Origin: an uncultured Gammaproteobacteria bacterium
Lineage (GTDB): Bacteria; Patescibacteriota; Microgenomatia; CAZETR01; Amesbacteraceae
Direction of reading: 5' to 3'
Assembly: GCA_964633995.1 (NCBI GenBank)
Contig: CAZWKN010000004.1
Coordinates: 1,260 to 65,259 of the forward strand
Length of the DNA stretch: 64,000 nucleotides
The translations under genes and the position numbers were made by a program. Numbering within the stretch: position 1 is the first letter of the stretch; every line of letters begins with the position of its first letter. Positions 1 through 64,000 of the stretch are shown in pieces. The notes beneath the pieces are model-generated. The model saw only the letters and a list, made by a program, of their open reading frames with translations. It had not been told where the DNA came from and searched no databases.

Positions 1-480
1 TTGAGTTCCAGATGTGCCGCTTGTTTGTAATTTGATCTTTAACAACTGACCCCTTTCAAGCCTACTTGCCGACACGCTTAATGACTCATTTGGGGCTATT
101 TTTTTAGGTTGACCATTGTCAACTACTTCAGTTGAGTCAGTGGCCCAGGTTGGAGATGCTACTCTCAGTAGGGACTCGGTGGTTATGAGTTCATTTATTG
201 GTTGGAAATTGGCGTTACCTGGTCCAATTTGGGGAAGCCCCGATATCAATGGGTGGCGAACATTGATTGCGTCGGTCAGGCTTGTTTGAGGAGGGTCCGG
301 GATAAATTGGATTCCTGCCTCAAGGTGATCTGTGACAGCTTGTGCTAGATTTCGCGCGGCAGTTACTTGAAGTTCGTCGTAAGGTGTTCTTTTATCAAAT
401 TCTGGGATAGCTTGTAATGAAACTCTATGTTCTGGCTCTGCTGAAACAACTTGCTCTGCCGGAGGTTCTTCGTCTGCCAT
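1..480 (-). CDS. hypothetical protein, N-terminal part (ORF runs off window start)
   Basis: Open frame on the minus strand from ATG at 478-480 to position 1 with no stop (MADEEPPAEQVVSAEPEH...). It is missing from the ORF track only because it is truncated by the window edge. Confidence 0.4.
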   Translation of the reverse strand, partial: MADEEPPAEQVVSAEPEHRVSLQAIPEFDKRTPYDELQVTAARNLAQAVTDHLEAGIQFIPDPPQTSLTDAINVRHPLISGLPQIGPGNANFQPINELITTESLLRVASPTWATDSTEVVDNGQPKKIAPNESLSVSASRLERGQLLKIKLQTSGTSGTQ

Positions 481-501
481 GGGAGAATTTTAGCATGATC
501 A

Positions 502-510
502 TGTATAATT
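502..510 (+). promoter_or_regulatory. extended -10 promoter element (TGTATAAT) about 10 nt upstream of tRNA-Ile
   Basis: aTGTATAAT lies immediately 5' of the tRNA. The same TGTATAAT motif recurs upstream of rpsA and of the 15198 gene. Confidence 0.35.
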
Positions 511-520
511 TGGGAAGTTT

Positions 521-592
521 GGGCTGCTAGTTTAGCGGTATAACGCGTTCCTGATAAGAACGAGGTGCTAGGTTCGACTCCTAGGCAGCCCA
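521..592 (+). tRNA. tRNA-Ile (anticodon GAT)
   Basis: Cloverleaf: acceptor GGGCTGC/GCAGCCC, anticodon stem CGTTC/GAACG with loop cTGATaa, T-arm CTAGG-TTCGACT-CCTAG, discriminator A. Confidence 0.85.
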
Positions 593-600
593 CAACAGAT

Positions 601-728
601 TTAACGCGTTCCTGATATGGAAGGAATTCTTCTTTTCGCTATCGCTCAAAGGTCCTTCCATATAACTCACTCGTTTTTACGAGTTCGTTAGAAGAACGAG
701 GTGCTAGGTTCGACTCCTAGGCAGCCCA
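601..728 (+). repeat. partial direct duplicate of the tRNA-Ile 3' half (D-stem 3' strand to acceptor 3' end), interrupted after anticodon-loop position 37 by an 83-bp hairpin-containing insert
   Basis: ttaacgcgttcctgata and agaagaacgaggtgctaggttcgactcctaggcagccca are exact copies of tRNA-Ile segments. They are separated by tggaagg...ccttcca, an inverted repeat. Confidence 0.5.
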
Positions 729-738
729 CATTGATTGA

Positions 739-1284
739 TCAAACAACAGGGATGGATGATTGTGTTTGTTGTTGTAATTCCTTGGTCGCTAGCTGTTTTG
801 CAGCAGTATAGACTAACATTTCGGCAAATTCACGGGTTTGTACATGTTTATGATTAATAACTCCCTGATTGCTAGGGTCACGATTGAGTCCTACCTCTGT
901 AAGTTGTTTTAACCAGGCCGTTTTTTTGTCTTGATGGGTTTCTCCATAAGCAGCCTTTGCGGCATATAGATCAAGAACCGAGCCAATATCGGCAGCCAAT
1001 TGGGGATTTGTTTTGGGGGTTGGAGGAGGTTTGCGCTCGTCTGTAATGTAAGAGGAGACAACATACGCTACTGCTTCGCGAAAAGTAGCTCTTGCGTCTC
1101 CGTTCTCAAGATAGTCATAGTAATTTTCAAAATTAATTGCCAGTTGGGTTGCAAGAACAAGAGCACGTTGATAACGATCTAACTCTGCGGGTTTTGCTTC
1201 TCCGGCAAAATATTTTAAAAACTTTAGTGTCGTCCCTTGGATTTGTTCGGTGGTTATATTTGCCCTGGCATCGATCGGTGACAT
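739..1284 (-). CDS. hypothetical protein (181 aa)
   Basis: Intact ORF with no recognisable motif. It sits directly downstream of the tRNA-Ile duplication. Confidence 0.5.
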   Translation of the reverse strand: MSPIDARANITTEQIQGTTLKFLKYFAGEAKPAELDRYQRALVLATQLAINFENYYDYLENGDARATFREAVAYVVSSYITDERKPPPTPKTNPQLAADIGSVLDLYAAKAAYGETHQDKKTAWLKQLTEVGLNRDPSNQGVINHKHVQTREFAEMLVYTAAKQLATKELQQQTQSSIPVV

Positions 1285-1309
1285 TGTTATTTGATTATAG
1301 CAGCCGAAT

Positions 1310-1573
1310 CTAGGAAGTTTCTCTCAGTTTTTTATTGGTGCGTCTGACTGCGTGGTTTGGTAATGGTATGTGTTTTGACTGTAACAGATGTAGTTCCACT
1401 GCCGTGGCCACTTGATGTCTGGCGTGAGCCAACGCTCGGAATAGTTGAAATTTCTTCCAAAAGACAATTTCTTGTGGAGTGGCTTTGGTTATTTCATCTC
1501 TCGGAAATGGATCTGGCGTTTGAACGGTTACGGCCTTAAAAAAACCGAAGTATGCTTCTTTGGGGTGGGCCAT
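1310..1573 (-). CDS. hypothetical small protein (87 aa)
   Basis: ORF co-oriented with, and 25 bp upstream of, the 181-aa ORF. Confidence 0.4.
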   Translation of the reverse strand: MAHPKEAYFGFFKAVTVQTPDPFPRDEITKATPQEIVFWKKFQLFRALAHARHQVATAVELHLLQSKHIPLPNHAVRRTNKKLRETS

Positions 1574-1606
1574 TGAGCTAATATCTATTATAAATTATAA
1601 TGCAAG

Positions 1607-2611
1607 GTGATGAAAAAGTGGATTAACAAGAGGAATATTGCGATTTTAGTCGTAGTGGTTTTGGTGGGGGGGTGGTGGTACATTGGCAACCAAAAAACTA
1701 AAAACAAAAAACTAACGACCAAAGTTGTGGTGGTGGAGAAAAAGGATGTGGTGCAGACGCTCACATTGTCGGGAAAGATAAAGGCTGAAAAAATGGCAGA
1801 GTTAAAATTTTTGACTTCCGGGAGGCTTTCTTTTTTGAGAGTGAAAAGTGGCGATAGTGTAAAAAATGGGGAATGGTTGGCAGGTCTTGATACCGGAGAT
1901 TTACAAGCAGCGGTGACTAAAGCTTGGTATGCATATTTAACGGCTGACGCGAATGCTAAGGAAGTGGAAGATTTGGTAAAAAATCATGATAAAGATGAAA
2001 CCTTTGCTCAAAAAAACGACAGGATAGCTGCTCAAGTTGCAAGAGATAGCGCATATGAGACTTGGTTATCTGCACGTAGGGCTGCGGATTATGCCATATT
2101 GAAGGCACCATTTGATGGTGTTGTCACAAATTTGAATATTGGTGGAGTGGGGGAGATTGTGGGGATAACTAGTGGGCTTACGGTTGTGGACCCTGCAAGT
2201 TTGTATTTTGAAGTAGAAATAGATGAATCAGATCTGGGTAGGGTGAATGTGGGACAAAACGTAGGTGTTAAGTTGGATGCATTTTCGGATAAAGTTGTAG
2301 ATGGAAAGTTGGAAGAAATAGAGTTTGTGTCTCGTTTATCTGATACCGGGGCTAATGTGTATCCGGCGAGGGTTAAATTGACAACGGACAATGGACAATT
2401 GACAATTTTAAGGTTGGGGATGAAGGGGGATGCGGTGTTGGTACTGGGGGAGGCCAAAGGAGTGTTAGCTCTTCCGATTGAGGCGGTAATCGATGGAAGT
2501 GTCGTGACTCCTGATGGTAAAAAATTAAAAGTAGAAACGGGGTTGGAAAGTGAAAACGATGTAGAGATAAAGTCGGGTTTAGCTGAGGGCGACAAGGTAG
2601 TAGTTAAATGA
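1607..2611 (+). CDS. efflux periplasmic adaptor / membrane fusion protein (HlyD/MacA family)
   Basis: N-terminal TM, coiled-coil, biotinyl-lipoyl-like and beta-barrel segments (LAGLDTGDLQ..., ILKAPFDGVV). ATGA overlap with the downstream ABC ATPase. Confidence 0.8.
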   Translation: MMKKWINKRNIAILVVVVLVGGWWYIGNQKTKNKKLTTKVVVVEKKDVVQTLTLSGKIKAEKMAELKFLTSGRLSFLRVKSGDSVKNGEWLAGLDTGDLQAAVTKAWYAYLTADANAKEVEDLVKNHDKDETFAQKNDRIAAQVARDSAYETWLSARRAADYAILKAPFDGVVTNLNIGGVGEIVGITSGLTVVDPASLYFEVEIDESDLGRVNVGQNVGVKLDAFSDKVVDGKLEEIEFVSRLSDTGANVYPARVKLTTDNGQLTILRLGMKGDAVLVLGEAKGVLALPIEAVIDGSVVTPDGKKLKVETGLESENDVEIKSGLAEGDKVVVK

Positions 2612-3285
2612 CTCCAGTAGTCGAATTTAAAAACGTCAGTCGAGTGTATGGAGATCCTGCAAACGAGGACAGTTTGGTGACTGCGTTAAACAACGTGTCG
2701 TTCAAGATTGAAAAAGGAGAGTTTGTGGCTATTACTGGGCCTTCGGGATCGGGGAAATCAACACTTTTGCACCTGATAGGTCTATTAGATCGGCAAAGCA
2801 GTGGGGAGATATTAGTTGATGGGACGAATACCAAAAAATTGAATGATAATAAATTGGCGAAACTGCGAAATGAAAAAATAGGATTTGTGTTCCAACAATT
2901 TAACCTACTTCGGGCAACTCCGGCTATTACAAATGTGGAGTTGCCAATGATCTATAGGCGAGTTGTTGGAAACGTAAGACGAGAAAAAGCAAAAAAAGAG
3001 TTAACCATGGTAGGACTTGGTGGAAGACTTATGAACAAACCGTCTCAGCTGTCTGGTGGGCAGCAGCAAAGAGTGGCGATTGCCAGGGCACTGGTTACTG
3101 ACCCCTCTTTGCTATTGGCTGATGAGCCGACGGGAAATTTGGATAGCAAAACCGGTCTAGAAATATTGGAACTTTTTGAAGATTTGCACAAAAAGGGAGT
3201 GACGATAGTCCTTGTGACTCACGACCCCAACATTGCCAAGCGGGCCAAAAGGCAAATTGTGATTGTAGATGGGGGGGTGAAATAA
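2608..3285 (+). CDS. ABC transporter ATP-binding protein (MacB/LolD type)
   Basis: Walker A GPSGSGKST, signature LSGGQQQRVAIARAL, Walker B LLLADEPTGNLD, H-loop VTHD. Confidence 0.9.
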   Translation: MTPVVEFKNVSRVYGDPANEDSLVTALNNVSFKIEKGEFVAITGPSGSGKSTLLHLIGLLDRQSSGEILVDGTNTKKLNDNKLAKLRNEKIGFVFQQFNLLRATPAITNVELPMIYRRVVGNVRREKAKKELTMVGLGGRLMNKPSQLSGGQQQRVAIARALVTDPSLLLADEPTGNLDSKTGLEILELFEDLHKKGVTIVLVTHDPNIAKRAKRQIVIVDGGVK

Positions 3286-4485
3286 ATGGACACAATTGAA
3301 TTATTTAAATCGGCCACCAGGGCGATAAGAACTAATAAGACCAGATCGTTTTTGACGACGTTGGGAATTATTATTGGTGTGGCGTCGGTAATTTTGTTGG
3401 TATCTATCGGGTCTGGACTGCAAAGTTTTGTGACCAAAGAGTTTGAGTCTTTGGGGTCGAACATATTGTTTATTTCACCCGGTAAGGTAAGTTTTTCCGG
3501 TGGTCCGCCTCAAAACGTAGAAGCCAAATTTGATTTCGAGGACGTAAAAAATATCAGCAATATGGGAGGGCCTATTGTGAAAGCAGCGGGAATGATTGCT
3601 AAGGGATCGACTATCAAATATAAATCTAAGTCGTATTACGGTAACATAGCCGGGACAAACGAATCTTATTTAGAGTATGGGAATGTCAAAATAGAGAGTG
3701 GAAAATTTTTTGGTAAAAACGATGTGGAGAGAAGTGCTCTGGTGGCGGTAATAGGGCACAAAATTTATACTGAGTTATTTGCCTCGGGGGAAAACGCCGT
3801 TGGTAAGCAAATTAGTGTTGTTGGAGCCAAGTTGACAGTGATAGGGGTTTTGCAGGAAAAGGGTGGGGGGTTGGGGGGTGCATCTGATGATAATTCGTAT
3901 GTGGTAATGCCGGTGACGACGGTAAGTAAAATCACCGGGATTAAAAAACCGGCTGCTGTGATGGTAAGGACGCAAACCGCCGATGATACTGGAAGGGCGG
4001 CCAGTATGATCAAGAAATATTTCTATAGAAGAGACTTGACCGATGACGACTTTACGATCATGGAGCCTAAAGAATTGTTGAGTTCGATAAATCAATTTTT
4101 GGGAGTAGTGACTGGGGCGCTGTCGGGAATTGCTGCGATTTCTTTGGTAGTGGGCGGGATTGGGATTGCTAATATTATGTTGGTATCAGTAACCGAAAGA
4201 ACAAGAGAGATTGGACTTCGTAAAGCATTGGGGGCGACTAATGCTGATATTTTGAGACAATTTTTGATTGAATCGGTTTTGTTGTCGGTGTTGGGAGGAG
4301 GGATTGGAATTGGAATTGGATGGGGGTTCTCGTTGCTTCTTAAAAAGTTTATTGAGACGTCTGTGACTTCCCAGTCTGTAATTATGGCGTTTGGTATATC
4401 TGCAATTGTTGGGGTGTTGTCAGGAATTTTACCCGCTTTGCGGGCGTCGAGACTCAATCCAATTGAGGCTTTGAGGTGGGAGTAA
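3286..4485 (+). CDS. ABC transporter permease (FtsX/MacB-like, 4 TM with large periplasmic domain)
   Basis: MacB_PCD-like periplasmic domain and FtsX C-terminal TM bundle (REIGLRKALGA motif). Adjacent to the ATPase. Confidence 0.85.
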   Translation: MDTIELFKSATRAIRTNKTRSFLTTLGIIIGVASVILLVSIGSGLQSFVTKEFESLGSNILFISPGKVSFSGGPPQNVEAKFDFEDVKNISNMGGPIVKAAGMIAKGSTIKYKSKSYYGNIAGTNESYLEYGNVKIESGKFFGKNDVERSALVAVIGHKIYTELFASGENAVGKQISVVGAKLTVIGVLQEKGGGLGGASDDNSYVVMPVTTVSKITGIKKPAAVMVRTQTADDTGRAASMIKKYFYRRDLTDDDFTIMEPKELLSSINQFLGVVTGALSGIAAISLVVGGIGIANIMLVSVTERTREIGLRKALGATNADILRQFLIESVLLSVLGGGIGIGIGWGFSLLLKKFIETSVTSQSVIMAFGISAIVGVLSGILPALRASRLNPIEALRWE

Positions 4486-5242
4486 CTGGTTTGAGTTTGA
4501 GAGCAAAATAGAGACATTGGGTGGAACTTTGGGCACTGTGGTTTTTGCCAGGGGGAAGGACAAGTGGACGAATAGAAAGAAAGGGAACATCGTAGCCTTT
4601 TGGGTAAACATCAAGGGTGATGGCCTGGTTGTTTCTAGTCCGTAATGCATATTTTGCGTCGACTAAGGTGTTTATGGCAGTTTGCCAATGTAGATAGGCG
4701 AGTTCAGGATTGCCTTCTATTGAATACGCTGCGTTGCTGTGAAAGGGAGAATCATCTGGTGATTTGGGGTCTAGGGTCCACAGGGGGAAAATGATTTCAG
4801 TTACTTGAGGGTTTTCGACATGGGGTGAGACGGCTGAATTTTCACCCAATAATTGTAAGCCGGAAGTAATAATTTCTAAGTCTTGGTCGTGTATGTTAAC
4901 AACGGTTTTTGAAGGTTGTTGATCTTCGAGCCATAAGACTTGGCCTTGAAATTTGACAGGGTTAATGGCATTGAGATCCAGGTTGGAATTTGGGACAGGA
5001 GAAAAAAAGACAGATTCGTTTTGGCGAAGTATGGTATCCCTGCGGTCAGCCTCAATTCGGTCGGGCCAGGGGACACGGTGGACGGCCCAGGAATCGTAAG
5101 TTACGATATCCCTTCTTAGCTCTTCGGGCAAATCCGGCCAAGAGACTCTCTTGGCTACGAGATCGTTGGCCGCTCTGTAATTGGAGTGGGTAGACATTCG
5201 ATGAACAGAATCAAAAAACGATTGGGTGAATAATTCAGGCAT
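4454..5242 (-). CDS. hypothetical protein (262 aa)
   Basis: Intact ORF with no recognisable motif. Its 3' end converges on, and overlaps, the permease end by about 30 nt. Confidence 0.45.
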   Translation of the reverse strand: MPELFTQSFFDSVHRMSTHSNYRAANDLVAKRVSWPDLPEELRRDIVTYDSWAVHRVPWPDRIEADRRDTILRQNESVFFSPVPNSNLDLNAINPVKFQGQVLWLEDQQPSKTVVNIHDQDLEIITSGLQLLGENSAVSPHVENPQVTEIIFPLWTLDPKSPDDSPFHSNAAYSIEGNPELAYLHWQTAINTLVDAKYALRTRNNQAITLDVYPKGYDVPFLSIRPLVLPPGKNHSAQSSTQCLYFALKLKPVTPTSKPQLD

Positions 5243-5279
5243 AGGCGGATATTAAAGTATAAGCGTTATACTGTCAAAC

Positions 5280-5308
5280 TTGACGGACGTTGCCGACAGT
5301 GTTAGACT
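5280..5308 (+). promoter_or_regulatory. candidate sigma70 promoter (TTGACG-17-TAGACT) for the TrmB gene, near-leaderless
   Basis: The -35/-10 spacing is 17 bp. The -10 ends 7 nt before ATG 5315. Confidence 0.3.
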
Positions 5309-5314
5309 AAAGCT

Positions 5315-6172
5315 ATGGATATGATAGAAAAGGTATTGGGAGAGCTGGGGTTATCGGAAAATGAGATAAAGATTTATCGGGCTGCTGTCAGGCATGAGGA
5401 AACGTCACCATATGCTCTATCTAGGGAGACAAATATTCCTAGGACGACTGTGTACGAGGCTATAATGAATTTGGCCCTTAAGGGCTTGGTGACATTGGTT
5501 AAGAGTGATGGTTTTACCAAACAGCAGACAAGAATTGTGGCTAAGAACCCATCTACACTTAGGGAGATCATACGGAATAGTAGGGAGAGATTGACCAGGT
5601 TGGAGGTAGATGTTGTGCAAATATTACCGGATTTGAAGGCGGAATATTTAAAAACTGTGCCTAATGCCCAGGTGAGGTTTTTTTCAGGAATTGAGGGGGC
5701 GGGCGAGGTGTATGGGCGGGTGTATTCGGGCAGGTTGGGTGTATCGGTAGTGGGATGGGATTCTATGATGCCGATGGACAGTTTTGGAAGCAAAAAAATT
5801 AACAAATGGGTGGATCAGGATTTGGATGCTCGAAAATCTGAGAAAAGCATAGTCTTGCTGAATGATTGGACTAAGCATGTAATTGGATACCAGTATGGGA
5901 GGGATAAGAGGTATTTGGATAAAGAATTTAGGTATATTGACGATTCAGGGTGTGTGTTTAACCAAGATATCTATGTGATAGGTGGGTCTGTTTTTGTGGT
6001 AAACGGTTTTAAAGACGAGGCGTGGGGAATGGTAATAAATAGCGAATTATTCGCTCAAACAATGAAATCTATGTTTGAGGTGATGTGGCGGGTGGCTAGG
6101 CCAATCACTGAAGAAATGGTAAAAAGTTGGGGTGAAAACGAGTATTTAAATGAGGAAAGACGAAGGAAATGA
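5315..6172 (+). CDS. TrmB-family transcriptional regulator (N-terminal wHTH)
   Basis: LGLSENEIKIYRAAVRHEETSPYALSRETNIPRTTVYEAIMNLALKGLV is typical of the TrmB HTH. Confidence 0.7.
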   Translation: MDMIEKVLGELGLSENEIKIYRAAVRHEETSPYALSRETNIPRTTVYEAIMNLALKGLVTLVKSDGFTKQQTRIVAKNPSTLREIIRNSRERLTRLEVDVVQILPDLKAEYLKTVPNAQVRFFSGIEGAGEVYGRVYSGRLGVSVVGWDSMMPMDSFGSKKINKWVDQDLDARKSEKSIVLLNDWTKHVIGYQYGRDKRYLDKEFRYIDDSGCVFNQDIYVIGGSVFVVNGFKDEAWGMVINSELFAQTMKSMFEVMWRVARPITEEMVKSWGENEYLNEERRRK

Positions 6173-6180
6173 ATTGGGGT

Positions 6181-6209
6181 TGACAAGGAGTTCTCACCAG
6201 GATAATATA
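6181..6209 (+). promoter_or_regulatory. near-consensus sigma70 promoter (TTGACA-17-TAATAT), probable rRNA operon promoter
   Basis: Perfect -35 with 17-bp spacer, about 150 bp upstream of tRNA-Ala-23S-5S. Confidence 0.5.
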
Positions 6210-6249
6210 CGATTACCTTTCGAGGCCAAGTTTGTTTCATGAAGACTAA

Positions 6250-6260
6250 TGCTTTTTACT
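6250..6260 (+). promoter_or_regulatory. boxA-like antitermination element in rRNA leader
   Basis: TGCTTTTTACT compared with boxA consensus TGCTCTTTAACAA. Confidence 0.3.
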
Positions 6261-6310
6261 TTAAAAAAATCCGGTAGAGTTTAGTTTATCGGCAAAAGCA
6301 GTCTCATGAT

Positions 6311-6336
6311 GGCCTCCGCAAGGAGGCTTTTTTACA
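6311..6336 (+). terminator. GC hairpin + T-run (ggcctccgcaaggaggc-tttttt) in rRNA leader
   Basis: Perfect 7-bp stem with tetraloop, followed by 7 T. Possible attenuator or boxB-like hairpin, or the 3' end of a small leader RNA. Confidence 0.4.
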
Positions 6337-6354
6337 TTTTATAGGCAGGAACTA

Positions 6355-6428
6355 GGGCCCGTAGTTCACCTGGCTAGAACGCGTCATTTGCAATGACGAG
6401 GTAAGCGGTTCGAGTCCGCTCGGGTCCA
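6355..6428 (+). tRNA. tRNA-Ala (anticodon TGC)
   Basis: Acceptor GGGCCCG/CGGGTCC with a G3:U70 pair, anticodon loop tTTGCAa, T-loop TTCGAGT. Confidence 0.9.
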
Positions 6429-7020
6429 CTAAACCTAAAAGTTGGTCCCGACTTCCTCTTGTGGGGAGTCGAGATCAGCTTTGAGGCTGAATCTGGCGAA
6501 ATCCAGATGAGTAGCTCATTGAAAAGTGAAGAGAATTTAATAAGTAGTAGAGTCGTATTTTTTACTTCCGTAATGCAGACAATGGATGCCTAGGATGCTA
6601 GAGCCGAAGAAGGACGTACATAGCCACGAAAGTCGTCGGGGAGCTGCTAAGAAGCTTTGATCCGGCGGTATCCGAATGGGGAAACCCCTCCTATATGGAG
6701 AGTCCGCCGTAAGGCGAGATGGGGCACGTCCCGAACTGAAACATCTAAGTAGGGACAGGAAAAGAAATCACAGAGATTCCGTAAGTAAGCAGCGAGCGAA
6801 AGCGGAACAGCCTAAACCACGCCGCAAGGCGATGGGGTTGCGGGGTCCGCCGCAAGCAATTGATCGAGGATAGGAGAATCCCGTGGAAACGGGAACCAAA
6901 GCAGGTGATAGTCCTTTATCCGAAATCTAAGATCATGCTGGCGGATTCCCAAGTACCATGAGACACACGATCTTGTGGGAATCCGGGGTGACCACACTCC
7001 AAGGCTAAATACTTTAGCAT

Positions 7021-7061
<41 letters not shown>

Positions 7062-7751
7062 GGGTTAAAAACCTAGTGAAATAGAACCTGAAATTGTCTG
7101 CTGGCAAACAGTGAGAGCCCTGTCCCGCAAGGGGTGGGGTGATCGCGTGCCTATTGAAGAATTATCCGGCGAGTTTTCGATTGTTGCGAGTTTAAGCACG
7201 TCAAACGTGTGGAGGCGAAGCGAAAGCGAGTCTTAACAGGGCGCATAGCAGCAGTTGGAAGACCCGAAACCTGGTGAGCTAATCATGAGCAGGGTGAACC
7301 CCGATGAGAATCGGGGGGAGGCCCGAACTCGTTAGAGCTACAAATCTATGAGATGACTTGTGATTAGAGGTAATATGCCAATCGAACCAGGAGATAGCTG
7401 GCTCTCCCCGAAATATATATAGGTATAGCCCTAAAGCCAACTGATATGTGGTAGAGCACTGGATGCTTTCTGCAGCTTCACCGCTGTTGCGAGCAATCAA
7501 ACTCCGAATACGTATCAGAGTGCTTTGGGAGTCAGAACGACCCGGCTAAGCGGGCCGCTCTAAAGGGAAACAACCCAGACTGTCGTCTAAGGCCTCTAAA
7601 TAATGACTTAGTGTTGAACGCAGTTGAATTCCTCAGACAGCCAGGAGGTTGGCTCAGAAGCAGCCATCCTTTAAAGAAAGCGTAACAGCTCACTGGTCGA
7701 TTTGGGAGTTTGGCGCGGAAAATGAACCGAGGCTCAAGTCATTTGCCGAAG

Positions 7752-7848
7752 ACACAGATATTCGTGCTTCGCACAAAATTTATCATTTGTCATTTTACAT
7801 TTGATCATTCAATTGATGAAATGAAAAATGTTTAAATGGTTAATTTCG
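7752..7848 (+). other. AT-rich roughly 95-nt insertion in 23S helix 45 (IVS-like expansion)
   Basis: It replaces the short helix-45 tip (E. coli about 1170) between CCGAAG... and ...GGTAGGGGAGCGTT. At roughly 80% AT it contrasts with the flanking rRNA. Confidence 0.45.
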
Positions 7849-8596
7849 CGCGGAGCGCGGATGTGGTAGGGGAGCGTTGAAAGAGCTGTGAAGCATACGC
7901 CGTAAGGCGGTGTGGAGCGACTTCAAGTGAGAATGCCGGAATGAGTAGCGTTAACTCCGATGAGAATTCGGAGCGCCGAATACCCAAGGTTTCCTCCGCA
8001 ACATTTATTGTCGGAGGGTTAGTCGGCACCTAAGGTGAGGCCATAGTGGGCGTAACCGATGGACGAGCCGTTTAGATTCGGCTACATAAAATATATCGTT
8101 ATGAGCTAGGGACGGACTGAAAAGGAGTATCCAGGCGCATGCAGTGAATGTGGCGTCTAAGCAGTGAGATAGTGAACTTAGGAAAATCCGAGTTTGCGTT
8201 TTAAGTCGAGCTGTTATGGGAAGACTTGCGAGAAATTGTGAGACAACCTGGAGTGCTTCATTTTACGAGAAAATGTTCGTAGCCAGATGTATTTTATGCC
8301 GTACCGCAAACCGACACTGGTGGGTGGGTCGAGTAGACCAAGGCGTTCGGGAGAAGGTAGTTCAAGGAACTCGGCAAAAAAGCTGGACGTAATCTAGAGA
8401 GATGTCCTTCCCGCCTTTGGCGGGACGCAGCAAAAGCTTATTCCTCGACTGTTTAACTAAAACACAGGTCCATGCAAACTCGAAAGAGAAAGTATATGGG
8501 CTGAGGCCTGCCCAGTGCTCGTAAGTTAAGTGGATGGGTGTTAAAGCCCTGAAATGAAGCCCGAGTGAACGGCAGCAGTAACTATAACTGTTCTAT

Positions 8597-8638
<42 letters not shown>

Positions 8639-9148
8639 CGGCTTAACGAGGGAATAACTGTCTTGAACTATCACCCGGCGAAATTGAAATGGCTGTGAAG
8701 ATGCGGCCTAACTCTACTAGGACAAAAAGACCCTATGGAGCTTTACTGTACTCTGGCCCTGTTTCGGATTTTAAAATAGTTTAGTGTAGGAGGGAGCCTT
8801 CGGGCGACAATGAAACACCTCTCGTTTTGGAATCTCGAAACTAACCTATGCCGTCTGGAAACGACGGTGGAGACAAGGTCAGACGGGCAGTTTTACTGGG
8901 GAGGTATCCTGCTAAAGAGTAACGCAGGAGTGCCAAGGTGCTCTAAGCTCGGATGGAAATCGAGCTAGTCGTGTAACGGCATAAGAGCGCTTGACTGCGA
9001 GAGGGACACCTCGAGCAGGTGCGAAAGCAGGTCGTAGTGATCCTCGGATCCCTCGTGGGAGGGACCGGGCTTAACGGATAAAAGCTACCCTAGGGATAAC
9101 AGGCTGATCGCCGCCAAGAGTCCATATCGACGCGGCGGTTTGGCACCT

Positions 9149-9433
9149 TAACCAAATGGTATCGGGGTGTGTTGCCAGTAATGGCATTAGCAAGCTTTGT
9201 TATATGTATAATATTTTTTACTGACTCATATCGGAGAACTCCTTATAAAACGAACAATATAAGGAAAACCCCGAGGGAAGGCCGCCTATGGCGGCCCCCG
9301 TATCGACTTGTGGTTTCAAGACCACGGAGCCGTCTTTTTTAAGACGAGCTAAGACGTCAGCCCCTACTTTGGGTGAATTAACTTAAAGAGGGTGAAGGTA
9401 TAGTCAGCGCTTCGTGTAAACGAAGTCGACACG
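9149..9433 (+). ncRNA. candidate group I intron in 23S rRNA at the E. coli U2500-equivalent site
   Basis: The 285-nt insert exactly splits the conserved GGCACCU|CGAUGUCGG. The 5' exon ends in U and the insert ends in G. An internal guide GGGTG (9164-9168) can pair with exon CACCU with a U.G wobble at the splice site. No ORF is present. Confidence 0.5.
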
Positions 9434-9501
9434 CGATGTCGGCTCATCCTATCCTGGAGGGGCAGTACCTTCCAAGGGTCCGGCTGTTCGCCGGTTAAAA
9501 G

Positions 9502-9550
<49 letters not shown>

Positions 9551-9668
9551 AGTAGAATCGTGGAATTCTTGAGGGGGTCTGACCTCAGTACGAGAGGACC
9601 AGGTTGGAGGTATCACTGGTGTGCCGGTTGTGACGTCAGTTGCAGCGCCGGGTAGCTAAATACCTACG

Positions 9669-9701
<33 letters not shown>

Positions 9702-9902
9702 CTACCCAAGATTAGGAATTCATTCCGTCGCAAGATGGAAAAAGACCCGGGGAAGACTACCCCGTATAAGAGGCAGGCAGTGTAAGCACAGCAATGTGTT
9801 TAGCTTACCTGTACTAATCGGTCTAATGGAGTAAACTTACTAAACCCTATTACTTATTGTTCTCTTCACTTTTCAGTTAGTTACTTGCAAAGAGCGCAGA
9901 GT

Positions 9903-10022
9903 TCTTAGGTCATTTGAGCGGCGTGGAACTACCTTTTTCCATTCCGAACAGAGCCGTAAAACGCGCCAGCGCTGAAAATAGCTAGGGGGCAACTCCTCGT
10001 GAAGATAGGTCATGGCCTAAGA
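9903..10022 (+). rRNA. rrf: 5S ribosomal RNA
   Basis: Helix I is TCTTAGGTCAT/ATGGCCTAAGA and the conserved CCGAAC...GAAGATAGG loop motifs are present. It lies 44 nt after the 23S 3' end. Confidence 0.85.
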
Positions 10023-10056
10023 ATTGTGCGCTTTTTTGGTGGGGTAAAATAGATTA

Positions 10057-10977
10057 ATGAAGTATGTTTTAGGGTTATTGATAGGATTGTTGATTGGTGC
10101 AAGTATTGTTTATTGGTGGCCGAGGAAGGTGGAAGTGCCTAGGCCAAAGGAATATCCTCTGCTGAAATATACGATAGAAAATTTGGGGAAGAGAACATAC
10201 GATTCGCAAATTGTATTGGACGATGAGATAAAAATGGGTGTATTTAAGTTTCACTTTTTAAGTGATGGGAAAAGAGTAAATGGTTTGGCGCATATACCGA
10301 CTGAGTGTGAAAAGTGCCCGGTTATAGTCCAATTTAGGGGATATGCGGACGTGGAAAATTACGAAAGTGGATATGGGACGGCGCATAGTGCGGAGGTCTT
10401 TGCTAAAGAGGGGTTTATTAGTTTGGCGCCGGATTTTTTGGGGTACGGGGGATCTGCTGGTCCGTCAGCTGATGTATTTGAAGCCAGGTTTGAAACCTAT
10501 ACAACGGCATTGAATCTATTGGCAGCAATTGATAAATGGCAAATGTCAAATGGTCAAATTGGGGTGTGGGGCCATAGTAATGGAGGGCAAATTGCTTTAA
10601 CAGCTCTGGAAGTAACAGGAAAAAATTATCCTACTGTATTGTGGGCGCCGGTGACTGCATCTTTTCCGTACTCGATATTGTATTTTGACGATGATGGAAA
10701 AAAATTACTGCGGCAAAAGTTGGCAAAGTTTGAGGAGGACTACGATACGGATTTGTTTTCGCTGACTAATTATTTAGATAGAATTTTTGCTCCGGTTTTA
10801 ATTCAACAAGGGACGGGAGATAGACAAGTGCCGTATGAATGGAATAGAGATTTGTTAACAAAACTCAAAACAGAGTATATAGAATATGCTGGGGCGGATC
10901 ATAATATGGTTCCGAGTTGGAATGAGGTGGTAAGAAAAGATATTGAATTTTTTAAACAACACTGGTATAAGTTATAG
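10057..10977 (+). CDS. alpha/beta-hydrolase (S9 prolyl-oligopeptidase/esterase-like) with N-terminal TM anchor
   Basis: Nucleophile elbow GHSNGG, with GTGDRQVP and ADHN supplying the acid and His. Confidence 0.7.
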   Translation: MKYVLGLLIGLLIGASIVYWWPRKVEVPRPKEYPLLKYTIENLGKRTYDSQIVLDDEIKMGVFKFHFLSDGKRVNGLAHIPTECEKCPVIVQFRGYADVENYESGYGTAHSAEVFAKEGFISLAPDFLGYGGSAGPSADVFEARFETYTTALNLLAAIDKWQMSNGQIGVWGHSNGGQIALTALEVTGKNYPTVLWAPVTASFPYSILYFDDDGKKLLRQKLAKFEEDYDTDLFSLTNYLDRIFAPVLIQQGTGDRQVPYEWNRDLLTKLKTEYIEYAGADHNMVPSWNEVVRKDIEFFKQHWYKL

Positions 10978-12579
10978 GTGCCGAAGTATGTTTTTGTTGT
11001 TGGTGGAGTAGTATCGGGCCTGGGAAAGGGGATTGTAAGTGCCTCCATAGGAATGCTTTTGAAGTCATGTGGATATAGGGTAAACATGATCAAGATAGAT
11101 CCGTATTTAAACGTAGATGCTGGAACTATGAGGCCTGCTGAGCATGGTGAGACGTTTGTGACTGGTAATGGGGGTGAGATCGATCAAGATTTGGGTAATT
11201 ATGAGAGGTTTTTGAATCAAGATTTCGGACGGGAAAATAATATTACGTCTGGGAAAATATTTAAAACAATTATTGAGCGGGAAAGGGCGATGGGTTATGA
11301 AGGCAGAGACGTAGAAATGATTCCCGATGTTCCAAACGAAGTAAAAAGGAGATTTTACGAGGCAGAAAAAGGCTTTGATTTTGTGATTGTAGAGGTGGGA
11401 GGAACAACGGGGGATATTGAGAACTTGCCGTTTTTGTATGCGGCCAGAGAGATGGGGAGAGAGCGAAAGTCGTTTTATGTAATGGTGGCCTATGTGCCAT
11501 TTTTGAAGAACGTAGGCGAACTTAAAACAAAACCTGCCCAGCATGCGATTTCATTATTAAGATCTACCGGCATAAATCCGGACATGTTGATTACCCGCTC
11601 TGAGGTTGAACTGGATGGACCTAGGAGAGAAACGCTGGCTAAGAGGTGTTTCTTGGATCAGGACATGATTATTGATGACCATGATATGAAATCAATTTAT
11701 AATGTGCCGTTGGAATTGGAAAAACAGGGAATAACAAAAAAAATACTAAAATCGTTTAAACTCACAAAAACTCCAAAGTTAACGGACTGGAAAAAATTTG
11801 TAAGTGGAACAAAGGATTTTAAAAAATCTGTAAAAATAGCGCTAGTTGGAAAATACGTAAAACATGGATCAGGAAATCACAAAGATGTTTATGTGTCAGT
11901 GTTGGAAGCTTTACGACATGCTGGTTCTAAGTTGAATGTGGGTATCGAAGTAGAAGCGATAGATGCAAATGACTTGGATGCCAAGGATTTGGCTGGTAAA
12001 GGATTTAGTGGAATTGTTGTGCCTCAGGGGTGGGGAAGTAGGGGGGTGGAAGGAAAAATCGCGGCGGTGAAGTTTGCTCGCGAGAAAAAGATTCCGTATT
12101 TGGGATTGTGCTTTGGGATGCAGATGGCGGTTGTTGAGTTTGCAAGAAATGTATGTGGGATGAAAGGAGCAAATTCTACGGAAGCAGATGCAAAGACGAA
12201 ATATCCGGTGGTGCACATAATGCCGGAGCAAGAAAAATATTTAAAGGAACATAACTATGGGGGGACGATTAGATTGGGAGCATGGCCGTGCAAAGTAAAA
12301 TTTGGGACGAGGTTAAGAGATATATACGGACAGGATGAAATAAGCGAAAGGCATAGACATAGATATGAGTTTAATAACGAATTTAGAGAAAAGTTGGAGA
12401 AATGCGGTTTAGTGATATCAGGAACAAGTCCGGATGGAAAATTGGTGGAGGCTGTTGAATTGCCCAAAAAAATACATCCATTTTTTGTGGGGACGCAATT
12501 TCATCCGGAGTATAAATCCAGACCGCTGGACCCACACCCGATATTTGTAGGTTTTATAGAAGCAACATTAAAAAAATGA
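10978..12579 (+). CDS. pyrG: CTP synthase
   Basis: N-terminal synthetase motif KYVFVVGGVVSGLGKG and a C-terminal glutaminase domain (GLCFGMQ, HPE). GTG start abuts the upstream stop. Confidence 0.95.
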   Translation: MPKYVFVVGGVVSGLGKGIVSASIGMLLKSCGYRVNMIKIDPYLNVDAGTMRPAEHGETFVTGNGGEIDQDLGNYERFLNQDFGRENNITSGKIFKTIIERERAMGYEGRDVEMIPDVPNEVKRRFYEAEKGFDFVIVEVGGTTGDIENLPFLYAAREMGRERKSFYVMVAYVPFLKNVGELKTKPAQHAISLLRSTGINPDMLITRSEVELDGPRRETLAKRCFLDQDMIIDDHDMKSIYNVPLELEKQGITKKILKSFKLTKTPKLTDWKKFVSGTKDFKKSVKIALVGKYVKHGSGNHKDVYVSVLEALRHAGSKLNVGIEVEAIDANDLDAKDLAGKGFSGIVVPQGWGSRGVEGKIAAVKFAREKKIPYLGLCFGMQMAVVEFARNVCGMKGANSTEADAKTKYPVVHIMPEQEKYLKEHNYGGTIRLGAWPCKVKFGTRLRDIYGQDEISERHRHRYEFNNEFREKLEKCGLVISGTSPDGKLVEAVELPKKIHPFFVGTQFHPEYKSRPLDPHPIFVGFIEATLKK

Positions 12580-13010
12580 AGCGACTTTCTGCTGAAAAAT
12601 TTAGGGAAATTTACTCGATGGTAACTCGGCTGTGTGTTGAAGTGTTGGTTGTTAAGGACGGTAAGCTGTTGTTGACCAAGAGGGCGATAGAACCATATCT
12701 GGGAATGTGGCATTTCCCGGGTGGAACGGTAATGTATGGGGAGTTGTTGGAGGAAACAGTTAGGCGAAAGGCAGCAGAGGAGTTGGGAATTGAGGTGGTG
12801 ATTGATAGAATGTTGGGATATTTGGAATATCCAGAAATGGCTAAATTGTCAGATGGGGGTTGGGCTATTGGCGTTGTATTTAAAACTAGGTGGATAAGTG
12901 GTGATATCAAGTTGAATAATGAAGCGGTCGAATTTGGTTGGTATGATACGGTGCCGGAAAATATGATAGCAGTACAATCTAATTTTATGAAGAAAAATGA
13001 ATGGAAATAG
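12576..13010 (+). CDS. NUDIX hydrolase
   Basis: Nudix box GGTVMYGELLEETVRRKAAEELGI. ATGA overlap with the pyrG stop. Confidence 0.8.
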   Translation: MKRLSAEKFREIYSMVTRLCVEVLVVKDGKLLLTKRAIEPYLGMWHFPGGTVMYGELLEETVRRKAAEELGIEVVIDRMLGYLEYPEMAKLSDGGWAIGVVFKTRWISGDIKLNNEAVEFGWYDTVPENMIAVQSNFMKKNEWK

Positions 13011-13299
13011 AGTTGGTTTTTTCCAGAAAGTCTATGGTATAGTAAAATCCATTCCCATGGGTGAGGTGATGACGTATGGGCAGGTGGCGAGAATATTGGG
13101 AACAAGGGATGCCAGGAGAGTGGGGCAGGCATTGCATGCCAATAAAGACAAAAATGTACCCTGTCATAGGGTTATTTTTGCAAATGGATCATTGGCGCCA
13201 AATTATGCTTTTGGAGGAGCTGAGGAGCAGAAAAAGAAATTGCTGGAAGAAGGAGTGCGATTTGAGGGCGACAAAGTGGATTTGAAAAGCTTGCACTGA
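12997..13299 (+). CDS. MGMT-family protein (methylated-DNA-protein-cysteine methyltransferase DNA-binding/active-site domain only)
   Basis: Active-site PCHRV motif with HTH. About 100 aa, a stand-alone Ogt C-terminal domain. Confidence 0.75.
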   Translation: MNGNRVGFFQKVYGIVKSIPMGEVMTYGQVARILGTRDARRVGQALHANKDKNVPCHRVIFANGSLAPNYAFGGAEEQKKKLLEEGVRFEGDKVDLKSLH

Positions 13300-13794
13300 G
13301 CGAAGTCGAAGTGGTCAAGATGGGGTCAAGATAAATATTAATTTCGATTTGATAATTAATGGATGAAATTTGAGGTGGTTAAATGTTTGGCTGGTCGGAA
13401 TTTAAAAGTTGAGGAAGTGGGTGGAATGTTGCCTCGTTTGGTGATAATGTTGGCACCTAGTGGATATGCGAATCCGGGTGATTTGCAATTTGCACGGTTC
13501 GAGAAGGCGATTGCTCTGGTTAGAGGTTGTTTTAGGGAGGGGTGTAAGAATACTGGTAATCATTGTGAAAGAGGTTTCTGGGAGGCAGATGAAAACAAGC
13601 AGTGAGTATGGGTGCTTGCTGGGGTTAGTTTATCGCTGTTTTGAAGTTCCTGTTGTAAGAAAACTAGAAGTTCCGGTTCCCGCAGCTAGAAATAGCTTGA
13701 AATCTCCCGACGTTTGGAGATATGGATGTCTGGGGTTGATGGTTCGAGCATTGGTAACCGTAAGACACTATTTAGAGAAAAAAGACCTTGGTGT

Positions 13795-14766
13795 TTAGTT
13801 TGTAAGTAGATATCCTTCACCCCGCTTGGTTTGGATGAAGGAGCCGGAGATGCCGGAGGCTTCGAGTTTATCACGGAGGCGTTGGATGGATTTGGAAATT
13901 GCATAAAGCGAAAAGTTGTTGGGGTCGGCGAGTTCATCAAAAGTAACGACGTTTGGAGAGCGGGATTTGAGAAGGTCAAAAAGCTTTTTTTCGGCGGAAG
14001 TGAGATTGGAAATTTTATGTTGAGTTGGGGAGATGGGAGGAGCGCCGATTTTTTGGAGGAATTTTTCTGATTGTTGAATTAGGGTGGCCTTTTGTTTGGT
14101 GCGAGTGGCGTTTAGAGTCTGTGAAATTGGGGGAAGCAATTTGGATAGGGGTGAGTAAGTGAGTAGCCAATCGACAATAATTTCTGACTCAGACCAGGTG
14201 CCAGAAAGATTGTCATAAACATCTTTTCGGGTGAGTGAAGTCAAAAGACATTCGACGAGGGCGGAGAGGTTTTGATCCTGGCGTAACCAGATAGTGATGT
14301 TGTGTGGCGGTTTGTTTACGACATTAAACGACCCGCCGGTACCAAAATTGGTGGGCCAGATATTAACGCTTTTGATGGTATTTTTTAGATGAGGAATAAG
14401 ACGGTAAATTTCGGCTCGTATTTTGGCTGAATTTTTTTGCCAGGCAATTTTGAGAAGATCTAAATTTGGAGTGGGGATTTGGGATGATTCGAGTAGTTTT
14501 TGGGTGGAGGTAATCAGATCTTCGGGGACGGTCATTTTTATGCTAGGGGTGGATTTGATATCTATTCTGGAACAATGGTCCCAAAATCTGGGGATAGATA
14601 AATAGGGGAGATTGGGAAGAAGAACGATCTGGTCAGAGATTATTTTTGTGTCGTATGGCAGGACAATAAAGCCATTAAGGCGATAAAAACCGTTGGCGAT
14701 ATTGTGGGCGGTGTGGATAATGCGTAGCGCCTCGGTGCGGGGAGAAAATTGCCAGGTTGTTTTCAT
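13795..14766 (-). CDS. winged-helix (OmpR/PhoB-type trans_reg_C) DNA-binding protein with unknown N-terminal domain
   Basis: C-terminal LTSAEKKLFDLLKSRSPNVVTFDELA...IQRLRDKLE...KRGEGYLL matches the OmpR C-terminal wHTH. No receiver domain. Confidence 0.6.
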   Translation of the reverse strand: MKTTWQFSPRTEALRIIHTAHNIANGFYRLNGFIVLPYDTKIISDQIVLLPNLPYLSIPRFWDHCSRIDIKSTPSIKMTVPEDLITSTQKLLESSQIPTPNLDLLKIAWQKNSAKIRAEIYRLIPHLKNTIKSVNIWPTNFGTGGSFNVVNKPPHNITIWLRQDQNLSALVECLLTSLTRKDVYDNLSGTWSESEIIVDWLLTYSPLSKLLPPISQTLNATRTKQKATLIQQSEKFLQKIGAPPISPTQHKISNLTSAEKKLFDLLKSRSPNVVTFDELADPNNFSLYAISKSIQRLRDKLEASGISGSFIQTKRGEGYLLTN

Positions 14767-14844
14767 TGGTGAATTATAGCCTGTAGTAATTACGAGTCAA
14801 GATTGGTCAAGATATGCTTGGAGTGAATTGTATATTTATGGTTT

Positions 14845-15069
14845 ATGACAACAGGAGAACCCCCCGAAGGAGATGGTTTTGAATATTTGGTATTTGGTAT
14901 CCCCATTGGAATGTTGCTAGCAGCGGGTTTGATAGGTTTGGCCACAGATGTGTTTGGAACCCTGGATATTTTGAGTGTTGGATGTTTGGGTGTTGCGCCT
15001 GTTTGTTTAACGCCTGTCATATTGGCAATTGGAAATTCTTGGGTAAAAAAACACATTTTTTATGATTGA
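14845..15069 (+). CDS. small hydrophobic protein (74 aa)
   Basis: Two predicted TM helices. Preferred over the overlapping antisense low-complexity ORF 14790..15056. Confidence 0.3.
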   Translation: MTTGEPPEGDGFEYLVFGIPIGMLLAAGLIGLATDVFGTLDILSVGCLGVAPVCLTPVILAIGNSWVKKHIFYD

Positions 15070-15092
15070 AACAGTTTGTAGGTCGTGCTTGT

Positions 15093-15197
15093 GGAATTTT
15101 GGCGGTGGTGGGTGCTTTTGATAGGGCTAATGAGGGTAGGATATAGAGATGTGTCGGTGTATAATGGGGCATTATTTCAAAAAAAGGTGGAGATGAC
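15093..15197 (+). promoter_or_regulatory. copy 1 of a duplicated roughly 100-bp promoter/leader module (extended -10 TGTATAAT at 15158-15165 plus RBS)
   Basis: Shares 31 identical nt (ggaattttggcggtggtgggtgcttttgatag) and then about 75% identity with 15897-16002, including gGTGTATAATGGGG and the ...tttcaaa.aaagg.gga.atga leader. Confidence 0.5.
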
Positions 15198-15539
15198 ATG
15201 GAGCCAGATCTGGTAAATACGTTTCTTTTTGGCAGTTTTACCACTAATGTTGAGAAAGACAATGGGGGTGTTTATTATGTTGCTCCTCGAAGAGAAGGAG
15301 GGCTTTTGGAAATTGCCGGGGTGTTGGGGGTCGTTTCAATTGGATTATTAGCTAGCGGCGTAATAATTAAATTGGGGTTCGAATTACTTTCGGAGTTGCC
15401 TGAACGTTTCCCGTGGATTTATAGGGATGTAAGAACAAGTTTGGGATTGGTTTGTTTGGGGTCAGTCGCTTTATTTGGTGGAGTATCGTTGGCATATATG
15501 AAAATTGAAGAAACTTTCAACAATTGGATTAAAAGGTGA
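15198..15539 (+). CDS. hypothetical membrane protein (113 aa)
   Basis: ORF directly after promoter module copy 1, with 2-3 hydrophobic helices. Confidence 0.45.
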   Translation: MEPDLVNTFLFGSFTTNVEKDNGGVYYVAPRREGGLLEIAGVLGVVSIGLLASGVIIKLGFELLSELPERFPWIYRDVRTSLGLVCLGSVALFGGVSLAYMKIEETFNNWIKR

Positions 15540-15599
15540 ATTTACCGGTGTATTATTTTTTTCTTCATAATATAAGAAAACAGTGATAGAATTCCGGAC

Positions 15600-15950
15600 A
15601 TGGCAAGCGATGAAAATTTGTCTCCTTGTGGTTATGTAGTTGGTCCAGATGGAACATTTTTACTTACTGGTGAAATGTTACAAGTGTTTTTTTGGAAAGA
15701 AAGATTAAATTATTCTGTGTTTTTGTATCGTGGCGGTGGTGAGCAGTCAGATGTGGCAATGAGAATGGGAGTTGTGGGTTTGAACAGCCTATGTGCCACG
15801 ATTTGGGGTTCAGTAGGTTTTAGAGGAGTGGCGGTTTCTAGTGATGTTATTGGTATCGGGCATGGTGAGGTCTTGCAGATTAATACTTTTGCTTTTGGGA
15901 TTTTGGCGGTGGTGGGTGCTTTTGATAGAAATAAAGAAGGTAGAGCTTAG
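15600..15950 (+). CDS. hypothetical protein (116 aa)
   Basis: ORF whose 3' end runs into promoter module copy 2. Confidence 0.4.
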   Translation: MASDENLSPCGYVVGPDGTFLLTGEMLQVFFWKERLNYSVFLYRGGGEQSDVAMRMGVVGLNSLCATIWGSVGFRGVAVSSDVIGIGHGEVLQINTFAFGILAVVGAFDRNKEGRA

Positions 15951-16002
15951 GGAAAGATTGGTGTATAATGGGGTATCTTTCAAAGAAAGGCGGAAATGAA
16001 GT
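15897..16002 (+). promoter_or_regulatory. copy 2 of the duplicated promoter/leader module (TGTATAAT at 15962-15969) driving rpsA
   Basis: See copy 1. It ends at the TTG start of rpsA. Confidence 0.5.
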
Positions 16003-17124
16003 TTGGCTACAAAGACAAAGAAAACAGATAAAGTAACGGTTGAGTCCCCACAGTCGATGGATCAGTTGATGAAGTCGGTGGGGTATACGTTTAAAGGATT
16101 TAAGCGGGGGGAGCAGGTAGTTGGGAAAGTAGTAGAAGTAACTAGTAGGACGGTATATATAGATATCGGTGGTAAGGCAGAGGCGATAGTATCGGAAAAA
16201 GAATACGAAATGGCCAAGGATTATTTTAGAGCCATGAAGCCGGGTGATGAGGTGACCGGAACAGTGCTTATTACTGAAAACGATGCCGGACAGGTGATAT
16301 TGTCTTTGCGGCGAGCTGCGTCAGACAATAAATGGAAGGCATTTGAGCAGGCGTTGGCAGACGATAGCCCAATTGCTGTAAAGGGTAAAGAAGTTACTAA
16401 AGGAGGATTGTTGGTTGAGATAGATGGGGTATTTGGATTTATACCTTCTTCACAATTGGGGCATGAAGCAGACGCGGATTCTTCGGCGCTTATTGGTAAG
16501 ACAATTATGGTAAAGGTTATCGAGGTTGACAGGTCGATGAATAGGTTGGTATTGTCAGAAAGGGCCGTGTCTGAAGCCGCTGATATAGAAAAACGAAAGA
16601 CTGCCCTAACAGCTGTAAAGGTTGGTGGAGAGTATGAGGGAACAGTGGTAGGCATGGTGCCGTTTGGAGCATTTATTGAAATTAGTGTGGGTAAAGGTGC
16701 GAAGGTTCAGGGTTTGGAAGGACTAGTACATATCTCCGAGATTACTTGGGACAAGGTGGACGATGTGAGTAAAGTCTTAAAAGAAGGTGAAAAAGTAAAA
16801 GTTCAAGTTATAGGAATTGACGAGGAAAACGGTAAGTTGGCACTGTCTATGAAAAGGTTGTCTTCAGATCCTTGGCTAATTGCTATATCCAAATACAATG
16901 TGGATTCAAAACACAGGGGTGTGGTTTCAAAGATAGTTCCTTATGGTATTTTGGTCAAGCTGGAACGAGGGATTGAGGGATTGATTCATGCATCCAAGAT
17001 GCCGGTTGATAAAGCATTTAAAGAGGGTGATGAAGTGGATGTCTTTGTGGAGTCGGTTGATTTGGATAAACGAAGGCTATCTTTGGGGGTGGTATTAACT
17101 ACAGTCCCGGTGGGATATAAATAA
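16003..17124 (+). CDS. rpsA: 30S ribosomal protein S1 (short, 4 S1 domains)
   Basis: Repeated S1 OB-fold motifs (GKVVEVTSRTVYIDIGGKAEAIV, GTVVGMVPFGAFIEI, GVVSKIVPYGILVKL). TTG start. Confidence 0.85.
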   Translation: MATKTKKTDKVTVESPQSMDQLMKSVGYTFKGFKRGEQVVGKVVEVTSRTVYIDIGGKAEAIVSEKEYEMAKDYFRAMKPGDEVTGTVLITENDAGQVILSLRRAASDNKWKAFEQALADDSPIAVKGKEVTKGGLLVEIDGVFGFIPSSQLGHEADADSSALIGKTIMVKVIEVDRSMNRLVLSERAVSEAADIEKRKTALTAVKVGGEYEGTVVGMVPFGAFIEISVGKGAKVQGLEGLVHISEITWDKVDDVSKVLKEGEKVKVQVIGIDEENGKLALSMKRLSSDPWLIAISKYNVDSKHRGVVSKIVPYGILVKLERGIEGLIHASKMPVDKAFKEGDEVDVFVESVDLDKRRLSLGVVLTTVPVGYK

Positions 17125-17166
17125 GTGTTGAAGAGCAGGAGAGTAGAAGAGTATAAGTAGTATCTA

Positions 17167-18444
17167 ATGACAAAAATACGGTCTAGTTATGTGTGTCAGC
17201 AGTGTGGGTATGTCCAGAGCCAGTGGAGTGGTAAGTGTCCCGAGTGTGATACGTGGAATTCGTTAGTAGAAACAGTTGCAGAAATCGCAAATCGCAAATC
17301 GCAAATCGCAAATAAGTCAAAAATATATCAACTATCTGATATAAAAATTGACGAGAAGAAGAGGATAAAGACGGGGATTGAAGAATTGGATAGTGTAATG
17401 GGGGGCGGATTGGTGGCTGGAATGGTGGTGCTGATTGCAGGAGAACCGGGAATTGGAAAAAGTACGTTGTTGACTCAAATAGGAAATGGGTCATTATATG
17501 TTTGCGGCGAAGAAAGTGCGTCTCAGGTGGCTTTGAGAGCGAAACGATTAAGCTTAAAAGGAGAAATGGATTTGTTGGAATCGACTGATGTGGATGAAAT
17601 CGTAAATAAGATGGATGGGGCTAAATTTGTGATAGTGGACTCGGTCCAGACATTAACGACCTCGGATTTGACGGGGACGGCTGGAAGTGTGGGTCAGGTG
17701 AGGGAGTGTGCAGCTAGATTGACTATGGCGGCAAAGAGACTAAATATCCCGCTGTTTATGGTCGGGCATGTAACTAAGGAAGGTAATATTGCAGGGCCCA
17801 TGGTGCTAATGCATGTAGTTGATACCGTATTGTGGTTTGAAGGTGAGCGGGGGCAGACATTGAGACTGATTAGGGCGGTAAAAAATAGATTTGGGCCCAC
17901 AGATGAAGTGGGGGTGTTTGAGATGAAAGAAGCTGGGCTTGTGGGGGTGAGTAATCCATCAGAACTAATGCTTGAAGAGCGGGTAAAAAACGTGCCGGGA
18001 AGTGTTGTGTCTGTAGTGTTGGAAGGCTCACGGCCAATGCTTATAGAAATTCAAGCTTTGGTTGTATCGAGTCAGTTGGCAATTCCCCGACGAGTGGGGA
18101 CTGGGTTGGATATGGCGAGATTGCAAATGTTGATTGCGGTGCTTATGAAAAGGGCCGGCTTGCAACTGGGGAGCGAGGATATTTTTGTGAATGTGACTGG
18201 GGGGATAAGGTTGGCAGATAGGGGAATAGATTTGGCTGTTTGTTTGGCAGTGGCCTCAAGTTTTTTAAACAAGAGTTTGGCTGGGGATATTGCCGCTGTG
18301 GGAGAAGTGGGATTGTTGGGAGAGGTGCGTAAGGTGACGGGATTAGAAAGGCGGGTTAAGGAGGCTAAGAAGTTGGGGTATAGAGTGGCTTCGGCAGAGT
18401 CGGGTAAGAGTGTGTCGGCGGCGATAAAAAAACTCCTAAACTAG
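17167..18444 (+). CDS. radA: DNA repair protein RadA/Sms
   Basis: N-terminal C4 zinc finger CQQCGY...CPEC, Walker A GEPGIGKSTLL, KNRFG motif and a C-terminal Lon-protease-like domain. Confidence 0.95.
   Translation: MTKIRSSYVCQQCGYVQSQWSGKCPECDTWNSLVETVAEIANRKSQIANKSKIYQLSDIKIDEKKRIKTGIEELDSVMGGGLVAGMVVLIAGEPGIGKSTLLTQIGNGSLYVCGEESASQVALRAKRLSLKGEMDLLESTDVDEIVNKMDGAKFVIVDSVQTLTTSDLTGTAGSVGQVRECAARLTMAAKRLNIPLFMVGHVTKEGNIAGPMVLMHVVDTVLWFEGERGQTLRLIRAVKNRFGPTDEVGVFEMKEAGLVGVSNPSELMLEERVKNVPGSVVSVVLEGSRPMLIEIQALVVSSQLAIPRRVGTGLDMARLQMLIAVLMKRAGLQLGSEDIFVNVTGGIRLADRGIDLAVCLAVASSFLNKSLAGDIAAVGEVGLLGEVRKVTGLERRVKEAKKLGYRVASAESGKSVSAAIKKLLN
17274..17312. repeat. degenerate heptanucleotide tandem array (aaatcgc x4-5) inside radA linker
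   Basis: gaaatcgc aaatcgc aaatcgc aaatcgc aaataag encodes EIANRKSQIANKS between the zinc finger and the ATPase. Confidence 0.9.
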
Positions 18445-18457
18445 GTTTTTCCTCAGG

Positions 18458-18574
18458 TTATCCACAGGCGAAAAGTGCAAAGTGTTAAGTGCAAAGTGCT
18501 AATACTAGTTATCCACAATGGGCTGTGTTATGCGGCAAATTAGGTATATTTGTATGCTATAGGTCTGTGGATAA
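18458..18574. promoter_or_regulatory. cluster of three perfect DnaA boxes (TTATCCACA at 18458-18466 and 18509-18517, TGTGGATAA at 18566-18574)
   Basis: Exact 9-mer consensus three times within 117 bp. About 0.5 occurrences are expected by chance in the whole window. The boxes flank the heptamer array 18471-18498. Confidence 0.5.
18471..18498. repeat. heptamer tandem array (aaagtgc aaagtgt taagtgc aaagtgc), intergenic
   Basis: Four 7-nt units. Lies between two DnaA boxes. Confidence 0.85.
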
Positions 18575-19294
18575 ATGGCCCATAGAAAACTATGGGATTG
18601 ATAAAATTGACAGGGGTTGGTATACTCCCGGGTGAGGACCACAAGTAGCAAGAGTTATGCGTAAACTGCTCAGATTATGGTTTCGTAAGAGTGCCGTACG
18701 AAGACGGGGTGTTTTGGGGAGCAATTGGATGAGAGGGCAATTGGCCCAGGCTGTAAAGGTGAATCAAGGAGTTATTTTGATGGGGATGGGGAGGTAGTGA
18801 ATAATACTATGTTTACCGAGGCATCGAGACGATTATTGTTAGACAAGGCCAGGTTCGATCACGCGAGTGGTTGGGTGCTGTGGGGGGCGAGTATGTTGGC
18901 GTTGGTTACAGGAAATAGAGATTTGGGTATTTTATTCCTGGGGTTATCTTTTCCGGTATCGATTGATGCTGCTACTAGTTATTTCTCGGCATTTGTTCAC
19001 AAAAATAGGCATTAAAAAAGAGCATCGCCATCGCTGGATTGAGGACCACGAGTAGCAATGCCCTTTGAGAGATAATCGCCTGGACAGATACGGCGATTTT
19101 CACTTGATAACGGTGATAACATTTAAAGATCACCCTTGTCAAGAAAAAAAAGTCCTTATATTTCGCACCTTTTTAAATTAATTAGCCTCTTTGATGTGTA
19201 CTCAGCATGGAGGACCTGAAAAACGTAGTGGAATTTGATAGTGAGCAGGGCAGGCTGACTATTAGTCCACTTGTCCAGGTCTTCCATGGTGAGT

Positions 19295-20089
19295 ATGAAA
19301 AAATATTGCTTATTGCTTATTGCGTATTGCCTATTTTTTGGAATTGCCACTTCCCCTGCAAGGGCGGCTATTTCGTATGGAGCGGGTTACTACACCAATT
19401 TATGTGATAGTGGGACGTCGGCTAAGTTTTATAACTGTGATCCTGGGTGTAATCCTTCTTTGGGATCGTGTATCGGGAAGAATGAGGGAGTGGTGAAGTG
19501 GGTATGTAGTGGAAAATGGGATCAGTGTTTGGAATCCGAAAGCAACTGGAGTAATGCTGAAAGTTTTAATGGGATGAGTTGTGGTAAGACGGCGCAGATT
19601 TCACTGTTTGATAAAAAATGTCGCCGTGATGATGGCAGTTGGGATCAAACCTGCGTCTTGAAGGGATATATGGTGTGGTACTCGGGGGATTGTAAATCTG
19701 GGATGGTCGTTGATACGCCAAAACCGACGACAACGGTGGTACCGACTGTAAAAATAACACCGACCAAATCCGTATCTCTGGTGCCTTCTGCAACTCTAAC
19801 TCCGACTCCGACTATCATCGTAAAGATTTCCGAGGCGCCCAGCGTGTGTGGCGTGGCCTGTACTCCTTTGGGTGGATGTAAAGCTGGATTGGTGTGCACA
19901 AAAGGGGTTTGTAGAAACCCTGCATGTAATCAGGAGAGTAGCTGCTTTTGCGGAAAGATATTAGGATCTGCTGTTGCGACAAAGCCGCCCGAAACAGGTT
20001 TTAATGTTTGGCAGTGGAGTATCGTGTGGATGGGAATATTTGGTTTGGGATGGTATTTGAAAAAAATGGCTGTTAAAGTTTGGAAGTGA
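19295..20089 (+). CDS. secreted Cys-rich protein with Thr/Pro linker and C-terminal sortase-type sorting signal (KPPETG + hydrophobic segment + KK tail)
   Basis: Signal peptide MKKYCLLLIAYCLFFGIATSPARA with a GGTGA RBS. C-terminus ...ATKPPETGFNVWQWSIVWMGIFGLGWYLKKMAVKVWK. The sortase gene follows with an overlapping start. Confidence 0.6.
   Translation: MKKYCLLLIAYCLFFGIATSPARAAISYGAGYYTNLCDSGTSAKFYNCDPGCNPSLGSCIGKNEGVVKWVCSGKWDQCLESESNWSNAESFNGMSCGKTAQISLFDKKCRRDDGSWDQTCVLKGYMVWYSGDCKSGMVVDTPKPTTTVVPTVKITPTKSVSLVPSATLTPTPTIIVKISEAPSVCGVACTPLGGCKAGLVCTKGVCRNPACNQESSCFCGKILGSAVATKPPETGFNVWQWSIVWMGIFGLGWYLKKMAVKVWK
19304..19338. repeat. heptamer tandem array (tattgct x2, tattgcg, tattgcc, tattttt) encoding the signal-peptide h-region
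   Basis: Same tattgc unit as the intergenic array at 46610-46637. Confidence 0.85.
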
Positions 20090-20733
20090 AGCGGGGATTA
20101 ATTTATAAGAGTGGAGTTTATCGGGAGCCTGTCGGTTTGGCTGGGATAGTCGAGGCCCTAAAAGCTGTTGCCAGGTGGCTGGTGAGGGTGGGTAGGTTTT
20201 TGATGGTATTGGCTGTTGTTGGAGCGGTTTATATATATTTACCGTTGGGAATAGCTTGGATAAATTACTCCAACCATAAAGTGACGAAAGAGTTGGTGGT
20301 GGAAGATAATAATTATGCCGTTTTTGTGCCGAAAATTGGTGCTTTGGCGGCGGTTATTCCAAATGTGGACGCTAATAGTAAAGAGGCTTATGGGCTGGCT
20401 TTAAGGGCGGGGGTGGCGGAAGCTGCTGGAATGGCTCATCCAGGTGAGATGGGGACTACTTTGTTATTTGCTCATTCGGTGGGAGATAGGATAGATTTTG
20501 CAAGGTATAACGCAGTTTTTTACTTGTTAGACAAGCTGGGTTTAGGGGATACGGTGGAGATTGTTTATAAGGGTAAATTATTGCGATATGAGGTTGTCCG
20601 GAGAGAAATATTGGAACCAGAAAATAATGCCTATTTTAAGCCTCAAAAATTGTCTGAACAACTGGTTTTACAGACGTGTTGGCCACCAGGGACGACGTGG
20701 AAGAGATTGGTAGTTGTAGGGAGGAGAATTTAG
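20080..20733 (+). CDS. sortase (cysteine transpeptidase), membrane-anchored
   Basis: N-terminal TM. Catalytic His region LLFAHS, TLxTC-type motif LVLQTCWP, and a conserved C-terminal Arg in RLVVVGRR. Confidence 0.75.
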   Translation: MEVKRGLIYKSGVYREPVGLAGIVEALKAVARWLVRVGRFLMVLAVVGAVYIYLPLGIAWINYSNHKVTKELVVEDNNYAVFVPKIGALAAVIPNVDANSKEAYGLALRAGVAEAAGMAHPGEMGTTLLFAHSVGDRIDFARYNAVFYLLDKLGLGDTVEIVYKGKLLRYEVVRREILEPENNAYFKPQKLSEQLVLQTCWPPGTTWKRLVVVGRRI

Positions 20734-20809
20734 TGTTATACTCGCATTTGAACTTCTGGTTTGCCTCAATATTTTTTGATAAATGACCTCTTTTTGAAAT
20801 CTTTGGGAT

Positions 20810-22153
20810 ATGTCTGACAACAATGATGGTGTAATAAATGTTCCGCCCGGACCGGTTTCTGATGGGCAGGATGTAGCAATGGCTTCTCCGGGTGTAAGGT
20901 CTATGATGAGACCTGGTGTGGTCCGAGTTATAGGTAGGGTAGTTCCACGCCCAGCCCCCAGTTTCAATGGCCAGAATCAACAGGCGCGTCCGATAGTTAG
21001 GGCGCCTATTTATCAACAGGAAGAAAGAGTGATTCCCGATTCTGGTTGGCCCACTGAATACGTAGAGGGATTTTTGGATATTACCCCTGATGGGCATGGT
21101 TATTTAAGGCCCAAGATGGTACCCTCTTCTAAGGATGTTTATATTTCTTCTTCTCAGGTAAGAAGGTTTAATTTACGCCCCGGAGATTTGGTGGGTGGCC
21201 AGGCAAGGGAGCCCAAAGAAAATGAAAGATATTGGGGGCTTTTGAAAGTCGAAAAAGTAAATTCTGGGACACCAGAACAGGCGGCAACCAGGCCAGAATT
21301 TGACAACATGACGGCTGTTTTTCCGGAGGAACAGTTGGTTTTGGAGACCGATCCCGAAATAATGTCGACGAGGATCATCGATTTGGTGGCCCCGATCGGA
21401 AAGGGTCAAAGAGGACTTATTGTGGCCCAACCTAAGGCTGGGAAGACATGGTTACTTAGGGACATTGCTCAGTCGCTGACCAAAAATTATCCGGATATGC
21501 ATTTGATGGCGGTGCTTATAGGGGAAAGGCCTGAGGAAGTAACGGAGATTATCAGATCACTAAAGGGAGAAGTGGCTGCGTCGCATTTCGATGAGCCTCC
21601 CTTGGAACAAGTTAGAATTGCCGAATTGGCTTTGGAGCGGGCCAAAAGATTGGTAGAGATGGGTAAGGATGTGTTTATCCTGTTGGACTCGATTACACGA
21701 CTGGCCAGGGCATATAACATGATTACTTCTGGGTCGGGTAGGATGATGTCTGGAGGATTTTCGGCAGAAGCTATTTATCCCGCCAAAAAAGCTTTTGGGG
21801 CAGCAAGAAAATTTGAAGAGGGTGGAAGCTTGACTATTTTGGGTACATGTTTGGTGGATACTGGTTCCCGACAGGACGACTTGGTTTATGAGGAATTTAA
21901 AGGAACCGGAAATATGGAGTTGCATTTGGACAGAAGACTGGCTGATAGGCGAGTGTTTCCGGCATATGATATCTTGAAAAGTGGAACCAGAGGTGAAGAA
22001 AAATTGTTGGGCAAGAGATACGAGAAGGTAATTCAACTTCGGAGAATGTTGGACTTACTAAACGAGGATGAACGGACAGAATTGTTGATTGCGAAAATGA
22101 AAAAGACTAAGAATAACGACGACTTTTTGGAAAGCTTGACGAAGGCTGGTTAA
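20810..22153 (+). CDS. rho: transcription termination factor Rho (with N-terminal low-complexity extension)
   Basis: CSD-like RNA-binding domain (RFNLRPGDLVGG) and an ATPase domain with Walker A GKGQRGLIVAQPKAGKT and Q/R loops. Confidence 0.95.
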   Translation: MSDNNDGVINVPPGPVSDGQDVAMASPGVRSMMRPGVVRVIGRVVPRPAPSFNGQNQQARPIVRAPIYQQEERVIPDSGWPTEYVEGFLDITPDGHGYLRPKMVPSSKDVYISSSQVRRFNLRPGDLVGGQAREPKENERYWGLLKVEKVNSGTPEQAATRPEFDNMTAVFPEEQLVLETDPEIMSTRIIDLVAPIGKGQRGLIVAQPKAGKTWLLRDIAQSLTKNYPDMHLMAVLIGERPEEVTEIIRSLKGEVAASHFDEPPLEQVRIAELALERAKRLVEMGKDVFILLDSITRLARAYNMITSGSGRMMSGGFSAEAIYPAKKAFGAARKFEEGGSLTILGTCLVDTGSRQDDLVYEEFKGTGNMELHLDRRLADRRVFPAYDILKSGTRGEEKLLGKRYEKVIQLRRMLDLLNEDERTELLIAKMKKTKNNDDFLESLTKAG

Positions 22154-22154
22154 C

Positions 22155-23156
22155 ATGTCCGATATTCAAGCCAGAAAACAGCAACATTTGGTTTTGGCGA
22201 TGGATGAGAGAAGTCAGGGAAATTTGGATTTGTGGAAAGAGGTTGGTTTACCATACAAAACACTGCCAGAGATTAACTTGGCAGATGTAGATACGGCAGT
22301 TAATTTGTTAGGAAAGAAGATTAATCAGCCGTTAATTATCGGGTCGATGACGGGAGGGTCGGAGCATGCGGCCCAGATAAATACAAATCTGGCAATTGCC
22401 GCTGAGCAAATGAGAGTGGGGTTGGGAGTAGGTAGTCAGCGGGTCGCTTTGGAAAAAGCAGATGCGAAAAAGACATTTGAATTAGTTAGAAAATACGCAC
22501 CGACGACGGTGGTTTTTGCTAATATGGGCGCGGTGCAGTTGAACTATGGCCACACGGTTGAGTCGTATAAGAGAGTCGTAGATATGATTTCTGCAGATGG
22601 ATTGTACTTACACATAAACCCCATGCAGGAAGCTTTACAGCCGGAGGGAGACACAAATTTCGAATTTCTAATTTCTAAGATTGAAAAGTTGGTAAAAGAA
22701 ATTGGTGTGCCGGTGTTTGCCAAAGAAGTTGGTGGAGGAATAGATGTGGAATCAGCCAGGAAATTGGTGAATGTGGGGGTAGCTGGAATTGATGTGGCAG
22801 GGGTTGGGGGAACAAGTTGGACATGGATTGAGGGAATGCGGCGGCAAAATGACCGGCTGACTAGTTGGTTTTCTGATGCTGGGTATAGGACAGACGAATT
22901 ATTGCCGAAAATCAGGAAGGAATGCCCTGAAGTGATGTTGGTGGCTAGCGGGGGAGTACGGAGCCCTATTCAGGGGTTAAAAGCCATGATAATGGGGGCT
23001 AACTATTATTCGGCGGCAAGGCCGTTTTTGGGGCCAGCTATGGATTCGGCTGAGGAGGTGGTGAGGTTGGTAGCGGATTGGGAAAGCGGGTTTAGGATTG
23101 CGTTGTTTGGTACCGGCAAGAAAAAACCACCTAATGGTGGCTTGGGCTTTTCTTAG
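22155..23156 (+). CDS. fni: type 2 isopentenyl-diphosphate delta-isomerase (FMN-dependent)
   Basis: RKQQHL, IIGSMTGGS, GVGSQR, VFANMG, HINPMQEALQPEGD and AKEVGGGID motifs co-linear with Fni. Confidence 0.85.
   Translation: MSDIQARKQQHLVLAMDERSQGNLDLWKEVGLPYKTLPEINLADVDTAVNLLGKKINQPLIIGSMTGGSEHAAQINTNLAIAAEQMRVGLGVGSQRVALEKADAKKTFELVRKYAPTTVVFANMGAVQLNYGHTVESYKRVVDMISADGLYLHINPMQEALQPEGDTNFEFLISKIEKLVKEIGVPVFAKEVGGGIDVESARKLVNVGVAGIDVAGVGGTSWTWIEGMRRQNDRLTSWFSDAGYRTDELLPKIRKECPEVMLVASGGVRSPIQGLKAMIMGANYYSAARPFLGPAMDSAEEVVRLVADWESGFRIALFGTGKKKPPNGGLGFS
22656..22676. repeat. heptamer array (aatttcg aatttct aatttct) inside fni
   Basis: Same aatttct/taatttc unit as the array in murD (28999-29033). 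Confidence 0.8.
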
Positions 23157-23263
23157 GGTCTTCTTTACAACCCTCGGATCAATCTGGTTTATCGCGATTG
23201 ATAGTATTGAGTATACCAGGGGACTTGAAGCAAGTCAATGCTGAGTGGTAAATTGGCCGAACT

Positions 23264-23497
23264 ATGGACAAAAAATTGCTGAAAGAAAAACTGGAAAAAT
23301 TAAAAAAGGATTTAATTCAGCTGGAGACGGTCGAAGCCGAAAAAATAAGACTGAAGCGGATTGAGGCGGATATGGAAGATGATTACAGAGAGAATGAGTA
23401 TGCAAAGATGGTGATGGGGGACCATGATCTGTTGTGGGTTAGAAAGTTGGAATTAAAGAGGGAGATAGTTAAGTTGAAAAAGATGCTTCTTACTTGA
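23264..23497 (+). CDS. small coiled-coil protein (77 aa)
   Basis: Charged heptad-rich ORF with no known motif. Confidence 0.4.
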   Translation: MDKKLLKEKLEKLKKDLIQLETVEAEKIRLKRIEADMEDDYRENEYAKMVMGDHDLLWVRKLELKREIVKLKKMLLT

Positions 23498-24776
23498 CCC
23501 AGATAGCTTGGTCTGAAACGGTGGTGTCAAAGGGGCCGGTTACGGCGCATGAATTGGTATCGGCGACCTGGTTGGTCTTGAGGGACAGGATGTATTTGCT
23601 ATCTGAAGACCAGATTTGGGCTGGGATTGTGGTGGAATACGTAAAATTGGTATAGTCACAGTCAGAAATAAGGTCGCCGCTTAAGGAGTAGGTTTTAAAG
23701 CCTTTGTATGGAAGGAGTACTTTGTCCGATCCGGGGTTGGGAATAGGTACAGAGGAGGTATTTGGTGTATGTCTGTTAAAGAAAAACGAGTCGCCTGATT
23801 TAGTATTGAGATTAAAGGAATATAAGGGGTTTTCGTCGATATTGGGATCGTAAGAATCTTTTTTAAAGTTAAGATATGCAAATGACGGATTGACAGAATT
23901 GAAAGAAATAAGTTCGCCATAAGGTTTCCTGTCGGTTGAACTTTCGGCCAATAATAGTTTCTCCTTGGTTTGGGAGTCGAACAGTATTAATTGGTTGAGA
24001 CTGTTGTAGAGGGTGATGTAGCGGTTATCAGGTGAATAATGGTGAGATGCGGGGTTAAGCTGGTCGGTGACCTTGACAACATTATTTCCGGAATACTCAC
24101 TTTCGTACAAGACTCCGTTTTGAATGTATGAAACTTTGGGTTTGTTGGGAATAAAGACAAGAGAGCCTTCGGAGGCAATATCGACAAGCCTTCTTTTGGT
24201 GGTCATATCAAATAAGGTGTTGGATTTACCAGAATTCCAAACATTGAGATACAAGTTATCGGCCGACCAGGTGGGATGGCTTGGGATTTGGTCTGGCGGG
24301 GTGATAAATTCGGTTAACGGAGCAAGTGTGTTGGCAAGATCTAATACTTTAAGACCTGAAACTTCGGATGAGCCGAAAATAATGGCCAGAAGTTGGCGAT
24401 TTGGGGAGAGTGACAGTTCCAAAACGGGGGACTTTACGTCTAGTAATAGGGATTTTCTGGGTCCTTCGGGAGTAAAATTGATGAGCCAAAGTTGATTATC
24501 GGAAACGGTTATAAGTTGGTGGCCGGAGAGTGCGGTTAGGGGAAGTCTGTTTATGGATGGAGGAGGGGGGTTGGTTGTAAGAGTAGGAATAGGAGATGGG
24601 GAATTTGATGAGGTGGGGAGTGTGGAGGTGGGTTTGGGTCTTGGTTTCGAACCATTTTTAATCAAGGACAATAGGATAATAAGTAATAATAAAATGGCGA
24701 GAATGCCACCGAGAATAGGAAAGAAAAGTTTGGGGATTTTGAGCATGGCGAAGGGGTTTGTGGACGGCAGTTCCAT
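23490..24776 (-). CDS. membrane-anchored beta-propeller (TolB/PD40-like) protein with Pro/Thr-rich stalk
   Basis: N-terminal TM, PT-rich linker, and repeated approximately 40-aa beta-strand blocks. Confidence 0.5.
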   Translation of the reverse strand: MELPSTNPFAMLKIPKLFFPILGGILAILLLLIILLSLIKNGSKPRPKPTSTLPTSSNSPSPIPTLTTNPPPPSINRLPLTALSGHQLITVSDNQLWLINFTPEGPRKSLLLDVKSPVLELSLSPNRQLLAIIFGSSEVSGLKVLDLANTLAPLTEFITPPDQIPSHPTWSADNLYLNVWNSGKSNTLFDMTTKRRLVDIASEGSLVFIPNKPKVSYIQNGVLYESEYSGNNVVKVTDQLNPASHHYSPDNRYITLYNSLNQLILFDSQTKEKLLLAESSTDRKPYGELISFNSVNPSFAYLNFKKDSYDPNIDENPLYSFNLNTKSGDSFFFNRHTPNTSSVPIPNPGSDKVLLPYKGFKTYSLSGDLISDCDYTNFTYSTTIPAQIWSSDSKYILSLKTNQVADTNSCAVTGPFDTTVSDQAIWVK

Positions 24777-24785
24777 GGAGTTACT

Positions 24786-25784
24786 TTAGACTATTTTGAC
24801 TTCGTATTCCAGGTCGATGTCAAAATGTTTTTTAACATCTGCGCGCATGAGTTCGGAATAATTATAAATTTCTTGACCAGAGGCTCCGCCTAGGTTGATG
24901 ATGTTTAGAGCTTGGTTTGGCGATGTGGAAACTTTGCCAATTTTCTTTCCTTTCCAGCCTAATTCATCTACTACTCTGGCGACAGAAAGTTTGACGTATT
25001 TATCCTGCGTATTGGGATCCGTATATGAAAGTCTGTCGACGGGGTAAGCCAAAAGGTCCGGAACTTGAGTTTGCAGGTGGATAAATTTTTCTTTGGTAAT
25101 AATCGGGTTTTTAAAAAATGAACCGGCAGTACCTACCCTTTTTATGTCTGGGAGTTTGTCTGTGCGGATTTTGATAACGGCGTTAAAAATGTCTCTAATA
25201 GTGAACGGCTCTTTGGCTATTTGTTCTAGGGTTGGAAGTAATGAAGCGTGGCGTGTGGCGCGATATGAGGTTTCCAGGTGAGGAATTTTGGAAAGACGGT
25301 AGGTGGTTGATGTAACTAATAATTCAGGGTGGTTTTTGAAATAACTGTCGCGGTAAGAAAATTGACAATCTGATTTTTGAAAAGTTTGAGAGGAAGTTTG
25401 GACACTAACGAGGACATCTTCCTGGTTTTGGCCGTAGGCGGCGATGTTGCCTATCACGGCGCCACCGACGGTGCCTGGGATTAAGGCCATGTTTTCCAGC
25501 CCAGAGAGATTGTGGTCGACAGACCAGGTGACTAAATCGTGCCAGTTTTGGCCTGCAGCGGTTTCTATTAAAACATCAGTGTCTGTTTCTTTAATAACTT
25601 TAATACCGGAGAAATTTATTTTAACGACGGTACCTAGAAAGTTTTTAGTAAACAGAATGTTGGCGCCGCCACCGAGAAATAAAATTGGTTCGTCTTTGGG
25701 AAGATCATTGGGATTATTTAACTCGATGAAGTTGTTGGCATTAGCGTGGACGCGGAGGGTGTTGTAGGGGAAAAGATCTATCAT
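24786..25784 (-). CDS. murB: UDP-N-acetylenolpyruvoylglucosamine reductase
   Basis: FAD-binding PxNT...ILGxGSNxLF-like block (PYNTLRV...FLGGGANILF) and LENMALIPGTVGGAVIGNIAAYG. Start chosen at the internal ATG (MIDLF) abutting the murA stop, rather than the 98-nt-overlapping upstream ATG. Confidence 0.8.
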   Translation of the reverse strand: MIDLFPYNTLRVHANANNFIELNNPNDLPKDEPILFLGGGANILFTKNFLGTVVKINFSGIKVIKETDTDVLIETAAGQNWHDLVTWSVDHNLSGLENMALIPGTVGGAVIGNIAAYGQNQEDVLVSVQTSSQTFQKSDCQFSYRDSYFKNHPELLVTSTTYRLSKIPHLETSYRATRHASLLPTLEQIAKEPFTIRDIFNAVIKIRTDKLPDIKRVGTAGSFFKNPIITKEKFIHLQTQVPDLLAYPVDRLSYTDPNTQDKYVKLSVARVVDELGWKGKKIGKVSTSPNQALNIINLGGASGQEIYNYSELMRADVKKHFDIDLEYEVKIV

Positions 25785-25785
25785 G

Positions 25786-27075
25786 CTAGGATTCTTGAAT
25801 GACTGCCCCAAGGGATTTGAGATTGTTAACAAAGTTGGGATGACCGCGGTGAATAGCGTCTGCATTTTGAATGACGGTTTCACCTGTAGCGATCATGGCG
25901 GCCATGGCCATGCTGATGACGGCTCTGATAATGTAGGGAGCTTCCAGTTTGGTGCCGGAAAGTTTGTTGCCGCCGGTTGCAATAACACGGTGTGGGTCGC
26001 ACATGAGAATATTGGCACCGAGTTTGGTAAGTTCCGATGTCCAAAAAAGACCTGCTTCGTACATCCAGTTGTGAAACAAGACTTGTCCAGATGGGGCCGC
26101 GAGTGCCAGGGGGATAAAGAGGGGAAGCATGTCGACAGGAAGGGCGGGCCAGGGTTGGGCGCGGATGATCAAGGGGGATGTGGATTTGGTAATGGTTGGA
26201 GTTTGGCCGGATGCGATGGTGGCCGTATCGGCGTCATAGGTAATTTTGATCCCAAATTTGGCAAATTCCCGATTTATACTAATGGAATGGCCGGGTAGAC
26301 TTTTTTTGACTTTGATTTGGCCGTCGGTAATGGCCCCCAGGGCAAGAAAAGTTCCGATTTCGTAAATGTCGGAGATTACGGTGTATGGTATGGGGGATAA
26401 GGGATGGCCGCCTTCGATGGTAAGAATGTTTGATCCAATGCCAGAAATTTTGGCTCCGGCAAGGTTGAGAAAATTACAGAGTTCCTGTACATGTGGTTCA
26501 CTGGCTGCATGGGTAATCGTGGTGGTGCCGTGTAGGGTGACAGCTAGCATGATGGTGTTTTCCGTGGCGGTGGGACTGGCTTCCAGGAGCCAAACCTGGC
26601 CTGGCTTGGCGCTCGTGGCGTCAAAGATAACTCCGGAAGCGGTGACGTTGACCTTTACCCCTAGGTCTAAAAATGCTTGATAATGGGCATCTATAGGACG
26701 GGCGCCTAAGGTGCATCCAGCTGGTTGTTCTGAGCTTTCGGCTTTTTGGAATCTACCCAACATTGGGCCCCAAAGTAGAGTCGTCCCCCGGATACCCTTG
26801 CCGGTGCCGACGTCGTTTTTATCTAAGGGGTCATATCTGACGGAGGAATTATCGATGGTTAGAGTGCAGGTTTTTTTGTTCCAGTCAATGTTGCTTCCGA
26901 GCCCCATTAGAATAGTTACCAACCTTTGAACATCAGTAATATCGGGGACATTGGTTAGGGTGACTGGTTTGTCAAAAAGAAGGGTGGCTGGGATGAGGGC
27001 GACAATTGAGTTTTTGGAACCTGAGGGAGTAATTTCTCCAGAAAGTTTCTGTCCACCCAGGATAGTGAGATTCAT
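25786..27075 (-). CDS. murA: UDP-N-acetylglucosamine 1-carboxyvinyltransferase
   Basis: N-terminus LTILGGQKLSGEITPSGSKNS. EPSP-synthase fold with the active-site Cys loop region conserved. Confidence 0.95.
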   Translation of the reverse strand: MNLTILGGQKLSGEITPSGSKNSIVALIPATLLFDKPVTLTNVPDITDVQRLVTILMGLGSNIDWNKKTCTLTIDNSSVRYDPLDKNDVGTGKGIRGTTLLWGPMLGRFQKAESSEQPAGCTLGARPIDAHYQAFLDLGVKVNVTASGVIFDATSAKPGQVWLLEASPTATENTIMLAVTLHGTTTITHAASEPHVQELCNFLNLAGAKISGIGSNILTIEGGHPLSPIPYTVISDIYEIGTFLALGAITDGQIKVKKSLPGHSISINREFAKFGIKITYDADTATIASGQTPTITKSTSPLIIRAQPWPALPVDMLPLFIPLALAAPSGQVLFHNWMYEAGLFWTSELTKLGANILMCDPHRVIATGGNKLSGTKLEAPYIIRAVISMAMAAMIATGETVIQNADAIHRGHPNFVNNLKSLGAVIQES

Positions 27076-27111
27076 ACTTGATCATTATAGCGAGTAATGT
27101 AAAGTGGGGAT

Positions 27112-27951
27112 ATGGGAATAAGTAAGGTTGTTGTATCGACTCTCAGAAGTCATCCAATGCAATTGCCCACGAGTGAAGAAATAAAACAAATGATGGCTAT
27201 TGAGGCGAAGTGTGATCCTTCAACATCAAAACACTTTCCGGATTTTTCTGTGGCTAATGAATGGTTAGAATTGTTGAAGGTTGAGTCGGATTTATTTTTA
27301 AAGTTTTCTTCTATTGTAGAAACTAACGATGAGGTTGAAAAAATTAAATCAGTGGTAGTCGAGAGAACCCTAAGAGAAAGGCCGATGAGTTTATTTAATA
27401 AGATAGAAGGTTATTTGGGTGAAGAAGATAAACTGGAAAAATGTGAGGTGGCGATTGTGTTTGGTGGAAAAACACTGTCTAGGGCAAATAAGGGTGCGCA
27501 AATGTATTTGGATGGATGGGTTGAAAAATTACTAATGACAGGAAAAGGGCCGGTTTATAAGGGGGTTTTTAAAGAACCAGAAGCAATCGTATTTAAAAAG
27601 AGGGCAATGGAATTGGGTGTTTCAGAAGAGAAAATATTAACCGAGTGTGAATCGATAAATATTCCCAGTAACGTCAGGGCAAGTCTAAATTTGCTTGATG
27701 AATTGGGAATCAAATATAAAACAGTGATGCAAATTATTTCATGGTACGCAAACCGAAGAGCCTGGGTAACTCTGAAAAAGTATGTTGAGCCAGGAGTTCG
27801 GATAATAAGAGTAAATCCGGATTTACCAAAAAATGATGGTAAGCCGAACGGTTACGATAGGGGTGAGTGGTACAAAACTGGGGAAGGGATAGAAATAGTT
27901 TTTAATGAGTTTGTGAAGATGGTGCATCAAGTGGTGACTGATGCTGCGTGA
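27112..27951 (+). CDS. DUF218 (YdcF/ElyC/SanA-family) protein
   Basis: CEVAIVFGGKTLSRANKGAQMYLDGWVEKLLMTGKGP matches the DUF218 core. Confidence 0.6.
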   Translation: MGISKVVVSTLRSHPMQLPTSEEIKQMMAIEAKCDPSTSKHFPDFSVANEWLELLKVESDLFLKFSSIVETNDEVEKIKSVVVERTLRERPMSLFNKIEGYLGEEDKLEKCEVAIVFGGKTLSRANKGAQMYLDGWVEKLLMTGKGPVYKGVFKEPEAIVFKKRAMELGVSEEKILTECESINIPSNVRASLNLLDELGIKYKTVMQIISWYANRRAWVTLKKYVEPGVRIIRVNPDLPKNDGKPNGYDRGEWYKTGEGIEIVFNEFVKMVHQVVTDAA

Positions 27952-29179
27952 TGTTGTCTACATATTGTTGGTATTCATCTCGGTAATCCTTGAACAGAGT
28001 GAAACTGGGGGCGGCGGGGGATAATAAGCAAACGGAGTTTTTTGGCGTGTATTCAAAAGCTAATTTGACGGCTTCGGGCATTGAGCCTGTGAACTTCACC
28101 TCGGGGGAGTCCGTTCGGCCACCCCTGAGGTGTTTGGCGCCTTCCAGGTGTTTTTGGACTTCTTGCCAAATACGTTCTCCGGTTATTGGAAATAGAATGA
28201 GGGTTTTGATGCCGGAGGAGATGATTTTTTTAGCTAATTCTTCGTAGTTTTGGTGGCGGTCGTGGCCGCCAGCTATTAAGGTTGTGGGGTGCAAAGTGTC
28301 GATAGCGGCAATGGTGGCTTCGGGAATGGTGGCCAGAGTATCGGCGTAAAATTTGATATTATTTTTTTCGGCGACAAGTTCTAGTCGGGTTTCCAGGGGC
28401 TGGAACAATTTTATTGAATTGAGAATGAATTGGCGGGGAATACCTAGGAGTTCGCCAATAATTATGCTGGGTTTGATATTGTATAGATTGTGTTCGCCCA
28501 ACAGTTGAGATTCGATCGGCTCGGGGGTAATAAGAATTTTTTTGGCTTTGGTTTGGATATCAGGTCTGGTTATTAGGTAATCTGACGTTGTTTGGTATTT
28601 GGTAATATTTAATTTGGCGTTTTTGTATTCTTCGAAATCGTTGTGATAATCAAGATGATCGGGATAAATATTTTGTAAGACGGCGATGTGAGGAGAGACT
28701 GTTAAGTCTAATAATTGATACGAAGAAAGTTCACAGACTACCCAAGTTTCAGGTGTAATTTCATCTAGGTAATCTAAAGCGGGTTTTCCAATATTACCGA
28801 CCAAAACCGTGGGAAAGTGATCTTTGAGAACATGATAAATTAGAGAGGTAGTTGTGGATTTGCCTTTGGTGCCAGTGACGCCAATTGTATTTTTACTGGG
28901 GCAGACTTCGAAAAAGATTTGCATGTGAGAAGTAAATATAATTCCGGCTTTTTTAGCGGCAATGATTTCAGGTTTGTGAGGAGAGATGCCGGGGGTCTTA
29001 ATTACTAATTTGTAATTTCTAATTTCTAATAGATAGTTCGGATTGTCTATTTGATCGACATGGTCGATTTGTAAATAAGGGAATTTTTTGTGGAGAAAAT
29101 TGTAAGTGGATTGACCCTCGCGGGCGAAGCCCAAGATAAGAATTTTGTCTAGTTTGGATATTTGATCAAGAATTGGCAT
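27902..29179 (-). CDS. murD: UDP-N-acetylmuramoylalanine-D-glutamate ligase (MurD-type)
   Basis: Rossmann N-domain KILILGFAREGQS, P-loop GVTGTKGKSTTTSL and a Mur-ligase C-domain. Start set at the MPILDQ ATG just after the upstream stop. It could instead be an L-Glu-adding MurD2 (see findings). Confidence 0.85.
   Translation of the reverse strand: MPILDQISKLDKILILGFAREGQSTYNFLHKKFPYLQIDHVDQIDNPNYLLEIRNYKLVIKTPGISPHKPEIIAAKKAGIIFTSHMQIFFEVCPSKNTIGVTGTKGKSTTTSLIYHVLKDHFPTVLVGNIGKPALDYLDEITPETWVVCELSSYQLLDLTVSPHIAVLQNIYPDHLDYHNDFEEYKNAKLNITKYQTTSDYLITRPDIQTKAKKILITPEPIESQLLGEHNLYNIKPSIIIGELLGIPRQFILNSIKLFQPLETRLELVAEKNNIKFYADTLATIPEATIAAIDTLHPTTLIAGGHDRHQNYEELAKKIISSGIKTLILFPITGERIWQEVQKHLEGAKHLRGGRTDSPEVKFTGSMPEAVKLAFEYTPKNSVCLLSPAAPSFTLFKDYRDEYQQYVDNITQHQSPLDAPSSQTH
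28999..29033. repeat. heptamer tandem array (taattac taatttg taatttc taatttc taataga) inside murD
   Basis: Five 7-nt units in frame within the murD coding sequence. Confidence 0.85.
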
Positions 29180-30329
29180 AGGCTTGGTGTAATATTTTCT
29201 CAAATTTGTCTGGCATATTGGGATTGTCCTGCCAGGAGGTAAGAATTGGGGCGAGGTTTTTGTCAAGAACAGCTTGGGCTTCGGCTCGGGTTAAGATGCA
29301 CTCGAAAGGTTTTACAATTGTAAGTTGGCTCATTTCTGACTTTGTCGGGAATCTACCAATGATTTTTACGATTTGATCGTGAGATAAAAATGGTTTTAGG
29401 AGAAGTGCGGTGGAAATGCATTTGGGACAATGGCCGCACCAGGAATTTTGTTTTTGATTTTTATTGCAACTTCTGAATTGGTCGAAATACTGGGGCATAT
29501 TGGAGAAGAGTTTGGTAATTTGGAGCTCGTAGAGTGGTCGGAGGAAGGAGAAATAGTTAACAGTTGGCAGTTGCCAGTTGTCAGTTAAGTTCTTTATATA
29601 GTTATTAAAGTCTGTTTCGAATTCGAGGGTTTTGCTGTATTGATGATTAATGGTGTGACCCAGGTATTCTACATTGCCTTCTTCGGAACTTTTTTCGCTT
29701 GATACAGCGATGTATTTGTAGCCCGGAATTAGAAAAATAAAAGCTAAAATTGCGGAGTAGGGAATATGACCTTTAAGAAAACCAGGACCGGTGATTTGAG
29801 GGTCGAGAATGCGGCGGACGATGATTGAATTCGGAAACATTTTTTCGCTAGCCGGAGTAGTGGGGTAAACGATAATTGGTTTGACATCGAAGTGATTTTT
29901 TAATAATTCATAAGTGACAATTGAGTCCTTCCCGCCCCCGATGGGAATGAGTACTTTGTCATTCATGGTCATACGATTGGCATTCGTAGGCATACGGTTG
30001 CCAAAGGAAGAAATTTTTAGAAAATCCTTTTTTGTGAAGTCGATTTTGTTTTCGTAAAAATATTGACCCATTCCTTTGAGAGTCAGTTTATGCCAGAAAG
30101 CGACCTGACTGGGAGTGAGATAGCCGGCGCGGATTTCGATTTCGGGAGAGCAGAAGAGTTTCCAATAGGAAAACATTTCGGCAATTCCCAGATGAAATAT
30201 GAAAGGAGAGTTGAGACTTGAGATATTTTCAAATATTACTTGGTGGGTGAAGCGATATTCGCCAGCTGAGTAGTTAAATTTGAATGTGTTGCCTTCAATG
30301 GAATAAGAGTTATAAACAAAAGTAGTCAT
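29166..30329 (-). CDS. PP-loop superfamily ATP pyrophosphatase, QueC-like, with roughly 120-aa N-terminal extension; function unknown
   Basis: PP-loop SGGxDS as LIPIGGGKDSIVTYELL. C-terminal Cys cluster SWCGHCPKC resembling the QueC Zn site. Start overlaps the murC stop (ATGA), and its stop lies 10 nt before the murD start. Confidence 0.7.
   Translation of the reverse strand: MTTFVYNSYSIEGNTFKFNYSAGEYRFTHQVIFENISSLNSPFIFHLGIAEMFSYWKLFCSPEIEIRAGYLTPSQVAFWHKLTLKGMGQYFYENKIDFTKKDFLKISSFGNRMPTNANRMTMNDKVLIPIGGGKDSIVTYELLKNHFDVKPIIVYPTTPASEKMFPNSIIVRRILDPQITGPGFLKGHIPYSAILAFIFLIPGYKYIAVSSEKSSEEGNVEYLGHTINHQYSKTLEFETDFNNYIKNLTDNWQLPTVNYFSFLRPLYELQITKLFSNMPQYFDQFRSCNKNQKQNSWCGHCPKCISTALLLKPFLSHDQIVKIIGRFPTKSEMSQLTIVKPFECILTRAEAQAVLDKNLAPILTSWQDNPNMPDKFEKILHQAYANS
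29554..29588. repeat. heptamer tandem array (tagttaa cagttgg cagttgc cagttgt cagttaa) inside the PP-loop gene
   Basis: Five units, with the last position of the unit drifting. Confidence 0.85.
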
Positions 30330-31618
30330 AAATTTTCTAAAATTTGACGGGAAAGTTTGTAACTATTGCCCGAGCCCATGACTAAAATTACATCACCAGG
30401 TCGGGTTTCGGTTTTTAGGGTGTTAATAATGTCTGGAAACTCTGGAATATAGCGCCCCCCTGCAACTTTGGCGATGTCTGCTCCCGAAAAATCTCCGGGG
30501 TCGGTTTCACGCGAAGCGTAGATTTTGGAGACAATGACAGAGTCTGCCTGGATCAACGAATGGTGGACATCCGTTAAGACCGCTCGAAGTCTGGAGAAGG
30601 TATGAGGTTCGATGACGGCAAATATTTTAGAGTTGGGATTTTGCTCTTTTACCCCAGCTATACTTGCTGCAAAAGCAGTTGGGTGGTTGGCGTAGTCGTC
30701 GTAAACTTTGATGCCGTTTTTCTCGCCCAGAAGTTGAATACGTCTATCGATTCCAGTGAAATTTGTGAGTGCTTGATTGGTGATGTGATCGGACACATTA
30801 AGAAGTCGAGCTAATTTAATGACACCTAAGGCATTTGATTTGTTGTGGTTACCAGGGACGCCTAAATTGCGGTCGAATTCAGATAGGGTGTAGGAAATTG
30901 AATTCTTGGGTAGTTCAAGTTTGTGAATAAGGGGGGAATCTGTATTGTAAATTAACGTGCCCCCGGGTTTTAGATTGTTTATGAATTTTTGGAATGATTC
31001 TAGTAGTCGATCTATGGTGTGGAAATATTCAGGATGGTCCATCTCGATATTGTTTAAGATGATAACGTCGGGTTTGTATGTGGCGAAGTTGTCGTAAAAT
31101 TCGTCAGCCTCTGAAATAAAATATTTACTTTTGCCGATGCGGACATTTGAGTGCCAGATGGGAACCGTAGCTCCGACTTCTACGGTCGGGTCAAGGCCGG
31201 CTGCTTCTAATAGTAAGCCTGCCATAGTAGTGGTAGTAGATTTTCCGTGAGTACCGGCGACGCAAATTAAATATTTATTTTTGTGTAAATAGTTGCCCAT
31301 GAATTCTTGCCAGGTCGTGAGAATATTTTTTTGCTTGGCAAGGATCACTTCTGGATGGGCGTCGTTTTGGTAAAAAACGGCTGGAGTGACAGCTAAAATA
31401 TCGACGTCTTTCAAGTGGTCGGCAGAGTGGCCTTGGTGGATGCTAGATGCTAGATCCTTGATTTTAGAAATATAGGGAGTATCTAAATTCAGGTCGCAGC
31501 CGGATATTTCGTAGCCTTGGGCGTGGGCAATCTGGGCAACTGCAGACATGCCTGATCCACCTATGCCCATGAAGTGGATTTTTTTGGGATTTGACACGGA
31601 GATATTATACAATGGCAC
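30326..31618 (-). CDS. murC: UDP-N-acetylmuramate-L-alanine ligase
   Basis: KIHFMGIGGSGMSAVA N-domain, P-loop AGTHGKSTTT, and a Mur-ligase C-domain. Confidence 0.9.
   Translation of the reverse strand: MPLYNISVSNPKKIHFMGIGGSGMSAVAQIAHAQGYEISGCDLNLDTPYISKIKDLASSIHQGHSADHLKDVDILAVTPAVFYQNDAHPEVILAKQKNILTTWQEFMGNYLHKNKYLICVAGTHGKSTTTTMAGLLLEAAGLDPTVEVGATVPIWHSNVRIGKSKYFISEADEFYDNFATYKPDVIILNNIEMDHPEYFHTIDRLLESFQKFINNLKPGGTLIYNTDSPLIHKLELPKNSISYTLSEFDRNLGVPGNHNKSNALGVIKLARLLNVSDHITNQALTNFTGIDRRIQLLGEKNGIKVYDDYANHPTAFAASIAGVKEQNPNSKIFAVIEPHTFSRLRAVLTDVHHSLIQADSVIVSKIYASRETDPGDFSGADIAKVAGGRYIPEFPDIINTLKTETRPGDVILVMGSGNSYKLSRQILENL
31439..31466. repeat. heptamer array (gatgcta gatgcta gatcctt gatttta) inside murC
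   Basis: Four 7-nt units. Confidence 0.75.
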
Positions 31619-31619
31619 T

Positions 31620-32660
31620 ATGCACTTCTACCTGGGATTAGTAATTTTGGCCTTTTTGGTTACGTCAGGGCTAATGGTACCGTTTATAGGTCTGTTATAT
31701 AAGCTGAGGTTTACTAGGAAAACAGAACTTAATGAGGTGAGAAAATCTGCTACAAAAGCTTTTTTGGCAATTAGGCAGATGCATGCAGTTAAGGCTGGGG
31801 TGCCGACCGGGGGTGGGATTTTGGTGGCGTTGGTGGTGGTTGTATTGTTTGCGTTTGCGTTTATGTTCCGAGAAGGGGAAGGGTCCATGGGGCCGTTGTC
31901 TGGCTATAATTTCTGGGGTGAAGTAGGTGCTTTGGTTGTGACATTTTTAGGGTTTGGGCTGTTGGGTTTTTACGACGATGTTATTAAAATTTTTGGATTT
32001 GCCAAAAGTAATTTTTTTGGGCTTAGGATGCGGCATAAACTGATGTTCCAGGTGGTTTTGGGGATGATTTCTGCGGGAATTTTGTGGTTGGGATTGGGAA
32101 TAGATATTGTGAATATTCCGTATATGGGGGCGGTTCATTTGGGTTGGTGGTATTTTCCCTTGGCTACTTTTTTAATTGTCGGGTTTGCGAATGCGTTTGA
32201 TTTTACGGATGGATTGGATGGATTATCGTGTGGCTTACTTATGGTTTGCCTATTGGCCTTTTGGGTTATTTCGGTTGCAGCACTAGACCATGTGCTTTCG
32301 GTTTTTATAGCACTATGGTTGGGGGGATTACTTGCTTTTTTGTATTTCAATATTTTTCCGGCTCGAATAATGCTTGGAAACATGGGAGGGCTAGCGTTTG
32401 GGGCAACTTTGGCAGTGGTCGGGTTGCTGTCTGGAAAAATGGTTGCTATGTTGGTAATTGGGGGTGTGTTTTTGGCAGAGGGAATGAGTAGTTTGTTGCA
32501 GTTGTTTAGCAAAAAATTTATGAAAAAACGACTATTTCCGATTGCACCACTCCATCATTGGTTGCAGTTGATCGGCTGGGAAGAGCCGAAAATTGTAGCT
32601 CGGGCGTGGCTGGTTGGATTGATGTTGGCAATATTTGGTGTTTGGCTGGCGTTTTTATGA
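31620..32660 (+). CDS. mraY: phospho-N-acetylmuramoyl-pentapeptide transferase
   Basis: MraY signature loops (NAFDFTDGLDGL, GNMGGLAFGATLA, APLHHWL). Start set at the MHFYLG ATG. The annotated upstream ATG would overlap divergent murC by 70 nt. Confidence 0.85.
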   Translation: MHFYLGLVILAFLVTSGLMVPFIGLLYKLRFTRKTELNEVRKSATKAFLAIRQMHAVKAGVPTGGGILVALVVVVLFAFAFMFREGEGSMGPLSGYNFWGEVGALVVTFLGFGLLGFYDDVIKIFGFAKSNFFGLRMRHKLMFQVVLGMISAGILWLGLGIDIVNIPYMGAVHLGWWYFPLATFLIVGFANAFDFTDGLDGLSCGLLMVCLLAFWVISVAALDHVLSVFIALWLGGLLAFLYFNIFPARIMLGNMGGLAFGATLAVVGLLSGKMVAMLVIGGVFLAEGMSSLLQLFSKKFMKKRLFPIAPLHHWLQLIGWEEPKIVARAWLVGLMLAIFGVWLAFL

Positions 32661-33811
32661 TGAGAAGGTTAAAAAATTTGTGGCATTTGATGCATGCGTG
32701 GTATTGGGTGATTAGATGTGGATATCCGGCTAAGGATTTGTATGTAATAGGCGTGACTGGAACGGATGGTAAAACGACAACGACGACTTTGATATATGAA
32801 ATTCTAAAAGCGGCGGGTTTTAAAGTTGGGTATTTGACTACGGTTAATTCACACGGTTTGCATACTACAAATCCAGGTCCGGAAGAATTACAACCAATGT
32901 TGGCGGAAATGAAAAACTCTGGAATAACTCATGTAGTGTTAGAAGTTACCAGTCATGGACTAGATCAAAACAGAGTGGTGGGGTGTAATTTTAAAATTGG
33001 GGTTTTAACTAATATTACACATGAACATTTGGATTATCATGGGACGATGGAAAAATATATCGCAGCAAAATTGAAGTTGTTTAAGAAAGTTAAGTATGCG
33101 GTATTGCCAAGTTTTCAGTTTTCAGTTTTCAATTCTCAGTTAAATACAAATGTACAAAGTGTTAAATACGATAAAACGGCAATAAAGAATGTTAGTCCGG
33201 CTCTGGAGGGGGATTATAATAAATATAATATTGGAGCAGCAGCCGCCGTGGCAGACATATTAAAAATTGATAAGTCATTAAGTCATAAAGTCATTAGGTC
33301 ATTTTCTGGGGTGGAGGGGAGACGGCAGGAGGTGGATGTGGGGCAAAAGTTTAGGGTAATTGTAGATTTTGCACATACGCCCAATGCGTTGGAACAAGTA
33401 TTAAAATCGTTTCGGAGCAGTCGAGGTAGGTTGATTGTAGTATTTGGGTGTACCGGGGAGAGGGATAAAGCGAAAAGACCTATGATGGGGCAAGTAGCTG
33501 TGGAACTGGCGGATGAGGTAATAATAACCTCAGACGATACCCGATCGGAGAATCAGGACACTATATACAATCAGATAGTATCAGGGATTAAGTATCAAGA
33601 ATTAAGCATGAGGAAAATACATAAAATTAACGATAGGAGAACGGCAATCGAGGAGGCGATAAAAATGGCTAAACCAAACGATACTGTTTTGTTGGCCGGA
33701 AAGGGGCACGAGAAGTCAATTTTGATTGGCAAAACTGAGGTGCCGTGGTCTGATGTTGAGGAAGCTAAGCGGGCAATCCTTCCTGCCGGCAGGCAGGTTT
33801 TGCATAAGTAA
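32657..33811 (+). CDS. murE: MurE-like Mur ligase lacking the N-terminal UDP-binding domain (384 aa)
   Basis: P-loop GVTGTDGKTTTT only about 35 aa from the start. Middle domain THEHLDYHG. C-domain DFAHTPNA, VFGCTGERDKAKRPMMG, TSDDTRSE (DNPR-equivalent). ATGA overlap with the mraY stop. Confidence 0.75.
   Translation: MMRRLKNLWHLMHAWYWVIRCGYPAKDLYVIGVTGTDGKTTTTTLIYEILKAAGFKVGYLTTVNSHGLHTTNPGPEELQPMLAEMKNSGITHVVLEVTSHGLDQNRVVGCNFKIGVLTNITHEHLDYHGTMEKYIAAKLKLFKKVKYAVLPSFQFSVFNSQLNTNVQSVKYDKTAIKNVSPALEGDYNKYNIGAAAAVADILKIDKSLSHKVIRSFSGVEGRRQEVDVGQKFRVIVDFAHTPNALEQVLKSFRSSRGRLIVVFGCTGERDKAKRPMMGQVAVELADEVIITSDDTRSENQDTIYNQIVSGIKYQELSMRKIHKINDRRTAIEEAIKMAKPNDTVLLAGKGHEKSILIGKTEVPWSDVEEAKRAILPAGRQVLHK
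33110..33144. repeat. heptamer array (agttttc x3, aattctc, agttaaa) inside murE
   Basis: Encodes PSFQFSVFNSQ in an interdomain region. Confidence 0.85.
33271..33302. repeat. octamer array (taagtcat taagtcat aaagtcat taggtcat) inside murE
   Basis: Four 8-nt units encoding DKSLSHKVIRSF. Confidence 0.85.
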
Positions 33812-33838
33812 TTTTCATATGTTAAGGTTTTAGGGCTT

Positions 33839-34933
33839 ATGAACAGAGGATTAAGAGTTGTGTTGTCAGATGTGCGGCTGTACGTGCGTTTATGGTCCCG
33901 ATATTTATTTAGAAAAGGCTATGGGAGTTTTGCTGGGTTTGAGAAAATTAAGGGTTTTGTAGCATCCAGTCTGTATCGACAAAGGGGAAGGTTTGCCAGG
34001 CCTTTTGTACACACTGCTATGGGAGCTATTGTGGCTATGGGGGTGGCGTTGGCTCCAGTTTTGGCAAATTCTTTTCCGGGCATTGAAAACACTCAGGTGA
34101 GTGAAAGTTTGCAGTCTTCTGGAATTATGGAGATAACTGATGATGGAACAGCAACAGTGGTGTCTGACAAGGTACGCGATAAGGTAATGGAGTATGTAGT
34201 TCAGACAGGAGATACTGTAACGGCGATCGCTTTGAAATTTGGGGTTTCCGCTGATACGATCAGGTGGGAAAACGGTTTGGTTTCGGCCAATGAGATTAAG
34301 CCGGGTCAAACACTCAGGATTCTTCCGGTGACTGGTGTCAGGCATAAGGTGGCCAGGGGAGAGACTATTTATACCATTGCAAAAAAGTATGACGCCAATC
34401 CACAGGCGGTCGTCGATTTTCCGTTCAACACTTTTTCCGATAATGAATCGTTTGCTTTGGCGGTGGGGCAAGATCTGATTGTGCCGGATGGTAAAAAAAC
34501 GGACGAGATTCCCTGGTCCCCGCAGTTGTACGTGACACAAAAGACTCCGAATGCAGGAGCTGTGTCGGCCACTGGTAATTTTGTTTGGCCGATGGGTGGG
34601 GTAATTACACAGTATTTTTCCTGGTACCATAGGGGTATTGATATTGCTACCGGATTTGGAACGCCAATTGTGGCGGCTGATGCTGGAAAGGTGGTCGTGG
34701 CTGGGTGGCCTGATAACTCGGGTTATGGAAATCGGGTGGTAATAGATCATGGAAATGGTTATCAGACTTGGTATGCGCACATGTCTAAGATTTTTGTGAC
34801 AACAGGCCAAACTGTGACCAGGGGTGCTCAGTTGGGGCTGGAGGGGTCTACTGGGCGGTCAACAGGGCCTCATTTGCACTTTGAGGTTAGATACAAAGGG
34901 GTCAACCAAAGTCCTCTAAATTACCTTAAGTAG
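33839..34933 (+). CDS. LysM-domain M23-family peptidoglycan endopeptidase
   Basis: Two LysM repeats (YVVQTGDTVTAIALKFGVS, HKVARGETIYTIAKKYDAN) and the M23 HxxxD/HxH core (HRGIDIA...DHGNGYQTWYAHM). Confidence 0.85.
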   Translation: MNRGLRVVLSDVRLYVRLWSRYLFRKGYGSFAGFEKIKGFVASSLYRQRGRFARPFVHTAMGAIVAMGVALAPVLANSFPGIENTQVSESLQSSGIMEITDDGTATVVSDKVRDKVMEYVVQTGDTVTAIALKFGVSADTIRWENGLVSANEIKPGQTLRILPVTGVRHKVARGETIYTIAKKYDANPQAVVDFPFNTFSDNESFALAVGQDLIVPDGKKTDEIPWSPQLYVTQKTPNAGAVSATGNFVWPMGGVITQYFSWYHRGIDIATGFGTPIVAADAGKVVVAGWPDNSGYGNRVVIDHGNGYQTWYAHMSKIFVTTGQTVTRGAQLGLEGSTGRSTGPHLHFEVRYKGVNQSPLNYLK

Positions 34934-35047
34934 GGCCAATTTGCTATAATGCTGGTAGACCCAGGTAGAAGTCCTTCTGGATATTAGGTTTCCCAGAGGC
35001 TAATAGGACCGGGGAATCTATAAACCAGAAGGAGGTGACCGACTAAA

Positions 35048-35320
35048 ATGCAAGATCAAACATTAACATGCAAAGATTGTGGTAAGCCATTCGTTTGGAC
35101 AGCTGGAGAGCAAAAATTCTATCAAGAGAAAGGATTTACGAATCCTCCAACTCGATGCCCAGAGTGTCGGCAGAAAAAGAAATCTGACATGCAGGGTGGA
35201 AGAGCGAGCTTCCCAATCACTTGTAGCAATTGTGGAAAACAAGACACTGTGCCGTTTGAACCGAAAGGTGACAGGCCAGTTTTGTGCCGCGATTGTTTCA
35301 AAAACAGCAAACAAGGTTAA
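35048..35320 (+). CDS. duplicated zinc-ribbon protein (zf-trcl-like)
   Basis: CKDCGKPFVWTAGEQKFYQEKGFTNPPTRCPECR followed by a second C-x2-C...C-x2-C unit. Confidence 0.6.
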   Translation: MQDQTLTCKDCGKPFVWTAGEQKFYQEKGFTNPPTRCPECRQKKKSDMQGGRASFPITCSNCGKQDTVPFEPKGDRPVLCRDCFKNSKQG

Positions 35321-35345
35321 ATCCTTGTGGCTGGATAAAAATTAA

Positions 35346-35375
35346 ACCCCCCGATGTACATCGGGGGGTTTTGTG
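35346..35375 (+). terminator. rho-independent terminator
   Basis: ccccccgatgtacatcgggggg hairpin followed by TTTTGT. Confidence 0.6.
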
Positions 35376-35379
35376 TCGG

Positions 35380-35452
35380 TGGACCCTAGGGGATTCGAAC
35401 CCCTTGCCTTCTCTATGCCATAGAGACGCTCTACCAAGTGAGCTAAGGGCCC
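35380..35452 (-). tRNA. tRNA-Ala (anticodon GGC)
   Basis: Reverse complement GGGCCCTTAGCTCACTTGGTAGAGCGTCTCTATGGCATAGAGAAGGCAAGGGGTTCGAATCCCCTAGGGTCCA. G3:U70 pair, loop aTGGCAt, canonical T-loop. Confidence 0.85.
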
Positions 35453-35503
35453 AGGAGTTTAATTTTACCAGATTGGGCCTGAATGTTTTGAGGGGATGCG
35501 AGT

Positions 35504-35800
35504 TTATTGAGATCTTCTGGCGCCGGGAATCATGCTGAGTGCTGCGATGAAGGTTGCTCCGGCTCCGGTAGCAAGGATTTGAACAGCTGCGTCTCCATGT
35601 TCAGCTACTACTCTTAGAATTCCAAAGGATAAAACTGGTCCTGGTGCGGTGGCTAATATTCTTATGGACTCTATTATGTTGTGGGACTGGGCAAGGGTGT
35701 CAATTCCTAAGGAAAGGCTAGTTGCTGCTATGCCGATCCAAGCTGCGGCTAGGGGCAATAGCGGTAATAAGGCTCGCCTTTCGACTTCTGCGTTACTCAT
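35504..35800 (-). CDS. small membrane protein (about 98 aa), hypothetical
   Basis: ORF between the two tRNA-Ala genes. Two hydrophobic helices, higher local GC. Start taken at MSNAEVERR. Confidence 0.4.
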   Translation of the reverse strand: MSNAEVERRALLPLLPLAAAWIGIAATSLSLGIDTLAQSHNIIESIRILATAPGPVLSFGILRVVAEHGDAAVQILATGAGATFIAALSMIPGARRSQ

Positions 35801-35926
35801 TGTCCTATAGTATACCAATATTTGGGGTTTTCGTCAAGTTTGGTGGACCATGGGGGAATCAGCTGCGGCCTGCACAGCAGCCCCGTATCCGCAATTTACC
35901 TACTATCTAATCTAGTGCGAATGTTG

Positions 35927-35997
35927 TGGACCCAGCCGGAATCGGACCGGCGACTGGTCGATGCGAACGACCTGGTATACCACTTGCCTATGGGCCC
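35927..35997 (-). tRNA. tRNA-Ala-like (anticodon CGC), possibly degenerate
   Basis: Reverse complement gggcccataggcaagtggtataccaggtcgttcgcatcgaccagtcgccggtccgattccggctgggtcca. G3:U70 pair and anticodon loop tTCGCAt. However, the T-loop is TCCGATT (C55) and the D-stem has a C.A mismatch. Confidence 0.5.
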
Positions 35998-36028
35998 TAT
36001 AGAGTTATTTTATCAAAATAGGAAGCGA

Positions 36029-38095
36029 TTATGGAGTGGTTGTAGGGGCTGGAGTGGTGGATGGGGCCGGGGTGGTGGAAGTTTGAGGGCCGAGCTCTGT
36101 TGGGAGTTTAAGAGGAGGATTTACTTTTGGACTGGTTTGAACTTTGGGTGATTCCAATTGGGTTTTCGCAGGAGCTGCTGCAGGAGTTACTTCCTCTTGG
36201 CCAATTTTGGTTGCCAGCTCTTCCAGCTCCCCCTGAGCTTTGGTGTAGTCAGCGCTGGTTTTGTCGACCAGACTAACAACTTTTTGCATGGCTAAGTAGG
36301 CATTTTTATAGTCAGATTTTTCTTTAAAAGACGCTGCGAGGTTGTAGTAGCCATTGGCATAGTCTGGTTTTAGGTCGATTGATTGTTGGAAGAGTCTGGT
36401 GGCCTCGTCAAAGCTTTTTTGGGAGAAGAGGACTCCACCTAATGCAACTCTTAAGGCTGGATTAATGGGGTCCAGGGCGATTGCCTGGCGGTAGGAGGCC
36501 ACGGTCCACTCGTCTGCACCTTGAGCGATATTGATGAGGTTTCTATAGACATTAGCTAAGTTTTCGACGTTGGTTACTTTTTGAGGATTTAGGGCTACGG
36601 CATTTTTGGCTTCGCGGATCGATTGTTGGACGAGTTGGGAGATGGTGTTTCGTTCGTCGTTGGTTAAGTCTTTTTTGGCAGCGAGAGTGTTGGCCAAAAG
36701 AAGGTTGGTTTGAGAATAGGCAATACGATATGTGTCGCGATTGGGATTAATGCGCATGGCAGAGAGAAGAGTGTCGTACGTTTTCTTGCCGTCGTTGTTG
36801 GCAGCAAAAACCAACGCTTGCTGAAACACATATTCTCCGGTGTAGGCAGAAGCTGTGTAGTAGAGACTGGGTAAGGCAAGAGCTACTGCCATTACAAAAG
36901 CAATCCATGGCAATATGGGGGATTTGTTTCCGGAATCGGTGGCCGCCACGATATCAATATTGGCTTCGTGGATAAGCGATGAACCTAACAATTTGAAAGC
37001 AGATACTGCCAAAACAAGCAACGTAAAGGTGATGGTTAGTGTAGAAAGATTTGTTGGCAAGAAAAGTTGGCTTATGAAAAATAGCGAAGCAGTGGCTGTG
37101 GTTGATAAAGCAATGGCGTGAAGTGGTGATTCAGAGCTGGTTTTAAACGCCTTAAGGAGCAAATTTAATGCTTTGACGGCCAAAATTACGTAAGCTGCCG
37201 TCCCCAAGACTCCTACTGTGGCCAAGAGTTGGAGGTAGTAATTTGAGGCACTAGTAAATCTGACTGCCCAATTAGGAGACATGTTGTAAGCCAAAGGACG
37301 GAATTGGCTGAAATCAGTCATGAATGTGGACGGGCCAGTTCCCAAGATGGGTGATTGTTTTAGTACTTCAAGAGCAATGGCCCAGCTGGTGGCCTGGGAC
37401 AGGAAAATTGGTTTGTTTACGGAGTCTGTTTTAAAGATACGGTAACCAGTAAGGCCTGCCCCAATTACGCTGGCAAACAGGGCAATGGAAAGAAGTAGTG
37501 TTTTGAGTGAGTTGGATTTTTCTTTGACGATAAGGATAATTAAAAAGACTGAAAATCCGGCAAGTAAAACAAGAGTTGTCAGGGGATTTCCTGTTGGAGT
37601 CCAGATTTGCGATTTAAGAAAAGCGGGTAGTGGTATGAGCTGTATTACCCCAGATCCCCAAAGGACTGCAGTAATAGCCAAAAGCGAAAGTGAAACGATA
37701 AAAGTGTTAATGAGACCTTCGATGTGTTTTCGAGTACGAATGAGGTTGATTGCTGAAAAAAAGAAGAAGGAAATTGCCAATATTGTTCCGGTCTGACCGG
37801 GTTCAAAAAAAGCGTCTATGCGGTTGGGGGATTTTATAAATGTAGAAAGAGCCCAGGTAAGAGCCAGGCCAAGTATTGGAAGTCCAAAAGGACTACGTGT
37901 AAGGCGGACTTGTTTGTCGACAACAAACGATCCGGTTAATGAAAGAGTTGCGATTATGGTGGCGATAAACAGAAGAGCTTGTTTGTTGTATTCATAGAAC
38001 TCTGAAGTAATGGGTAGGAAGAATACTGGAAGTAGTAAGACTGTCGCGACAATGCTAAAGAAGCCAAGTTTTTGTAGAGCTGTAGAAAGTTTCAT
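36029..38095 (-). CDS. O-antigen-ligase-like (Wzy_C) polytopic membrane protein with C-terminal TPR repeats and Pro/Thr tail
   Basis: About 10 TM helices with a large loop, then TPR-like repeats (YYNLAASFKEKSDYKNA). Confidence 0.65.
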   Translation of the reverse strand: MKLSTALQKLGFFSIVATVLLLPVFFLPITSEFYEYNKQALLFIATIIATLSLTGSFVVDKQVRLTRSPFGLPILGLALTWALSTFIKSPNRIDAFFEPGQTGTILAISFFFFSAINLIRTRKHIEGLINTFIVSLSLLAITAVLWGSGVIQLIPLPAFLKSQIWTPTGNPLTTLVLLAGFSVFLIILIVKEKSNSLKTLLLSIALFASVIGAGLTGYRIFKTDSVNKPIFLSQATSWAIALEVLKQSPILGTGPSTFMTDFSQFRPLAYNMSPNWAVRFTSASNYYLQLLATVGVLGTAAYVILAVKALNLLLKAFKTSSESPLHAIALSTTATASLFFISQLFLPTNLSTLTITFTLLVLAVSAFKLLGSSLIHEANIDIVAATDSGNKSPILPWIAFVMAVALALPSLYYTASAYTGEYVFQQALVFAANNDGKKTYDTLLSAMRINPNRDTYRIAYSQTNLLLANTLAAKKDLTNDERNTISQLVQQSIREAKNAVALNPQKVTNVENLANVYRNLINIAQGADEWTVASYRQAIALDPINPALRVALGGVLFSQKSFDEATRLFQQSIDLKPDYANGYYNLAASFKEKSDYKNAYLAMQKVVSLVDKTSADYTKAQGELEELATKIGQEEVTPAAAPAKTQLESPKVQTSPKVNPPLKLPTELGPQTSTTPAPSTTPAPTTTP

Positions 38096-38191
38096 TGATT
38101 ATATTAAATAGTCATTTGGTTCACTGGTCAATGGGGAGTTTGGAATGGGTCTGACCTATTGCGGAAGAGGTCTGACCTGTGTCATGATGTA

Positions 38192-38872
38192 ATTATGCCG
38201 GCCAAGTTTAGGGTGAAGTCTAATAATGAGCACACGCTATACCATATATATAATAGGGGCGTGGATGGGAGGGATGTATTTGTTGATGAGAACGATTACA
38301 CCGAATTTTTGGACACATTAAAAAAATATGTGACTAAGGTGGAAATAAAAACCGTTCCGGGTTTTAAGACATTGAAACCGTCAATGGCAGAATACATGCA
38401 GAAGATGAATTTGTCGGATCAGCTGGACATGGTAGCATATTGTATGATGTCCAATCATATTCATCTGGTGATTTATCAGAAACAATTGGACGCTATTGCC
38501 AAGCTGATGAGGAGAGTGATGACTGGGTATGGGATGTATTTTAATAAGAAATACAAGCGAAGAGGACCTTTGTGGGAGGGGGTATATAGGGCTGTGGAAA
38601 TATCGTCAGGGGAACAGCTTGTTTGTCTTACTAAATATATTCACTTAAACCCGGTAACTCGGACGGTAAGAAGGTTTGGCCCGGTCGAAACGATAACCGG
38701 TTCGTCGCCTGAGAGTTATACGTATTCAAGTTTTGGTACATATATAGGTCTAAATAATGATAAATGGGTAAATATTAAATTCGTAAATATGAATTCCGAT
38801 GAATATAAAAGATATGTGTCTGAGCACGACAATGCCTTGGAAGAGAAGCTCAAAGAGGTGAAGATCGATTAA
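38192..38872 (+). CDS. IS200-like HUH (Y1) transposase-family protein, paralog A
   Basis: YHIYNRG N-motif, HUH motif SNHIHLV, catalytic-Tyr region GVYRAVEI, and IHLNP. Paralog of the gene at 55993-56685. Confidence 0.65.
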   Translation: MMPAKFRVKSNNEHTLYHIYNRGVDGRDVFVDENDYTEFLDTLKKYVTKVEIKTVPGFKTLKPSMAEYMQKMNLSDQLDMVAYCMMSNHIHLVIYQKQLDAIAKLMRRVMTGYGMYFNKKYKRRGPLWEGVYRAVEISSGEQLVCLTKYIHLNPVTRTVRRFGPVETITGSSPESYTYSSFGTYIGLNNDKWVNIKFVNMNSDEYKRYVSEHDNALEEKLKEVKID

Positions 38873-38972
38873 TGGATAAGAGGAGTGTTCAAACTTTCGA
38901 CCCGCTGTAGTCTGTTTAAAAGGCCGTAAGGCAGGAGGGATATGGTTGCGTGATGTCGTATAATACAGATTA

Positions 38973-39887
38973 ATGGTCGATGGGAGATATAGTTTCGACA
39001 CATATCATACTCAGTGGGGTATGGTGGATGGAGGAATACGCCAACTGTGGGCACTGCCATTTGCGGTTCAGGAGATTGTGCTAAGGCAGGCGATGGAGCG
39101 ATTTGACCACTGCAGTCCAATATCACTTGCCATGCTGGGATTTAGTGATAGTAGAGCAACCGATTTGGTAAGAAAGAGAAATGAGTGGCATGGTTCAAGA
39201 TTGGGAAGTCAAGATATATTGGCGGCGGTGATGCTGGGATCGCTAGATTTATACCCAATTGAGGCGTTGAAAAATTTAGGCGGCGATTGTTTGGATTGTG
39301 GGGTTTGGGATAATGTCATGGGTTCGGGTTACTATTATAAACAGCATAGATCTGACGGTCAGGCGTCAATTAATCCGGGGAGTGTGGATGGCGCAAAGAG
39401 AATGTGGGGTGAGGCCATCCGAATACCTAGAGTTTCAGAAGTAAAAATGGGGAATCCTAAATTAGACACTGAGGAAATGCGCGATGGGGACGGATACATA
39501 GACATTCGCCCTGGAGTAGCCTATCTGTTTGGAATATGGCCTGCGATAAAGATGACCGATTTGAACGCAGGCTTGCAGACAAGGTCAAACTTTGGAAGAT
39601 ATGGTTTAAATGCGGCCGTAAATTCAGTAACCTGCCATAGGGGATTTAATGGTGTCGTTACCGCGGAAGCGATAATGATTGGAAGCGTGATGCCTGAACC
39701 TTTATGTACTGGGTGGTTGCCCTTTCAAATGTTTTTTGATTATGTTAATCCTGAGTTAAAACAACCGGGTGAAGGATCGCAGTCTACTTTTGGAGAAAGC
39801 GGAAGCACTTCGTTAGAGGAGTCTGCAAGAAAATTTCAATCCGATCCAACCAGGATGTTGCCAAAGCAAGTAAGAAGACAAAGATAA
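38973..39887 (+). CDS. hypothetical protein (304 aa)
   Basis: Intact ORF with no recognisable motifs. Confidence 0.45.
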   Translation: MVDGRYSFDTYHTQWGMVDGGIRQLWALPFAVQEIVLRQAMERFDHCSPISLAMLGFSDSRATDLVRKRNEWHGSRLGSQDILAAVMLGSLDLYPIEALKNLGGDCLDCGVWDNVMGSGYYYKQHRSDGQASINPGSVDGAKRMWGEAIRIPRVSEVKMGNPKLDTEEMRDGDGYIDIRPGVAYLFGIWPAIKMTDLNAGLQTRSNFGRYGLNAAVNSVTCHRGFNGVVTAEAIMIGSVMPEPLCTGWLPFQMFFDYVNPELKQPGEGSQSTFGESGSTSLEESARKFQSDPTRMLPKQVRRQR

Positions 39888-40479
39888 CGCGCCGGTAGAG
39901 GATATTGCCGGTATGCGCCGGTATACATTTATGCAAACAGAATAATCAAATTAAACTATGTCTTGTTGCATAAATTTTACAGTTGATGCTTATATTCACG
40001 AATTGGCATGGGGTGGGGATAAATGACGGGGTGATCAGTATTGGGAGACTGTATCGTCGTAGCAATGATATGTTTTAAGAGCCAAAATAATCAGGCGGAA
40101 TTGTTGTCACACTGAAGGTTAAATTACCGCGCCACGGTTATGAAAATAAAGGTGAAAAATGATTTAGGTTATTAATTAATTACCGCAATTAGCTTAACAC
40201 AGCCTTAATAGTGTTGTGCGGAAAATATTTATGCCTTTGTCCTTGGTTTTGTTGATTAGTAGTTTTCCGCATAAACTTTTTTCACTGATTTTCAATTCTT
40301 TCTTTTTTAGTATTTACTTATTAGCGTTATAGGATAAGTGAAAGAGCTAGTTATCAGTCTATTTGCTTTATTGATAAGTTTTTTTATAACTTTTATTTCC
40401 TTTAATTCCATGCTAATTCTTAGGCTTGTGAATTTAGTTGAGTATTTACGACAGTCGTTTTGACTCATATAATAGGGTA

Positions 40480-42765
40480 ATGGAATATGGTAAGTTTGAT
40501 CACAAATTACTAGCTAGGAAGTGGTTTGATGCATGGACTGAGTCTGGTATTTATCAGGCTGTTGATGAGAGTAGTAAGAAAAAGTTTTATTTATTGATTG
40601 AGTTTCCGTATCCATCAGGAGCGGGTTTGCACGTGGGGCATGTCAGGTCTTGGGGGGCGATGGATGTGTTTGCCAGATATAAGAGAATGAAGGGATTTAA
40701 CGTTTTGTATCCAATTGGTTGGGATGCGTTTGGATTGCCAGCCGAGAACTTCGCGCTAAAAATGGGTGTTCACCCGTCAAAAATTGTGCCTGAGAACATT
40801 TCCACTTTTAAACGTCAGTGTCAGAATTTGGGCTTATCTTTTGATTGGAGTAGAGAGATAGATACAACTGATTCAAAATATTACAAATGGACTCAATGGA
40901 TATTTGTCCAACTATACAAAAAGGGCTTGGCAAGTAAAATTGAGACTCAGGTAAACTGGTGCCCGTTTTGTAAGACCACTTTAGCAAACGAGGAAGTAAA
41001 TACTGACGGGAGTCATGAGAGGTGTGGTAAACAAACTGAGAAAAAGGTGCAGGATCAGTGGGTGGTTAAGATAACAAAATACGCTGAGCGGCTGATAGAG
41101 GATTTGAAGCTGGTAGATTATTCTCCAAGTATTGCCACGCAGCAGGTTAATTGGATTGGGAAAAAGGTTGGTAGAAGGATAAATTTTGGTGAAATAGGTG
41201 TGTTTACTACAAAACCAGAAACTATTTTAGGGGCCACTTTTGTGGCTATTGCGCCAGAACATGAGGTGGCGAAGCGAATTTCCAAAGAAAATAAACGGGT
41301 GAGCGAATATGTGGAAAGTGTAAAAAATAAGGATGACCAGGAGAGAACGAAGGGGGCTGGTAAGACGGGCGTGGATACTGGAATGACCGTAAAAAACCCA
41401 GTGACTAACGAGGAATTGCCGGTATGGGTTTCTGATTATGTTATGGCCGATTCGGGAATGGGGGCAATTATGGGGGTGCCGGCTGGCGATGAACGCGATT
41501 TAGAGTTTGCTAATAAATTTGGTCTGAGGGTGAAGGAGTATGAGAACTATTCGCAAGTCATAGGAGAAGAAATGGTGACCTACCATCTGAGGGATTGGAT
41601 ATTTTCTAGGCAACACTATTGGGGGGAGCCGATTCCAATGATCGATTGTCCGAAGTGTGGTTGGGTTGTGGTCCCGGATGATCAATTGCCAGTGAAATTG
41701 CCGTATGTAGAGAGATACGAGCCTTCGGGGACAGGGGAATCACCATTGGCAAATATAAAAGAATGGGTGAATACAACATGCCCCGACTGTGGAGGGGCGG
41801 CTAGAAGAGAAACGGACACAATGCCTAATTGGGCTGGGTCTAACTGGTATTTTTTAAGATATCTTGATAGGGATAATGATTCAGAAATAGTCAGTAAGCA
41901 AAAGATGAAATATTGGTTGCCGGTAGATTTATACCAGGGAGGATTTGAACATACGACTTTGCATTTATTGTATTCCCGGTTTATATACAAATTTTTGTTT
42001 GATCTGGGGGTGGTCCCTACTTTGGAGCCATACGCCAAGAGGCGGTCACATGGAATAGTGCTTGGGCCTGATGGCAGAAAGATGAGCAAGTCGTTTGGGA
42101 ATGTGATAAACCCTGACGAAATAGTAGAAAAATACGGGGCGGATACGCTCCGGATGTATGAGATGTTTATTGGGCCGTTTGACCAGATGGTGGCTTGGAG
42201 TTGGGAGGGGGTAGAGGGGGTATCCAGATTTTTAAATAGAGTTTGGAAGCTGGTAAATGATAACTTGAGCGTAGAAAATACAAGTTCACGTGAAGCAAAA
42301 ATTAAGATGGGCGGCTTGGTTAGAAAGGTTGAGAGTGACATTGAGAACATGAAGTTTAATACTGCGGTTGCCGCCTTGATGGAATGGACTAATTGGTGGA
42401 TGGACCATCAAACTGAGGTCGGAAAGGACGTGGTGAGTATTTTCGTCCTTGTTATAGCTCCAATGGCACCCTTTTTAGCAGAAGAGGCTTATCAGCGCTT
42501 GGAAGGATTTCCTGCCAAGTTTGAATCTATTCATCTGCAAAAGTGGCCGGTGATGGTGGACGAGGATGTGGCGGATAAGAAGAAGTTGGTGATAATACAA
42601 ATAAATGGCAAAATGAGGGACAAAGTCGAGTGTGAGAGCGCCAAGGCGATGGATCAGGAGTATGTTGAATCGGTGGCGAGTGAACTGGTTAAAAAATACG
42701 TAGAGGGGAGAAAATACAGGGTTGTATTTGTTCCCGGGAAAGTTTTAAACTTTGTTTTGGAATGA
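40480..42765 (+). CDS. leuS: leucine-tRNA ligase
   Basis: HVGHVRSW (HIGH), KMSKS, and the CP1 editing domain. Start chosen at MEYGKFDHKLLARKW to align with LeuS N-termini (the annotated 40438 alternative is possible). Confidence 0.95.
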   Translation: MEYGKFDHKLLARKWFDAWTESGIYQAVDESSKKKFYLLIEFPYPSGAGLHVGHVRSWGAMDVFARYKRMKGFNVLYPIGWDAFGLPAENFALKMGVHPSKIVPENISTFKRQCQNLGLSFDWSREIDTTDSKYYKWTQWIFVQLYKKGLASKIETQVNWCPFCKTTLANEEVNTDGSHERCGKQTEKKVQDQWVVKITKYAERLIEDLKLVDYSPSIATQQVNWIGKKVGRRINFGEIGVFTTKPETILGATFVAIAPEHEVAKRISKENKRVSEYVESVKNKDDQERTKGAGKTGVDTGMTVKNPVTNEELPVWVSDYVMADSGMGAIMGVPAGDERDLEFANKFGLRVKEYENYSQVIGEEMVTYHLRDWIFSRQHYWGEPIPMIDCPKCGWVVVPDDQLPVKLPYVERYEPSGTGESPLANIKEWVNTTCPDCGGAARRETDTMPNWAGSNWYFLRYLDRDNDSEIVSKQKMKYWLPVDLYQGGFEHTTLHLLYSRFIYKFLFDLGVVPTLEPYAKRRSHGIVLGPDGRKMSKSFGNVINPDEIVEKYGADTLRMYEMFIGPFDQMVAWSWEGVEGVSRFLNRVWKLVNDNLSVENTSSREAKIKMGGLVRKVESDIENMKFNTAVAALMEWTNWWMDHQTEVGKDVVSIFVLVIAPMAPFLAEEAYQRLEGFPAKFESIHLQKWPVMVDEDVADKKKLVIIQINGKMRDKVECESAKAMDQEYVESVASELVKKYVEGRKYRVVFVPGKVLNFVLE

Positions 42766-43325
42766 GCTTGGATGGTATTTGGACATGGATATTAGAACGT
42801 CGGGTGGGGGTGGGTGTTGTCATGGTGGGACTGATTTTGTTGGGATGGGGAGTGTTTTTGTGGCGAACTGATAACGGCAGCGACAAAATTGAGGTGCTGA
42901 CGGAAAAAGAGACAGTCGGGACGCAGGTTGTGGTGGACGTTGCTGGGGCAGTAAAAAGCCCGGGGGTGTACCATATAGCAGTTGGGGGTAGGATTGGGGA
43001 AGTGATTGATTTGGCTGGCGGTTTTAGTGATGATGCAGATGGTGTGTGGGTCGAGAGGTTTTTAAACAGGTCGGCAAAGGTGGTAGATGGTCAGAAGATA
43101 TATGTGCCAAGACAAAATGAACAAGGTACAGTGCTCAGTGCTCAGGGGTACGTTAGTTTAAATAAGGGGAGTCAGGGCGAGCTTGAGGGGTTGCCTGGAA
43201 TTGGGCCAGTGACGGCGGAAAAGATAATCGCCGGTAGGCCGTATCAGAGATTAGAAGAACTGGTAGAAAAGAAAATTGTTGGGGTGAAGGTGTGGGAGCA
43301 GATTAAGGATAAAGTCGGGCTATGA
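42762..43325 (+). CDS. comEA: ComEA-family DNA-binding competence protein (SLBB + helix-hairpin-helix)
   Basis: N-terminal TM. C-terminal GLPGIGPVTAEKIIAGRPY HhH motif. Confidence 0.8.
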   Translation: MSLDGIWTWILERRVGVGVVMVGLILLGWGVFLWRTDNGSDKIEVLTEKETVGTQVVVDVAGAVKSPGVYHIAVGGRIGEVIDLAGGFSDDADGVWVERFLNRSAKVVDGQKIYVPRQNEQGTVLSAQGYVSLNKGSQGELEGLPGIGPVTAEKIIAGRPYQRLEELVEKKIVGVKVWEQIKDKVGL

Positions 43326-44509
43326 AATTGGGTTTTTTAATAATTTTAGCTTTGATTGCGGGAATTAGGGTAAGCTTGTGGATGGGTCGTACGCCAGGTT
43401 ATAGAGATGGTGATACCCTAAAAATAACTGCGGAGATTAGACAGTTTCCCAAACAGGTTAGCGGTGGATGGGCGGTAAATGTATATGGGTTGGAGGTAGT
43501 AGTGCCTTCGGAAGTAGGTGTTGGCTATGGGGACAAGTTGGTGGTAATTGGCAAAGTTGCAGACAAAGTGACAAGTAGTGGACAGCATAAAAAAATACTG
43601 ATAGTTGGTGATTTTAATGTAACCAGGGGGAAGGGAGTTGTGGAGGGTCTAGCTAGTTGGAGGGGCTGGGCAATGGATCGAATTGAGGAGTGGTTGCCAG
43701 GTGATTTTGGGGGATTGGCTAGTGGAATTTTTTTGGGGGGAAGTGGGGGTTTAAGTTATGACACGGTTGTAAGCTTTAGAAGAACTGGTTTGTCGCACAT
43801 TGTGGCGGCTTCGGGATTTAATGTAACAATGGTAGCGAGTTGGGTATTGGCGGCGGGAGCGGTAGTGGTTGGTAAGCGTAGAGCGATATATTTTGCTATT
43901 GTTTGTATATGTTTGTATGTTTTTGTTGCGGGCCTTTCGGCGGCTGTAATTAGGGCGGGAATTATGGCGGTTTTAATTCTAATGGGGCTTTTGGCCGGAA
44001 GACGAGTTGATAGTAGATGGAATTTGGTGTGTGTGGGACTTGCAATGATTGTTGTCAATCCTGGTTTTATCGTAGACGTTGGGTGGCAGCTGTCATTAGC
44101 TTCAATGGTGGGACTGGTGTGGGTGGTTCCTGCTTTGGGGGACAATCTCTGGGGAGCGGAAGTTAAGGCTACTTTGGCAGCTCAGTTAACCACATTGCCA
44201 TTGATATGGCACTATTTTGGTCAGGTAAGTGTTGTCGCACCTTTGGCTAATGTGTTACTGGCTTGGGTAGTGCCAGCAATAATGCAGATAGTTGGTTTAG
44301 CAATTCTTGCCGGCGTTTTCTTACCGGCGGTGGGTCAACTGGTGGCGTATTTGGCGTGGCCATTGTTGTGGTGGATGCTTACCGGCGTTCAGTTGATATC
44401 GAAATTTGATTGGGTGGTGGTGAATACGAATAGGTTGGGGTGGGGTTGGGTGGTAGTTTATTATGGTGTTTTAGTAGCATTAGTGATGCGCTATGAAAAA
44501 TCTGTTTAA
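43322..44509 (+). CDS. comEC: ComEC/Rec2 competence channel, membrane (DUF4131 + Competence) portion
   Basis: Polytopic membrane protein. The conserved competence-domain Asp is not confirmed, but the arrangement ComEA then ComEC then MBL is canonical. Confidence 0.7.
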   Translation: MKLGFLIILALIAGIRVSLWMGRTPGYRDGDTLKITAEIRQFPKQVSGGWAVNVYGLEVVVPSEVGVGYGDKLVVIGKVADKVTSSGQHKKILIVGDFNVTRGKGVVEGLASWRGWAMDRIEEWLPGDFGGLASGIFLGGSGGLSYDTVVSFRRTGLSHIVAASGFNVTMVASWVLAAGAVVVGKRRAIYFAIVCICLYVFVAGLSAAVIRAGIMAVLILMGLLAGRRVDSRWNLVCVGLAMIVVNPGFIVDVGWQLSLASMVGLVWVVPALGDNLWGAEVKATLAAQLTTLPLIWHYFGQVSVVAPLANVLLAWVVPAIMQIVGLAILAGVFLPAVGQLVAYLAWPLLWWMLTGVQLISKFDWVVVNTNRLGWGWVVVYYGVLVALVMRYEKSV

Positions 44510-45359
44510 GATATTGGGTTTGGCGGTGGTGACGATATGGGGGGCGGTTTTGGTAATTCCAGACGGAAAAGTGCATGTGGTAATGTGCGATGTGGGGCAA
44601 GGAGACGCGCTGATTGTCTTTAGGGGGACAACCCAAGTGGTAATTGACGGAGGTCCAAATGACAGTGTATTGCAATGTTTAGCCAGATATTTGCCGATTT
44701 ATGACAAAAGAATCGAAGTAGTGGTGTCTACACACCCTCAGGCGGACCACATGAACGGGTTGATAGAGGTGGCAAAAAGATATAATGTGATGTTGTTTGT
44801 AATGGGTCCTGAAAATAATACATCGTTGGGGTATAAACAGTTATGGAATGTCATAAAACAAAAAAATATTCCGGTAAAACATGTGTATTCAGGTGATCAA
44901 ATTAATTTGGGTGGGATGGAGTTTTATTCAGTATGGCCAAGCAGGGAATATGCTGATGCACACGTGGATTCCGATAAAGTGTTGGGGCTTAATTCGGATG
45001 GGACAGATCTAAACCGATTTGGGATAGTACTTAAACTCAAATTCGGTCAGTTTAAGGCGTTATTTTCGGCAGACGCCGATTCGGGTGTAGATTTGGCGGA
45101 GATTATGACAGGATTATTAGAGTCTGTTGATGTGTTAAAAGTGCCGCACCATGGCAGTAGGACTGGAATGACTGATGAATGGCTTGAGATGGTAAGACCC
45201 AAGTTGGCCCTGATTTCGGTGGGTAGAAAAAATAGCTATGGACATCCAAGTGGTGAAGTGATTAAGCGATTAAGCGATTTGGGGATTAAGACATTAAGAA
45301 CGGATTTGGAGGGAGATATTGAGGTGATTAGTGATGGAAAGGAGTGGTGGGTGAGGTAA
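44493..45359 (+). CDS. ComEC C-terminal metallo-beta-lactamase domain as a separate ORF
   Basis: HVVMCDVGQGDA and THPQADHMNGL (HxHxDH) motifs. Overlaps the end of the membrane ORF by 17 nt. Confidence 0.75.
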   Translation: MKNLFKILGLAVVTIWGAVLVIPDGKVHVVMCDVGQGDALIVFRGTTQVVIDGGPNDSVLQCLARYLPIYDKRIEVVVSTHPQADHMNGLIEVAKRYNVMLFVMGPENNTSLGYKQLWNVIKQKNIPVKHVYSGDQINLGGMEFYSVWPSREYADAHVDSDKVLGLNSDGTDLNRFGIVLKLKFGQFKALFSADADSGVDLAEIMTGLLESVDVLKVPHHGSRTGMTDEWLEMVRPKLALISVGRKNSYGHPSGEVIKRLSDLGIKTLRTDLEGDIEVISDGKEWWVR

Positions 45360-45368
45360 AATTGGAGC

Positions 45369-46526
45369 ATGCGGATTGGAATTGATGCCAGTAGGGGGTT
45401 TGTGAATGAGCCGACCGGGACGGAACGATATAGCTACGAATTGATAACCCGAATTTTGGCCTTGCCGGAAGCCAGGGAGCATGAATGGATACTCTATGCG
45501 CGAAATTTATCAGTTAACAGTTTTCAATTGGCATTTAAAAACTGTCAAATGCCAAATGTTAAATTGGTAAATATTAGTTTACCGAGGCTGTGGACCCAAG
45601 TTGGATTGGCATATCGGACGTGGGTGGATAGGTTGGATGTACTTTGGGTGCCAGCTCACACCCTTCCCCTACTTCGCCAGCCTAGCTGGCTTCGAAAGGG
45701 CAGGCTACTAAAAACAGTGGTCACAATACATGGAATTGAGTATGAGTGGTTGCCTGCATATGAGAATAGGCTTCAAAGATGGTATTTACCACTCAGTACT
45801 CAGTATGCAGTACGCAGTGCTCAAAAAATAATAGCGGTGAGTGAGTTTACAAAGAAACAGTTGGTGGAGAGGTTGGGGGCAGATGCTGGAAAAATAGAAG
45901 TAGTTTACGAGGGAGCGGGATCAAATCCTAAACCCGAAACTCTAAACACCAAACTAATTCTTAGTAAATACAACTTGCAGGAGAAAAAGTATCTGTTGTT
46001 TGTGGGAACAGTGCAACCGAGAAAAAATTTAGAGAGATTTATAGTGGCTTATGCAGGACTCAGGGCACCCATTCGACAGGCTCAGGGCAAGCAGGACTCA
46101 GGACTCAAATTGGTGATTGCGGGGAAGTTGGGGTGGAATTATGAGAGGGTAGTGGAATTGGCAAAGAAACATGGTGTGATAATTACTGGATATATAACGG
46201 AAGCAGAAAGATATATTCTGTTACAGAATGCAGTAGTCTATGTGCAACCAAGTATTACCGAAGGGTTTGGGTTGCCGGTTTTGGAAGCTATGAAGGTTGG
46301 GGTTCCTGTCGCTAGTTCGAATGGGGGTGCTTTGGCCGAAGTAGTGGGGGGCGCGGGTGTGTTGTTTGACCCATATAATGTATCTGATATGAGTCTTAAA
46401 TTGTCATTGGTCATTCATAGTCATTCGTTGCAAAAAGAATTAATCGAGAAGGGAAGAAAACGAGTGAAAGAGTTTGGGTGGGAAAAAGCGGCTAAAATGA
46501 CTTATAATATATTAACTGTCAATTGA
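45369..46526 (+). CDS. GT4-family glycosyltransferase
   Basis: C-terminal EGFGLPVLEAMKVGVPVASS and E-x7-E region. Confidence 0.8.
   Translation: MRIGIDASRGFVNEPTGTERYSYELITRILALPEAREHEWILYARNLSVNSFQLAFKNCQMPNVKLVNISLPRLWTQVGLAYRTWVDRLDVLWVPAHTLPLLRQPSWLRKGRLLKTVVTIHGIEYEWLPAYENRLQRWYLPLSTQYAVRSAQKIIAVSEFTKKQLVERLGADAGKIEVVYEGAGSNPKPETLNTKLILSKYNLQEKKYLLFVGTVQPRKNLERFIVAYAGLRAPIRQAQGKQDSGLKLVIAGKLGWNYERVVELAKKHGVIITGYITEAERYILLQNAVVYVQPSITEGFGLPVLEAMKVGVPVASSNGGALAEVVGGAGVLFDPYNVSDMSLKLSLVIHSHSLQKELIEKGRKRVKEFGWEKAAKMTYNILTVN
45791..45818. repeat. heptamer array (actcagt actcagt atgcagt acgcagt) inside the GT4 gene
   Basis: Four units encoding LSTQYAVRSAQ. Confidence 0.85.
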
Positions 46527-46609
46527 GTAAATTATTGTGGATAGACTGTGTACAACTACATCATTTGAAGCTAAAATATTGATTACTTATTGTGGACAAA
46601 GTACAGGAC

Positions 46610-46637
46610 TTATTGCTTATTACGTATTGCGTATATA
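46610..46637. repeat. heptamer array (ttattgc ttattac gtattgc gtatata), intergenic
   Basis: Four units in the GT4-to-TagA spacer, which also carries a roughly 20-bp direct repeat catttga(a/g)gctaaaat (46560/46672). Confidence 0.8.
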
Positions 46638-46692
46638 CTTATAGTATTATGACCAATATTTGTCTGTTTATGACATTTGAGGCTAAAATGAT

Positions 46693-47409
46693 ATGAAAAT
46701 GCCTGAAAAAAGGAATATTTTTGGAGTGAATGTACTTAGCATTCCTATGGAAGAAGTGCTAAAGGTATTAAACGAGAGAGTGGCAAAAAAAGCCTACAAC
46801 AAGCCACTATTTGTTACAACTGTCAATGTAGAGTTTGTAATGCTAGCCCAGGAAGACACTGATTTTAAACGGATATTAAATACGAGTGATTTGGCTATTG
46901 CGGACGGGTTTGGCTTGAGGCTAAAAGGGGTTGGGCATGTGGTAGCCGGGAGAAAGTTGGTGGAGGCTTTGGTGACATCTAAAATGAAAGTGTTTTATTT
47001 GGGAGGTAGAAAAGGGGTGGCAAAGAAAATGGCTTTGAAATATGGGGGTGAGTTTGACGAAGGATCCAGCGATATTAAATCCGAAATACTAAACTCTAAG
47101 GACCAAATAAATACTAATACTCAAATAATTAACAAGATAAATATGTATAAACCTGATGTGTTGCTGGTGGCGTATGGGGCGCCGTGGCAGGAAAAGTGGA
47201 TTGCGAGGAATTTGGACAAGTTAAAAGCTCAGGTGGTAATGGGGGTAGGTGGATCGTTTGATTATTTAACTGGCAAAGTACCTGTTCCGCCTGACTGGGT
47301 AAACAAAATGGGTTTTGAGTGGCTCTGGAGGCTTGTAAGGGAGCCTTGGAGGTGGAGAAGGCAGCTAAATTTGATTAAGTTTGCATGGAAGGTCTGTTGT
47401 GGAGCGTAA
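46693..47409 (+). CDS. WecB/TagA/CpsF-family (GT26) glycosyltransferase
   Basis: Family-typical C-terminal WLWRLxxEPxRxWRR as EWLWRLVREPWRWRR. Confidence 0.8.
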   Translation: MKMPEKRNIFGVNVLSIPMEEVLKVLNERVAKKAYNKPLFVTTVNVEFVMLAQEDTDFKRILNTSDLAIADGFGLRLKGVGHVVAGRKLVEALVTSKMKVFYLGGRKGVAKKMALKYGGEFDEGSSDIKSEILNSKDQINTNTQIINKINMYKPDVLLVAYGAPWQEKWIARNLDKLKAQVVMGVGGSFDYLTGKVPVPPDWVNKMGFEWLWRLVREPWRWRRQLNLIKFAWKVCCGA

Positions 47410-47424
47410 ATTTACTTATTAATT

Positions 47425-48546
47425 TTGGGTGGTCGGGATTATAATGGCACGGTGCCTTGCGGTGTAGAAACAAGAGGGAAAATAAACCCGGAATCAGTAG
47501 GCCTGCTTGTTCAGGCGATTGAGCAGATGCCAGAACAAGTGGGAGTGCCCATACACAAGCGGATGGATCCAGATGCAATAGCGGCGGCGATATTGTCTGT
47601 CGACTTGTTGAAGGGTTTGAAAAAACAGCCGGTCTTGCTGATGGGAGCAAATAGGTGTGTTCCGGAGTATATGGGGCCACAGTTGGAACTGGCAATGGGT
47701 ACGGGAGTGAGTTTGTTGCCGATGGGTGTATTGGCGGCTTTGGCAGCAAGAAAAATTGGGGCGGTGTTGGCTTTGGATGCTTCCGATGGACCAAGGTTGG
47801 ATCCAGATTGGAATACCCAGAAACCACGGGATGTGGTGGTAGTTGATCATCATGTGGGCGGTGAAGCATATGGGAGATTTAATTTGGTGGTACCAGGTTG
47901 CGTGGCAACGGTGCAGATATTGGCAGAAGCTAAGAGGTTAATGAAAGCAAGTTTGTTGTCAGTTGAGGAAGCCATGGTGGCGTTGGGAATATATTATGAT
48001 ACGGCCGGACTGCTGGCCGATAAAGAAGGGATGCAAGCTGGGGTGAGCCGGTTTAATATGGCGATTGAAAAAGCAACACAAGGTGGAATAGACGTCCCGA
48101 AAATAATAAAAACGATGAACACTAAAACTGGACCTGAGAGTCAGTTGGTAGAAATGGGTGAAAGGAATAGAAAGGTGCGAGACTTGGCTGGTGGGGGAAG
48201 TATGGTGGTAAGTTGGTTGGGATGTGCCGAAATGCAAGAGACGTTGGGTTGTGCCCAGGGTGATTTGGACAGGGCTACAGTTAGGGTGCCGGCCATGTTG
48301 GCAGATCAATGCCTGGAGCTGGGGTATCGCTTGGCGGTAGCAGTATTGGAATTTCCAGAGTTCACTAGGTTAAGTTTGAGAAGTACCGGTGATGGCGGGG
48401 CAGCGAGATTGTTTGCGGGATTGAATTGGGAAACTGTGGCAAAGGGCATACAAACAACTGGGGGTGCTCACCTGAATGCGGCGGGAATGTCTATATACGG
48501 GATGGACGCGACAGAGACTGTAAATATGGTTTTAAGTGTTGACTAG
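47425..48546 (+). CDS. DHH/DHHA1 phosphoesterase (NrnA-like)
   Basis: Motif I HKRMDPDAIAAA, motif III VVVDHH, and the DHHA1 GGGH-type TGGAHLNAAG. Confidence 0.7.
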   Translation: MGGRDYNGTVPCGVETRGKINPESVGLLVQAIEQMPEQVGVPIHKRMDPDAIAAAILSVDLLKGLKKQPVLLMGANRCVPEYMGPQLELAMGTGVSLLPMGVLAALAARKIGAVLALDASDGPRLDPDWNTQKPRDVVVVDHHVGGEAYGRFNLVVPGCVATVQILAEAKRLMKASLLSVEEAMVALGIYYDTAGLLADKEGMQAGVSRFNMAIEKATQGGIDVPKIIKTMNTKTGPESQLVEMGERNRKVRDLAGGGSMVVSWLGCAEMQETLGCAQGDLDRATVRVPAMLADQCLELGYRLAVAVLEFPEFTRLSLRSTGDGGAARLFAGLNWETVAKGIQTTGGAHLNAAGMSIYGMDATETVNMVLSVD

Positions 48547-49704
48547 AGGTTCTATCTTGACGAATCGGCGGCCGACGCGAACCACAGTGGGGTTAGGGGA
48601 TAGGGTATAGGTGTAAGTTGTAATTTTTTCGTTGTTGACGGAAACTCCACCCTGGTCAATGAGCCGCCTAGCTTCTGATTTGGAGGAGGCTAAATTTGAG
48701 TCCACCAAAATGTCTAAAATGTTAGTTGATTGGGTTGAAATGGTGGGAAGTTCTTGTGGGGTTGAACCCTGTTGAAAGATGGATTCGAATGATTTTCTTG
48801 CCAAGTCTGCAACGGATGGGGAGTAAAGTTCAGAGACTATTTGCCAGGCCAGTTGTTTTTTCAGATCCATAGGATTGGTAAATTGTAATTTTAAATTTGA
48901 AATTTGGATTTCAGTGAGATTGGTGGCCAGTTCGAAGTATCTGCCAATAAGTTCGTCCCGAAGTGACATGGTTTTACCAAACATTTCGTCTGGGGTATCT
49001 TCCAGCCAAATGGCATTACCCCAGCTTTTGCTCATTTTACGACCGTCAGTGCCTTCCAAGAACTCATTTGCCATGACGAACGATTCTTTGTCGCGGAGTT
49101 TTTTTTGTAGGGTACGGCCGGCTTGCATGTTAAAAGTTTGATCTGTGCCACCTAGTTGGAGATCGGTGTCTAAATACCAGGAATCGTAACCTTGCATTAG
49201 TGGGTAGAGAACCTCGGGAAGTGAAATAGAGTTGTTGTTTGAAAGGCGTTTTTTGATGAGTTCACGGGAAATAAAATCATTTAGGCTAAAATGGCGGGCC
49301 AGTTTAATAATGTCTTCAAAATTGAGCTTTTTTAGCCAATCAGAGTTATGGACAATCGTAATTTTGGAAAAATCCAGAATTTTTGAAGCTTGTCTCTTGT
49401 AGGTTTGAAAATTTTCTTCTATTTGGTCGTAGGTTAGTATGGGACGCTCAGTGTCTTTGTCGGAAGTGTCTCCAATCAGGGCTGTAAAATCGCCAATCAA
49501 AAAAGTGACATGGTGGCCAAGTTCGACAAAGGTTTGCAACTTACGGAGTGGGAAAGCGTGGCCAATGTGAATACGTGTGGCAGTGGGGTCTATACCAAAA
49601 TACACGTTAAGTTTTTTATCTGAGCGAAGCAATGTCTCGAGCTGTTTTTTGTCGGGAATTATATTGGCAACGCCGTGGGAAAGTAGTTTTTGAATTTGAT
49701 CCAT
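48532..49704 (-). CDS. tyrS: tyrosine-tRNA ligase
   Basis: HIGH (RIHIGHAF), KMSKS, and a C-terminal S4 domain. Confidence 0.95.
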   Translation of the reverse strand: MDQIQKLLSHGVANIIPDKKQLETLLRSDKKLNVYFGIDPTATRIHIGHAFPLRKLQTFVELGHHVTFLIGDFTALIGDTSDKDTERPILTYDQIEENFQTYKRQASKILDFSKITIVHNSDWLKKLNFEDIIKLARHFSLNDFISRELIKKRLSNNNSISLPEVLYPLMQGYDSWYLDTDLQLGGTDQTFNMQAGRTLQKKLRDKESFVMANEFLEGTDGRKMSKSWGNAIWLEDTPDEMFGKTMSLRDELIGRYFELATNLTEIQISNLKLQFTNPMDLKKQLAWQIVSELYSPSVADLARKSFESIFQQGSTPQELPTISTQSTNILDILVDSNLASSKSEARRLIDQGGVSVNNEKITTYTYTLSPNPTVVRVGRRFVKIEPLVNT

Positions 49705-49744
49705 GGGTTAATTCTAGCACGTGAATGGATGCAAAAATATTTGT

Positions 49745-50014
49745 CTATTTTATGCAGCTGCATTGGGTGGGCAAATAATTAGTGGTTAATGTTGCGAAGG
49801 GATTCTTCGGTCGATTTGGTGTTGCATAAAGAAGCCCTGTTCCAGTTCTAAATGATTCAGCTAGAAAGTATGTAGTGAACTCGGTTTTGGTGGCTGAGGT
49901 CTTGATGCCATTAAACATGGAGCGTTGGCGAGAGTTCCGAATTGCAAGCAGCAAGACAGATGCAAAAGGAACGGTTGCGATGACAAATTTTTCAAAATTA
50001 ACTTTTTGTTCCAT
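49745..50014 (-). CDS. small hypothetical membrane protein (89 aa)
   Basis: One TM. ATGA-type overlap with the upstream ORF. Weak support. Confidence 0.3.
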   Translation of the reverse strand: MEQKVNFEKFVIATVPFASVLLLAIRNSRQRSMFNGIKTSATKTEFTTYFLAESFRTGTGLLYATPNRPKNPFATLTTNYLPTQCSCIK

Positions 50015-50355
50015 TATTTGTTAAGATTTAAGTGAGAATTTAAGCCTTGGGTTGTGGTATAAAGCAGGGCGGTTCCAATTCCGCTGTATATAATTGCAGC
50101 CGAGAGATGGTCTATGCGATCAAGTAAGCTCAACACGAAAATGCTGGTTCTAAAAAATTCTGCAAATGCATAGGCGCCAACTTCTGTTTTTGGAAAACAT
50201 GCCCATATTTTTGTGTTGTTGTAGGGCAAATAAACTTGAATCGAACGGCGTGAGGGCAATTTTGGTTCGCCAAAAGATGAGTTCCAAATCCATGGATAGA
50301 TTCTAGCACTATAGGGCAAGGAGGACGCCGAGGGCGATAAGGATGGAGCTACCAA
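50014..50355 (-). CDS. small hypothetical protein (113 aa)
   Basis: Co-oriented between the Cys-rich membrane protein and tyrS. Weak support. Confidence 0.3.
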   Translation of the reverse strand: MVAPSLSPSASSLPYSARIYPWIWNSSFGEPKLPSRRSIQVYLPYNNTKIWACFPKTEVGAYAFAEFFRTSIFVLSLLDRIDHLSAAIIYSGIGTALLYTTTQGLNSHLNLNK

Positions 50356-51607
50356 TGGTAACGACCCATGTGTTTGTGGTGGATCCGGATTGGGCTAGTT
50401 GGGCGGGGGTGGGGGAAAGTTTGGGTGTCGGCCAGGCTGGGGGACAGGCACATGACATTTGGTCAGAGCAGTTTGGATTACGACAACGGCCGGCTGAGCA
50501 GATAAACTGAGCCTCACAGTTGGCATTTGAGCCACATGTACCATTGCATTTGTTTGGGCTACCAGGTGTATTGTCTGGGATGCCGGGTGTGGGGGTAATG
50601 GTAAGTGTGGGTATCGGTGTAGTGGTAGGTAGGGGTGTCGTGGTGGGGGAAGTAGTAATGCCTGGTGTAGCGGTGGCCATGGGAGTGCTGGTGGGTGTGG
50701 AGGTGGGATTGTTACAACTTCCGGCGTTGGTTTGAGTCCAGTAGTAGTCAAGGCTGCCGGTACAATTGGCAATCGGATTGCCATTCGAGTCGAGTATGGC
50801 CGCCCCGTAATGAATTTCTACTGTAGTGTCGGTTGGTCTTATGCCCGGCCAAGTAGCGGTAATTGAAAATTGGAGGTTGTTGGAAGCAGGTTGGCTAGCA
50901 TAAGTTTGTTCGGTGCGAAGATCGGGTGGGTTAACGATATAGTATGCCGTTTGGAGAGTGCTATTTTCAGGAGCCGAGACTACGGTTCCTGTTACGGCGA
51001 CTTGATTTTGGTTGGGGTCACAATAGAGTTTATCGGCTTCGTTAAATATTACCTGACAACTGGCCAGGTAACTACCCGTATTGAGACAATCGCTTTGGCC
51101 ATCTACTTTCCAACTAAAAACTCCAGATGGGGGAACGGTGACTGTTCCGAGATTGGCGGTTGCTCCAGGGGCTAGGTCGGGCGCATCAAATGTATTGACC
51201 AGGGCGTTGTCGATATAGACATCTACTCTTTGGTTGGGTTCGTTTCTGTTGGAGCCGTTAGTGGCTGTTACAAGCCCGGTTTGGGAGACACTAAAGACAT
51301 ATTTGGAACAATCCCAAGCATACGATGTAGCTCTTTGACGACGCTGGACCAAAACGATGGCTGTTATGACTCCTGACCCCAAAACAAAAAGAAGGGCAAT
51401 GGCAATAATTAATTTTTTATTGAACTTAGGCTTGGAGCTTCCTGTGGAGGTGATTACTTGTTCTGGGCCGGGTAAATCAGTAGGGGGTCTGAAGGGGGTA
51501 TAATTTGTGGGAGTTGGAGGTGGTGGAGGAGGATCCGATGTCATGTACCCAGAATAACCTTTTTTTTGATACAATTGCAATATGTTGTATTCGAAGTTGT
51601 TCCCCAA
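50309..51607 (-). CDS. membrane-anchored extracytoplasmic protein with Pro/Thr linker, Cys-rich C-module and C-terminal TM
   Basis: N-terminal cytoplasmic Pro-rich segment plus TM. Module CNGTCGSNANCEAQFICSAGRCRNPNCSDQMSCAC is shared with the 19295 protein. The start may instead be the MTSDPPP ATG (51544) to avoid a 26-nt overlap with divergent proS. Confidence 0.55.
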   Translation of the reverse strand: MGNNFEYNILQLYQKKGYSGYMTSDPPPPPPTPTNYTPFRPPTDLPGPEQVITSTGSSKPKFNKKLIIAIALLFVLGSGVITAIVLVQRRQRATSYAWDCSKYVFSVSQTGLVTATNGSNRNEPNQRVDVYIDNALVNTFDAPDLAPGATANLGTVTVPPSGVFSWKVDGQSDCLNTGSYLASCQVIFNEADKLYCDPNQNQVAVTGTVVSAPENSTLQTAYYIVNPPDLRTEQTYASQPASNNLQFSITATWPGIRPTDTTVEIHYGAAILDSNGNPIANCTGSLDYYWTQTNAGSCNNPTSTPTSTPMATATPGITTSPTTTPLPTTTPIPTLTITPTPGIPDNTPGSPNKCNGTCGSNANCEAQFICSAGRCRNPNCSDQMSCACPPAWPTPKLSPTPAQLAQSGSTTNTWVVTIGSSILIALGVLLAL

Positions 51608-52784
51608 AACATTAAGAGAGGCACCAAAAGATGCGGTGTCGGTAAATCATCAACTGTTGGTTAGGGCCGGATTTGTAGATCAATTGATGGCTGGATCATG
51701 GACTTTGCTTCCTTTGGGATGGAAAGTGGTTACCAAAATAGAAAATGTAATACGAGAAGAATTAGCTAAAATTGGATGTCTGGAGATGTTGATGCCTCTT
51801 ATGCATCCGAAAGAAATTTGGAATGAGACGGGGAGGTGGGATAGTGCCGATGAAGTTATGTATAAGGTACAAGATACAAATTCCAAGAAACAATATGCAC
51901 TGTCCTTTACGCATGAGGAAATAGTAATGGATCTTTTAAGAAAACATATCCAGTCGTATAAAGATTTGCCGGTGGCAATATATCATTTTTCGACAAAATT
52001 TAGGAATGAGGCTAGGCCACAAGGTGGAGTGCTTAGGGGGAGAGAGTTTTTGATGAAGGACTTATATAGTGCCCATGAAAGTGAGGAGGATATGATGAAG
52101 TTTTATGAACAGGTTTCCGAGGCGTACATAAGAATATTTGAAAGATTTGGTTTTGAGGTTTACATAACGGAAGCGGCCGGGGGAGTATTTACACAGCGGC
52201 ACACCCGGGAGTTTCAGGTGGTGACTGGTGCGGGTGAAGATACTATATATGTAAAGCCGGGAACCAGAGTGGCCGTAAATAAAGAGGTGTTTACAGAGTC
52301 GGAAAGCGACTATGAGATAAAAAGAGCTGTTGAGGTCGGAAACATCTTCCCATTTGGAAGTGAAAAATATGCAGAAATGATGGGGGGTACTTTTACTGGT
52401 AAAGATGGCAAAAAAGTGCCGGTACATTTTGCCAGCTATGGAATAGGCGTTACGAGACTTATGGGGGTGATGGTAGAGGTTGGGAATGATAAAAATGGCA
52501 TAATTTGGCCCAAAGAGGCAGCACCTTTTGACGCGCATTTGATTGTGCTAAGCACGAAGGATGAAGGGGTATATGAAAAATTAATGGGACTGGGCGTGGA
52601 CGTGCTATGGGATGATACAGATAGAGGAGTAGGGCAGAAATTTGCCGATGCAGACTTGATTGGGTGTCCAGTTAGGTTGGTGGTTTCCGAAAAAAATAAT
52701 GGTTTAATCGAATGGAAAGAGAGAGATTCGGACAAGATTGAGTTGATAAGTTTGAATGAGGTGATTAAGAAGATTGGGCGATAA
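51582..52784 (+). CDS. proS: proline-tRNA ligase (short form without INS editing domain)
   Basis: N-terminus aligns with ProS (TLREAPKDAVSVNHQLLVRAGF). Class II motifs are present, and a C-terminal anticodon-binding domain. Confidence 0.9.
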   Translation: MLYSKLFPKTLREAPKDAVSVNHQLLVRAGFVDQLMAGSWTLLPLGWKVVTKIENVIREELAKIGCLEMLMPLMHPKEIWNETGRWDSADEVMYKVQDTNSKKQYALSFTHEEIVMDLLRKHIQSYKDLPVAIYHFSTKFRNEARPQGGVLRGREFLMKDLYSAHESEEDMMKFYEQVSEAYIRIFERFGFEVYITEAAGGVFTQRHTREFQVVTGAGEDTIYVKPGTRVAVNKEVFTESESDYEIKRAVEVGNIFPFGSEKYAEMMGGTFTGKDGKKVPVHFASYGIGVTRLMGVMVEVGNDKNGIIWPKEAAPFDAHLIVLSTKDEGVYEKLMGLGVDVLWDDTDRGVGQKFADADLIGCPVRLVVSEKNNGLIEWKERDSDKIELISLNEVIKKIGR

Positions 52785-53159
52785 ATGAAAAATAGATTCC
52801 AGTCCATTGGAAGTGAATCACTAGGGTTGGTTTTGAGTATGGTTGGTTATTCAATTCTGTCTGTCGTCTTGGGAATCGTAGTTGGCTATGCGGCCGGTTT
52901 AATGAATTTGGGAAGAAGTAATGGAATATTTTCAATATTACTTCAATTGATATCAGCTATTGGATTTGGGTTTGGGGGAGTATTAATCCCATTAGTGGTG
53001 GTAATTCGGGGGATGGTGAAGTTATTTAAAATAAATGGGCAAAGTCAATTGGTCAGGGCGGGAGTTGTGGGGTTGGTAATGGTGGGATGTGGGGTTTTAT
53101 TATTTTTGGTTGGACGTGAGGCGTATCGGTATCTATTTTGGTCACCCCGGGGTTATTAA
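52785..53159 (+). CDS. hypothetical membrane protein (124 aa)
   Basis: Four predicted TM helices. Abuts the proS stop. Confidence 0.45.
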   Translation: MKNRFQSIGSESLGLVLSMVGYSILSVVLGIVVGYAAGLMNLGRSNGIFSILLQLISAIGFGFGGVLIPLVVVIRGMVKLFKINGQSQLVRAGVVGLVMVGCGVLLFLVGREAYRYLFWSPRGY

Positions 53160-53210
53160 ATTCGGAAAGTTGTGGTTGACAGGTTGGTTTGATATCTTTA
53201 ATATCTCCAA

Positions 53211-54320
53211 ATGGAGAGATTGGCTATTTTGGTTATTTTGTTAGGGACGATGGTTGGTGTGATTAGTAAGCCAGTTTCGACTCGGGTATTGGCTGCCAGT
53301 GTGTCGCCAGTTAACCTGACAGGTGGGCAGAGTTTGACGATAAATTGTGAAGGTAAAAGATTGGATGTGCGGCGGATGACTGCTTTGCAATTAGTAGCGG
53401 ATTGTGCAATTTTAACGATAACTCCTACGTTGACTCCATCTCCGACAGCAATGCCGATGCCTACAGGGCCTGGAGCTGGTGTTGACGGAATTGTGAGTAC
53501 TGCTATTGTGAATGAAAGCTTGGGAACATGTAGTGTTGCGACGCACGATAAATATGTATTGACCGGGCCGGATAGTAAGAAATACAGAACTTGGCATCCT
53601 AGAAAAGATCCACAGACAGGATGTATTTTTGGACACGAACATGGCGATGATCCGGCTAGATCAAATATTTCCGGGATTTTGCCGGTGTTATTTAGTTTGT
53701 ACGATCAGGGATCTGAAGCGCATGAAGGGTTTAAGGTTGGGGTGGTTAACTATGGTGATGTAAACAACGAGGGAAGTATGGCCATGAACAGCACGAGAGT
53801 GGTGGTTCATCAGGGTACAGGTGGGGCAAAAAGATTTACGACTCAGATGCATTCATTGGAAATAGCGTTTTTGGGTGGACCAAACGGAAAAAATGCTGGG
53901 CAGAAATTTTTTGAAGGGGGAATGGCTGATACCGGAGGAATTGGATCAATTTGTGCCAACCCTAGACAGGGCAGAACAGTAATGCAGACGGATTGCAATG
54001 AAACGTCGGATTATGAGATCTGGCAGTTTAGTTTGAAGGGGATGACGGTTTCTTGGGCCGTGTTTGATCCAATTACGGAAAGAAATCCTGTTGACAATAC
54101 GACGTTGTTGTTGGCGGGCAACAAAGGTTGTACGGCTGAATTTTATGTAGGGCCTTTCAATTCGGCGTCTGGGACGTACCGGCCGCAGTTTGGGAAGTTG
54201 CCACAGGGGTTGGGATATTTGGCGACGTACAAAAGTGGGGATGTAAATCAGCCACAAAGCCAGTTTAAAATGACTCGCCCAGCGTGTGATGTTTATAGCC
54301 AGATTGGGACGAAGAATTGA
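53211..54320 (+). CDS. secreted hypothetical protein (369 aa)
   Basis: Signal peptide and PT linker. No recognisable catalytic motif (HEHGDDP noted). Confidence 0.5.
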   Translation: MERLAILVILLGTMVGVISKPVSTRVLAASVSPVNLTGGQSLTINCEGKRLDVRRMTALQLVADCAILTITPTLTPSPTAMPMPTGPGAGVDGIVSTAIVNESLGTCSVATHDKYVLTGPDSKKYRTWHPRKDPQTGCIFGHEHGDDPARSNISGILPVLFSLYDQGSEAHEGFKVGVVNYGDVNNEGSMAMNSTRVVVHQGTGGAKRFTTQMHSLEIAFLGGPNGKNAGQKFFEGGMADTGGIGSICANPRQGRTVMQTDCNETSDYEIWQFSLKGMTVSWAVFDPITERNPVDNTTLLLAGNKGCTAEFYVGPFNSASGTYRPQFGKLPQGLGYLATYKSGDVNQPQSQFKMTRPACDVYSQIGTKN

Positions 54321-54350
54321 CATAATGTATTTTGACGGTAGAATGGTGGG

Positions 54351-54698
54351 ATGAATTGGGAACGGAAGTTTAGAGTTATTGGTTCTGTTGCTCTGAGTGG
54401 GCTAGCGATAGCTAGTTTGTGGTTTGCAAACATGGTGTCTGCTGGGGGATCCGATGTGACACCGACTTTTTGGCCACCAGAGATGACACCCACACTTGCG
54501 CCAGCTTCTGTGGATGTGTATGTTCCACTTGTGTTAAATGGGGCTCCGCTGGCGACTTCGACTATTGCGTGGCCTCCAACTGAAACACCAACTCGAACTT
54601 CGTTTCCTACTCCAACCATTGATCTGAACTTTGATACTCCAACCCCAACGTCGACACATACAGCGCTTCCTCCCCCCCAATACAATTTGTTGCCTTAG
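54351..54698 (+). CDS. small secreted Pro/Thr-rich protein
   Basis: Signal-anchor plus low-complexity PT repeats. Confidence 0.35.
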   Translation: MNWERKFRVIGSVALSGLAIASLWFANMVSAGGSDVTPTFWPPEMTPTLAPASVDVYVPLVLNGAPLATSTIAWPPTETPTRTSFPTPTIDLNFDTPTPTSTHTALPPPQYNLLP

Positions 54699-54725
54699 GT
54701 TTAATTTTTGGTATGATTAGCGGGC

Positions 54726-55967
54726 ATGGGAAAGACTGATGTGATTACATTGCCTCCTGGGACCAAGGTGCCTAACCATATTGCGATGATACTGGATGGA
54801 AACAGGCGGTGGGCGCGGGCGAGAGGATTAAAACCTTGGGAAGGGCACGCAGCGGGGTATCAAGCAATTAAGGAGTTGTCTGAGGCCACAAGAATGCTGG
54901 GAGTACATACGTTTACGGTTTGGGCGTGGTCTACGGAGAATTGGGAGAGGTCAGAAGTGGAAGTAAGTGAGATTATGAAATTGTTGAGGATGGGTTTGGA
55001 CGAGATGGAACCCGATTTGCACAGAGAGAAGATAAGGTTGGTGCATTTGGGGCGAAAGGATAGGTTGCCGAAAGATGCTCTCGAGCATATTGCTAGGCTT
55101 GAGGCGGAGACGAAACAATACAACGACTCGCATGTATTTAACATTGCTTTGGATTATGGTGGTAGGGATGAGCTGGTGAGGGCGGTTAAACAAGTTATCA
55201 CTGATCAGGTATCAGTTGATCAGTTGGATGTGAAAGTGTTTGAGAAATATTTGGATACGTGTGATCAACCTTATCCCAATGTAGATTTGTTTATCAGGAC
55301 CAGCGGAGAGCAGAGAACATCGGGACTTTTGCCTTGGCAGATGGACTATGCAGAATATTATTTTGAACAGGACCATTTACCGGATTTTAGTCCGGAAAAG
55401 TTGCGGGAAGCGATAATGGATTTTTCTAGGCGCAGGAGGCGGTTTGGGGCTAATGACAAAGAGGAGCATTTAAGGTTCAACCCCAAAATAGTGGCTGATT
55501 TAGAGGTTAAATGGAGACATGCTTTGGCGGGGGGAGAGACGGAGAGATTAAGAGATTTAGTGATTAAGTATGTGGGTGAGCAGTATGGATTGTCGAAGGA
55601 GCTGGCGTATGATGCTGGAGTAAATTTGGCCAAGGCGTTGATGTACAGGCGACAGGAAAATTGGGTAGAGGCTAAAAAAGCACTGGTGGGGTTGTATGGA
55701 ATTGTACAAAAAACGTTGAAATTGGCATTTGAGCCGGAGGTAATTGCTAATATTGAAGTGAATTTGTGGAACCCTCCTTTGCGGGACGCTTCGGAAGGGC
55801 AAGAGGGGCGGTGGCAAATGTATTTGGCAGAGAAATACAGGATTTCTAAGTTGCAGGCGGCTAAATCAGCTCATTTGGCGGTGTTGGCGGAGCGGGAGGT
55901 TGATCCCAAAAAACAAAAAGGATATTTGGAAATGTTTTACGAAGCACTGAAAGAAAGAGTGGCCTAG
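54726..55967 (+). CDS. uppS: isoprenyl transferase (undecaprenyl-diphosphate synthase family) with roughly 170-aa C-terminal extension
   Basis: HIAMILDGNRRWA, FTVWAWSTENWER, and RTSGEQRTSGLLPWQ (the RxSG...W of cis-prenyltransferases). Confidence 0.85.
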   Translation: MGKTDVITLPPGTKVPNHIAMILDGNRRWARARGLKPWEGHAAGYQAIKELSEATRMLGVHTFTVWAWSTENWERSEVEVSEIMKLLRMGLDEMEPDLHREKIRLVHLGRKDRLPKDALEHIARLEAETKQYNDSHVFNIALDYGGRDELVRAVKQVITDQVSVDQLDVKVFEKYLDTCDQPYPNVDLFIRTSGEQRTSGLLPWQMDYAEYYFEQDHLPDFSPEKLREAIMDFSRRRRRFGANDKEEHLRFNPKIVADLEVKWRHALAGGETERLRDLVIKYVGEQYGLSKELAYDAGVNLAKALMYRRQENWVEAKKALVGLYGIVQKTLKLAFEPEVIANIEVNLWNPPLRDASEGQEGRWQMYLAEKYRISKLQAAKSAHLAVLAEREVDPKKQKGYLEMFYEALKERVA

Positions 55968-55974
55968 GGATACT

Positions 55975-56725
55975 CCTTTAAGGACAGTTCTTTCAAAGAT
56001 CGAGGGTGAGAGATGATATTTGGGAGAGGGAGGGTTCGTCGATTTGCGAGTTTTCGACAAAACTAGAGTAGGAATTGAATCCTGATTTGGCAAAATAAGA
56101 TAAAATTGCTTGTGGTTTGAGCCAATCTTGTTTGATAAAGCCGAGATAGTTTCGATAAGATGATGGTTGGGGACACTCTTGTAAGGACTGTCCTTTTTGG
56201 AAAGGATTGAGGTGAATATAGCGAGATAGGTGGAGCAGTTGTTGTTCTGAATCTACAAGGACCGCCTTGTAAGCATCCTGAAAAAGTGGTCCTACTCTGT
56301 GGTTGTTTCTATGGTTAAAATACTGGACGTAGCGGGTGCAAAGAGAGCGCATAAACATTTCTATAGTTCTGGGAACGGTTTGTTTGACTAAAAGATGGAA
56401 ATGATTGGGCATTAGGCAATAGGCTAGTAAATCGAGTTGATTGGAAAAATTGTTGAGTCGAATTAGTTTTTTGGCATCTGCCTTTTGATAGGGAGTAGAT
56501 GTGGGGTTGGTTAATACCTGAAGGAGTTTGTCTAAGTCTTTGGGGGAAAGATATTCTTTGAGATATGAGAGGAAAACGGACTCATCCTGTTTGTCTGAAA
56601 AAATTGCTCGCTTTTCGACACCGCGGTTGTAGATGTGGTAGTAGCCGTTTTCGTGATACTCTTTGATCTTGTTCTTGGCGGGCACAAATTTAGGATACTC
56701 TTGAAAGGACTGTCCTTTCAAGAGT
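55975..56725 (-). mobile_element. putative IS200/IS605-like element (HUH transposase gene bounded by palindromic hairpins)
   Basis: GAAAGGACTGTCCTTTC perfect palindrome at 56703-56719, just upstream of the gene. A related palindrome lies at 56183-56196 and a degenerate copy (AAGGACAGTTCTTT) at 55981-55994, just past the stop. Overall size about 750 bp. Confidence 0.45.
55993..56685 (-). CDS. IS200-like HUH (Y1) transposase-family protein, paralog B
   Basis: YYHIYNRGV, HUH as PNHFHLL, YKAV, and IHLNP. Start proposed at GTG 56683-56685, equivalent to MPAK of paralog A. The annotated 368-aa ORF has a 140-aa low-complexity N-terminus overlapping the neighbouring gene. Confidence 0.6.
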   Translation of the reverse strand: MPAKNKIKEYHENGYYHIYNRGVEKRAIFSDKQDESVFLSYLKEYLSPKDLDKLLQVLTNPTSTPYQKADAKKLIRLNNFSNQLDLLAYCLMPNHFHLLVKQTVPRTIEMFMRSLCTRYVQYFNHRNNHRVGPLFQDAYKAVLVDSEQQLLHLSRYIHLNPFQKGQSLQECPQPSSYRNYLGFIKQDWLKPQAILSYFAKSGFNSYSSFVENSQIDEPSLSQISSLTLDL

Positions 56726-56742
56726 TGGAATTGTGATAGAAT

Positions 56743-57792
56743 TTGGGGATGGCGAGTGATTTGGGGCAGAAGGCAAAGAAAACGTTGGAAGCGTTTGTGC
56801 CGGAGATAGATAAGCGAATTGCTGAGTATTTTGACGAAGAAATAAAAAAAGATTTCGGGTTTAATGAGAAACAGAAAAAGTTGGATAGGGAGATTTTGGA
56901 ACACGCAAAAGAATACATTCTGCGTCCGACGAAGAGAATCAGAAGTTCGTTTGTGCGTTATGGAGCAAGGTTGGGTGGAGAAGAATGTGATTGGGGTGCT
57001 GCTGTGGGGGTGGAGTTGGTACATGCAGGGCTTTTGATGCATGACGATTTTATGGATAACGATAGTTTTAGGCGGGGAGGGTTGACAACCCATGAACATT
57101 TTAAAAAAGTAATGAATGATTCACACCTGGGGGATGCTATGGCGGTTACGGTGGGAGATGCAATGTTGTTTATGGGCTTAGAGCTTATTTCTAATAGCGA
57201 CAACAGACCGGCAATGAAACAGATGTTGAGAGGGTTGGCAAATACTGGTTATGGCCAGGCTTACGATGTTGGTTTGGAAGCACTTAAGGAATGGACAGAA
57301 GACGATGTGATCGTTTTGCACAAGGCAAAGACGGCGATTTATACGTATGAGAATCCGTTGTTTATTGGGGCGCATTTGGCCGGTTTATCAAAAGAGGTTT
57401 TTGAAATTTTGCATGAATATTCTATGGATGGTGGGGTGGCATTTCAGTTGCAAGATGATATTTTGGGAGTGTATGGGAGTCCAGAGAAGACGGGAAAGAG
57501 TGCAGATTCGGATCTAAAACAGGGAAAATGTACCCTGATGGTGCTTAAGGCGTGGGATTGTCCAGAAGTGCATAAAGTTTGGGGTGATCAAAATGCAACG
57601 AGAGAGGATCTGGATGCGGCTAAAAAAGCCATATTGGACTGCGGGGCGTATGAATATAATAAAAAATTGGCCAGAGAGTATGCGGCAAAAGCGGCTAGGA
57701 CGGCAGAGAAATTGCGTAAATTTGAGTTAAATTCAGAAGCGATTGATTTCATCCAGGGTATTGCTGAGTATATGGTGGAGAGAGAAGTATAA
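56743..57792 (+). CDS. trans-polyprenyl diphosphate synthase (FPP/GGPP synthase family)
   Basis: First Asp-rich motif LLMHDDFMDNDSFRRG and second motif LQDDILG. Confidence 0.85.
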   Translation: MGMASDLGQKAKKTLEAFVPEIDKRIAEYFDEEIKKDFGFNEKQKKLDREILEHAKEYILRPTKRIRSSFVRYGARLGGEECDWGAAVGVELVHAGLLMHDDFMDNDSFRRGGLTTHEHFKKVMNDSHLGDAMAVTVGDAMLFMGLELISNSDNRPAMKQMLRGLANTGYGQAYDVGLEALKEWTEDDVIVLHKAKTAIYTYENPLFIGAHLAGLSKEVFEILHEYSMDGGVAFQLQDDILGVYGSPEKTGKSADSDLKQGKCTLMVLKAWDCPEVHKVWGDQNATREDLDAAKKAILDCGAYEYNKKLAREYAAKAARTAEKLRKFELNSEAIDFIQGIAEYMVEREV

Positions 57793-57803
57793 ATTTGCCG
57801 GCT

Positions 57804-57861
57804 TGTCATCCCGACTAAGCGTAGCGCATGGAGGGATCCCTCGACTTCGCTCGGGATGACA
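57804..57861 (+). other. long hairpin (11-bp perfect stem tgtcatcccga/tcgggatgaca, 36-nt loop with an internal gagggatccctc palindrome)
   Basis: Lies between the polyprenyl synthase gene and the next gene. No T-run follows. Confidence 0.3.
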
Positions 57862-57876
57862 TAGTATAGTAGTACT

Positions 57877-58599
57877 ATGAACTGCCCGGGTTGTGGAGGA
57901 GAGCTGAATCCCATATCGGTTATGGGGTTTGATGATTCATATAGGTGTAGGAAATGTGGTGGTTTTTGGTTGGAATCTTGGATGGTTAATCAATTGCCCG
58001 AAAAAGATTTGGATCATGTGGTTCCGCTCAAAGTAGAAAATGCCCCCGATGGGGAAGGATTGTGTCCGGTGGATAAGGTAAGAATGACAGCGCTTGCGGG
58101 AGAAAATATTCCGACCGGACTTGTAATTGAAAAATGTGAGAAGTGTGGGTGGTGGTGGTTTCCAAAAGATAGTCTATTTGGCTTTAAGCAGGCATATGAC
58201 CTGAAGAAGAACTATCTGAAAGTATGGGGAAAGAAATCCGAGCAGGCGATGTTTGTATTGCCTGCACTGTTTACACTGGTTTTGGTAATCGGGCTTTCGG
58301 TGGGAGTGATAAAAGTAAAGAACAGGCAAAATACTGACGTGTCGGCGTCTTCGGAAGTGACGGGATTTGGGTCTGTTTATTTGGGAGCAGGCAGGACGAG
58401 TGTGGTGTTTCGGTCGAGTGGAAAAGTGTCGCAAGTATATTATAAAAAGGCTGGCGAGATAGACTGGAACAGTGCGGGGGTATCGGAAGACAATGGTTTA
58501 TATACTGCTGATTTAAAGTGGTTGGATTCTGATACGAACTACGTAGTTAAGGTATTGGAAAAGGAGTTTAAATTTAAAACCGGGAGGCAGGATTTATGA
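57877..58599 (+). CDS. Zn-ribbon/TM/extracytoplasmic-domain protein, paralog 1
   Basis: CPGCGG...CRKCGG and CP...CEKCGWWW ribbons, a single TM, and a 90-aa C-terminal domain. Confidence 0.55.
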   Translation: MNCPGCGGELNPISVMGFDDSYRCRKCGGFWLESWMVNQLPEKDLDHVVPLKVENAPDGEGLCPVDKVRMTALAGENIPTGLVIEKCEKCGWWWFPKDSLFGFKQAYDLKKNYLKVWGKKSEQAMFVLPALFTLVLVIGLSVGVIKVKNRQNTDVSASSEVTGFGSVYLGAGRTSVVFRSSGKVSQVYYKKAGEIDWNSAGVSEDNGLYTADLKWLDSDTNYVVKVLEKEFKFKTGRQDL

Positions 58600-59312
58600 A
58601 ATGTCCGGGATGTGGAGGACCTTTGAATGAAGTTTCAATTGCCGGTTTTGATCGGTCTTTTAGGTGTTATACCTGTGGGGGATTTTGGACTCAATCGTGG
58701 GTGGTAAATCGGATGTCGCCACGGTCTATGGACAGATGGATGCCGGTTATTGTAGATGCCGATCTTTTAAAAATGGGAACCATGGTGTGTCCGACAGATT
58801 TGACGCCGCTAACCCGGTTTACTGGTGAAAGCATGCCAACTAATTTGCCGGTCGAAAAATGTGATAAGTGTGGGTGGTGGTGGTGGCCGGAGGATACGCT
58901 GTTTAGATATAAGCCGGCACAAGAAGCGAAGATTAATTATTTTAAATTGTGGGGGAAAGCCGCAGACGCGACAGCCCTAATACTGCCAGTTATGAGTGTG
59001 GTTTTGTTGATTGTGGGGGCGGCCATAGGGGTAGGGTTGGTAAAAGTGCGACAAGAATCGAGCATAAACGCTTCGGGTTACGCGAGGGCTTTTTTTGCGA
59101 CGTATTTGGGGAATGGACGGGAGTTTATTAGTTTCCAGTCGATGCAAAAAATTGACAGTGTGGAATATCAGGCGAAAGGGTTGGCTTATTGGACTAAAAT
59201 GAATGTGTCTTCTGAAAATGGGGTATATACACTTGAGATAAAGAATCTAAAAGAGGGGGAGAGGTACAGCGTGAGAATTTTGGGGAAAGAATTCGAATTT
59301 GTGGCTAGGTAG
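58596..59312 (+). CDS. Zn-ribbon/TM/extracytoplasmic-domain protein, paralog 2
   Basis: Same architecture (CPGCGG...CYTCGG, CDKCGWWWW). ATGA overlap with paralog 1. Confidence 0.55.
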   Translation: MKCPGCGGPLNEVSIAGFDRSFRCYTCGGFWTQSWVVNRMSPRSMDRWMPVIVDADLLKMGTMVCPTDLTPLTRFTGESMPTNLPVEKCDKCGWWWWPEDTLFRYKPAQEAKINYFKLWGKAADATALILPVMSVVLLIVGAAIGVGLVKVRQESSINASGYARAFFATYLGNGREFISFQSMQKIDSVEYQAKGLAYWTKMNVSSENGVYTLEIKNLKEGERYSVRILGKEFEFVAR

Positions 59313-59508
59313 TTTTGGGGGTCATGCCCAAAAGCCAAAGGACTGCTTCCTTTTTGTACCTGCGATCGCCTCGAGAGTTGATTCTGATTGGTGTAAGTTT
59401 GCCGCGTTTGCCCCAGCGCTTGATGGTGAGAGTGGAAACCCGAAGGACTTCTGCTACTTCGCGGACGGTGAGGAGGTCAGGGAGTTCGGTGAGACTTAAA
59501 GAAGCCAT
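59305..59508 (-). CDS. excisionase/MerR-like HTH_17 DNA-binding protein (67 aa)
   Basis: LLTVREVAEVLRVSTLTIKRWGKRGKL helix-turn-helix. Confidence 0.6.
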   Translation of the reverse strand: MASLSLTELPDLLTVREVAEVLRVSTLTIKRWGKRGKLTPIRINSRGDRRYKKEAVLWLLGMTPKTT

Positions 59509-59555
59509 TTGATATATAAGTTAGTACTTTGATGGGGATATGTCAATAGTGCACA

Positions 59556-60938
59556 ATGGTTTATACTAAGAATGACGTGAATGTTTCTAAATTATCTTTG
59601 TGGTTTCAGATAGTTTTGGTGGTTTTTTTTATCATCTCATTGTTGATAATTGTTCGGTTGTTTCCCAAAAAACAATCATTTCATACCCAAGCTGCGGCTT
59701 GTTCGGATTTTTCAACCCAAGTTATTTGTTCTGCTCAGCCAAATTGTAGGTGGCAATTAGGCCAACTTGTTAATTGTAGTGGGGTTCCTCCTTGTCAAAG
59801 TTCTTCCTGTACTATTCAAGACAATTATTCCCAATGTAATTCGAGTTGGGTTGATTTACGGTGTACTAGTCGTTCAGGTTGCTCTTTTGCAGAGGTTAGA
59901 CGACAATGTTCGGGTTTGACGCAAACCCAGTGTCAGGCCACAGTTTTCTGCTCACCCCTGACGACGGCGTGCGCTTTTTCGGGTGGTGTATGCCCCACTG
60001 GTTGTAATTATGGTGCCGCATCTGCTGCAAAGTGTTGGGGCAGATCAGGTTGTGAACGTAATACTAGCCAAACTTCGTGTTTAACCTATAGCTGTCAGTG
60101 GACACCGAGTAAGCCTGCGACCTGTACAGGATCTCGATATACCGGATGCGGAGGGGGGAGTTGGCTTGAAAGTACCACTTGTTCTGGTACTTATATTTCT
60201 TCCAGATCGTGTGCTGGTAGTTACACATCTGCGGGATCTTGTGTGTCAGTTCCGCCTACAGCCATACCCACTCCCACACCCGTTCCGCCTACTCCTGTCC
60301 CTGTCGCAAATTGCAACACATCGATTCCGGCAAATGATTACATAGCATATTATCTTTATCATCTTACCGGACCTGAATCTTTTGCTGCTGGAGCATTGCG
60401 GTGGACGGGAAATCTGGGTAAAAACTACGGCAAAGAGTGTTATTGGGATGTGGTGAATCAATCTTATCAGAGAGGCGTAGATCCGGGATTTACTCTAGCG
60501 GTGTGGTTGCATGAGAGCGGTGCTAGTAACTATGTTCGTTTTGCACCTAATCCAGTACTCGATTTTGGAGTTCTGGGTTCGAATAATAACAATTTAAGTA
60601 TACAACTGGGTGCTTTCTTGGGATTGCCGGCACATTATTTAAGCGGGTGTAGTGCGGAAATATCTTCTGGAAAACTGCCGATGGAGGTATTTGTTTCTAA
60701 GTTCACTTCTGGTTATTGTAATCCTGATACAAATGCCGATGTTCGCTTAAGGGTGGATGGTTATATTCAAAAACTTCGAAACATATATCCCATGGCTACT
60801 AGTGATCCATTCCCAAATTATCCTACAGCTATCTCAAGTGAGGTTCGCCGGGTTGTTATTCCATCTCCCACGCTAGTAAAAACTACACCATTGCCGAAAT
60901 TTCCAATGATGAACACTGATTTGGAAACAGGTTTTTAA
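59556..60938 (+). CDS. membrane-anchored Cys-rich secreted protein with possible lysozyme-like/SLT C-terminal domain
   Basis: N-terminal TM. About 40 Cys in the first 230 aa. PT linker, then AVWLHESGASNY...APNP...DFGVLG, reminiscent of the transglycosylase ES...GLMQ core. Confidence 0.45.
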   Translation: MVYTKNDVNVSKLSLWFQIVLVVFFIISLLIIVRLFPKKQSFHTQAAACSDFSTQVICSAQPNCRWQLGQLVNCSGVPPCQSSSCTIQDNYSQCNSSWVDLRCTSRSGCSFAEVRRQCSGLTQTQCQATVFCSPLTTACAFSGGVCPTGCNYGAASAAKCWGRSGCERNTSQTSCLTYSCQWTPSKPATCTGSRYTGCGGGSWLESTTCSGTYISSRSCAGSYTSAGSCVSVPPTAIPTPTPVPPTPVPVANCNTSIPANDYIAYYLYHLTGPESFAAGALRWTGNLGKNYGKECYWDVVNQSYQRGVDPGFTLAVWLHESGASNYVRFAPNPVLDFGVLGSNNNNLSIQLGAFLGLPAHYLSGCSAEISSGKLPMEVFVSKFTSGYCNPDTNADVRLRVDGYIQKLRNIYPMATSDPFPNYPTAISSEVRRVVIPSPTLVKTTPLPKFPMMNTDLETGF

Positions 60939-63900
60939 GGCGATCCAGTAGCTGGTCCAAACCGTACGGCAGAACCTTCGTTGTATAGACGTTTCACTTG
61001 AGATGAAGATTGGGGATAGTTGTAAATTTGGACATTGTCTATTTGGCCGGTAAAGAAATCGCTAGCTCCGTCGGCTGATCCGATATAAAAAGATCTCGTA
61101 GTTAGAGACGAGGGGGATCCAGCTGGTGCTCCAGCGGTGTTGCCATTTACATAGAGAGTATTGGTGCCGGCATTGTTGACCCAAACGACATGTTGCCAGC
61201 TATTTAGACTAATTCTATTGTCTAGTCCGTAGTTACATGAAGCACCGTTGACGCACAAGGAAAGAGAAGCGTTTGTCTGGCGAATATAAAAAGTATAACC
61301 AGCTGTGCCACTATCGCGGGATACTATTGTGGGGAATCCTCCACCCCAACTGGTGGGATAAATCCATGCGGAAATTGTAAAATTGGTGGTTAGATTAAAA
61401 TTGGCATCTGTAGCCACTGACACCTGGTCATTTGTGCCGTCGAAGCCGAGTGATGAATTGTATTTTCCAGTAGTTCCGTCGTTCCACATTTCAGTGGTAG
61501 TGCCACTACTACATGATCCGACTGTATCGTTGTCTCCAGTTGTGTCGCCGGGAGTAATGGTGCCGTTCATGCCGGCGGCTTGGCCTTGGGAGTTGAGGGC
61601 GGCATTATAAGCGGTGGCGCCACTACATTCGTCAAATTTGTACCAGGCAATAGGCGCGCCTTGGTTATACAAATATTCGACTTGTGCTTTGGTGAGAGCA
61701 GAGCGAAAAATGCGGACATCGTCTATTTTCCCAGTAAATTCGTTGGCGGTACCGCATCCACCTGAAGCTTGAGCGTCGGTACCTATGCACAATCCTAGGG
61801 TATTGGAGAGTGAGCCAATTTCGGTGGGACTTGCACAATTTGTACAGCTTTCGTAGGTGTTGTATTCTACTCCGTTAAGATAGATGGCTGAACCAGCGAG
61901 GGTGGAATTATCAAATACGCCCACGATGTGATACCACTGGTTGAGAGTGTCGGTGCTGTGGTCTGGAGTACATACCTCGTATTGGTCTGAACCACCAGCA
62001 GTACCGTCGGACAGGTAGAAACATGTATTGCCACCATCGGTGTTATACCACCAGGATATATCGTAACCTGTTTCTGATGCTGTCCAAATTGAATCTTTCT
62101 TGGAAACAATTTGGGCGTCTTGGGTGTTAGCGGTGGGGTAAATCCATACAGAGATAGAAAATGAATCACCATCGGCGATATTTATGTTGTCTCCAAAAGA
62201 GACGTAGTCACTAGTGCCGTCGAACGTAACGGCGGATCCGATTTCGCCTTGGGTAAACGCAGTGTTTCCACTAAACGCACCGTCTATGCCTCCGCTCGAA
62301 GTGTCGCAAACATCGTTGGCGCCACCCGAGCAAGTGTTGGGTGTATTTTCGTCCATTTTCCATTGAGCAACCGCTGCTGGGAGTGAGAAGCCTTTGTCCG
62401 TATGGTCGTCAACTCCTCCCAACGTTATAGATGAATTGGCGTTCATGTCGAGTAGGACCTCAGAGGGGGAGAGGGCAGATCTGTATATTTTTACTTCGTC
62501 GATGTCGCCTGCGAATGAATTGGTGGCATCACCGTCATCGTCTCCTATGTACAACGCAGTTGCGTTTTCCAGGGAACCTGTGGCCGAGAGGCTGGTGTCC
62601 TGGCCTGCTAGTTTGCCGTCTACATACAGGTTTAATTTGCCTGAGGCGATATCCCTGATACAGACAACATGGTGCCAGGTGGCGTCGTAATAATCTGTCG
62701 TCGTCGTTGCCGTGTCTTCGGGATATGAGGTGGTGTCATCGTCCAGATCACAGGTAAGTAGTCCCGTGGAGTTGGCAAAGTACATTCTGTATCCTGCTAC
62801 GTTGCCGGCGGCTTTCTTTTGGATGATTACTTCGTCGTTGGTCACGGGATTAGTTGCCGAGTCGGACTTAACCCACATGCTTAAGGAGAAATCCGTACTG
62901 GCTGCAAAATCAAAATCGGCATCATCGGCACGAGACGCCCAGATGGAGCCAGTCCCATTCCAGGCACCACTATATTTACCGCTTGTAGTCCAGGAGGCAG
63001 AGGAAAGAGTGAGATCGTTGTTATTGTCAGTCAAATCATTAACATTAGTTCCTTGCATGTCATTAAAACTCCAACGAGATACATAGCTTCCTACAGGACT
63101 TCCTCCTGCAGGGTGACCGCCGTTCATATCCTCAATGATTTGCTTGGAAGTGCGGGCGTAGTTGTAGACACGTAGGTCATCGAGGTACCCGTATAGTTCC
63201 TGCGTAGTGTTGCAATTGGCGCCAGCGCCAAAAATTCCCAAACAAGCGACGTTGGTGTTGGCTAGAGAGCCGACGTTGGCCAGCGTGCCTGAAGTGGTGG
63301 TAGTTTGAGCAATACCATTGATATAGATGAGGTTGTTGGCAGAATTATTGCGATCGATTACTCCGGCTACGTGATACCAATTATTTAGGGCCATCGAGGA
63401 AGCCGAGGCGTAGATAAAATAAATATCTGTGCCGTCACTAATTTTCATACAGATTTGATTGGGTACGGTATCAGAAATTTGGCAGGTGGTACTGGAGCCT
63501 AAGAAAAAGGTCATGCCTGCACTAGTGCCATTTTGTTTGGAAATAATAGTGGAAGGATTGTTGAATGAAGCCAGACCTGCCAGGTTTATCCAGAAATCTA
63601 CTGAAATACTATTGGTGTCACTAAAATCAAGTGCATTGTTATCGCCCAGATTTATTGCTGAATCGCTCGTATTGCCATTAAAGTATAAAGAGGATCCGAT
63701 TTTCCCCGGGAGCCATTTGGGGCTGTTTACAAAAGATCCTGCAGAGCCGTTACCTGTGGCGTCGGTGACGCTGGTGCCCGTGTTTTCATCCAGTTTCCAC
63801 CAGCCTACTGGTCCGGGGGCGAAGGAGTAGAGAGCGGAGACTTCGGCAGGTGAGAGGGCGCGGTTGTAAATGCGTATTTCGTCCATTTTCCCGGTGTTGT

Positions 63901-63970
63901 TTAGATATGCTCCATTAGCTCGACCAACTTCAAATGCAGTAGCGTTGACGGCTGTGGTTGTGGTTACCAC
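60935..63970 (-). CDS. giant surface protein with five tandem LamG/concanavalin-A-like lectin domains
   Basis: The LamG_3 C-terminal signature recurs five times (MDEIRIYNRALSPAEVSALY, LDDLRVYNYARTSKQI, IDEVKIYRSALSPSEV, IDDVRIFRSALTKAQV, IDNVQIYNYPQSSSQV). An in-frame stop lies immediately upstream of GTG 63970. Confidence 0.7.
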   Translation of the reverse strand: MVTTTTAVNATAFEVGRANGAYLNNTGKMDEIRIYNRALSPAEVSALYSFAPGPVGWWKLDENTGTSVTDATGNGSAGSFVNSPKWLPGKIGSSLYFNGNTSDSAINLGDNNALDFSDTNSISVDFWINLAGLASFNNPSTIISKQNGTSAGMTFFLGSSTTCQISDTVPNQICMKISDGTDIYFIYASASSMALNNWYHVAGVIDRNNSANNLIYINGIAQTTTTSGTLANVGSLANTNVACLGIFGAGANCNTTQELYGYLDDLRVYNYARTSKQIIEDMNGGHPAGGSPVGSYVSRWSFNDMQGTNVNDLTDNNNDLTLSSASWTTSGKYSGAWNGTGSIWASRADDADFDFAASTDFSLSMWVKSDSATNPVTNDEVIIQKKAAGNVAGYRMYFANSTGLLTCDLDDDTTSYPEDTATTTTDYYDATWHHVVCIRDIASGKLNLYVDGKLAGQDTSLSATGSLENATALYIGDDDGDATNSFAGDIDEVKIYRSALSPSEVLLDMNANSSITLGGVDDHTDKGFSLPAAVAQWKMDENTPNTCSGGANDVCDTSSGGIDGAFSGNTAFTQGEIGSAVTFDGTSDYVSFGDNINIADGDSFSISVWIYPTANTQDAQIVSKKDSIWTASETGYDISWWYNTDGGNTCFYLSDGTAGGSDQYEVCTPDHSTDTLNQWYHIVGVFDNSTLAGSAIYLNGVEYNTYESCTNCASPTEIGSLSNTLGLCIGTDAQASGGCGTANEFTGKIDDVRIFRSALTKAQVEYLYNQGAPIAWYKFDECSGATAYNAALNSQGQAAGMNGTITPGDTTGDNDTVGSCSSGTTTEMWNDGTTGKYNSSLGFDGTNDQVSVATDANFNLTTNFTISAWIYPTSWGGGFPTIVSRDSGTAGYTFYIRQTNASLSLCVNGASCNYGLDNRISLNSWQHVVWVNNAGTNTLYVNGNTAGAPAGSPSSLTTRSFYIGSADGASDFFTGQIDNVQIYNYPQSSSQVKRLYNEGSAVRFGPATGSP

Positions 63971-64000
63971 TACATGATTCCAAACACTTGCGGTCAGGGT

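Follow-up and report, generated by a model that had tools for sequence, protein, structure and literature searches.

A MurL-family gene between murC and murD of a Microgenomates bacterium and its predicted part in the D-glutamate supply for peptidoglycan

The mur genes of the locus and their junctions

The window analysed here is a 64-kb stretch of DNA from a member of the Microgenomates (Patescibacteria), in which genes of the Mur pathway are found on both strands. The open reading frame at 29166..30329 (minus strand, ATG start, 387 aa) is real and is hereafter named murL. It lies between murC (30326..31618, minus strand), which encodes the UDP-MurNAc--L-Ala ligase (TIGR01082 at 350 bits, above the cutoff), and a gene for a murD-family ligase of 425 aa (27902..29179, minus strand; TIGR01087 murD at 278 bits). 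The gene was initially described as embedded in a murC-X-murD operon, and overlapping codons are indeed seen at both junctions. At the first of them, the TGA of murC and the ATG of murL share bases in an ATGA at 30326-30329, which can be read from the sequence and agrees with the initial annotation. At the second, the same annotation gave a gap of 10 nt, but the murD ATG (29179-29177) is located upstream of the murL TGA (29168-29166), and the two reading frames overlap by 14 nt. An independent gene call assigned an identical start to the 425-aa MurD. The start codon of murC is uncertain: an ATG further downstream is possible in place of the GTG at 31618.

Downstream of murD, the minus strand carries murA (25786..27075; Pfam EPSP_synthase, 8.4e-53) and murB (24786..25883; Pfam MurB_C and FAD_binding_4). 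The mraY gene (31548..32660, plus strand; Pfam Glycos_transf_4) is divergent from murC, and MraY adjoins MurL in many Patescibacteria loci. It is followed on the plus strand by a murE (32558..33811; TIGR01085 at 378.6 bits) composed of the Pfam M and C domains only. The absence of the N-terminal domain, pointed out in the initial annotation, holds: the window MurE has no match to the Pfam Mur_ligase N-domain, its central domain begins at ORF residue 66, and in BLASTP the first aligned residue of E. coli MurE is 164. For murE, a start further downstream than the TTG at 32558 is probable.

Family membership and architecture of the murL product

The product of the gene had been regarded as an uncharacterised protein, for which an HMM search was recommended. 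Such a search identifies it as a homologue of MurL itself, and by its sequence the gene is a member of this already characterised family. The NCBIfam model NF041275 (MurL_Xanthmoales) matches residues 53-357 over model positions 70-392 of 447 (E 3.7e-48), and the identical protein has precomputed matches to Pfam MurL_N and MurL_epimerase_C. The local Pfam scan gave no MurL-domain match and only sub-threshold matches to QueC and DnaI_N. The likeness to Xanthomonas MurL was judged through NF041275, a clade-specific equivalog model of the Xanthomonadales with a cutoff of 700 bits, and not through the XOO_1319 sequence. The window protein scores 164 bits, well under this cutoff, so that the case for orthology to the Xanthomonas enzyme is built on similarity at the family level together with context. 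The model is clade-specific, and long MurL-MurD fusion proteins of other phyla also reach just 199-286 bits, which explains why the closest relatives are labelled 'hypothetical protein' in GenBank. The nearest relatives are Microgenomates, and homologues at 41-48% identity carry the JGI name UDP-N-acetyl-alpha-D-muramoyl-L-alanyl-L-glutamate epimerase. The window MurL thus represents a cell-wall step that is already known as an alternative, here in a bacterial group that has been little studied, and it is no new enzyme. What was a 'hypothetical protein' can now be assigned to a defined step in the synthesis of the cell wall, which is open to testing. The initial annotation had named clear orthology to a housekeeping PP-loop enzyme, such as QueC, as a finding that would speak against its proposal. 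A known PP-loop enzyme was found, but it is MurL, not QueC.

In comparison with the MurL/MurD2 system of Xanthomonas, the window shares the protein family (NF041275; MurL_N and MurL_epimerase_C) and the position of murL directly upstream of a MurD-family ligase. The two differ in that the window protein is about 60 residues shorter (387 aa against 447 model positions) and its gene lies between murC and murD and overlaps both of them. The Microgenomates host also lies outside the published host range.

The N-terminal extension, which had been thought to have no counterpart in known families, is a conserved family domain of about 112 aa, the Pfam MurL_N (residues 1-112; 29994..30329, minus strand). 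It has a beta-beta-beta-alpha-beta-alpha, RNase H-like topology and contains the invariant SYWK motif (Y55, K57). The PP-loop IGGGKDS (residues 130-136; 29922..29942, minus strand), read from the sequence, is a predicted ATP pyrophosphatase or adenylation motif, in which G133 and D135 are invariant and G132, K134 and S136 are conserved at >=90% in the family alignments. The predicted QueC-type zinc site is formed by the four-Cys cluster C288, C298, C301 and C304 (SCN ... WCGHCPKC; 29418..29468, minus strand), where WCGHCPKC covers residues 297-304 and, together with C288, gives the spacing C-x9-C-x2-C-x2-C. The fifth invariant Cys, C344, belongs to the KPFEC motif (residues 340-344; 29298..29312, minus strand; K340 and P341 at >=90%) and is a candidate for the catalysis of proton exchange at C-alpha, a role which we infer. 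IGGGKDS and CGHCPKC were both listed in the initial annotation and are both present. The PP-loop and the Cys motif show no or almost no variation among 22 homologues and 99 diverse representatives, and therefore they are no chance matches. All 19 residues that are invariant in the 99 representatives (Y55, K57, G133, D135, G187, H188, P190, N228, H229, K233, S261, S287, C288, N289, C298, C301, K303, C304 and C344) are present in the window MurL.

The catalytic core of the MurL family is a QueC-like PP-loop domain with a four-Cys cluster. The AF2 model of the window MurL has a pLDDT of 92. A sequence search of the PDB with the window protein alone returned nothing relevant; with the family profile, the matches were confined to the PP-loop motifs of TtuA and MnmA, the IGGGKDS stretch being aligned to that of TtuA, and neither search found a solved structure of a MurL relative. 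QueC (PDB 3bl5) shares with MurL the PP-loop fold, the four-Cys site, with the cluster of the window protein falling at the QueC zinc site, and a chemistry that begins with carboxylate adenylation. The identity between the two proteins is 15%. QueC is a single domain of about 220 aa found in a queuosine context (queD/queE/queF/tgt), whereas the 387-aa window MurL stands in a mur context and has in addition the RNase H-like N-domain and, towards the C-terminus, a helical region that contains the invariant fifth Cys. The outcome of the reaction is different as well: QueC forms an amide and a nitrile, while MurL acts on a UDP-muramyl dipeptide by inversion and hydrolysis.

A predicted MurD2/MurL route and the partner ligase

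The reading preferred here, with a probability of about 0.8, is that the gene encodes a MurL-family UDP-N-acetyl-alpha-D-muramoyl-L-alanyl-L-glutamate epimerase, which would take part in the alternative MurD2/MurL pathway that provides peptidoglycan with its D-Glu. The second of the roles suggested in the initial annotation, that of an enzyme which works with an L-Glu-adding MurD2 and epimerises at the expense of ATP, is supported by homology. In this route, UDP-MurNAc-L-Ala would be made by MurC, and the downstream MurD-family ligase, with its mostly MurD2-type pocket, would add L-Glu and not D-Glu. The QueC-like PP-loop domain of MurL would then adenylate the alpha-carboxylate of the terminal L-Glu (ATP to acyl-AMP and PPi), which would make the C-alpha proton more acidic. 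The product would be consumed and extended by MurE. The characterised MurL uses one ATP per turnover, forms AMP and works unidirectionally from L to D (PMC8788868, PMC5808125). The four Cys presumably bind zinc, and the inversion may involve the family-invariant residues C344, H188, H229, K233 and Y55/K57; it could proceed by direct deprotonation and reprotonation, through an oxazolone, or through a thioester of C344. The data on MurL can help in the design of mechanistic experiments on this unusual ATP-consuming epimerase.

The same outcome, D-Glu for the stem peptide, is usually associated with the glutamate racemase MurI, which has the unrelated Asp/Glu racemase fold. In contrast to MurL, MurI is independent of cofactors and ATP, converts free glutamate reversibly by means of two Cys residues and acts before the ligation rather than after it. 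Neither a glutamate racemase (Asp_Glu_race) nor a D-amino-acid aminotransferase (Aminotran_4) domain was found among about 45 ORFs scanned in the 64-kb window, which included every plausible gene of >=150 aa; this is consistent with the initial remark that no murI-like gene is present there. If MurL supplies the D-Glu step, no murI is needed nearby. With the inversion taking place on the precursor, the organism would thus need no free D-Glu pool. In the annotation of reduced genomes, such an apparent lack of a D-Glu source may be mistaken for a dependence on the host. An active MurI occurs in some Patescibacteria, according to a reference cited in PMC11974145.

The stereospecificity of the ligase is the part of the route at which a different reading arises. 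In the X. oryzae MurD2, the determinants are Glu197 and Arg358, equivalent to D182 and K348 of E. coli MurD; the E197D mutation shifts the stereospecificity, and K319T alone makes E. coli MurD accept L-Glu (PMC8788868, PMC5808125). In E. coli numbering, the window MurD retains D182, which corresponds to D174 of the 425-aa protein, and carries Leu for K319, Arg for K348, Pro for A414 and Phe for L416. The Arg, Pro and Phe are shared with the Xanthomonas ligase, which has Glu instead of the retained Asp. Among the MurL-linked MurDs, Glu replaces D182 in 66 of 71, Arg is found at K348 and Ile or Leu at K319 in 69 of 71 each, and Phe or Tyr at L416 in 70 of 71. Given the effect of E197D, the Asp kept at the Glu197 position means that the window ligase might take D-Glu or both isomers. 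In that case, MurL would not be the obligatory source of D-Glu; it would repair or salvage precursors with mis-incorporated L-Glu, or would have a shifted substrate. The absence of murI, which was seen within the 64-kb window only, leaves room for this scenario. The other four positions of the pocket are all of the MurD2 type, however, including K319, at which a change to Thr is by itself sufficient for the acceptance of L-Glu by E. coli MurD. The 14-nt overlap of murL and murD also speaks against it. The doubt raised by the Asp is mitigated because MurL and MurD form one fused ORF in the Microgenomates locus L046, and the MurD part of this fusion has Asp at the same position. A repair or salvage function is accordingly considered unlikely.

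Linkage and spread of the family, and other chemistries

The linkage between MurL and MurD is a conserved property of the related genomes. In 73 of the 80 related species genomes, MurD is located downstream of MurL on the same strand. The synteny check recommended in the initial annotation shows that in 67 of the 80 the two are fused or MurD begins no more than about 110 nt downstream. The gap has a median of -4 nt, and eight single MurL-MurD ORFs occur; MurD-MurL, MurE-MurL and MurB-MurL fusions were found as well. At least 588 species-level genomes carry the family, which comprises about 1,500-3,400 sequence clusters; among the carriers are many Patescibacteria as well as Bacteroidales of the gut or rumen. 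The MurD2/MurL pathway has been described as confined to a few genera, and MurL as a protein without recognisable domains (PMC8788868, PMC5808125). The spread of the family is thus far wider than the open literature describes. No literature linking MurL with QueC or the PP-loop, with Patescibacteria or with Bacteroidales was found. One apparent match was false and had been triggered by the term 'Mur_ligase'. For MurD2/MurL as a target of narrow-spectrum antibiotics, the use of the pathway by Bacteroidales would make the spectrum less narrow.

A broader proposal can be formulated from these observations, which we hold as tentative and, taken as a whole, rather doubtful. It states that ligation of L-Glu followed by ATP-dependent epimerisation is a major route to D-Glu across Patescibacteria, Bacteroidales and some Clostridia, with repeated fusions to MurD, MurE and MurB. 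MurL would be a QueC-type zinc PP-loop adenylating enzyme, in which C344 with H188, H229 and K233 inverts C-alpha, possibly via a thioester or an oxazolone, and the Microgenomates ligase would add L-Glu despite the Asp at the Glu197 position. If this last point is true, the stereospecificity rule of Xanthomonas is not general. Under the proposal as a whole, the MurD2/MurL route would not be a peculiarity confined to Xanthomonadales and a few actinobacteria.

Alternatively, the protein could be an amidating enzyme of the QueC type, which adenylates a carboxylate of the stem peptide and traps it with ammonia. Iso-Gln or amidated mDAP would then be formed at the stage of the nucleotide precursor, in place of MurT/GatD or AsnB/LtsA. 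Such amidation was among the roles initially suggested, and MurT/GatD genes were not found in the window. The lipid II isoglutaminyl synthase MurT/GatD also resembles MurL in the ATP-dependent activation of the alpha-carboxylate of the stem-peptide Glu, but MurT has the Mur-ligase fold and uses an acyl-phosphate, GatD is a glutaminase, and the pair acts on lipid II and has no similarity to the window MurL. Within the latter, no domains of MurT/GatD (Mur-ligase with DUF1727, GATase) or asparagine synthetase were detected at E <= 0.1 in Pfam and NCBIfam. No glutaminase partner is encoded nearby, and CTP synthase accounts for the sole glutamine amidotransferase domain detected in the window. The homology is to a biochemically characterised MurL, which releases AMP and does not need ammonia (PMC8788868, PMC5808125), and the partner conserved in different phyla is a MurD2-type ligase, often fused, whose L-Glu product calls for epimerisation. 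An amidating function is therefore very improbable.

A bona fide QueC (7-cyano-7-deazaguanine synthase), or a defence protein related to the QueC-like Cap9 of type IV CBASS (PDB 9nto), which modifies a cyclase in anti-phage defence and has neither a Mur context nor MurL_N, placed in the mur cluster by chance, can be rejected: the PP-loop, the Cys cluster and a Pfam QueC match are present, but this match is sub-threshold (PF06508, 13.1 bits against a 22-bit cutoff, E 0.068, residues 244-305 only), queD/queE/queF/tgt and CBASS genes are absent among the window ORFs scanned, and the protein has a conserved N-domain and C-terminal region that QueC lacks and a conserved linkage or fusion to MurD, MurE and MurB.

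Identity of the gene and its junctions

The minus-strand ORF at 29166..30329 (ATG start, 387 aa) encodes a MurL orthologue within a Microgenomates mur operon, a protein of an already known kind. In the NCBIfam scan, it matches NF041275 (MurL_Xanthmoales, UDP-N-acetyl-alpha-D-muramoyl-L-alanyl-L-glutamate epimerase) with an E-value of 3.7e-48, residues 53-357 aligning to model positions 70-392 of 447; the 164 bits lie well below the equivalog cutoff of 700 bits, which is clade-specific. The Pfam scan gave sub-threshold matches only, with QueC at 13.1 bits against a cutoff of 22. The identical entry in a large protein database (P0001) carries the precomputed Pfam domains PF26299 (MurL_N) and PF26298 (MurL_epimerase_C), and 3,126 homologues are found there at E ≤ 1e-3. 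Several of those with 41-48% identity were named UDP-N-acetyl-alpha-D-muramoyl-L-alanyl-L-glutamate epimerase by JGI, and the closest ones (66-73%, from Microgenomates and Amesbacteria) are listed in GenBank as "hypothetical protein". The initial annotation regarded the enzyme as uncharacterised and possibly analogous to the MurL system; the NF041275 match and the two MurL domains make it a member of the MurL family itself, by homology. Its second hypothesis, an ATP-dependent epimerisation partner of an L-Glu-adding MurD2, was right, by homology.

The operon arrangement is confirmed with small corrections. The upstream murC (30326..31618, minus strand; NCBIfam 350 bits, exceeding the cutoff) shares the bases of its TGA with the murL ATG, read from the sequence as ATGA at 30326-30329. 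Downstream lies a murD-family gene (TIGR01087, 278 bits in the NCBIfam scan), which most plausibly begins with the ATG at 29179, also used in an independent gene call on the public copy of the contig (425 aa). Since this codon lies upstream of the murL stop, the two frames overlap by 14 nt, in place of the 10-nt gap claimed before. Overlaps of this kind would fit a translational coupling of murL with its neighbours.

Fold and conserved residues

The PP-loop, QueC-like reading of the structure holds. The AlphaFold2 model, with 22 homologues as input, reached a mean pLDDT of 92.1 and a pTM of 0.92, the GGGKDS stretch of the MurL family profile aligns with the PP-loop of TtuA, and the sub-threshold QueC match spans the segment running into the Cys cluster. 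Both motifs quoted earlier were recovered, residues 130-136 reading IGGGKDS and residues 297-304 WCGHCPKC; Cys288 and the cysteines of the latter form a C-x9-C-x2-C-x2-C cluster. These four cysteines are spaced as in the QueC zinc site, and the cluster would be expected to bind zinc. In two open reviews by the laboratory that discovered it, MurL "lacks known conserved domains" (PMC8788868, PMC5808125), and no paper tying MurL to QueC or the PP-loop superfamily was found in the searchable literature.

The N-terminal region of about 120 aa, for which no known counterpart had been recognised, corresponds to the conserved MurL_N domain of 112 residues. Modelled by itself (pLDDT 93), it has a beta-beta-beta-alpha-beta-alpha topology and supplies the family-invariant Y55 and K57, so that the domain may help to bind the substrate or form part of the active site. 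Conservation was assessed in 99 MurL representatives, one per 50%-identity cluster. Apart from Y55 and K57, the invariant positions are G133 and D135 of the PP-loop; G187, H188 and P190; N228, H229 and K233 of the NHQYSK motif; S261; S287, C288 and N289; C298, C301, K303 and C304; and C344 of the KPFEC motif. For the proton transfers that an epimerase must carry out, this fifth cysteine and the two histidines are the obvious candidate residues.

Linkage to Mur enzymes and the partner ligase

The reviews restrict the pathway to Xanthomonadales, Micromonosporaceae and a few Alphaproteobacteria, all of them without murI (PMC8788868, PMC5808125). The scan of one genome per species confirmed at least 588 MurL loci, the best 80 of which were used for context analysis. 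These 80 include about 48 Bacteroidota, chiefly Bacteroidales of gut, rumen and sediment, about 19 Patescibacteria (Microgenomates, Beckwith-, Gottesman-, Nealson- and Kerfeldbacteria, Saccharibacteria, Parcubacteria), five Firmicutes, one Acidobacteria and a few loosely labelled MAGs. The closest among the matches listed is Microgenomates bacterium Gr01-1014_16, with identities of 73% (MurL), 78% (MurD) and 80% (MurC), which assigns the window to a member of the Microgenomates group. The murC-murL order is local to the window; mraY precedes murL in most Patescibacteria of the set.

The linkage of MurL and MurD across relatives is strong and pan-phylum. A same-strand MurD-family gene lies downstream in 73 of the best 80 loci; in 67 of those it is fused or within about 110 nt (median gap -4 nt), and eight of the 80 loci (L013, L014, L024, L028, L046, L048, L059, L080) encode a single MurL-MurD ORF of about 770-1000 aa. 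The exhaustive profile search returned 3,364 clusters at E ≤ 1e-3, of which 1,561 remain at E ≤ 1e-30; among the best 150 cluster representatives, 34 have a length of 740 aa or more. Four architectures appear in the nine of these 34 that were scanned against NCBIfam: MurL-MurD (five), MurD-MurL (two), MurE-MurL (one) and MurB-MurL (one). Natural fusion proteins of these architectures include the homologues P0121, P0128, P0137 and P0243. All fusion partners are cytoplasmic Mur enzymes; the substrate of MurL is made by MurD and its product is consumed by MurE. At the family level, beyond the window locus, the points that matter are the QueC-like PP-loop core, a range far wider than published and the repeated fusion to Mur enzymes.

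Published mutagenesis identified two stereospecificity switches in X. oryzae MurD2, Glu197 and Arg358 (D182 and K348 in E. coli). MurD2 is further characterised by Pro433 and Phe435 (A414 and L416), and the K319T variant of E. coli MurD acquires L-Glu acceptance. The window MurD and 70 further MurL-linked MurDs were aligned to E. coli MurD (n=71), for which residue numbers in the PDB are one lower than in the gene product. Arg replaces K348 in 69/71, Ile or Leu replaces K319 in 69/71 and Phe or Tyr replaces L416 in 70/71, the window MurD having Arg, Leu and Phe; the A414 position holds Ala (35), Ser (22) or Pro (13), and Pro in the window. The ATP- and Mg-binding K115, N138, E157, H183 and K198 are invariant, and pairwise BLASTP confirms the window assignments. 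The main caveat to the MurD2 assignment is D182, replaced by Glu in 66/71 and retained as Asp in the window.

Because of this Asp, only one rival carries real weight, namely that the ligase of this lineage takes D-Glu or both isomers, MurL then being auxiliary, not obligatory. The same Asp is common to the closest relatives, L001 and L046, and the L046 ligase is fused to MurL, so that the residue is compatible with a MurL-partnered ligase. In a separate locus, L018 (Patescibacteria group bacterium), the MurD at ~7289-8590 has Asp, Lys and Ala at D182, K348 and K319; it is the only MurL-adjacent MurD with a canonical-looking pocket, an outlier in the set, and may be a D-Glu ligase beside a MurL gene. 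Stem-peptide carboxylate amidation, as proposed in the initial annotation, a bona fide QueC and a defence role like that of Cap9, the QueC-like protein of type IV CBASS, are each contradicted by the MurL homology, by the conserved domains that MurL has in addition, and by its conserved MurD2 partner together with the lack of matching context in the window.

No Asp/Glu racemase or class-IV aminotransferase domain was found among the ORFs scanned in the 64-kb window. MurI activity has been demonstrated experimentally in at least one Saccharibacterium, according to a reference cited in PMC11974145; Patescibacteria are therefore not uniform in D-Glu supply. The ATP to AMP stoichiometry and the direction are literature-derived: MurL consumes one ATP with release of AMP and acts only from L to D, and its discoverers suggested alpha-carboxylate adenylation followed by epimerisation and hydrolysis (PMC8788868, PMC5808125). 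The PP-loop domain would adenylate the alpha-carboxylate of the terminal Glu, and this activation would make the C-alpha proton more acidic. Inversion may involve acid/base groups of the enzyme, a 5(4H)-oxazolone with the preceding Ala carbonyl, or a C344 thioester, after which hydrolysis would set free AMP and the D-product. The unidirectionality would be explained if the enzyme adenylates the L-isomer selectively.

Other features of the window

The MurE at 32558-33811 (+) lacks the N-terminal (UDP-binding) domain: Pfam finds the central and C-terminal domains only, and its alignment to E. coli MurE begins at residue 164 of the latter. In L001, the closest relative among the matches listed, MurE is likewise short (match of ~405 aa). 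Flanked by murA and murD and antiparallel to them, a DUF218 (YdcF/ElyC-like) gene (27112-27951, +) shares its last 50 nt with the 3′ end of murD. At 5146-8562 of the public Logan copy (L082; window ~23490-27075), only short antisense ORFs (77-171 aa) are listed in a region holding murA, murB and a 428-aa ORF; given the strong Pfam support for murA and murB, the public record seems to contain a gene-calling error here.

The rRNA operon is split (521-593, 6355-6429, 6560-9838, 9905-10021): 5.7 kb, holding HlyD-ABC-FtsX efflux genes and a TrmB-type regulator, separates tRNA-Ile(GAT) at 521 from tRNA-Ala(TGC) and the 23S rRNA, which is followed by the 5S. At 3,279 nt, the 23S rRNA exceeds its 2,925-nt model by ~350 nt, a surplus that probably represents an insertion or intron. 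A 90-aa double treble-clef zinc-finger protein (35048-35320) adjoins tRNA-Ala genes GGC and CGC (35378-35452, 35926-35997), which with TGC gives three tRNA-Ala isoacceptors in the window. IS200-like Y1 transposase domains sit C-terminally in longer proteins of 237 and 368 aa (38159-38872, +; 55993-57099, -). A probable surface adhesin of 1,011 aa (60935-63970, -) combines Clostridium-neurotoxin-like receptor-binding N-domains with five repeats of the Laminin_G_3 (concanavalin-like lectin) type.

Follow-up and report, generated by a model that had tools for sequence, protein, structure and literature searches.

In a bacterium of the candidate phyla radiation (CPR), a gene for a Y1 HUH nuclease, accompanied by short palindromes, lies between the cell-wall lipid genes uppS and ispA. 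The locus is part of a stretch of DNA of 64,000 nucleotides that was analyzed here as a whole (the window). The locus raises the question of whether the nuclease and its palindromes are a mobile insertion sequence or a resident system built around a domesticated enzyme. A preliminary description called the locus an IS200-like unit and added that the nuclease may be a domesticated, RAYT-like form. IS200 is a one-gene unit of ~700 bp with same-strand hairpins close to its two ends, a perfect palindrome upstream, and structure around the translation start; it occurs in many near-identical copies per genome. Among bacterial transposases regarded as "domesticated," RAYT-type nucleases are the best case; they have been studied almost solely in Proteobacteria with hundreds of dispersed REPs; we know of no cellular role assigned to them. 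The exemplar of RAYT/TnpA-REP proteins with their REPtrons we take to be Escherichia coli YafM (PDB 4ER8). RAYT/TnpA-REP proteins and REPtrons were reportedly studied by Nunvar (2010), Ton-Hoang (2012), Messing (2012), and Corneloup (2021), and TnpA-Y1 subclass 2.1, or TIRYT, was treated by Quentin et al. (2018; PMC6006769) and Di Nocera et al. (2013; PMC3733652).

RESULTS

Gene B encodes a class-2 Y1 HUH nuclease

The features of the locus and of a second HUH gene in the window are listed in Table 1. The nuclease gene between uppS and ispA (gene B) and its hairpins are real, as first reported, but the gene lies on the minus strand and its start, assigned by homology, is the GTG at 56685 (MPAK...); all homologues begin with MP[AS][KR].

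Table 1. Coordinates of genes and motif copies in the window.
Feature	Position	Strand	Details
uppS (undecaprenyl-diphosphate synthase, ~170-aa C-terminal extension)	54726..55967	+	Pfam Prenyltransf 4e-67; left border of insertion
3′ motif copy	55968..55996	−	overlaps gene B stop codon; begins 1 nt after uppS TAG; hairpin decayed
Gene B, Y1 HUH nuclease	55993..56685	−	230 aa, GTG start, TGA stop 55993–55995
Internal in-frame motif copy	56171..56199	−	core palindrome 56183–56195; encodes QKGQSLQECP, residues 163–172
Upstream motif copy	56693..56725	−	contains perfect 29-nt palindrome 56697–56725; ends 7 nt before GTG
Short spacer	56726..56751	+	extended −10-like TGATAGAAT (56734–42), 6 nt before ispA ATG (56749); right border of insertion
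Polyprenyl synthase, ispA-like	56749..57792	+	Pfam polyprenyl_synt 1e-45; N-terminus MASDLGQKAKK aligns with relatives
Two direct copies of palindrome (G)GGTCTGACCT	38147..38178	+	upstream of paralog A
Paralog A, second Y1 HUH gene, same family	38195..38872	+	ATG at 38195; 36% identical to gene B

A Pfam search of gene B returned Y1_Tnp alone (1e-10); a C-terminal HTH (Bac_DnaA_C, HTH_23, or HTH_28) was not detected by this search. The active site is intact, with the HuH motif at N94-H95-F96-H97 and the catalytic Tyr at Y156 in YIHLNP. Both motifs aligned in register with those of ISDra2 TnpA, and H95, H97, and Y156 are invariant across 24 homologues, so the catalytic His and Tyr residues, whose absence would have spoken against the preliminary description, are in place. 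Among PDB structures, the AF2 model of gene B (pLDDT 88) matched 4ER8 best (E 9e-5), the complex of E. coli TnpA-REP with a REP hairpin; IS200-type TnpAs ranked behind it. In the model, the core is followed by an extra, helical C-terminal domain of 70 aa.

The alignment revealed the motifs N94-HFH, L134-F-Q, YIHLNP, and P-S175-S176-Y in the 230-aa product. Subclass 2.1 proteins are characterized by NH[YF]H, FQ, Y[IV]HLNP, an SS tail motif, and a median length of ~238 aa, while IS200 (subclass 1.1) has DH[VI]H and Y---Q or Y[IV]ENQ motifs and a core-only protein of ~150 aa (PMC6006769, Table 1). Compared by eye with that table, gene B carries the motif signature of subclass 2.1 (TIRYT). Against the NCBIfam model REP_Tyr_transpos (NF047646), gene B scored 47.1 bits and paralog A 41.9 bits, both below the cut-off of 80. 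Since the class-2 signature (NHFH, FQ, YIHLNP, and the SS tail) is combined with 4ER8 as the best structural match, we place gene B in the class-2 Y1 family, in the RAYT/TIRYT-like group, rather than with IS200.

Three copies of a hairpin motif accompany gene B

The palindromes described earlier, one upstream of the gene, one inside it, and a degenerate one at its 3′ side, were all found in the sequence. A repeat search joined them into one 29-nt direct-repeat family (55968–55996, 56171–56199, and 56693–56721; identity of 72 to 83%). The upstream palindrome GAAAGGACTGTCCTTTC (56703–56719) is the core of the longer perfect palindrome at 56697–56725, which consists of 14-nt arms and one central base. 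Perfect palindromes with arms of this length occur twice in the whole 64 kb, the upstream copy being one of them, and the arms found in mononucleotide shuffles of the window were ≤11 nt. An exact second GGACTGTCC lies within the gene B coding sequence (56185–56193), the degenerate copy GAACTGTCC (minus strand, 55982–55990) starts 3 nt past the gene B stop, and a further half-unit, AAGGAGTATCCCT, is located 17 nt past it. Searches with GGACTGTCC at 0 mismatches and with the 13-mer revealed no copy away from gene B in the 64-kb window. In the clade of the window, the motif consists of AAGGA-N3-TCCTT half-site pairs arrayed at 14-nt spacing.

When the three copies were folded as single-stranded DNA, the upstream copy was the sole strong folder (−12.7 kcal/mol, z −7.0). 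Folding of the internal copy was weak (−5.0, z −2.1), and the fold of the 3′ copy is lost in the window genome (z −0.06), while the 3′ hairpin is intact in relatives L003, L021, and L022. uppS and gene B converge, and the 3′ copy lies between their stop codons; an intrinsic terminator looked for at this copy was not found, and no terminator-like T run follows it. There is no GT[AG]G at the hairpin foot, where the palindrome is preceded on its 5′ side by TTCCA (gene strand) or AGGAT (opposite strand). The sequence GGGGWSAS was matched exactly solely by GGGGACAC (56169–56176), which borders the internal copy; the corresponding sequences are AGGGATAC and TAGGATAC in the flank copies.

The internal copy sits in the linker that joins the Tyr helix to the C-terminal domain; this linker is a loop in the AF2 model. 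Two of the palindromes had been said to encode the same peptide. The upstream copy does read KGQSFQEYP in frame; given the GTG start at 56685, however, this stretch is probably untranslated, and the likeness arises from a repeat at the DNA level. Among codon pairs for the same amino acid, the fraction that differ is 0.14 at residues 163 to 171 versus 0.56 gene-wide, and the hairpin DNA of the internal copy is thus under purifying selection. Since synonymous variation collapses at this copy, the shared peptide is a by-product of the DNA-level repeat. K-G-x-S-L is frequent in the close clade of gene B.

Promoter-like hexamers extend over the upstream copy: TTGAAA (56721–56716) and, after 18 nt, TATCCT (56697–56692). 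They are consensus matches only, and the same hexamers occupy the same position in L001, L003, and L004. Judged from these matches, the upstream hairpin would overlap a putative promoter of gene B. Since it is located between the −35-like and −10-like hexamers, we infer that folding or protein binding there probably throttles gene B expression.

The unit is an old insertion in the uppS-ispA junction

Pfam confirmed that the unit is wedged between uppS and a prenyl synthase gene, as proposed. A search for empty sites revealed that uppS directly adjoins ispA in seven relatives (L011 to L013 and the four closest uppS relatives); the unit of ~760 bp is an insertion in the uppS-ispA junction. TGATAG followed by ATG is also found at the empty sites of L101 and L103, and therefore the short spacer in front of ispA is host sequence outside the unit. 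A single ancestral insertion, considered because of the shared junction TGTGATAGAAT...ATG, was weakened as an explanation by the closest empty sites also carrying TGATAG and then ATG; the data do not separate single from repeated insertion.

In a neighbor-joining uppS tree, loci with the insertion do not form one clade (bootstrap of 0 to 1%), and the uppS and ispA trees conflict. Three deeply diverged relatives retain the insertion in place. For the HUH gene, comparison of the window with L001 and L003 yielded dS values of 0.8 to 1.8, which are near saturation, and a dN/dS of 0.05 to 0.09. The GC skew of gene B equals that of its flanks. The insertion is therefore old, has been inherited in place, and encodes a protein under strong purifying selection. 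The closest matches found were 73% for uppS and 87% for the HUH protein. Recent horizontal spread, which could be read from the higher identity of HUH proteins (83 to 87%) than of uppS (56 to 66%), was rejected, since dS is near saturation and the gap is due to low dN/dS.

Hairpins lie beside and inside related genes of a CPR family

The same arrangement was found in relatives. Upstream and downstream flanks share a locus-specific hairpin in 62 of 71 related loci, compared to 8 of 284 controls, and the internal linker also matches the flanks above the 99th percentile of controls in 26 to 28 of 72 loci. A further intragenic copy, near residue 50 and thus before the HuH motif, is carried by eight loci. 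Palindromes are alike within a locus and unrelated between loci (similarity scores of 20 to 34 within loci; mean of 7.6 in between-locus controls). At the spot of the internal copy, other family members encode unrelated peptides from quite different palindromes, each matching its own flanks. The flank similarity ends a few bases beyond the hairpin, and therefore the flanks are not gene remnants. Overall, a large CPR gene family, hitherto undescribed, follows the flank/internal/flank hairpin layout as a rule. In the collection of papers searched, nothing relevant was found on RAYTs in CPR/Patescibacteria.

The linker is ~3 aa longer where an internal copy is present (15 versus 12 aa); with so small a difference, an origin of the internal copy by simple REP insertion was not established. 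In L059 the gene ends exactly at its internal hairpin. Many cluster representatives cease matching at residue ~160 to 165. Two whole units are located 2 kb apart in L042 (79% amino acid identity), and related genes occur in unrelated genomic contexts. Distant copies of the hairpin numbered 2 across about 119 kb of flanking sequence at related loci. No tnpB accompanies the gene B unit. HUH genes have no orientation bias relative to the GC skew of their flanks (26 of 56, P = 0.69).

Paralog A

Paralog A is the sole paralog of gene B in the 64 kb. The preliminary description was right about this gene and about the doubled palindrome upstream of it, but the gene starts at 38195 and not at 38192. 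The GGTCTGACC palindromes are located at 38148–38156 and 38169–38177, and the palindrome folds as single-stranded DNA (z −5.1). No matching copy was found downstream of paralog A, and its linker, of the "RFGPVxT" type, is without a hairpin. The palindrome GGTCNGACC has 4 matches in the window versus 0.42 expected; the two remaining matches, one in rRNA-like sequence and the other inside a neighboring gene, could not be tied to paralog A.

DISCUSSION

The locus is best explained by gene B being a RAYT/TnpA-REP-like class-2 single-stranded DNA nuclease packaged with its own cognate hairpins, a minimal "REPtron-like" unit of ~760 bp that constitutes an old uppS-ispA insertion. We hold this explanation with somewhat more confidence than doubt. 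The suggestion of a domesticated, RAYT-like enzyme was the better half of the preliminary interpretation. The unit would have entered the uppS-ispA junction long ago and would then have been inherited in place under strong purifying selection. By analogy with TnpA-REP and with IS608 and ISDra2 TnpA, the protein would recognize the hairpin in single-stranded DNA and would nick beside it via Y156, with a metal held by H95 and H97; by the same analogy, the ends may be rejoined. Over evolution, the whole hairpin-gene-hairpin unit would be copied or lost, the hairpin copies would stay alike within a locus and diverge between loci, and the gene would occasionally be cut at the internal copy. Hairpin binding and cleavage by gene B, regulation through the upstream copy, and any route that keeps the copies homogeneous are proposals on this view. 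Since the 3′ hairpin has decayed, the copy of the unit in the window is probably no longer able to move. Several observations speak against this explanation. REP dispersal, by which REP-associated systems are defined, is absent within the 64 kb and, apart from the 2 distant copies, within the about 119 kb of flanks covered; the GT[AG]G foot is absent; the NF047646 score is below the cut-off; and subclass 2.1 was reported to lack REPs. The weak or lost folding of the internal and 3′ copies, the small difference in linker length, the promoter hexamers being consensus matches only, and the missing orientation bias of the HUH genes also count against it.

Gene B resembles RAYT/TnpA-REP in its Y1 HUH fold, its Y---NP signature (Y156-I-H-L-N-P), and its best structural match. 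It likewise is present in low copy, evolves slowly, and stays in place, and it is bracketed by cognate hairpins of its own that co-vary with the protein. It differs in that no dispersed REP/REPIN population or GT[AG]G guide at the hairpin foot was found, in the 230-aa length with a 70-aa helical C-terminal domain, in scoring below the NCBIfam equivalog cut-off, and in its CPR host. REPtron-like units exist in species lacking REP families (PMC3733652). With subclass 2.1/TIRYT, gene B shares the signature motifs, the length, and about two divergent copies per genome. According to published reports, this subclass lacks REP-like hairpins and is flanked by long terminal inverted repeats (GGGGWSAS) (PMC6006769; PMC3733652), whereas gene B has short direct hairpin repeats at both ends and inside the gene, an exact GGGGWSAS match limited to the edge of the internal copy, and no DnaA_C/HTH tail detected by Pfam. 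In subclass 2.4 (Bertels group 4), REPs are located in frame inside tnpA-REP without breaking the frame (PMC6006769). As with gene B, copies of the cognate hairpin are present both beside the gene and, in surface loops and with the frame intact, inside it. Subclass 2.4 differs in its WQ and YIxNNP signature and in the GT[AG]G feet of its REPs, and copies in the gene B family lie after the Y motif (~160 to 172) and, in some relatives, before HuH (~residue 50).

A fully domesticated protein whose palindromes are plain expression signals unrelated to cleavage or mobility, the upstream one a duplex operator and the 3′ one a terminator or insulator, is in our view quite unlikely. The position of the upstream palindrome between −35-like and −10-like hexamers and of the 3′ copy between convergent stops is consistent with such signals, as are the strong purifying selection and kept synteny, and AAGGA-N3-TCCTT pairs at 14-nt spacing would suit a dimeric duplex binder. 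Yet plain signals leave unexplained the in-frame copies at two loops and their DNA-level constraint, the duplication of whole units together with hairpins, the truncation in L059 at the hairpin, and the invariant HUH/Tyr active site, and no terminator-like T run follows the 3′ copy.

The IS200-like reading, in the form of an autonomous, currently mobile IS200/IS605-type element, would take the hairpins for left and right subterminal ends and have TnpA cut out the 760-bp unit in the form of a single-stranded circle and reinsert it. Gene B does have the Y1 HUH fold, the His-hydrophobic-His motif, and the single catalytic Tyr of IS200/IS605 TnpA, with hairpins at both ends on one strand. The compactness of the unit, whose two ends bear direct copies of the motif, the empty sites and patchy occupancy, the presence of related genes in unrelated contexts, and the duplication of the whole unit in L042 also fit mobility. 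Nevertheless, we consider this reading very unlikely. The signature (NHFH, FQ, and Y---NP) is of class 2 and not DH[VI]H/Y---Q, the best structural match is TnpA-REP (4ER8), and the protein is 230 aa long with an extra helical domain. No near-identical copy occurs in the 64 kb, where the sole paralog is 36% identical, and about 370 kb of related loci contain just one extra copy. Orthologues are syntenic at near-saturated dS with a dN/dS of 0.05 to 0.09, the skew of gene B has equilibrated with its flanks, and the 3′ hairpin has decayed. Last, tnpB is absent, and unlike IS200/IS605 elements, the HUH genes here have no orientation bias relative to GC skew, the measure used for strand bias relative to replication.

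Incidental likeness, with the internal palindrome reflecting a conserved peptide and the flank copies being chance or older gene remnants, is hardly credible, since the in-frame KGQSFQEYP of the upstream copy and the frequent K-G-x-S-L of the close clade, which favor it, are outweighed by the unrelated peptides and palindromes that occupy the same place and match their own flanks, the scores of 20 to 34 within loci against a mean of 7.6 between loci, the flank matches in 62 of 71 loci, the synonymous-site dip at the internal copy, and flank similarity ending just past the hairpin.

The RAYT/TnpA-REP-like explanation, which we prefer, could be extended to the in-frame copies. Rather than passengers, these may be working sites at which the nuclease acts on its own gene, where it would gate expression, keep the recognition sites homogeneous, and cut or swap the C-terminal domain at the linker. 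Leads for the last of these are the L059 gene being truncated at the hairpin and the many cluster representatives that cease matching at ~160 to 165. We regard this extension as tentative and rather doubtful. If true, it would make the CPR family a self-contained module of the type "gene carries its own substrate." Such a module could represent the minimal starting point for the expansion of REP/RAYT systems, and it would be widespread among bacteria otherwise nearly devoid of mobile DNA.

The CPR system is stripped-down, being composed of one gene and two to four hairpin copies, one of them within a reading frame and under DNA-level selection. It associates hairpins with proteins that bear the signature of subclass 2.1, for which none had been reported, and the palindromes could serve for annotating such units in CPR genomes. 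Hairpin and gene clearly co-vary in about 70 loci, and the system is small and tractable enough for studying how the enzyme acts on the hairpin and why the pair is kept.

Gene B encodes a RAYT-like tyrosine nuclease

Gene B, a minus-strand ORF, lies in the interval from the uppS TAG to the ATG of the polyprenyl synthase (ispA-like) gene. Since all its homologues begin with MP[AS][KR]N, its start was assigned to the GTG at 56685, giving 230 residues. Its product and that of paralog A, the second Y1 HUH gene of the window, both match Pfam Y1_Tnp. When gene B was aligned to ISDra2 TnpA, NHFH (H95 and H97) fell in register with the HuH motif and Y156 with the catalytic Tyr; these three residues are invariant across 24 homologues. 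An AlphaFold model built on the homologue alignment was confident (pLDDT 88, pTM 0.86), and its top PDB match was 4ER8, E. coli TnpA-REP with a bound REP hairpin (E 9e-5), with IS200, IS608, and ISDra2 transposases scoring lower. Against the NCBIfam equivalog for REP-associated tyrosine transposases, gene B scored 47 bits, under the 80-bit cut-off.

Y---NP denotes class 2 (RAYT-like proteins) and Y---Q denotes IS200 (Quentin et al. 2018, PMC6006769). The signature of subclass 2.1 is NH[YF]H, FQ, Y[IV]HLNP, and an SS tail in about 238 aa (PMC6006769), and gene B carries exactly this combination. The preliminary description had proposed an IS200-like unit inserted between uppS and the prenyl synthase, possibly a RAYT-like form. 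The HUH gene with its flanking and internal palindromes is present, as is the insertion; the IS200-like assignment does not hold, and the Y---NP signature and the 4ER8 match bear out the RAYT-like alternative.

Three motif copies mark the unit

Features of the gene B and paralog A regions
Feature	Position	Strand or orientation	Remarks
uppS	54726-55967	+	Ends TAG; left neighbour of gene B
3′ motif copy	55968-55996	Direct with the other two	Overlaps gene B stop codon; begins 1 base past uppS stop
Internal motif copy	56171-56199	Direct	Within gene B coding sequence
Upstream motif copy	56693-56721	Direct with the other two	29-nt repeat
Polyprenyl synthase	56749-57792	+	ATG start; right neighbour of gene B
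Paralog A	38195-38872		Sub-branch with protein-conserved linker RFGPVxT; linker type also in related loci L094 and L097

A perfect 29-nt palindrome (56697-56725) includes part of the upstream copy and is one of only two of this size in the 64-kb window. The other (35344-35371, 28 nt, perfect, 14-nt arms, AAACCCCCCGATGTACATCGGGGGGTTT) may be a bidirectional terminator. As single-stranded DNA, the upstream copy folds at −12.7 kcal/mol (z −7); folding is weak for the internal copy (z −2.1) and has been lost from the 3′ copy. GGACTGTCC has no occurrence in the 64-kb window away from the gene B copies. In the close clade of gene B, the motif consists of two adjoining small palindromes, AAGGAC-N-GTCCTT and then AAGGAGTATCCTT.

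Where seven gene B orthologues share an amino acid, their codons differ in a fraction of 0.14 of pairs at residues 163-171 compared to 0.56 over the whole gene, so the DNA of the internal copy is itself constrained. At the edge of this copy (56169-56176), GGGGACAC fits the GGGGWSAS consensus reported for TIRYT terminal inverted repeats; the flank copies have AGGGATAC and TAGGATAC.

The unit is an old insertion

Three relatives have the same order of polyprenyl synthase, HUH gene, and uppS and the same three motif copies, with HUH proteins 83-87 % identical to gene B. Seven other uppS loci, among them the four database relatives closest in uppS (70-73 %), have the synthase directly after uppS, in one case with the genes overlapping as ATGA. 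The uppS tree does not unite the occupied loci (0-1 % bootstrap), and the ispA tree does so only weakly (47 %), so occupancy is patchy. The hairpin copies are the unit boundaries: the unit begins right past the uppS stop, and its other end adjoins a short spacer, TGATAG...ATG, also found at the closest empty sites.

The unit is thus an insertion, and not a recent one. Among occupied loci, dS is 0.8-1.8, and dN/dS of the HUH gene (0.05-0.09) is below that of uppS (0.12-0.15); some RAYT groups are reported to evolve slower than housekeeping genes (PMC5581495). Gene B has a GC skew of −0.38, matching its flanks (−0.35), in a genome whose skew is very strong. Along the window, + strand skew is +0.22 to +0.40 in each 8-kb interval (1-64000), an unusually strong and uniform asymmetry. 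Another relative, at 68 % identity, also carries three motif copies; it sits between IleRS and FtsZ, a very different setting.

As for the neighbours, uppS encodes 413 aa, with the Prenyltransf domain spanning residues 22-241 only and a C-terminal extension of ~170 aa conserved among Amesbacteria and Woesebacteria relatives. Tandem paralogous genes with a 4-nt overlap (57877-58599 and 58596-59312) both start with M.CPGCGG...C..CGGFW (zinc-ribbon-like) and have a hydrophobic stretch; at L001, a related locus, a similar gene comes after the synthase.

Hairpins co-vary with their genes across the family

The family comprises 18,207, 6,662, and 199 clusters (50 % identity) at E <= 1e-3, <= 1e-10, and <= 1e-30, respectively; named close matches are Candidatus Amesbacteria and other Patescibacteria. 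We surveyed 80 further metagenome loci (40-67 % identity). A palindrome common to both flanks was found at 62/71 usable loci compared to 8/284 cross-locus controls. Following YIHxNP, the variable linker carries the same sequence in frame at 26-28/72 loci (>99th percentile of controls), or about half at a looser threshold. Eight loci have one more in-frame copy near residue 50; in the predicted model, both intragenic sites fall in loops. Copies within a locus match over 15-34 nt. Between loci, the palindromes (e.g., CAAGGCGAGGCCTTG, CCTGCAGGGCCAGGCCCTGCAGG, GAGGTCGGACCTC) and the encoded peptides are unrelated. Most palindromes have the shape RRGG-N5-CCYY. The palindrome centre is often flipped from copy to copy, and many loci lacking an internal copy carry REPIN-like inverted-hairpin doublets at both ends.

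Hairpin copies are not scattered: ~119 kb of locus flanks contained two distant ones. Locus L067 has a small array, with four extra hairpins (ACAGGTCGGACCTGT) in 135 nt upstream of the gene (283-383). At L042, two complete hairpin-gene-hairpin units lie 2 kb apart (79 % aa and ~84 % nt identity); they bracket a 1.2-kb segment with two unrelated ORFs (2950-5790), a composite-like layout. The L059 gene ends exactly at the internal hairpin, without the C-terminal domain. For many cluster representatives (P0127, P0133, P0144, P0150, P0157, P0169, P0225, P0267, and P0269), the match to the query stops at residue ~160-165, the hairpin linker, beyond which they end or diverge; this may reflect contig ends, frameshifts, or true hairpin breakpoints. 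In some other family members (P0171, P0212, P0229, P0242, and P0259; ~390-450 aa), the Y1 domain precedes a predicted membrane helix and a bacterial SH3_3 domain, which is unusual in a transposase-like nuclease.

Paralog A is one of nine exceptions to the flank-palindrome rule: two direct GGTCTGACC palindromes lie upstream, no matching palindrome was found downstream, and its sub-branch has no internal hairpin. A 13-nt palindrome with the GGTCTGACC core (CCGGTCTGACCGG, 37788-37800), inside the neighbouring 688-aa gene ~350 nt from the upstream pair, may be either a third copy or a chance occurrence. Elsewhere in the window, AGTACGAGAGGACC (sarcin-ricin loop) and the lack of ORFs suggest that 9541-9619 lies in a 23S rRNA gene.

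Discussion

The sequence data establish selection on the protein as well as on the hairpin DNA. By analogy with TnpA-REP and IS608/ISDra2 biochemistry, the protein would bind the folded hairpin in single-stranded DNA, and Y156 would nick beside it, followed by rejoining. Such a reaction would explain the copying or loss of units and the likeness of copies within a locus. TTGAAA and TATCCT flank the upstream palindrome, and the start codon follows 6 nt past the −10-like hexamer, as in L001, L003, and L004. Because of this placement, the palindrome could gate transcription of gene B, possibly as a leaderless mRNA. A purely regulatory role of the palindromes would account for this promoter overlap, but it is unlikely, since it leaves the intragenic copies, the unit duplication, and the conserved active site unexplained. 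An active IS200-type element is very unlikely, being contradicted by protein signature, copy number, insertion age, and the decayed 3′ end; with that copy decayed, the unit in this genome is probably immobile. Chance or peptide constraint is hardly credible given the flank and linker matches above controls, the reduced codon differences at the internal copy, and palindromes that agree within loci and, like the peptides they encode, are unrelated between them.

TnpA-REP genes flanked by cognate REPs (REPtrons) are well described, and the gene B family is likewise flanked by its own palindromes; some species with no REP families have REPtron-like units as well (PMC3733652). Subclass 2.1 proteins are reported without REP-like sequences, as TIRYTs with long terminal inverted repeats (PMC6006769), whereas gene B has their signature yet short, undispersed hairpins at both ends. 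Our literature search found no report of such genes in CPR bacteria. The kind is thus already known, and the variant, as far as can be told, has not been described: an apparently new combination of a 2.1-type protein, undispersed short end hairpins, in-frame copies located past the Tyr helix, and CPR-wide distribution.

Follow-up and report, generated by a model that had tools for sequence, protein, structure and literature searches.

The gene pair and its surroundings

Within the window, by which we mean the whole stretch of 64,000 nucleotides that was analysed, two open reading frames, named A and B in the following, lie in tandem on the plus strand and are followed by a convergent gene encoding a small helix-turn-helix (HTH) protein (Table 1). 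The ORF list and the sequence confirm what the first-pass annotation had read here, namely two proteins of about 240 amino acids (240 aa and 238 aa, respectively) whose genes overlap by an ATGA at 58596-58599, where the TGA of A is overlapped by the ATG of B. B is furthermore preceded by a GGGAGG Shine-Dalgarno sequence, which lies within the 3' end of A. According to BLASTP, A and B are 43% identical over 235 aa (E 2e-77), in good agreement with the roughly 45% estimated before, and the identity amounts to 66% in the first Zn ribbon, 51% in the second, 46% in the juxtamembrane helix, 29% in the transmembrane (TM) helix and 38% in the ectodomain. In both proteins, two Zn ribbons are followed by a juxtamembrane helix, a single TM helix and a beta sandwich, and on the level of motifs both read CPGCGG...CxxCGG, CPxD...C[ED]KCGWWW, one hydrophobic helix and about 85 further aa, so that the identical architecture claimed for the pair is borne out by the motifs and the single TM helix in both. 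In B, the first Zn ribbon comprises aa 1-33, the second aa 63-99, the TM helix aa 126-149 and the beta sandwich approximately aa 163-236, with a motif I157-N158-A159 between the latter two. We are highly confident of this anatomy and of the assignment of A and B to one family.

Table 1. Features of the A/B locus; positions refer to the window.
Feature	Position	Strand	Description and basis
UppS-like gene	54726..55967	+	413 aa; Pfam; conserved within clade
Polyprenyl synthase gene	56743..57792	+	Pfam; conserved within clade
Imperfect palindrome (hairpin)	57805..57860		between polyprenyl synthase gene and ORF A
ORF A	57877..58599	+	240 aa; A-type paralog of the double Zn-ribbon/single-TM/FN3-like family
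A, Zn ribbon 1	57877..57975	+	aa 1-33; ligands C3, C6, C24, C27; PF13453 match aa 2-33
A, Zn ribbon 2	58057..58167	+	aa 61-97; C63, D66, C87, C90, then GWWWF; family alignment, models
A, juxtamembrane Lys/aromatic helix	58168..58245	+	aa 98-123; conserved columns, helix in models
A, TM helix	58246..58317	+	aa 124-147; conserved Pro129 and Gly139; hydrophobic run
A, V155-S156-A157	58339..58347	+	[ITSV]-x-Ala, kept across the family, in flexible region beyond the membrane; candidate cleavage site of signal-peptidase type
A, extracytoplasmic beta sandwich	58357..58581	+	aa 161-235; seven strands, FN3/purple-acid-phosphatase-N-like; AF2, Foldseek
ORF B	58596..59312	+	238 aa; B-type paralog, same architecture as A
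MerR-type winged-HTH protein gene	59305..59508	-	67 aa, HTH only, BldC-like size; MerR_1 and HTH_17 matches

In the window a minus-strand Y1 transposase gene is inserted between the upstream UppS-like and polyprenyl synthase genes, and genes downstream code for a secreted, Cys-rich protein and for one that contains five LamG domains. The long hairpin that had been noticed before A is real, with outer arms of 11-12 bp and an MFE of -31 kcal/mol for 57790-57880 (z = -2.4). However, it occurs once in the window and is absent from all related loci; there, the upstream prenyltransferase gene extends right up to the family gene or into it. The hairpin was therefore rejected as a regulatory part and is a lineage-specific insertion outside the conserved system.

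Domain anatomy of A and B

The N-terminal part of A matches the Pfam family Zn_ribbon_TFIIB (PF13453) with an E-value of 2e-7 and 30.7 bits, which exceeds the gathering score of 22, and B does so with 5e-4 and 19.7 bits, just under that score. Precomputed PF13453 matches are also present in relatives. The first ribbon has four cysteines in A, in B and in nearly all family members; in an alignment of 150 members C24 and C27 are invariant (150/150), and C3 is Cys in all 136 ungapped rows. Among the same 150 members, C63 and C87 of the second ribbon are each found in 149 and C90 in 126. The first knuckle of this second ribbon is C-P-x-D, not CxxC, as position 66 is Asp in 104 members, Cys in 45 and His in one. 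Usually, the second ribbon thus has Cys-x2-Asp in place of Cys-x2-Cys, which makes the Asp a candidate zinc ligand. Zn-ribbon beta strands are present in the AF2 model of full-length A (pLDDT 82) as well as in the model of the N-terminal 122 aa of B (pLDDT 88.7, pTM 0.80). The zinc modules are PF13453-type beta ribbons and not a zinc anti-sigma domain. When a profile of 29 family sequences was compared with the PDB, it found ZifS (8yoz, E 6e-4) and, marginally, FN3 domains, and a sequence search of the PDB with a profile of A and B alone gave nothing. ZifS (TTHA0897) of Thermus thermophilus is a small, soluble PF13453 protein with a single ribbon, whereas A and B combine two ribbons, the second mostly of the Cys-x2-Asp form, with a TM helix and an ectodomain in one chain. 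A literature search found no paper on the function of ZifS/TTHA0897, PF13453 or zf-TFIIB, the hits for ZifS being swamped by the "ZIFs" of materials science.

Few segments of the family are as strongly conserved as the juxtamembrane helix. Its conserved columns are K104, A106, K110, Y113 and W117, and relatives read [FY]KPAQEAK[IV]NYFKLWG. On the N-terminal side of the TM helix the 150 members have on average 4.4 Lys and Arg residues, on the C-terminal side 1.7. This charge bias strongly indicates an N-in/C-out topology, with cytoplasmic zinc ribbons and an external sandwich. Between TM helix and sandwich lies a near-invariant [ITSV]-x-Ala motif, newly noticed here, which by its sequence resembles a signal-peptidase site. 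The Ala is present in 141 of the 150 members, 139 of which have I, T, S, V, A or L at position -3, and Pro is absent from the eight residues that are most frequent at +1. The motif is located 8-16 aa past the hydrophobic run, in A within a region of pLDDT <50 (aa 150-158, AF2), and it is retained in short forms of the protein that lack the ectodomain, there with Pro at -2. The sandwich of A was modelled by AF2 with a pLDDT of about 90, and Foldseek against the PDB returned CBM56, FN3 domains and PAP N-domains for the A ectodomain, with E-values of about 1e-3. FN3-type matches of A and B by sequence are sub-threshold (fn3 E 0.2 for B), and distant family members carry PF16656 (Pur_ac_phosph_N-like). 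As modelled, the ectodomain is FN3-like at the level of the fold.

The family and its conserved neighbour

The family of A and B comprises 369 clusters at 50% identity, and its sole member with a taxon name belongs to Candidatus Gottesmanbacteria, a lineage of the Microgenomates within the candidate phyla radiation (CPR). The family is real, conserved and uncharacterised, and it is its role that we infer below. There are one to three copies per genome, many genomes having two or three diverged ones, and the short forms without ectodomain are the sole copy in some genomes. In a neighbor-joining tree (100 bootstraps), A clusters with those copies of relatives that stand in first position (91% bootstrap), and B with the last copy of another locus, L003 (100% bootstrap; 55% identical). 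A and B are never sisters, but fall into separate orthologous clades, each of which is common to other genomes. They are separate old lineages, which agrees with the earlier proposal of an old duplication maintained in tandem. A word-indexed homolog search yielded 12 relatives with B as query and with A only A itself; as the search with A missed even B, this reflects a limit of sensitivity and is not a sign of an orphan. A scan of genome contigs with patterns from the A/B pair, which were too specific, retrieved only an unrelated Gemmataceae protein (L002) that shares one zinc ribbon. NCBIfam, PADLOC and PHROGs contain no family for the two membrane proteins, and the viral contig collection contains no relatives of them.

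The convergent HTH gene, whose 3' end overlaps that of B by 8 nt, was found at the 3' end of the pair as first described, and it is a conserved neighbour in related loci. At most loci of the window's clade, as well as at the distant, differently arranged locus L035/36, an ortholog adjoins the family gene, which makes the HTH ortholog the one neighbour that recurs at such a distance, and the protein is far more conserved than the products of the neighbouring genes. No terminator-like site was found between A-B and the HTH gene. In Pfam the protein matches MerR_1 (5.5e-10; 39.7 bits, cutoff 21.6) and HTH_17 (3.6e-8; 34 bits, cutoff 27), and it also matches TIGR01764 (31 bits, cutoff 28.8) and excisionases of the PHROG collection. 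The designation "excisionase-type" is appropriate for the fold only, since the gene is a highly conserved chromosomal one and no recombinase gene was found beside it in the window or its clade. With HTH_BldC (NF033787) the protein scores 41.7 bits (E 7e-11), which is under the NCBIfam cutoff of 77, and by this criterion it is not a member of the BldC family. It is nevertheless BldC-like in that its 67 aa contain a MerR_1/HTH_17 domain only; BldC of Streptomyces is a MerR-like protein of 68 residues without dimerisation and effector domains (PMC5859096).

Possible functions of the pair

The best fit to these data is a generic one, namely that A and B are membrane-tethered adaptor or signalling proteins, a reading which we favour tentatively. 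The zinc-ribbon module would hold a cytoplasmic partner at the membrane, the ectodomain might contact the envelope or a surface ligand, and the two paralogs probably act together via the conserved juxtamembrane/TM region. The best candidate for the partner would be the adjacent, highly conserved BldC-like HTH protein, although it is doubtful that this is the protein held. Among characterised membrane anchors with two zinc ribbons that recruit a partner from the cytoplasm, YdjG/SamG, compared here by description only, comes closest. YdjG/SamG of Bacillus subtilis, which is encoded in the pspA-ydjGHI (samGHI) operon, has two zinc ribbons and a TM segment (PMC11237479), and this integral membrane protein mediates the membrane association of the SPFH protein SamI (bioRxiv 10.64898/2026.02.06.704340). 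A and B share with YdjG the two ribbons plus a TM segment. However, YdjG has an NTF2-like, YpeB-related domain, whereas the FN3-like sandwich is the only globular domain of A and B besides the ribbons. Moreover, the ydjG operon encodes PspA, a TPM-domain protein and an SPFH/band-7 protein, and none of these three kinds of genes is present in any context of the A/B family that was examined. In Caulobacter ZitP, a cytoplasmic zinc finger binds PopZ and the other domain is outside the membrane; this finger is of a different type (MJ0042), combined with a DUF3426 outer domain. ZitP is alphaproteobacterial and has a single zinc finger, whereas A and B have two ribbons, and a Pfam match of the ZitP kind was not found in A and B. 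ZitP was described as a bitopic zinc-finger protein (PMC5182063) and is part of a polarity module that was studied together with PopZ (PMC5182065).

As a further step of the adaptor or signalling reading, the proteins might undergo signal-peptidase-type cleavage and then intramembrane proteolysis, like RsiV and RsiP, in which cleavage by signal peptidase at site 1 starts degradation (PMC6066255, PMC8844934). Such proteolytic control is suggested by the [ITSV]-x-Ala motif together with the helix-breaking residues (Pro, Gly) of the TM helix, but we regard it as questionable. RsiV and RsiP are N-in/C-out bitopic regulators, and the A/B family has a comparable small-x-Ala motif. Unlike RsiV and RsiP, A and B have neither an anti-sigma domain nor a sigma partner nor a DUF4179/RsiV ectodomain, and any cleavage is predicted from the motif. 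Rather improbable is the more specific idea of a sigma-independent trans-envelope pathway peculiar to the CPR, in which the paralogs would sense the envelope by way of their FN3-like domains, cuts would occur at [ITSV]-x-Ala and in the Pro/Gly-containing TM helix, and the BldC-like HTH protein would be released or no longer sequestered. Within that pathway the HTH protein may be a global regulator of reduced genomes.

CPR bacteria such as Microgenomates have small genomes, their envelope biology is largely obscure, and many of their conserved proteins are annotated without a function. The family is widespread in Microgenomates/CPR, keeps its architecture and is located beside a highly conserved small DNA-binding protein. 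If the envelope were indeed linked to the HTH protein, this would provide a signalling route amenable to experiments in bacteria that are still poorly understood. In practical terms, the family is now defined, its domains and conserved motifs are mapped, it no longer bears the anti-sigma label, and a few candidate partners open to testing have been named.

A and B might instead be accessory subunits in the synthesis of a lipid carrier (undecaprenyl or polyprenyl phosphate), with the membrane-anchored zinc ribbons docking the soluble UppS-like and polyprenyl synthase enzymes at the membrane, but we consider this unlikely. UppS and polyprenyl synthase genes lie upstream at 20+ loci, and in the clade of the window the family genes are always located 3' of one or both on the same strand, with start/stop overlaps of 4 nt with the polyprenyl synthase gene (L006, L012, L029) or the UppS gene (L013-16). 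The UppS proteins of these loci are also extended at the C-terminus by about 170 aa without a Pfam match, which could be a docking site, and envelope or glycan genes (YkuD, NTP_transferase, GalT, GT4) occur in the distant contexts, too. However, the whole WecG-TyrRS-ProRS-UppS-PPS block is syntenic in the clade, and since this block includes unrelated tRNA synthetase genes, the adjacency may be due to shared ancestry only. In the window, the coupling is broken by a spacer of 84 nt that contains the hairpin. In all five more distant contexts neither UppS nor polyprenyl synthase is found near the family gene, and as the link vanishes there, both enzymes were downgraded as partners; this neighbourhood is synteny at the level of the clade only.

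It is likewise unlikely that A and B are structural components of the cell surface or envelope, in which case the role of the FN3-like ectodomain would be to arrange or tether surface proteins of the cohesin/dockerin or LamG type, or else wall polymers, the zinc ribbons would merely be a cytoplasmic plug or oligomerisation module, and the family would be one more lineage-specific membrane protein. The fold, which is FN3-, PAP-N- or CBM-like, would suit such a role, and so would several neighbours: the gene at L033/34 lies directly 3' of dockerin-/cohesin-like genes on the same strand with a gap of 5 nt, a cohesin/dockerin cluster including a PF16656 protein is nearby at L035/36, at L011 and L014 insertions encoding large secreted proteins separate the family gene from the HTH gene, and to these the Cys-rich and LamG proteins downstream in the window can be added. 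Yet these genomes may simply be rich in genes for surface proteins, whose proximity is therefore weak evidence. Moreover, the best-conserved features of the family are cytoplasmic or at the membrane, whereas the ectodomain belongs to the less conserved regions, and the short forms do without it even where they are the only copy.

The analogy to zinc-dependent (ZAS-type) anti-sigma factors drawn in the first-pass annotation is very improbable, as it agrees with A and B in gross layout only (cytoplasmic zinc site, one TM helix, outside domain) and is contradicted by domain, motif and neighbourhood tests. Neither zf-HC2 (PF13490) nor another anti-sigma family was matched at E<=1, no HxxxCxxC was seen on reading the sequences of A and B, and the models show beta ribbons instead of a helical anti-sigma domain. 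The annotation had itself remarked that no sigma factor is adjacent, and indeed neither the flank within the window nor any of the related loci examined contains a sigma-70 family gene. Finally, the matches of the HTH protein to excisionase models (TIGR01764, PHROG) and the Y1 transposase gene 1.2 kb upstream would fit a mobile element that carries A and B, uses the HTH protein as its excisionase and has the hairpin at one end, but to this we give hardly any credence, as it is contradicted by the same chromosomal position beside housekeeping genes in >20 related loci with no integrase found nearby, and as the membrane proteins have neither viral-contig relatives nor a PADLOC or PHROG family, the HTH protein is far more strongly conserved than its neighbours, and hairpin and transposase are insertions specific to the genome of the window.

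Architecture and surroundings of the gene pair

The two coupled ORFs of about 240 aa with ATGA overlap described in the first-pass annotation, ORF A and ORF B, are recovered in the ORF list and in the sequence, the ATG of ORF B lying on the TGA of ORF A, and the GGGAGG Shine-Dalgarno sequence of ORF B sits within the 3′ end of ORF A. Their paralogy is confirmed, with the identity, formerly put at about 45%, measured as 43% over 235 aa (BLASTP, E 2e-77). It is distributed unevenly over the first zinc ribbon (ZnR1, 66%), the second (ZnR2, 51%), the juxtamembrane helix (46%), the TM segment (29%) and the ectodomain (38%). The convergent protein of 67 aa, also predicted from the sequence, has MerR_1 and HTH_17 matches above the Pfam cutoffs; the excisionase-domain model TIGR01764 likewise matches above cutoff and HTH_BldC below it.

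Features of the gene pair and its flanks
Feature	Positions	Strand	Remarks
Palindrome	57805-57860		upstream of ORF A; folding confirms the hairpin
ORF A	57877-58599	+	240 aa; ORF list and sequence
ORF B	58596-59312	+	238 aa; ORF list and sequence
HTH gene	59305-59508	-	67 aa; converges on ORF B, 8-nt overlap

The long hairpin upstream of the pair, a further claim that stands, is formed by the palindrome GTCATCCCGA...TCGGGATGAC, which occurs once in the window and is absent from all 37 loci of other organisms. Six nt separate a -10-like TATAGT (57865-57870) from the ATG of ORF A, and no Shine-Dalgarno sequence precedes this start, so that translation of ORF A may begin on an mRNA with no leader or almost none. 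The promoter scan overall gave no more sites than shuffled sequence.

Both sequence and models agree with the identical architecture claimed for A and B, zinc ribbons followed by a TM segment and an outside domain. Pfam sees only ZnR1 of the two ribbons, as PF13453 (Zn_ribbon_TFIIB). In the AlphaFold2 model of ORF A (14-sequence alignment, pLDDT 82), two ribbons of three strands each precede a long helix (aa 99-158), which includes the TM segment and has low confidence at aa 150-158; a beta sandwich of seven strands follows at pLDDT ~90. The ORF B model, limited to residues 1-122 (29 sequences), reached pLDDT 88.7 and pTM 0.80, and therefore both ribbons and the juxtamembrane helix make up one compact module. 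The double-ribbon module has no close analogue among solved structures. The sandwich resembles FN3 domains, the purple acid phosphatase N-domain and CBM56 (Foldseek, E ~1e-3), and distant family members carry PF16656. Among 150 full-length members, the candidate ligand positions of ZnR1 are four Cys, and those of ZnR2 are Cys63, position 66 (Asp in 104, Cys in 45, His in one), Cys87 and Cys90. The juxtamembrane helix [FY]KPAQEAK[IV]NYFKLWG and the TM start LLP...G belong to the best-conserved stretches. Since K+R beside the TM helix average 4.4 on the N side versus 1.7 on the C side in the same members, the topology is N-in/C-out. It is evident, or at least strongly indicated, that these are bitopic proteins whose double zinc-ribbon module lies in the cytoplasm and whose FN3-like domain lies outside the membrane.

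Family distribution and history of the duplication

With ORF B as query, a homolog search yielded 12 relatives (35-55% identity). An exhaustive profile search returned 369 representative clusters at E<=1e-3, of which 127 reached E<=1e-10 and 41 reached E<=1e-30; nearly all have members of 230-260 aa. The sole member with a name, from Candidatus Gottesmanbacteria, is annotated as 'zf-TFIIB domain-containing protein', and the family is read as one of Microgenomates/CPR. The viral contig collection contains no relatives, and the defence and phage family collections gave no match to the membrane proteins. What was already known is a database family annotated by domain name alone; it is a real, well-conserved, uncharacterised CPR membrane-protein family.

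The copies are arranged as long + long (window, L020, L024), short + long (L005, L006, L011, L012, L013-16, L018, L029), long + short + long (L003), a single long copy (L007, L022) or a single short copy (L027/28, apparently also L026), the short forms being members without ectodomain. In an NJ tree (100 bootstraps) built on the 158 shared columns of the N-terminal part, ORF A clusters with the copies that come first in L003, L011, L018 and L019 (91%) and ORF B with the last L003 copy (100%), while a sister grouping of A and B received 0%. The duplication is therefore older than the split of these lineages, in line with the old tandem duplication proposed at first, and both paralog lineages have been retained since then. 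Short forms arose at least twice. As some genomes do without the ectodomain or the second copy, the core function must reside in the remaining part, made up of ribbons, juxtamembrane helix and TM helix.

Gene context and the HTH protein

The family HMM and the window's neighbour proteins were compared with six-frame ORFs of 29 loci. The window's clade has a common block, WecG - TyrRS(-) - ProRS - UppS - polyprenyl synthase - family gene(s) - HTH(-), with -4 to +23 nt between the genes of an array except for a gap of ~425 nt in L013-16. At several loci, the leading family gene and the stop codon of the preceding prenyltransferase gene overlap. Five more distant contexts have one family copy each, and neither UppS nor polyprenyl synthase was found in them; this link is therefore clade synteny, which takes in the whole block, tRNA synthetase genes included.

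The UppS orthologs of the clade (window 54726-55967; L003-L028) have 391-416 aa, with the Pfam Prenyltransf domain at aa 22-241 and a conserved C-terminal extension of ~170 aa without Pfam match. In most relatives the UppS gene adjoins or overlaps that of polyprenyl synthase; in the window a minus-strand Y1_Tnp (IS200/RAYT-like) gene (55993 to ~56690) lies between them (55968-56727). This insert is bordered by two palindrome copies, GGATACTCTTGAAAGGAC/TGTCCTTTCAAGAGT with perfect 14-nt arms (56697-56725) and an imperfect one (~55968-55998), in what resembles a REP/RAYT- or IS200-type organisation.

In the window, L017, L022 and L027/28, the HTH gene runs into the 3′ end of the final family gene; in L011 and L014-16, inserted secreted-protein genes shift it by 2-4 kb. 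In L035/36, where every other neighbour differs from those of the window, a clear ortholog lies directly upstream of the family gene on the same strand, and in L031/32 one lies 3.2 kb upstream. A distant ortholog is ~75% identical to the window HTH over the conserved core, as compared by eye; in relatives, HTH orthologs are ~75-88% identical, whereas family proteins reach 25-55%. The 64-kb window contains one such HTH only, and in the related loci it was found only near a family gene. It was not found within 6-8 kb of the family gene in three distant contexts (L030, L033/34, L037). The link to the family is suggestive.

Envelope or surface genes recur nearby (cohesin/dockerin-like, YkuD, sugar nucleotidyltransferase, GalT, GT4, LamG), a weak thematic hint. 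Dockerin-/cohesin-like genes adjoin family members in two distant lineages (L033 4060-7691; L035 2248-5348), in L033/34 immediately ahead of the family gene and in the same orientation, and the L035 cluster additionally encodes a distinct protein of 197 aa that weakly matches PF16656. A cohesin-like 180-aa ORF, recognised by eye, follows the HTH in L007 (6640-7182). Gottesmanbacteria-type contexts have unannotated genes whose ends overlap the preceding family gene: in L037 a same-strand 261-aa gene (4855-5640), and in L033/34 a convergent 172-aa gene (L033 7662-8180, 30-nt overlap) in the slot that the HTH occupies elsewhere.

Possible role of the family

The family protein would be a membrane-tethered adaptor or signal transducer, with the BldC-like HTH as its candidate partner; BldC is a 68-residue MerR-like DNA binder without effector domain (PMC5859096). 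A membrane-adaptor role has precedents in YdjG/SamG and ZitP. The former combines two zinc ribbons with a TM segment (PMC11237479) and tethers the SPFH protein SamI to the membrane (bioRxiv 10.64898/2026.02.06.704340); the latter is a bitopic zinc-finger protein that belongs to the PopZ polarity module (PMC5182063, PMC5182065). The signalling-adaptor reading is plausible. Judged by gene context and domain content, the pair is no ortholog of YdjG. Among bitopic zinc-ribbon membrane adaptors, a known kind, the proteins are best classed as a new architecture that combines PF13453 ribbons with an FN3/PAP-N-like domain.

Proteolytic control started by signal peptidase, as in RsiV and RsiP (PMC6066255, PMC8844934), is suggested by analogy from an [ITSV]-x-Ala motif together with Pro/Gly in the TM helix. 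The near-invariant Ala (A157 in ORF A, A159 in ORF B), absent from the first-pass annotation, is present in 141 of the 150 members, 8-16 residues past the hydrophobic run and in the low-confidence linker of the ORF A model. Position -3 is I/T/S/V/A/L in 139 of these 141, position -2 varies, and the commonest residues at +1 do not include Pro. However, the c-region of a typical signal peptide lies nearer to the membrane, many short forms have Pro at -2, and short forms retain the motif despite terminating 5-9 residues after it, with almost no sequence beyond. Interest in the family would grow if the HTH link or the proteolytic step were demonstrated. The likeness to zinc-dependent anti-sigma factors proposed earlier fails, and a ZAS anti-sigma pair is rejected, as the proteins have neither the HxxxCxxC motif nor a helical anti-sigma domain and no sigma gene was found in the window flank or the related loci compared; a reading as mobile-element cargo was also rejected.

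Elsewhere in the window (521-10021), the 23S rRNA gene (6560-9838) spans 3279 nt versus 2925 model positions and thus probably carries insertions. Ahead of it is tRNA-Ala(TGC) at 6355; the interval from tRNA-Ile (521) to this tRNA-Ala contains genes for MacAB-like ABC transporters and one more protein-coding gene, and no 16S gene was found within 6.3 kb upstream, so the rRNA genes appear unlinked. Beyond the HTH gene, a 460-aa protein (59556-60938) has an N-terminal TM or signal segment and a long Cys-rich region, with no Pfam or NCBIfam match. On the opposite strand follows a surface protein of >1000 aa with five Laminin_G_3 domains (60935-63970), and a LamG ortholog likewise comes after the HTH in L022/23.
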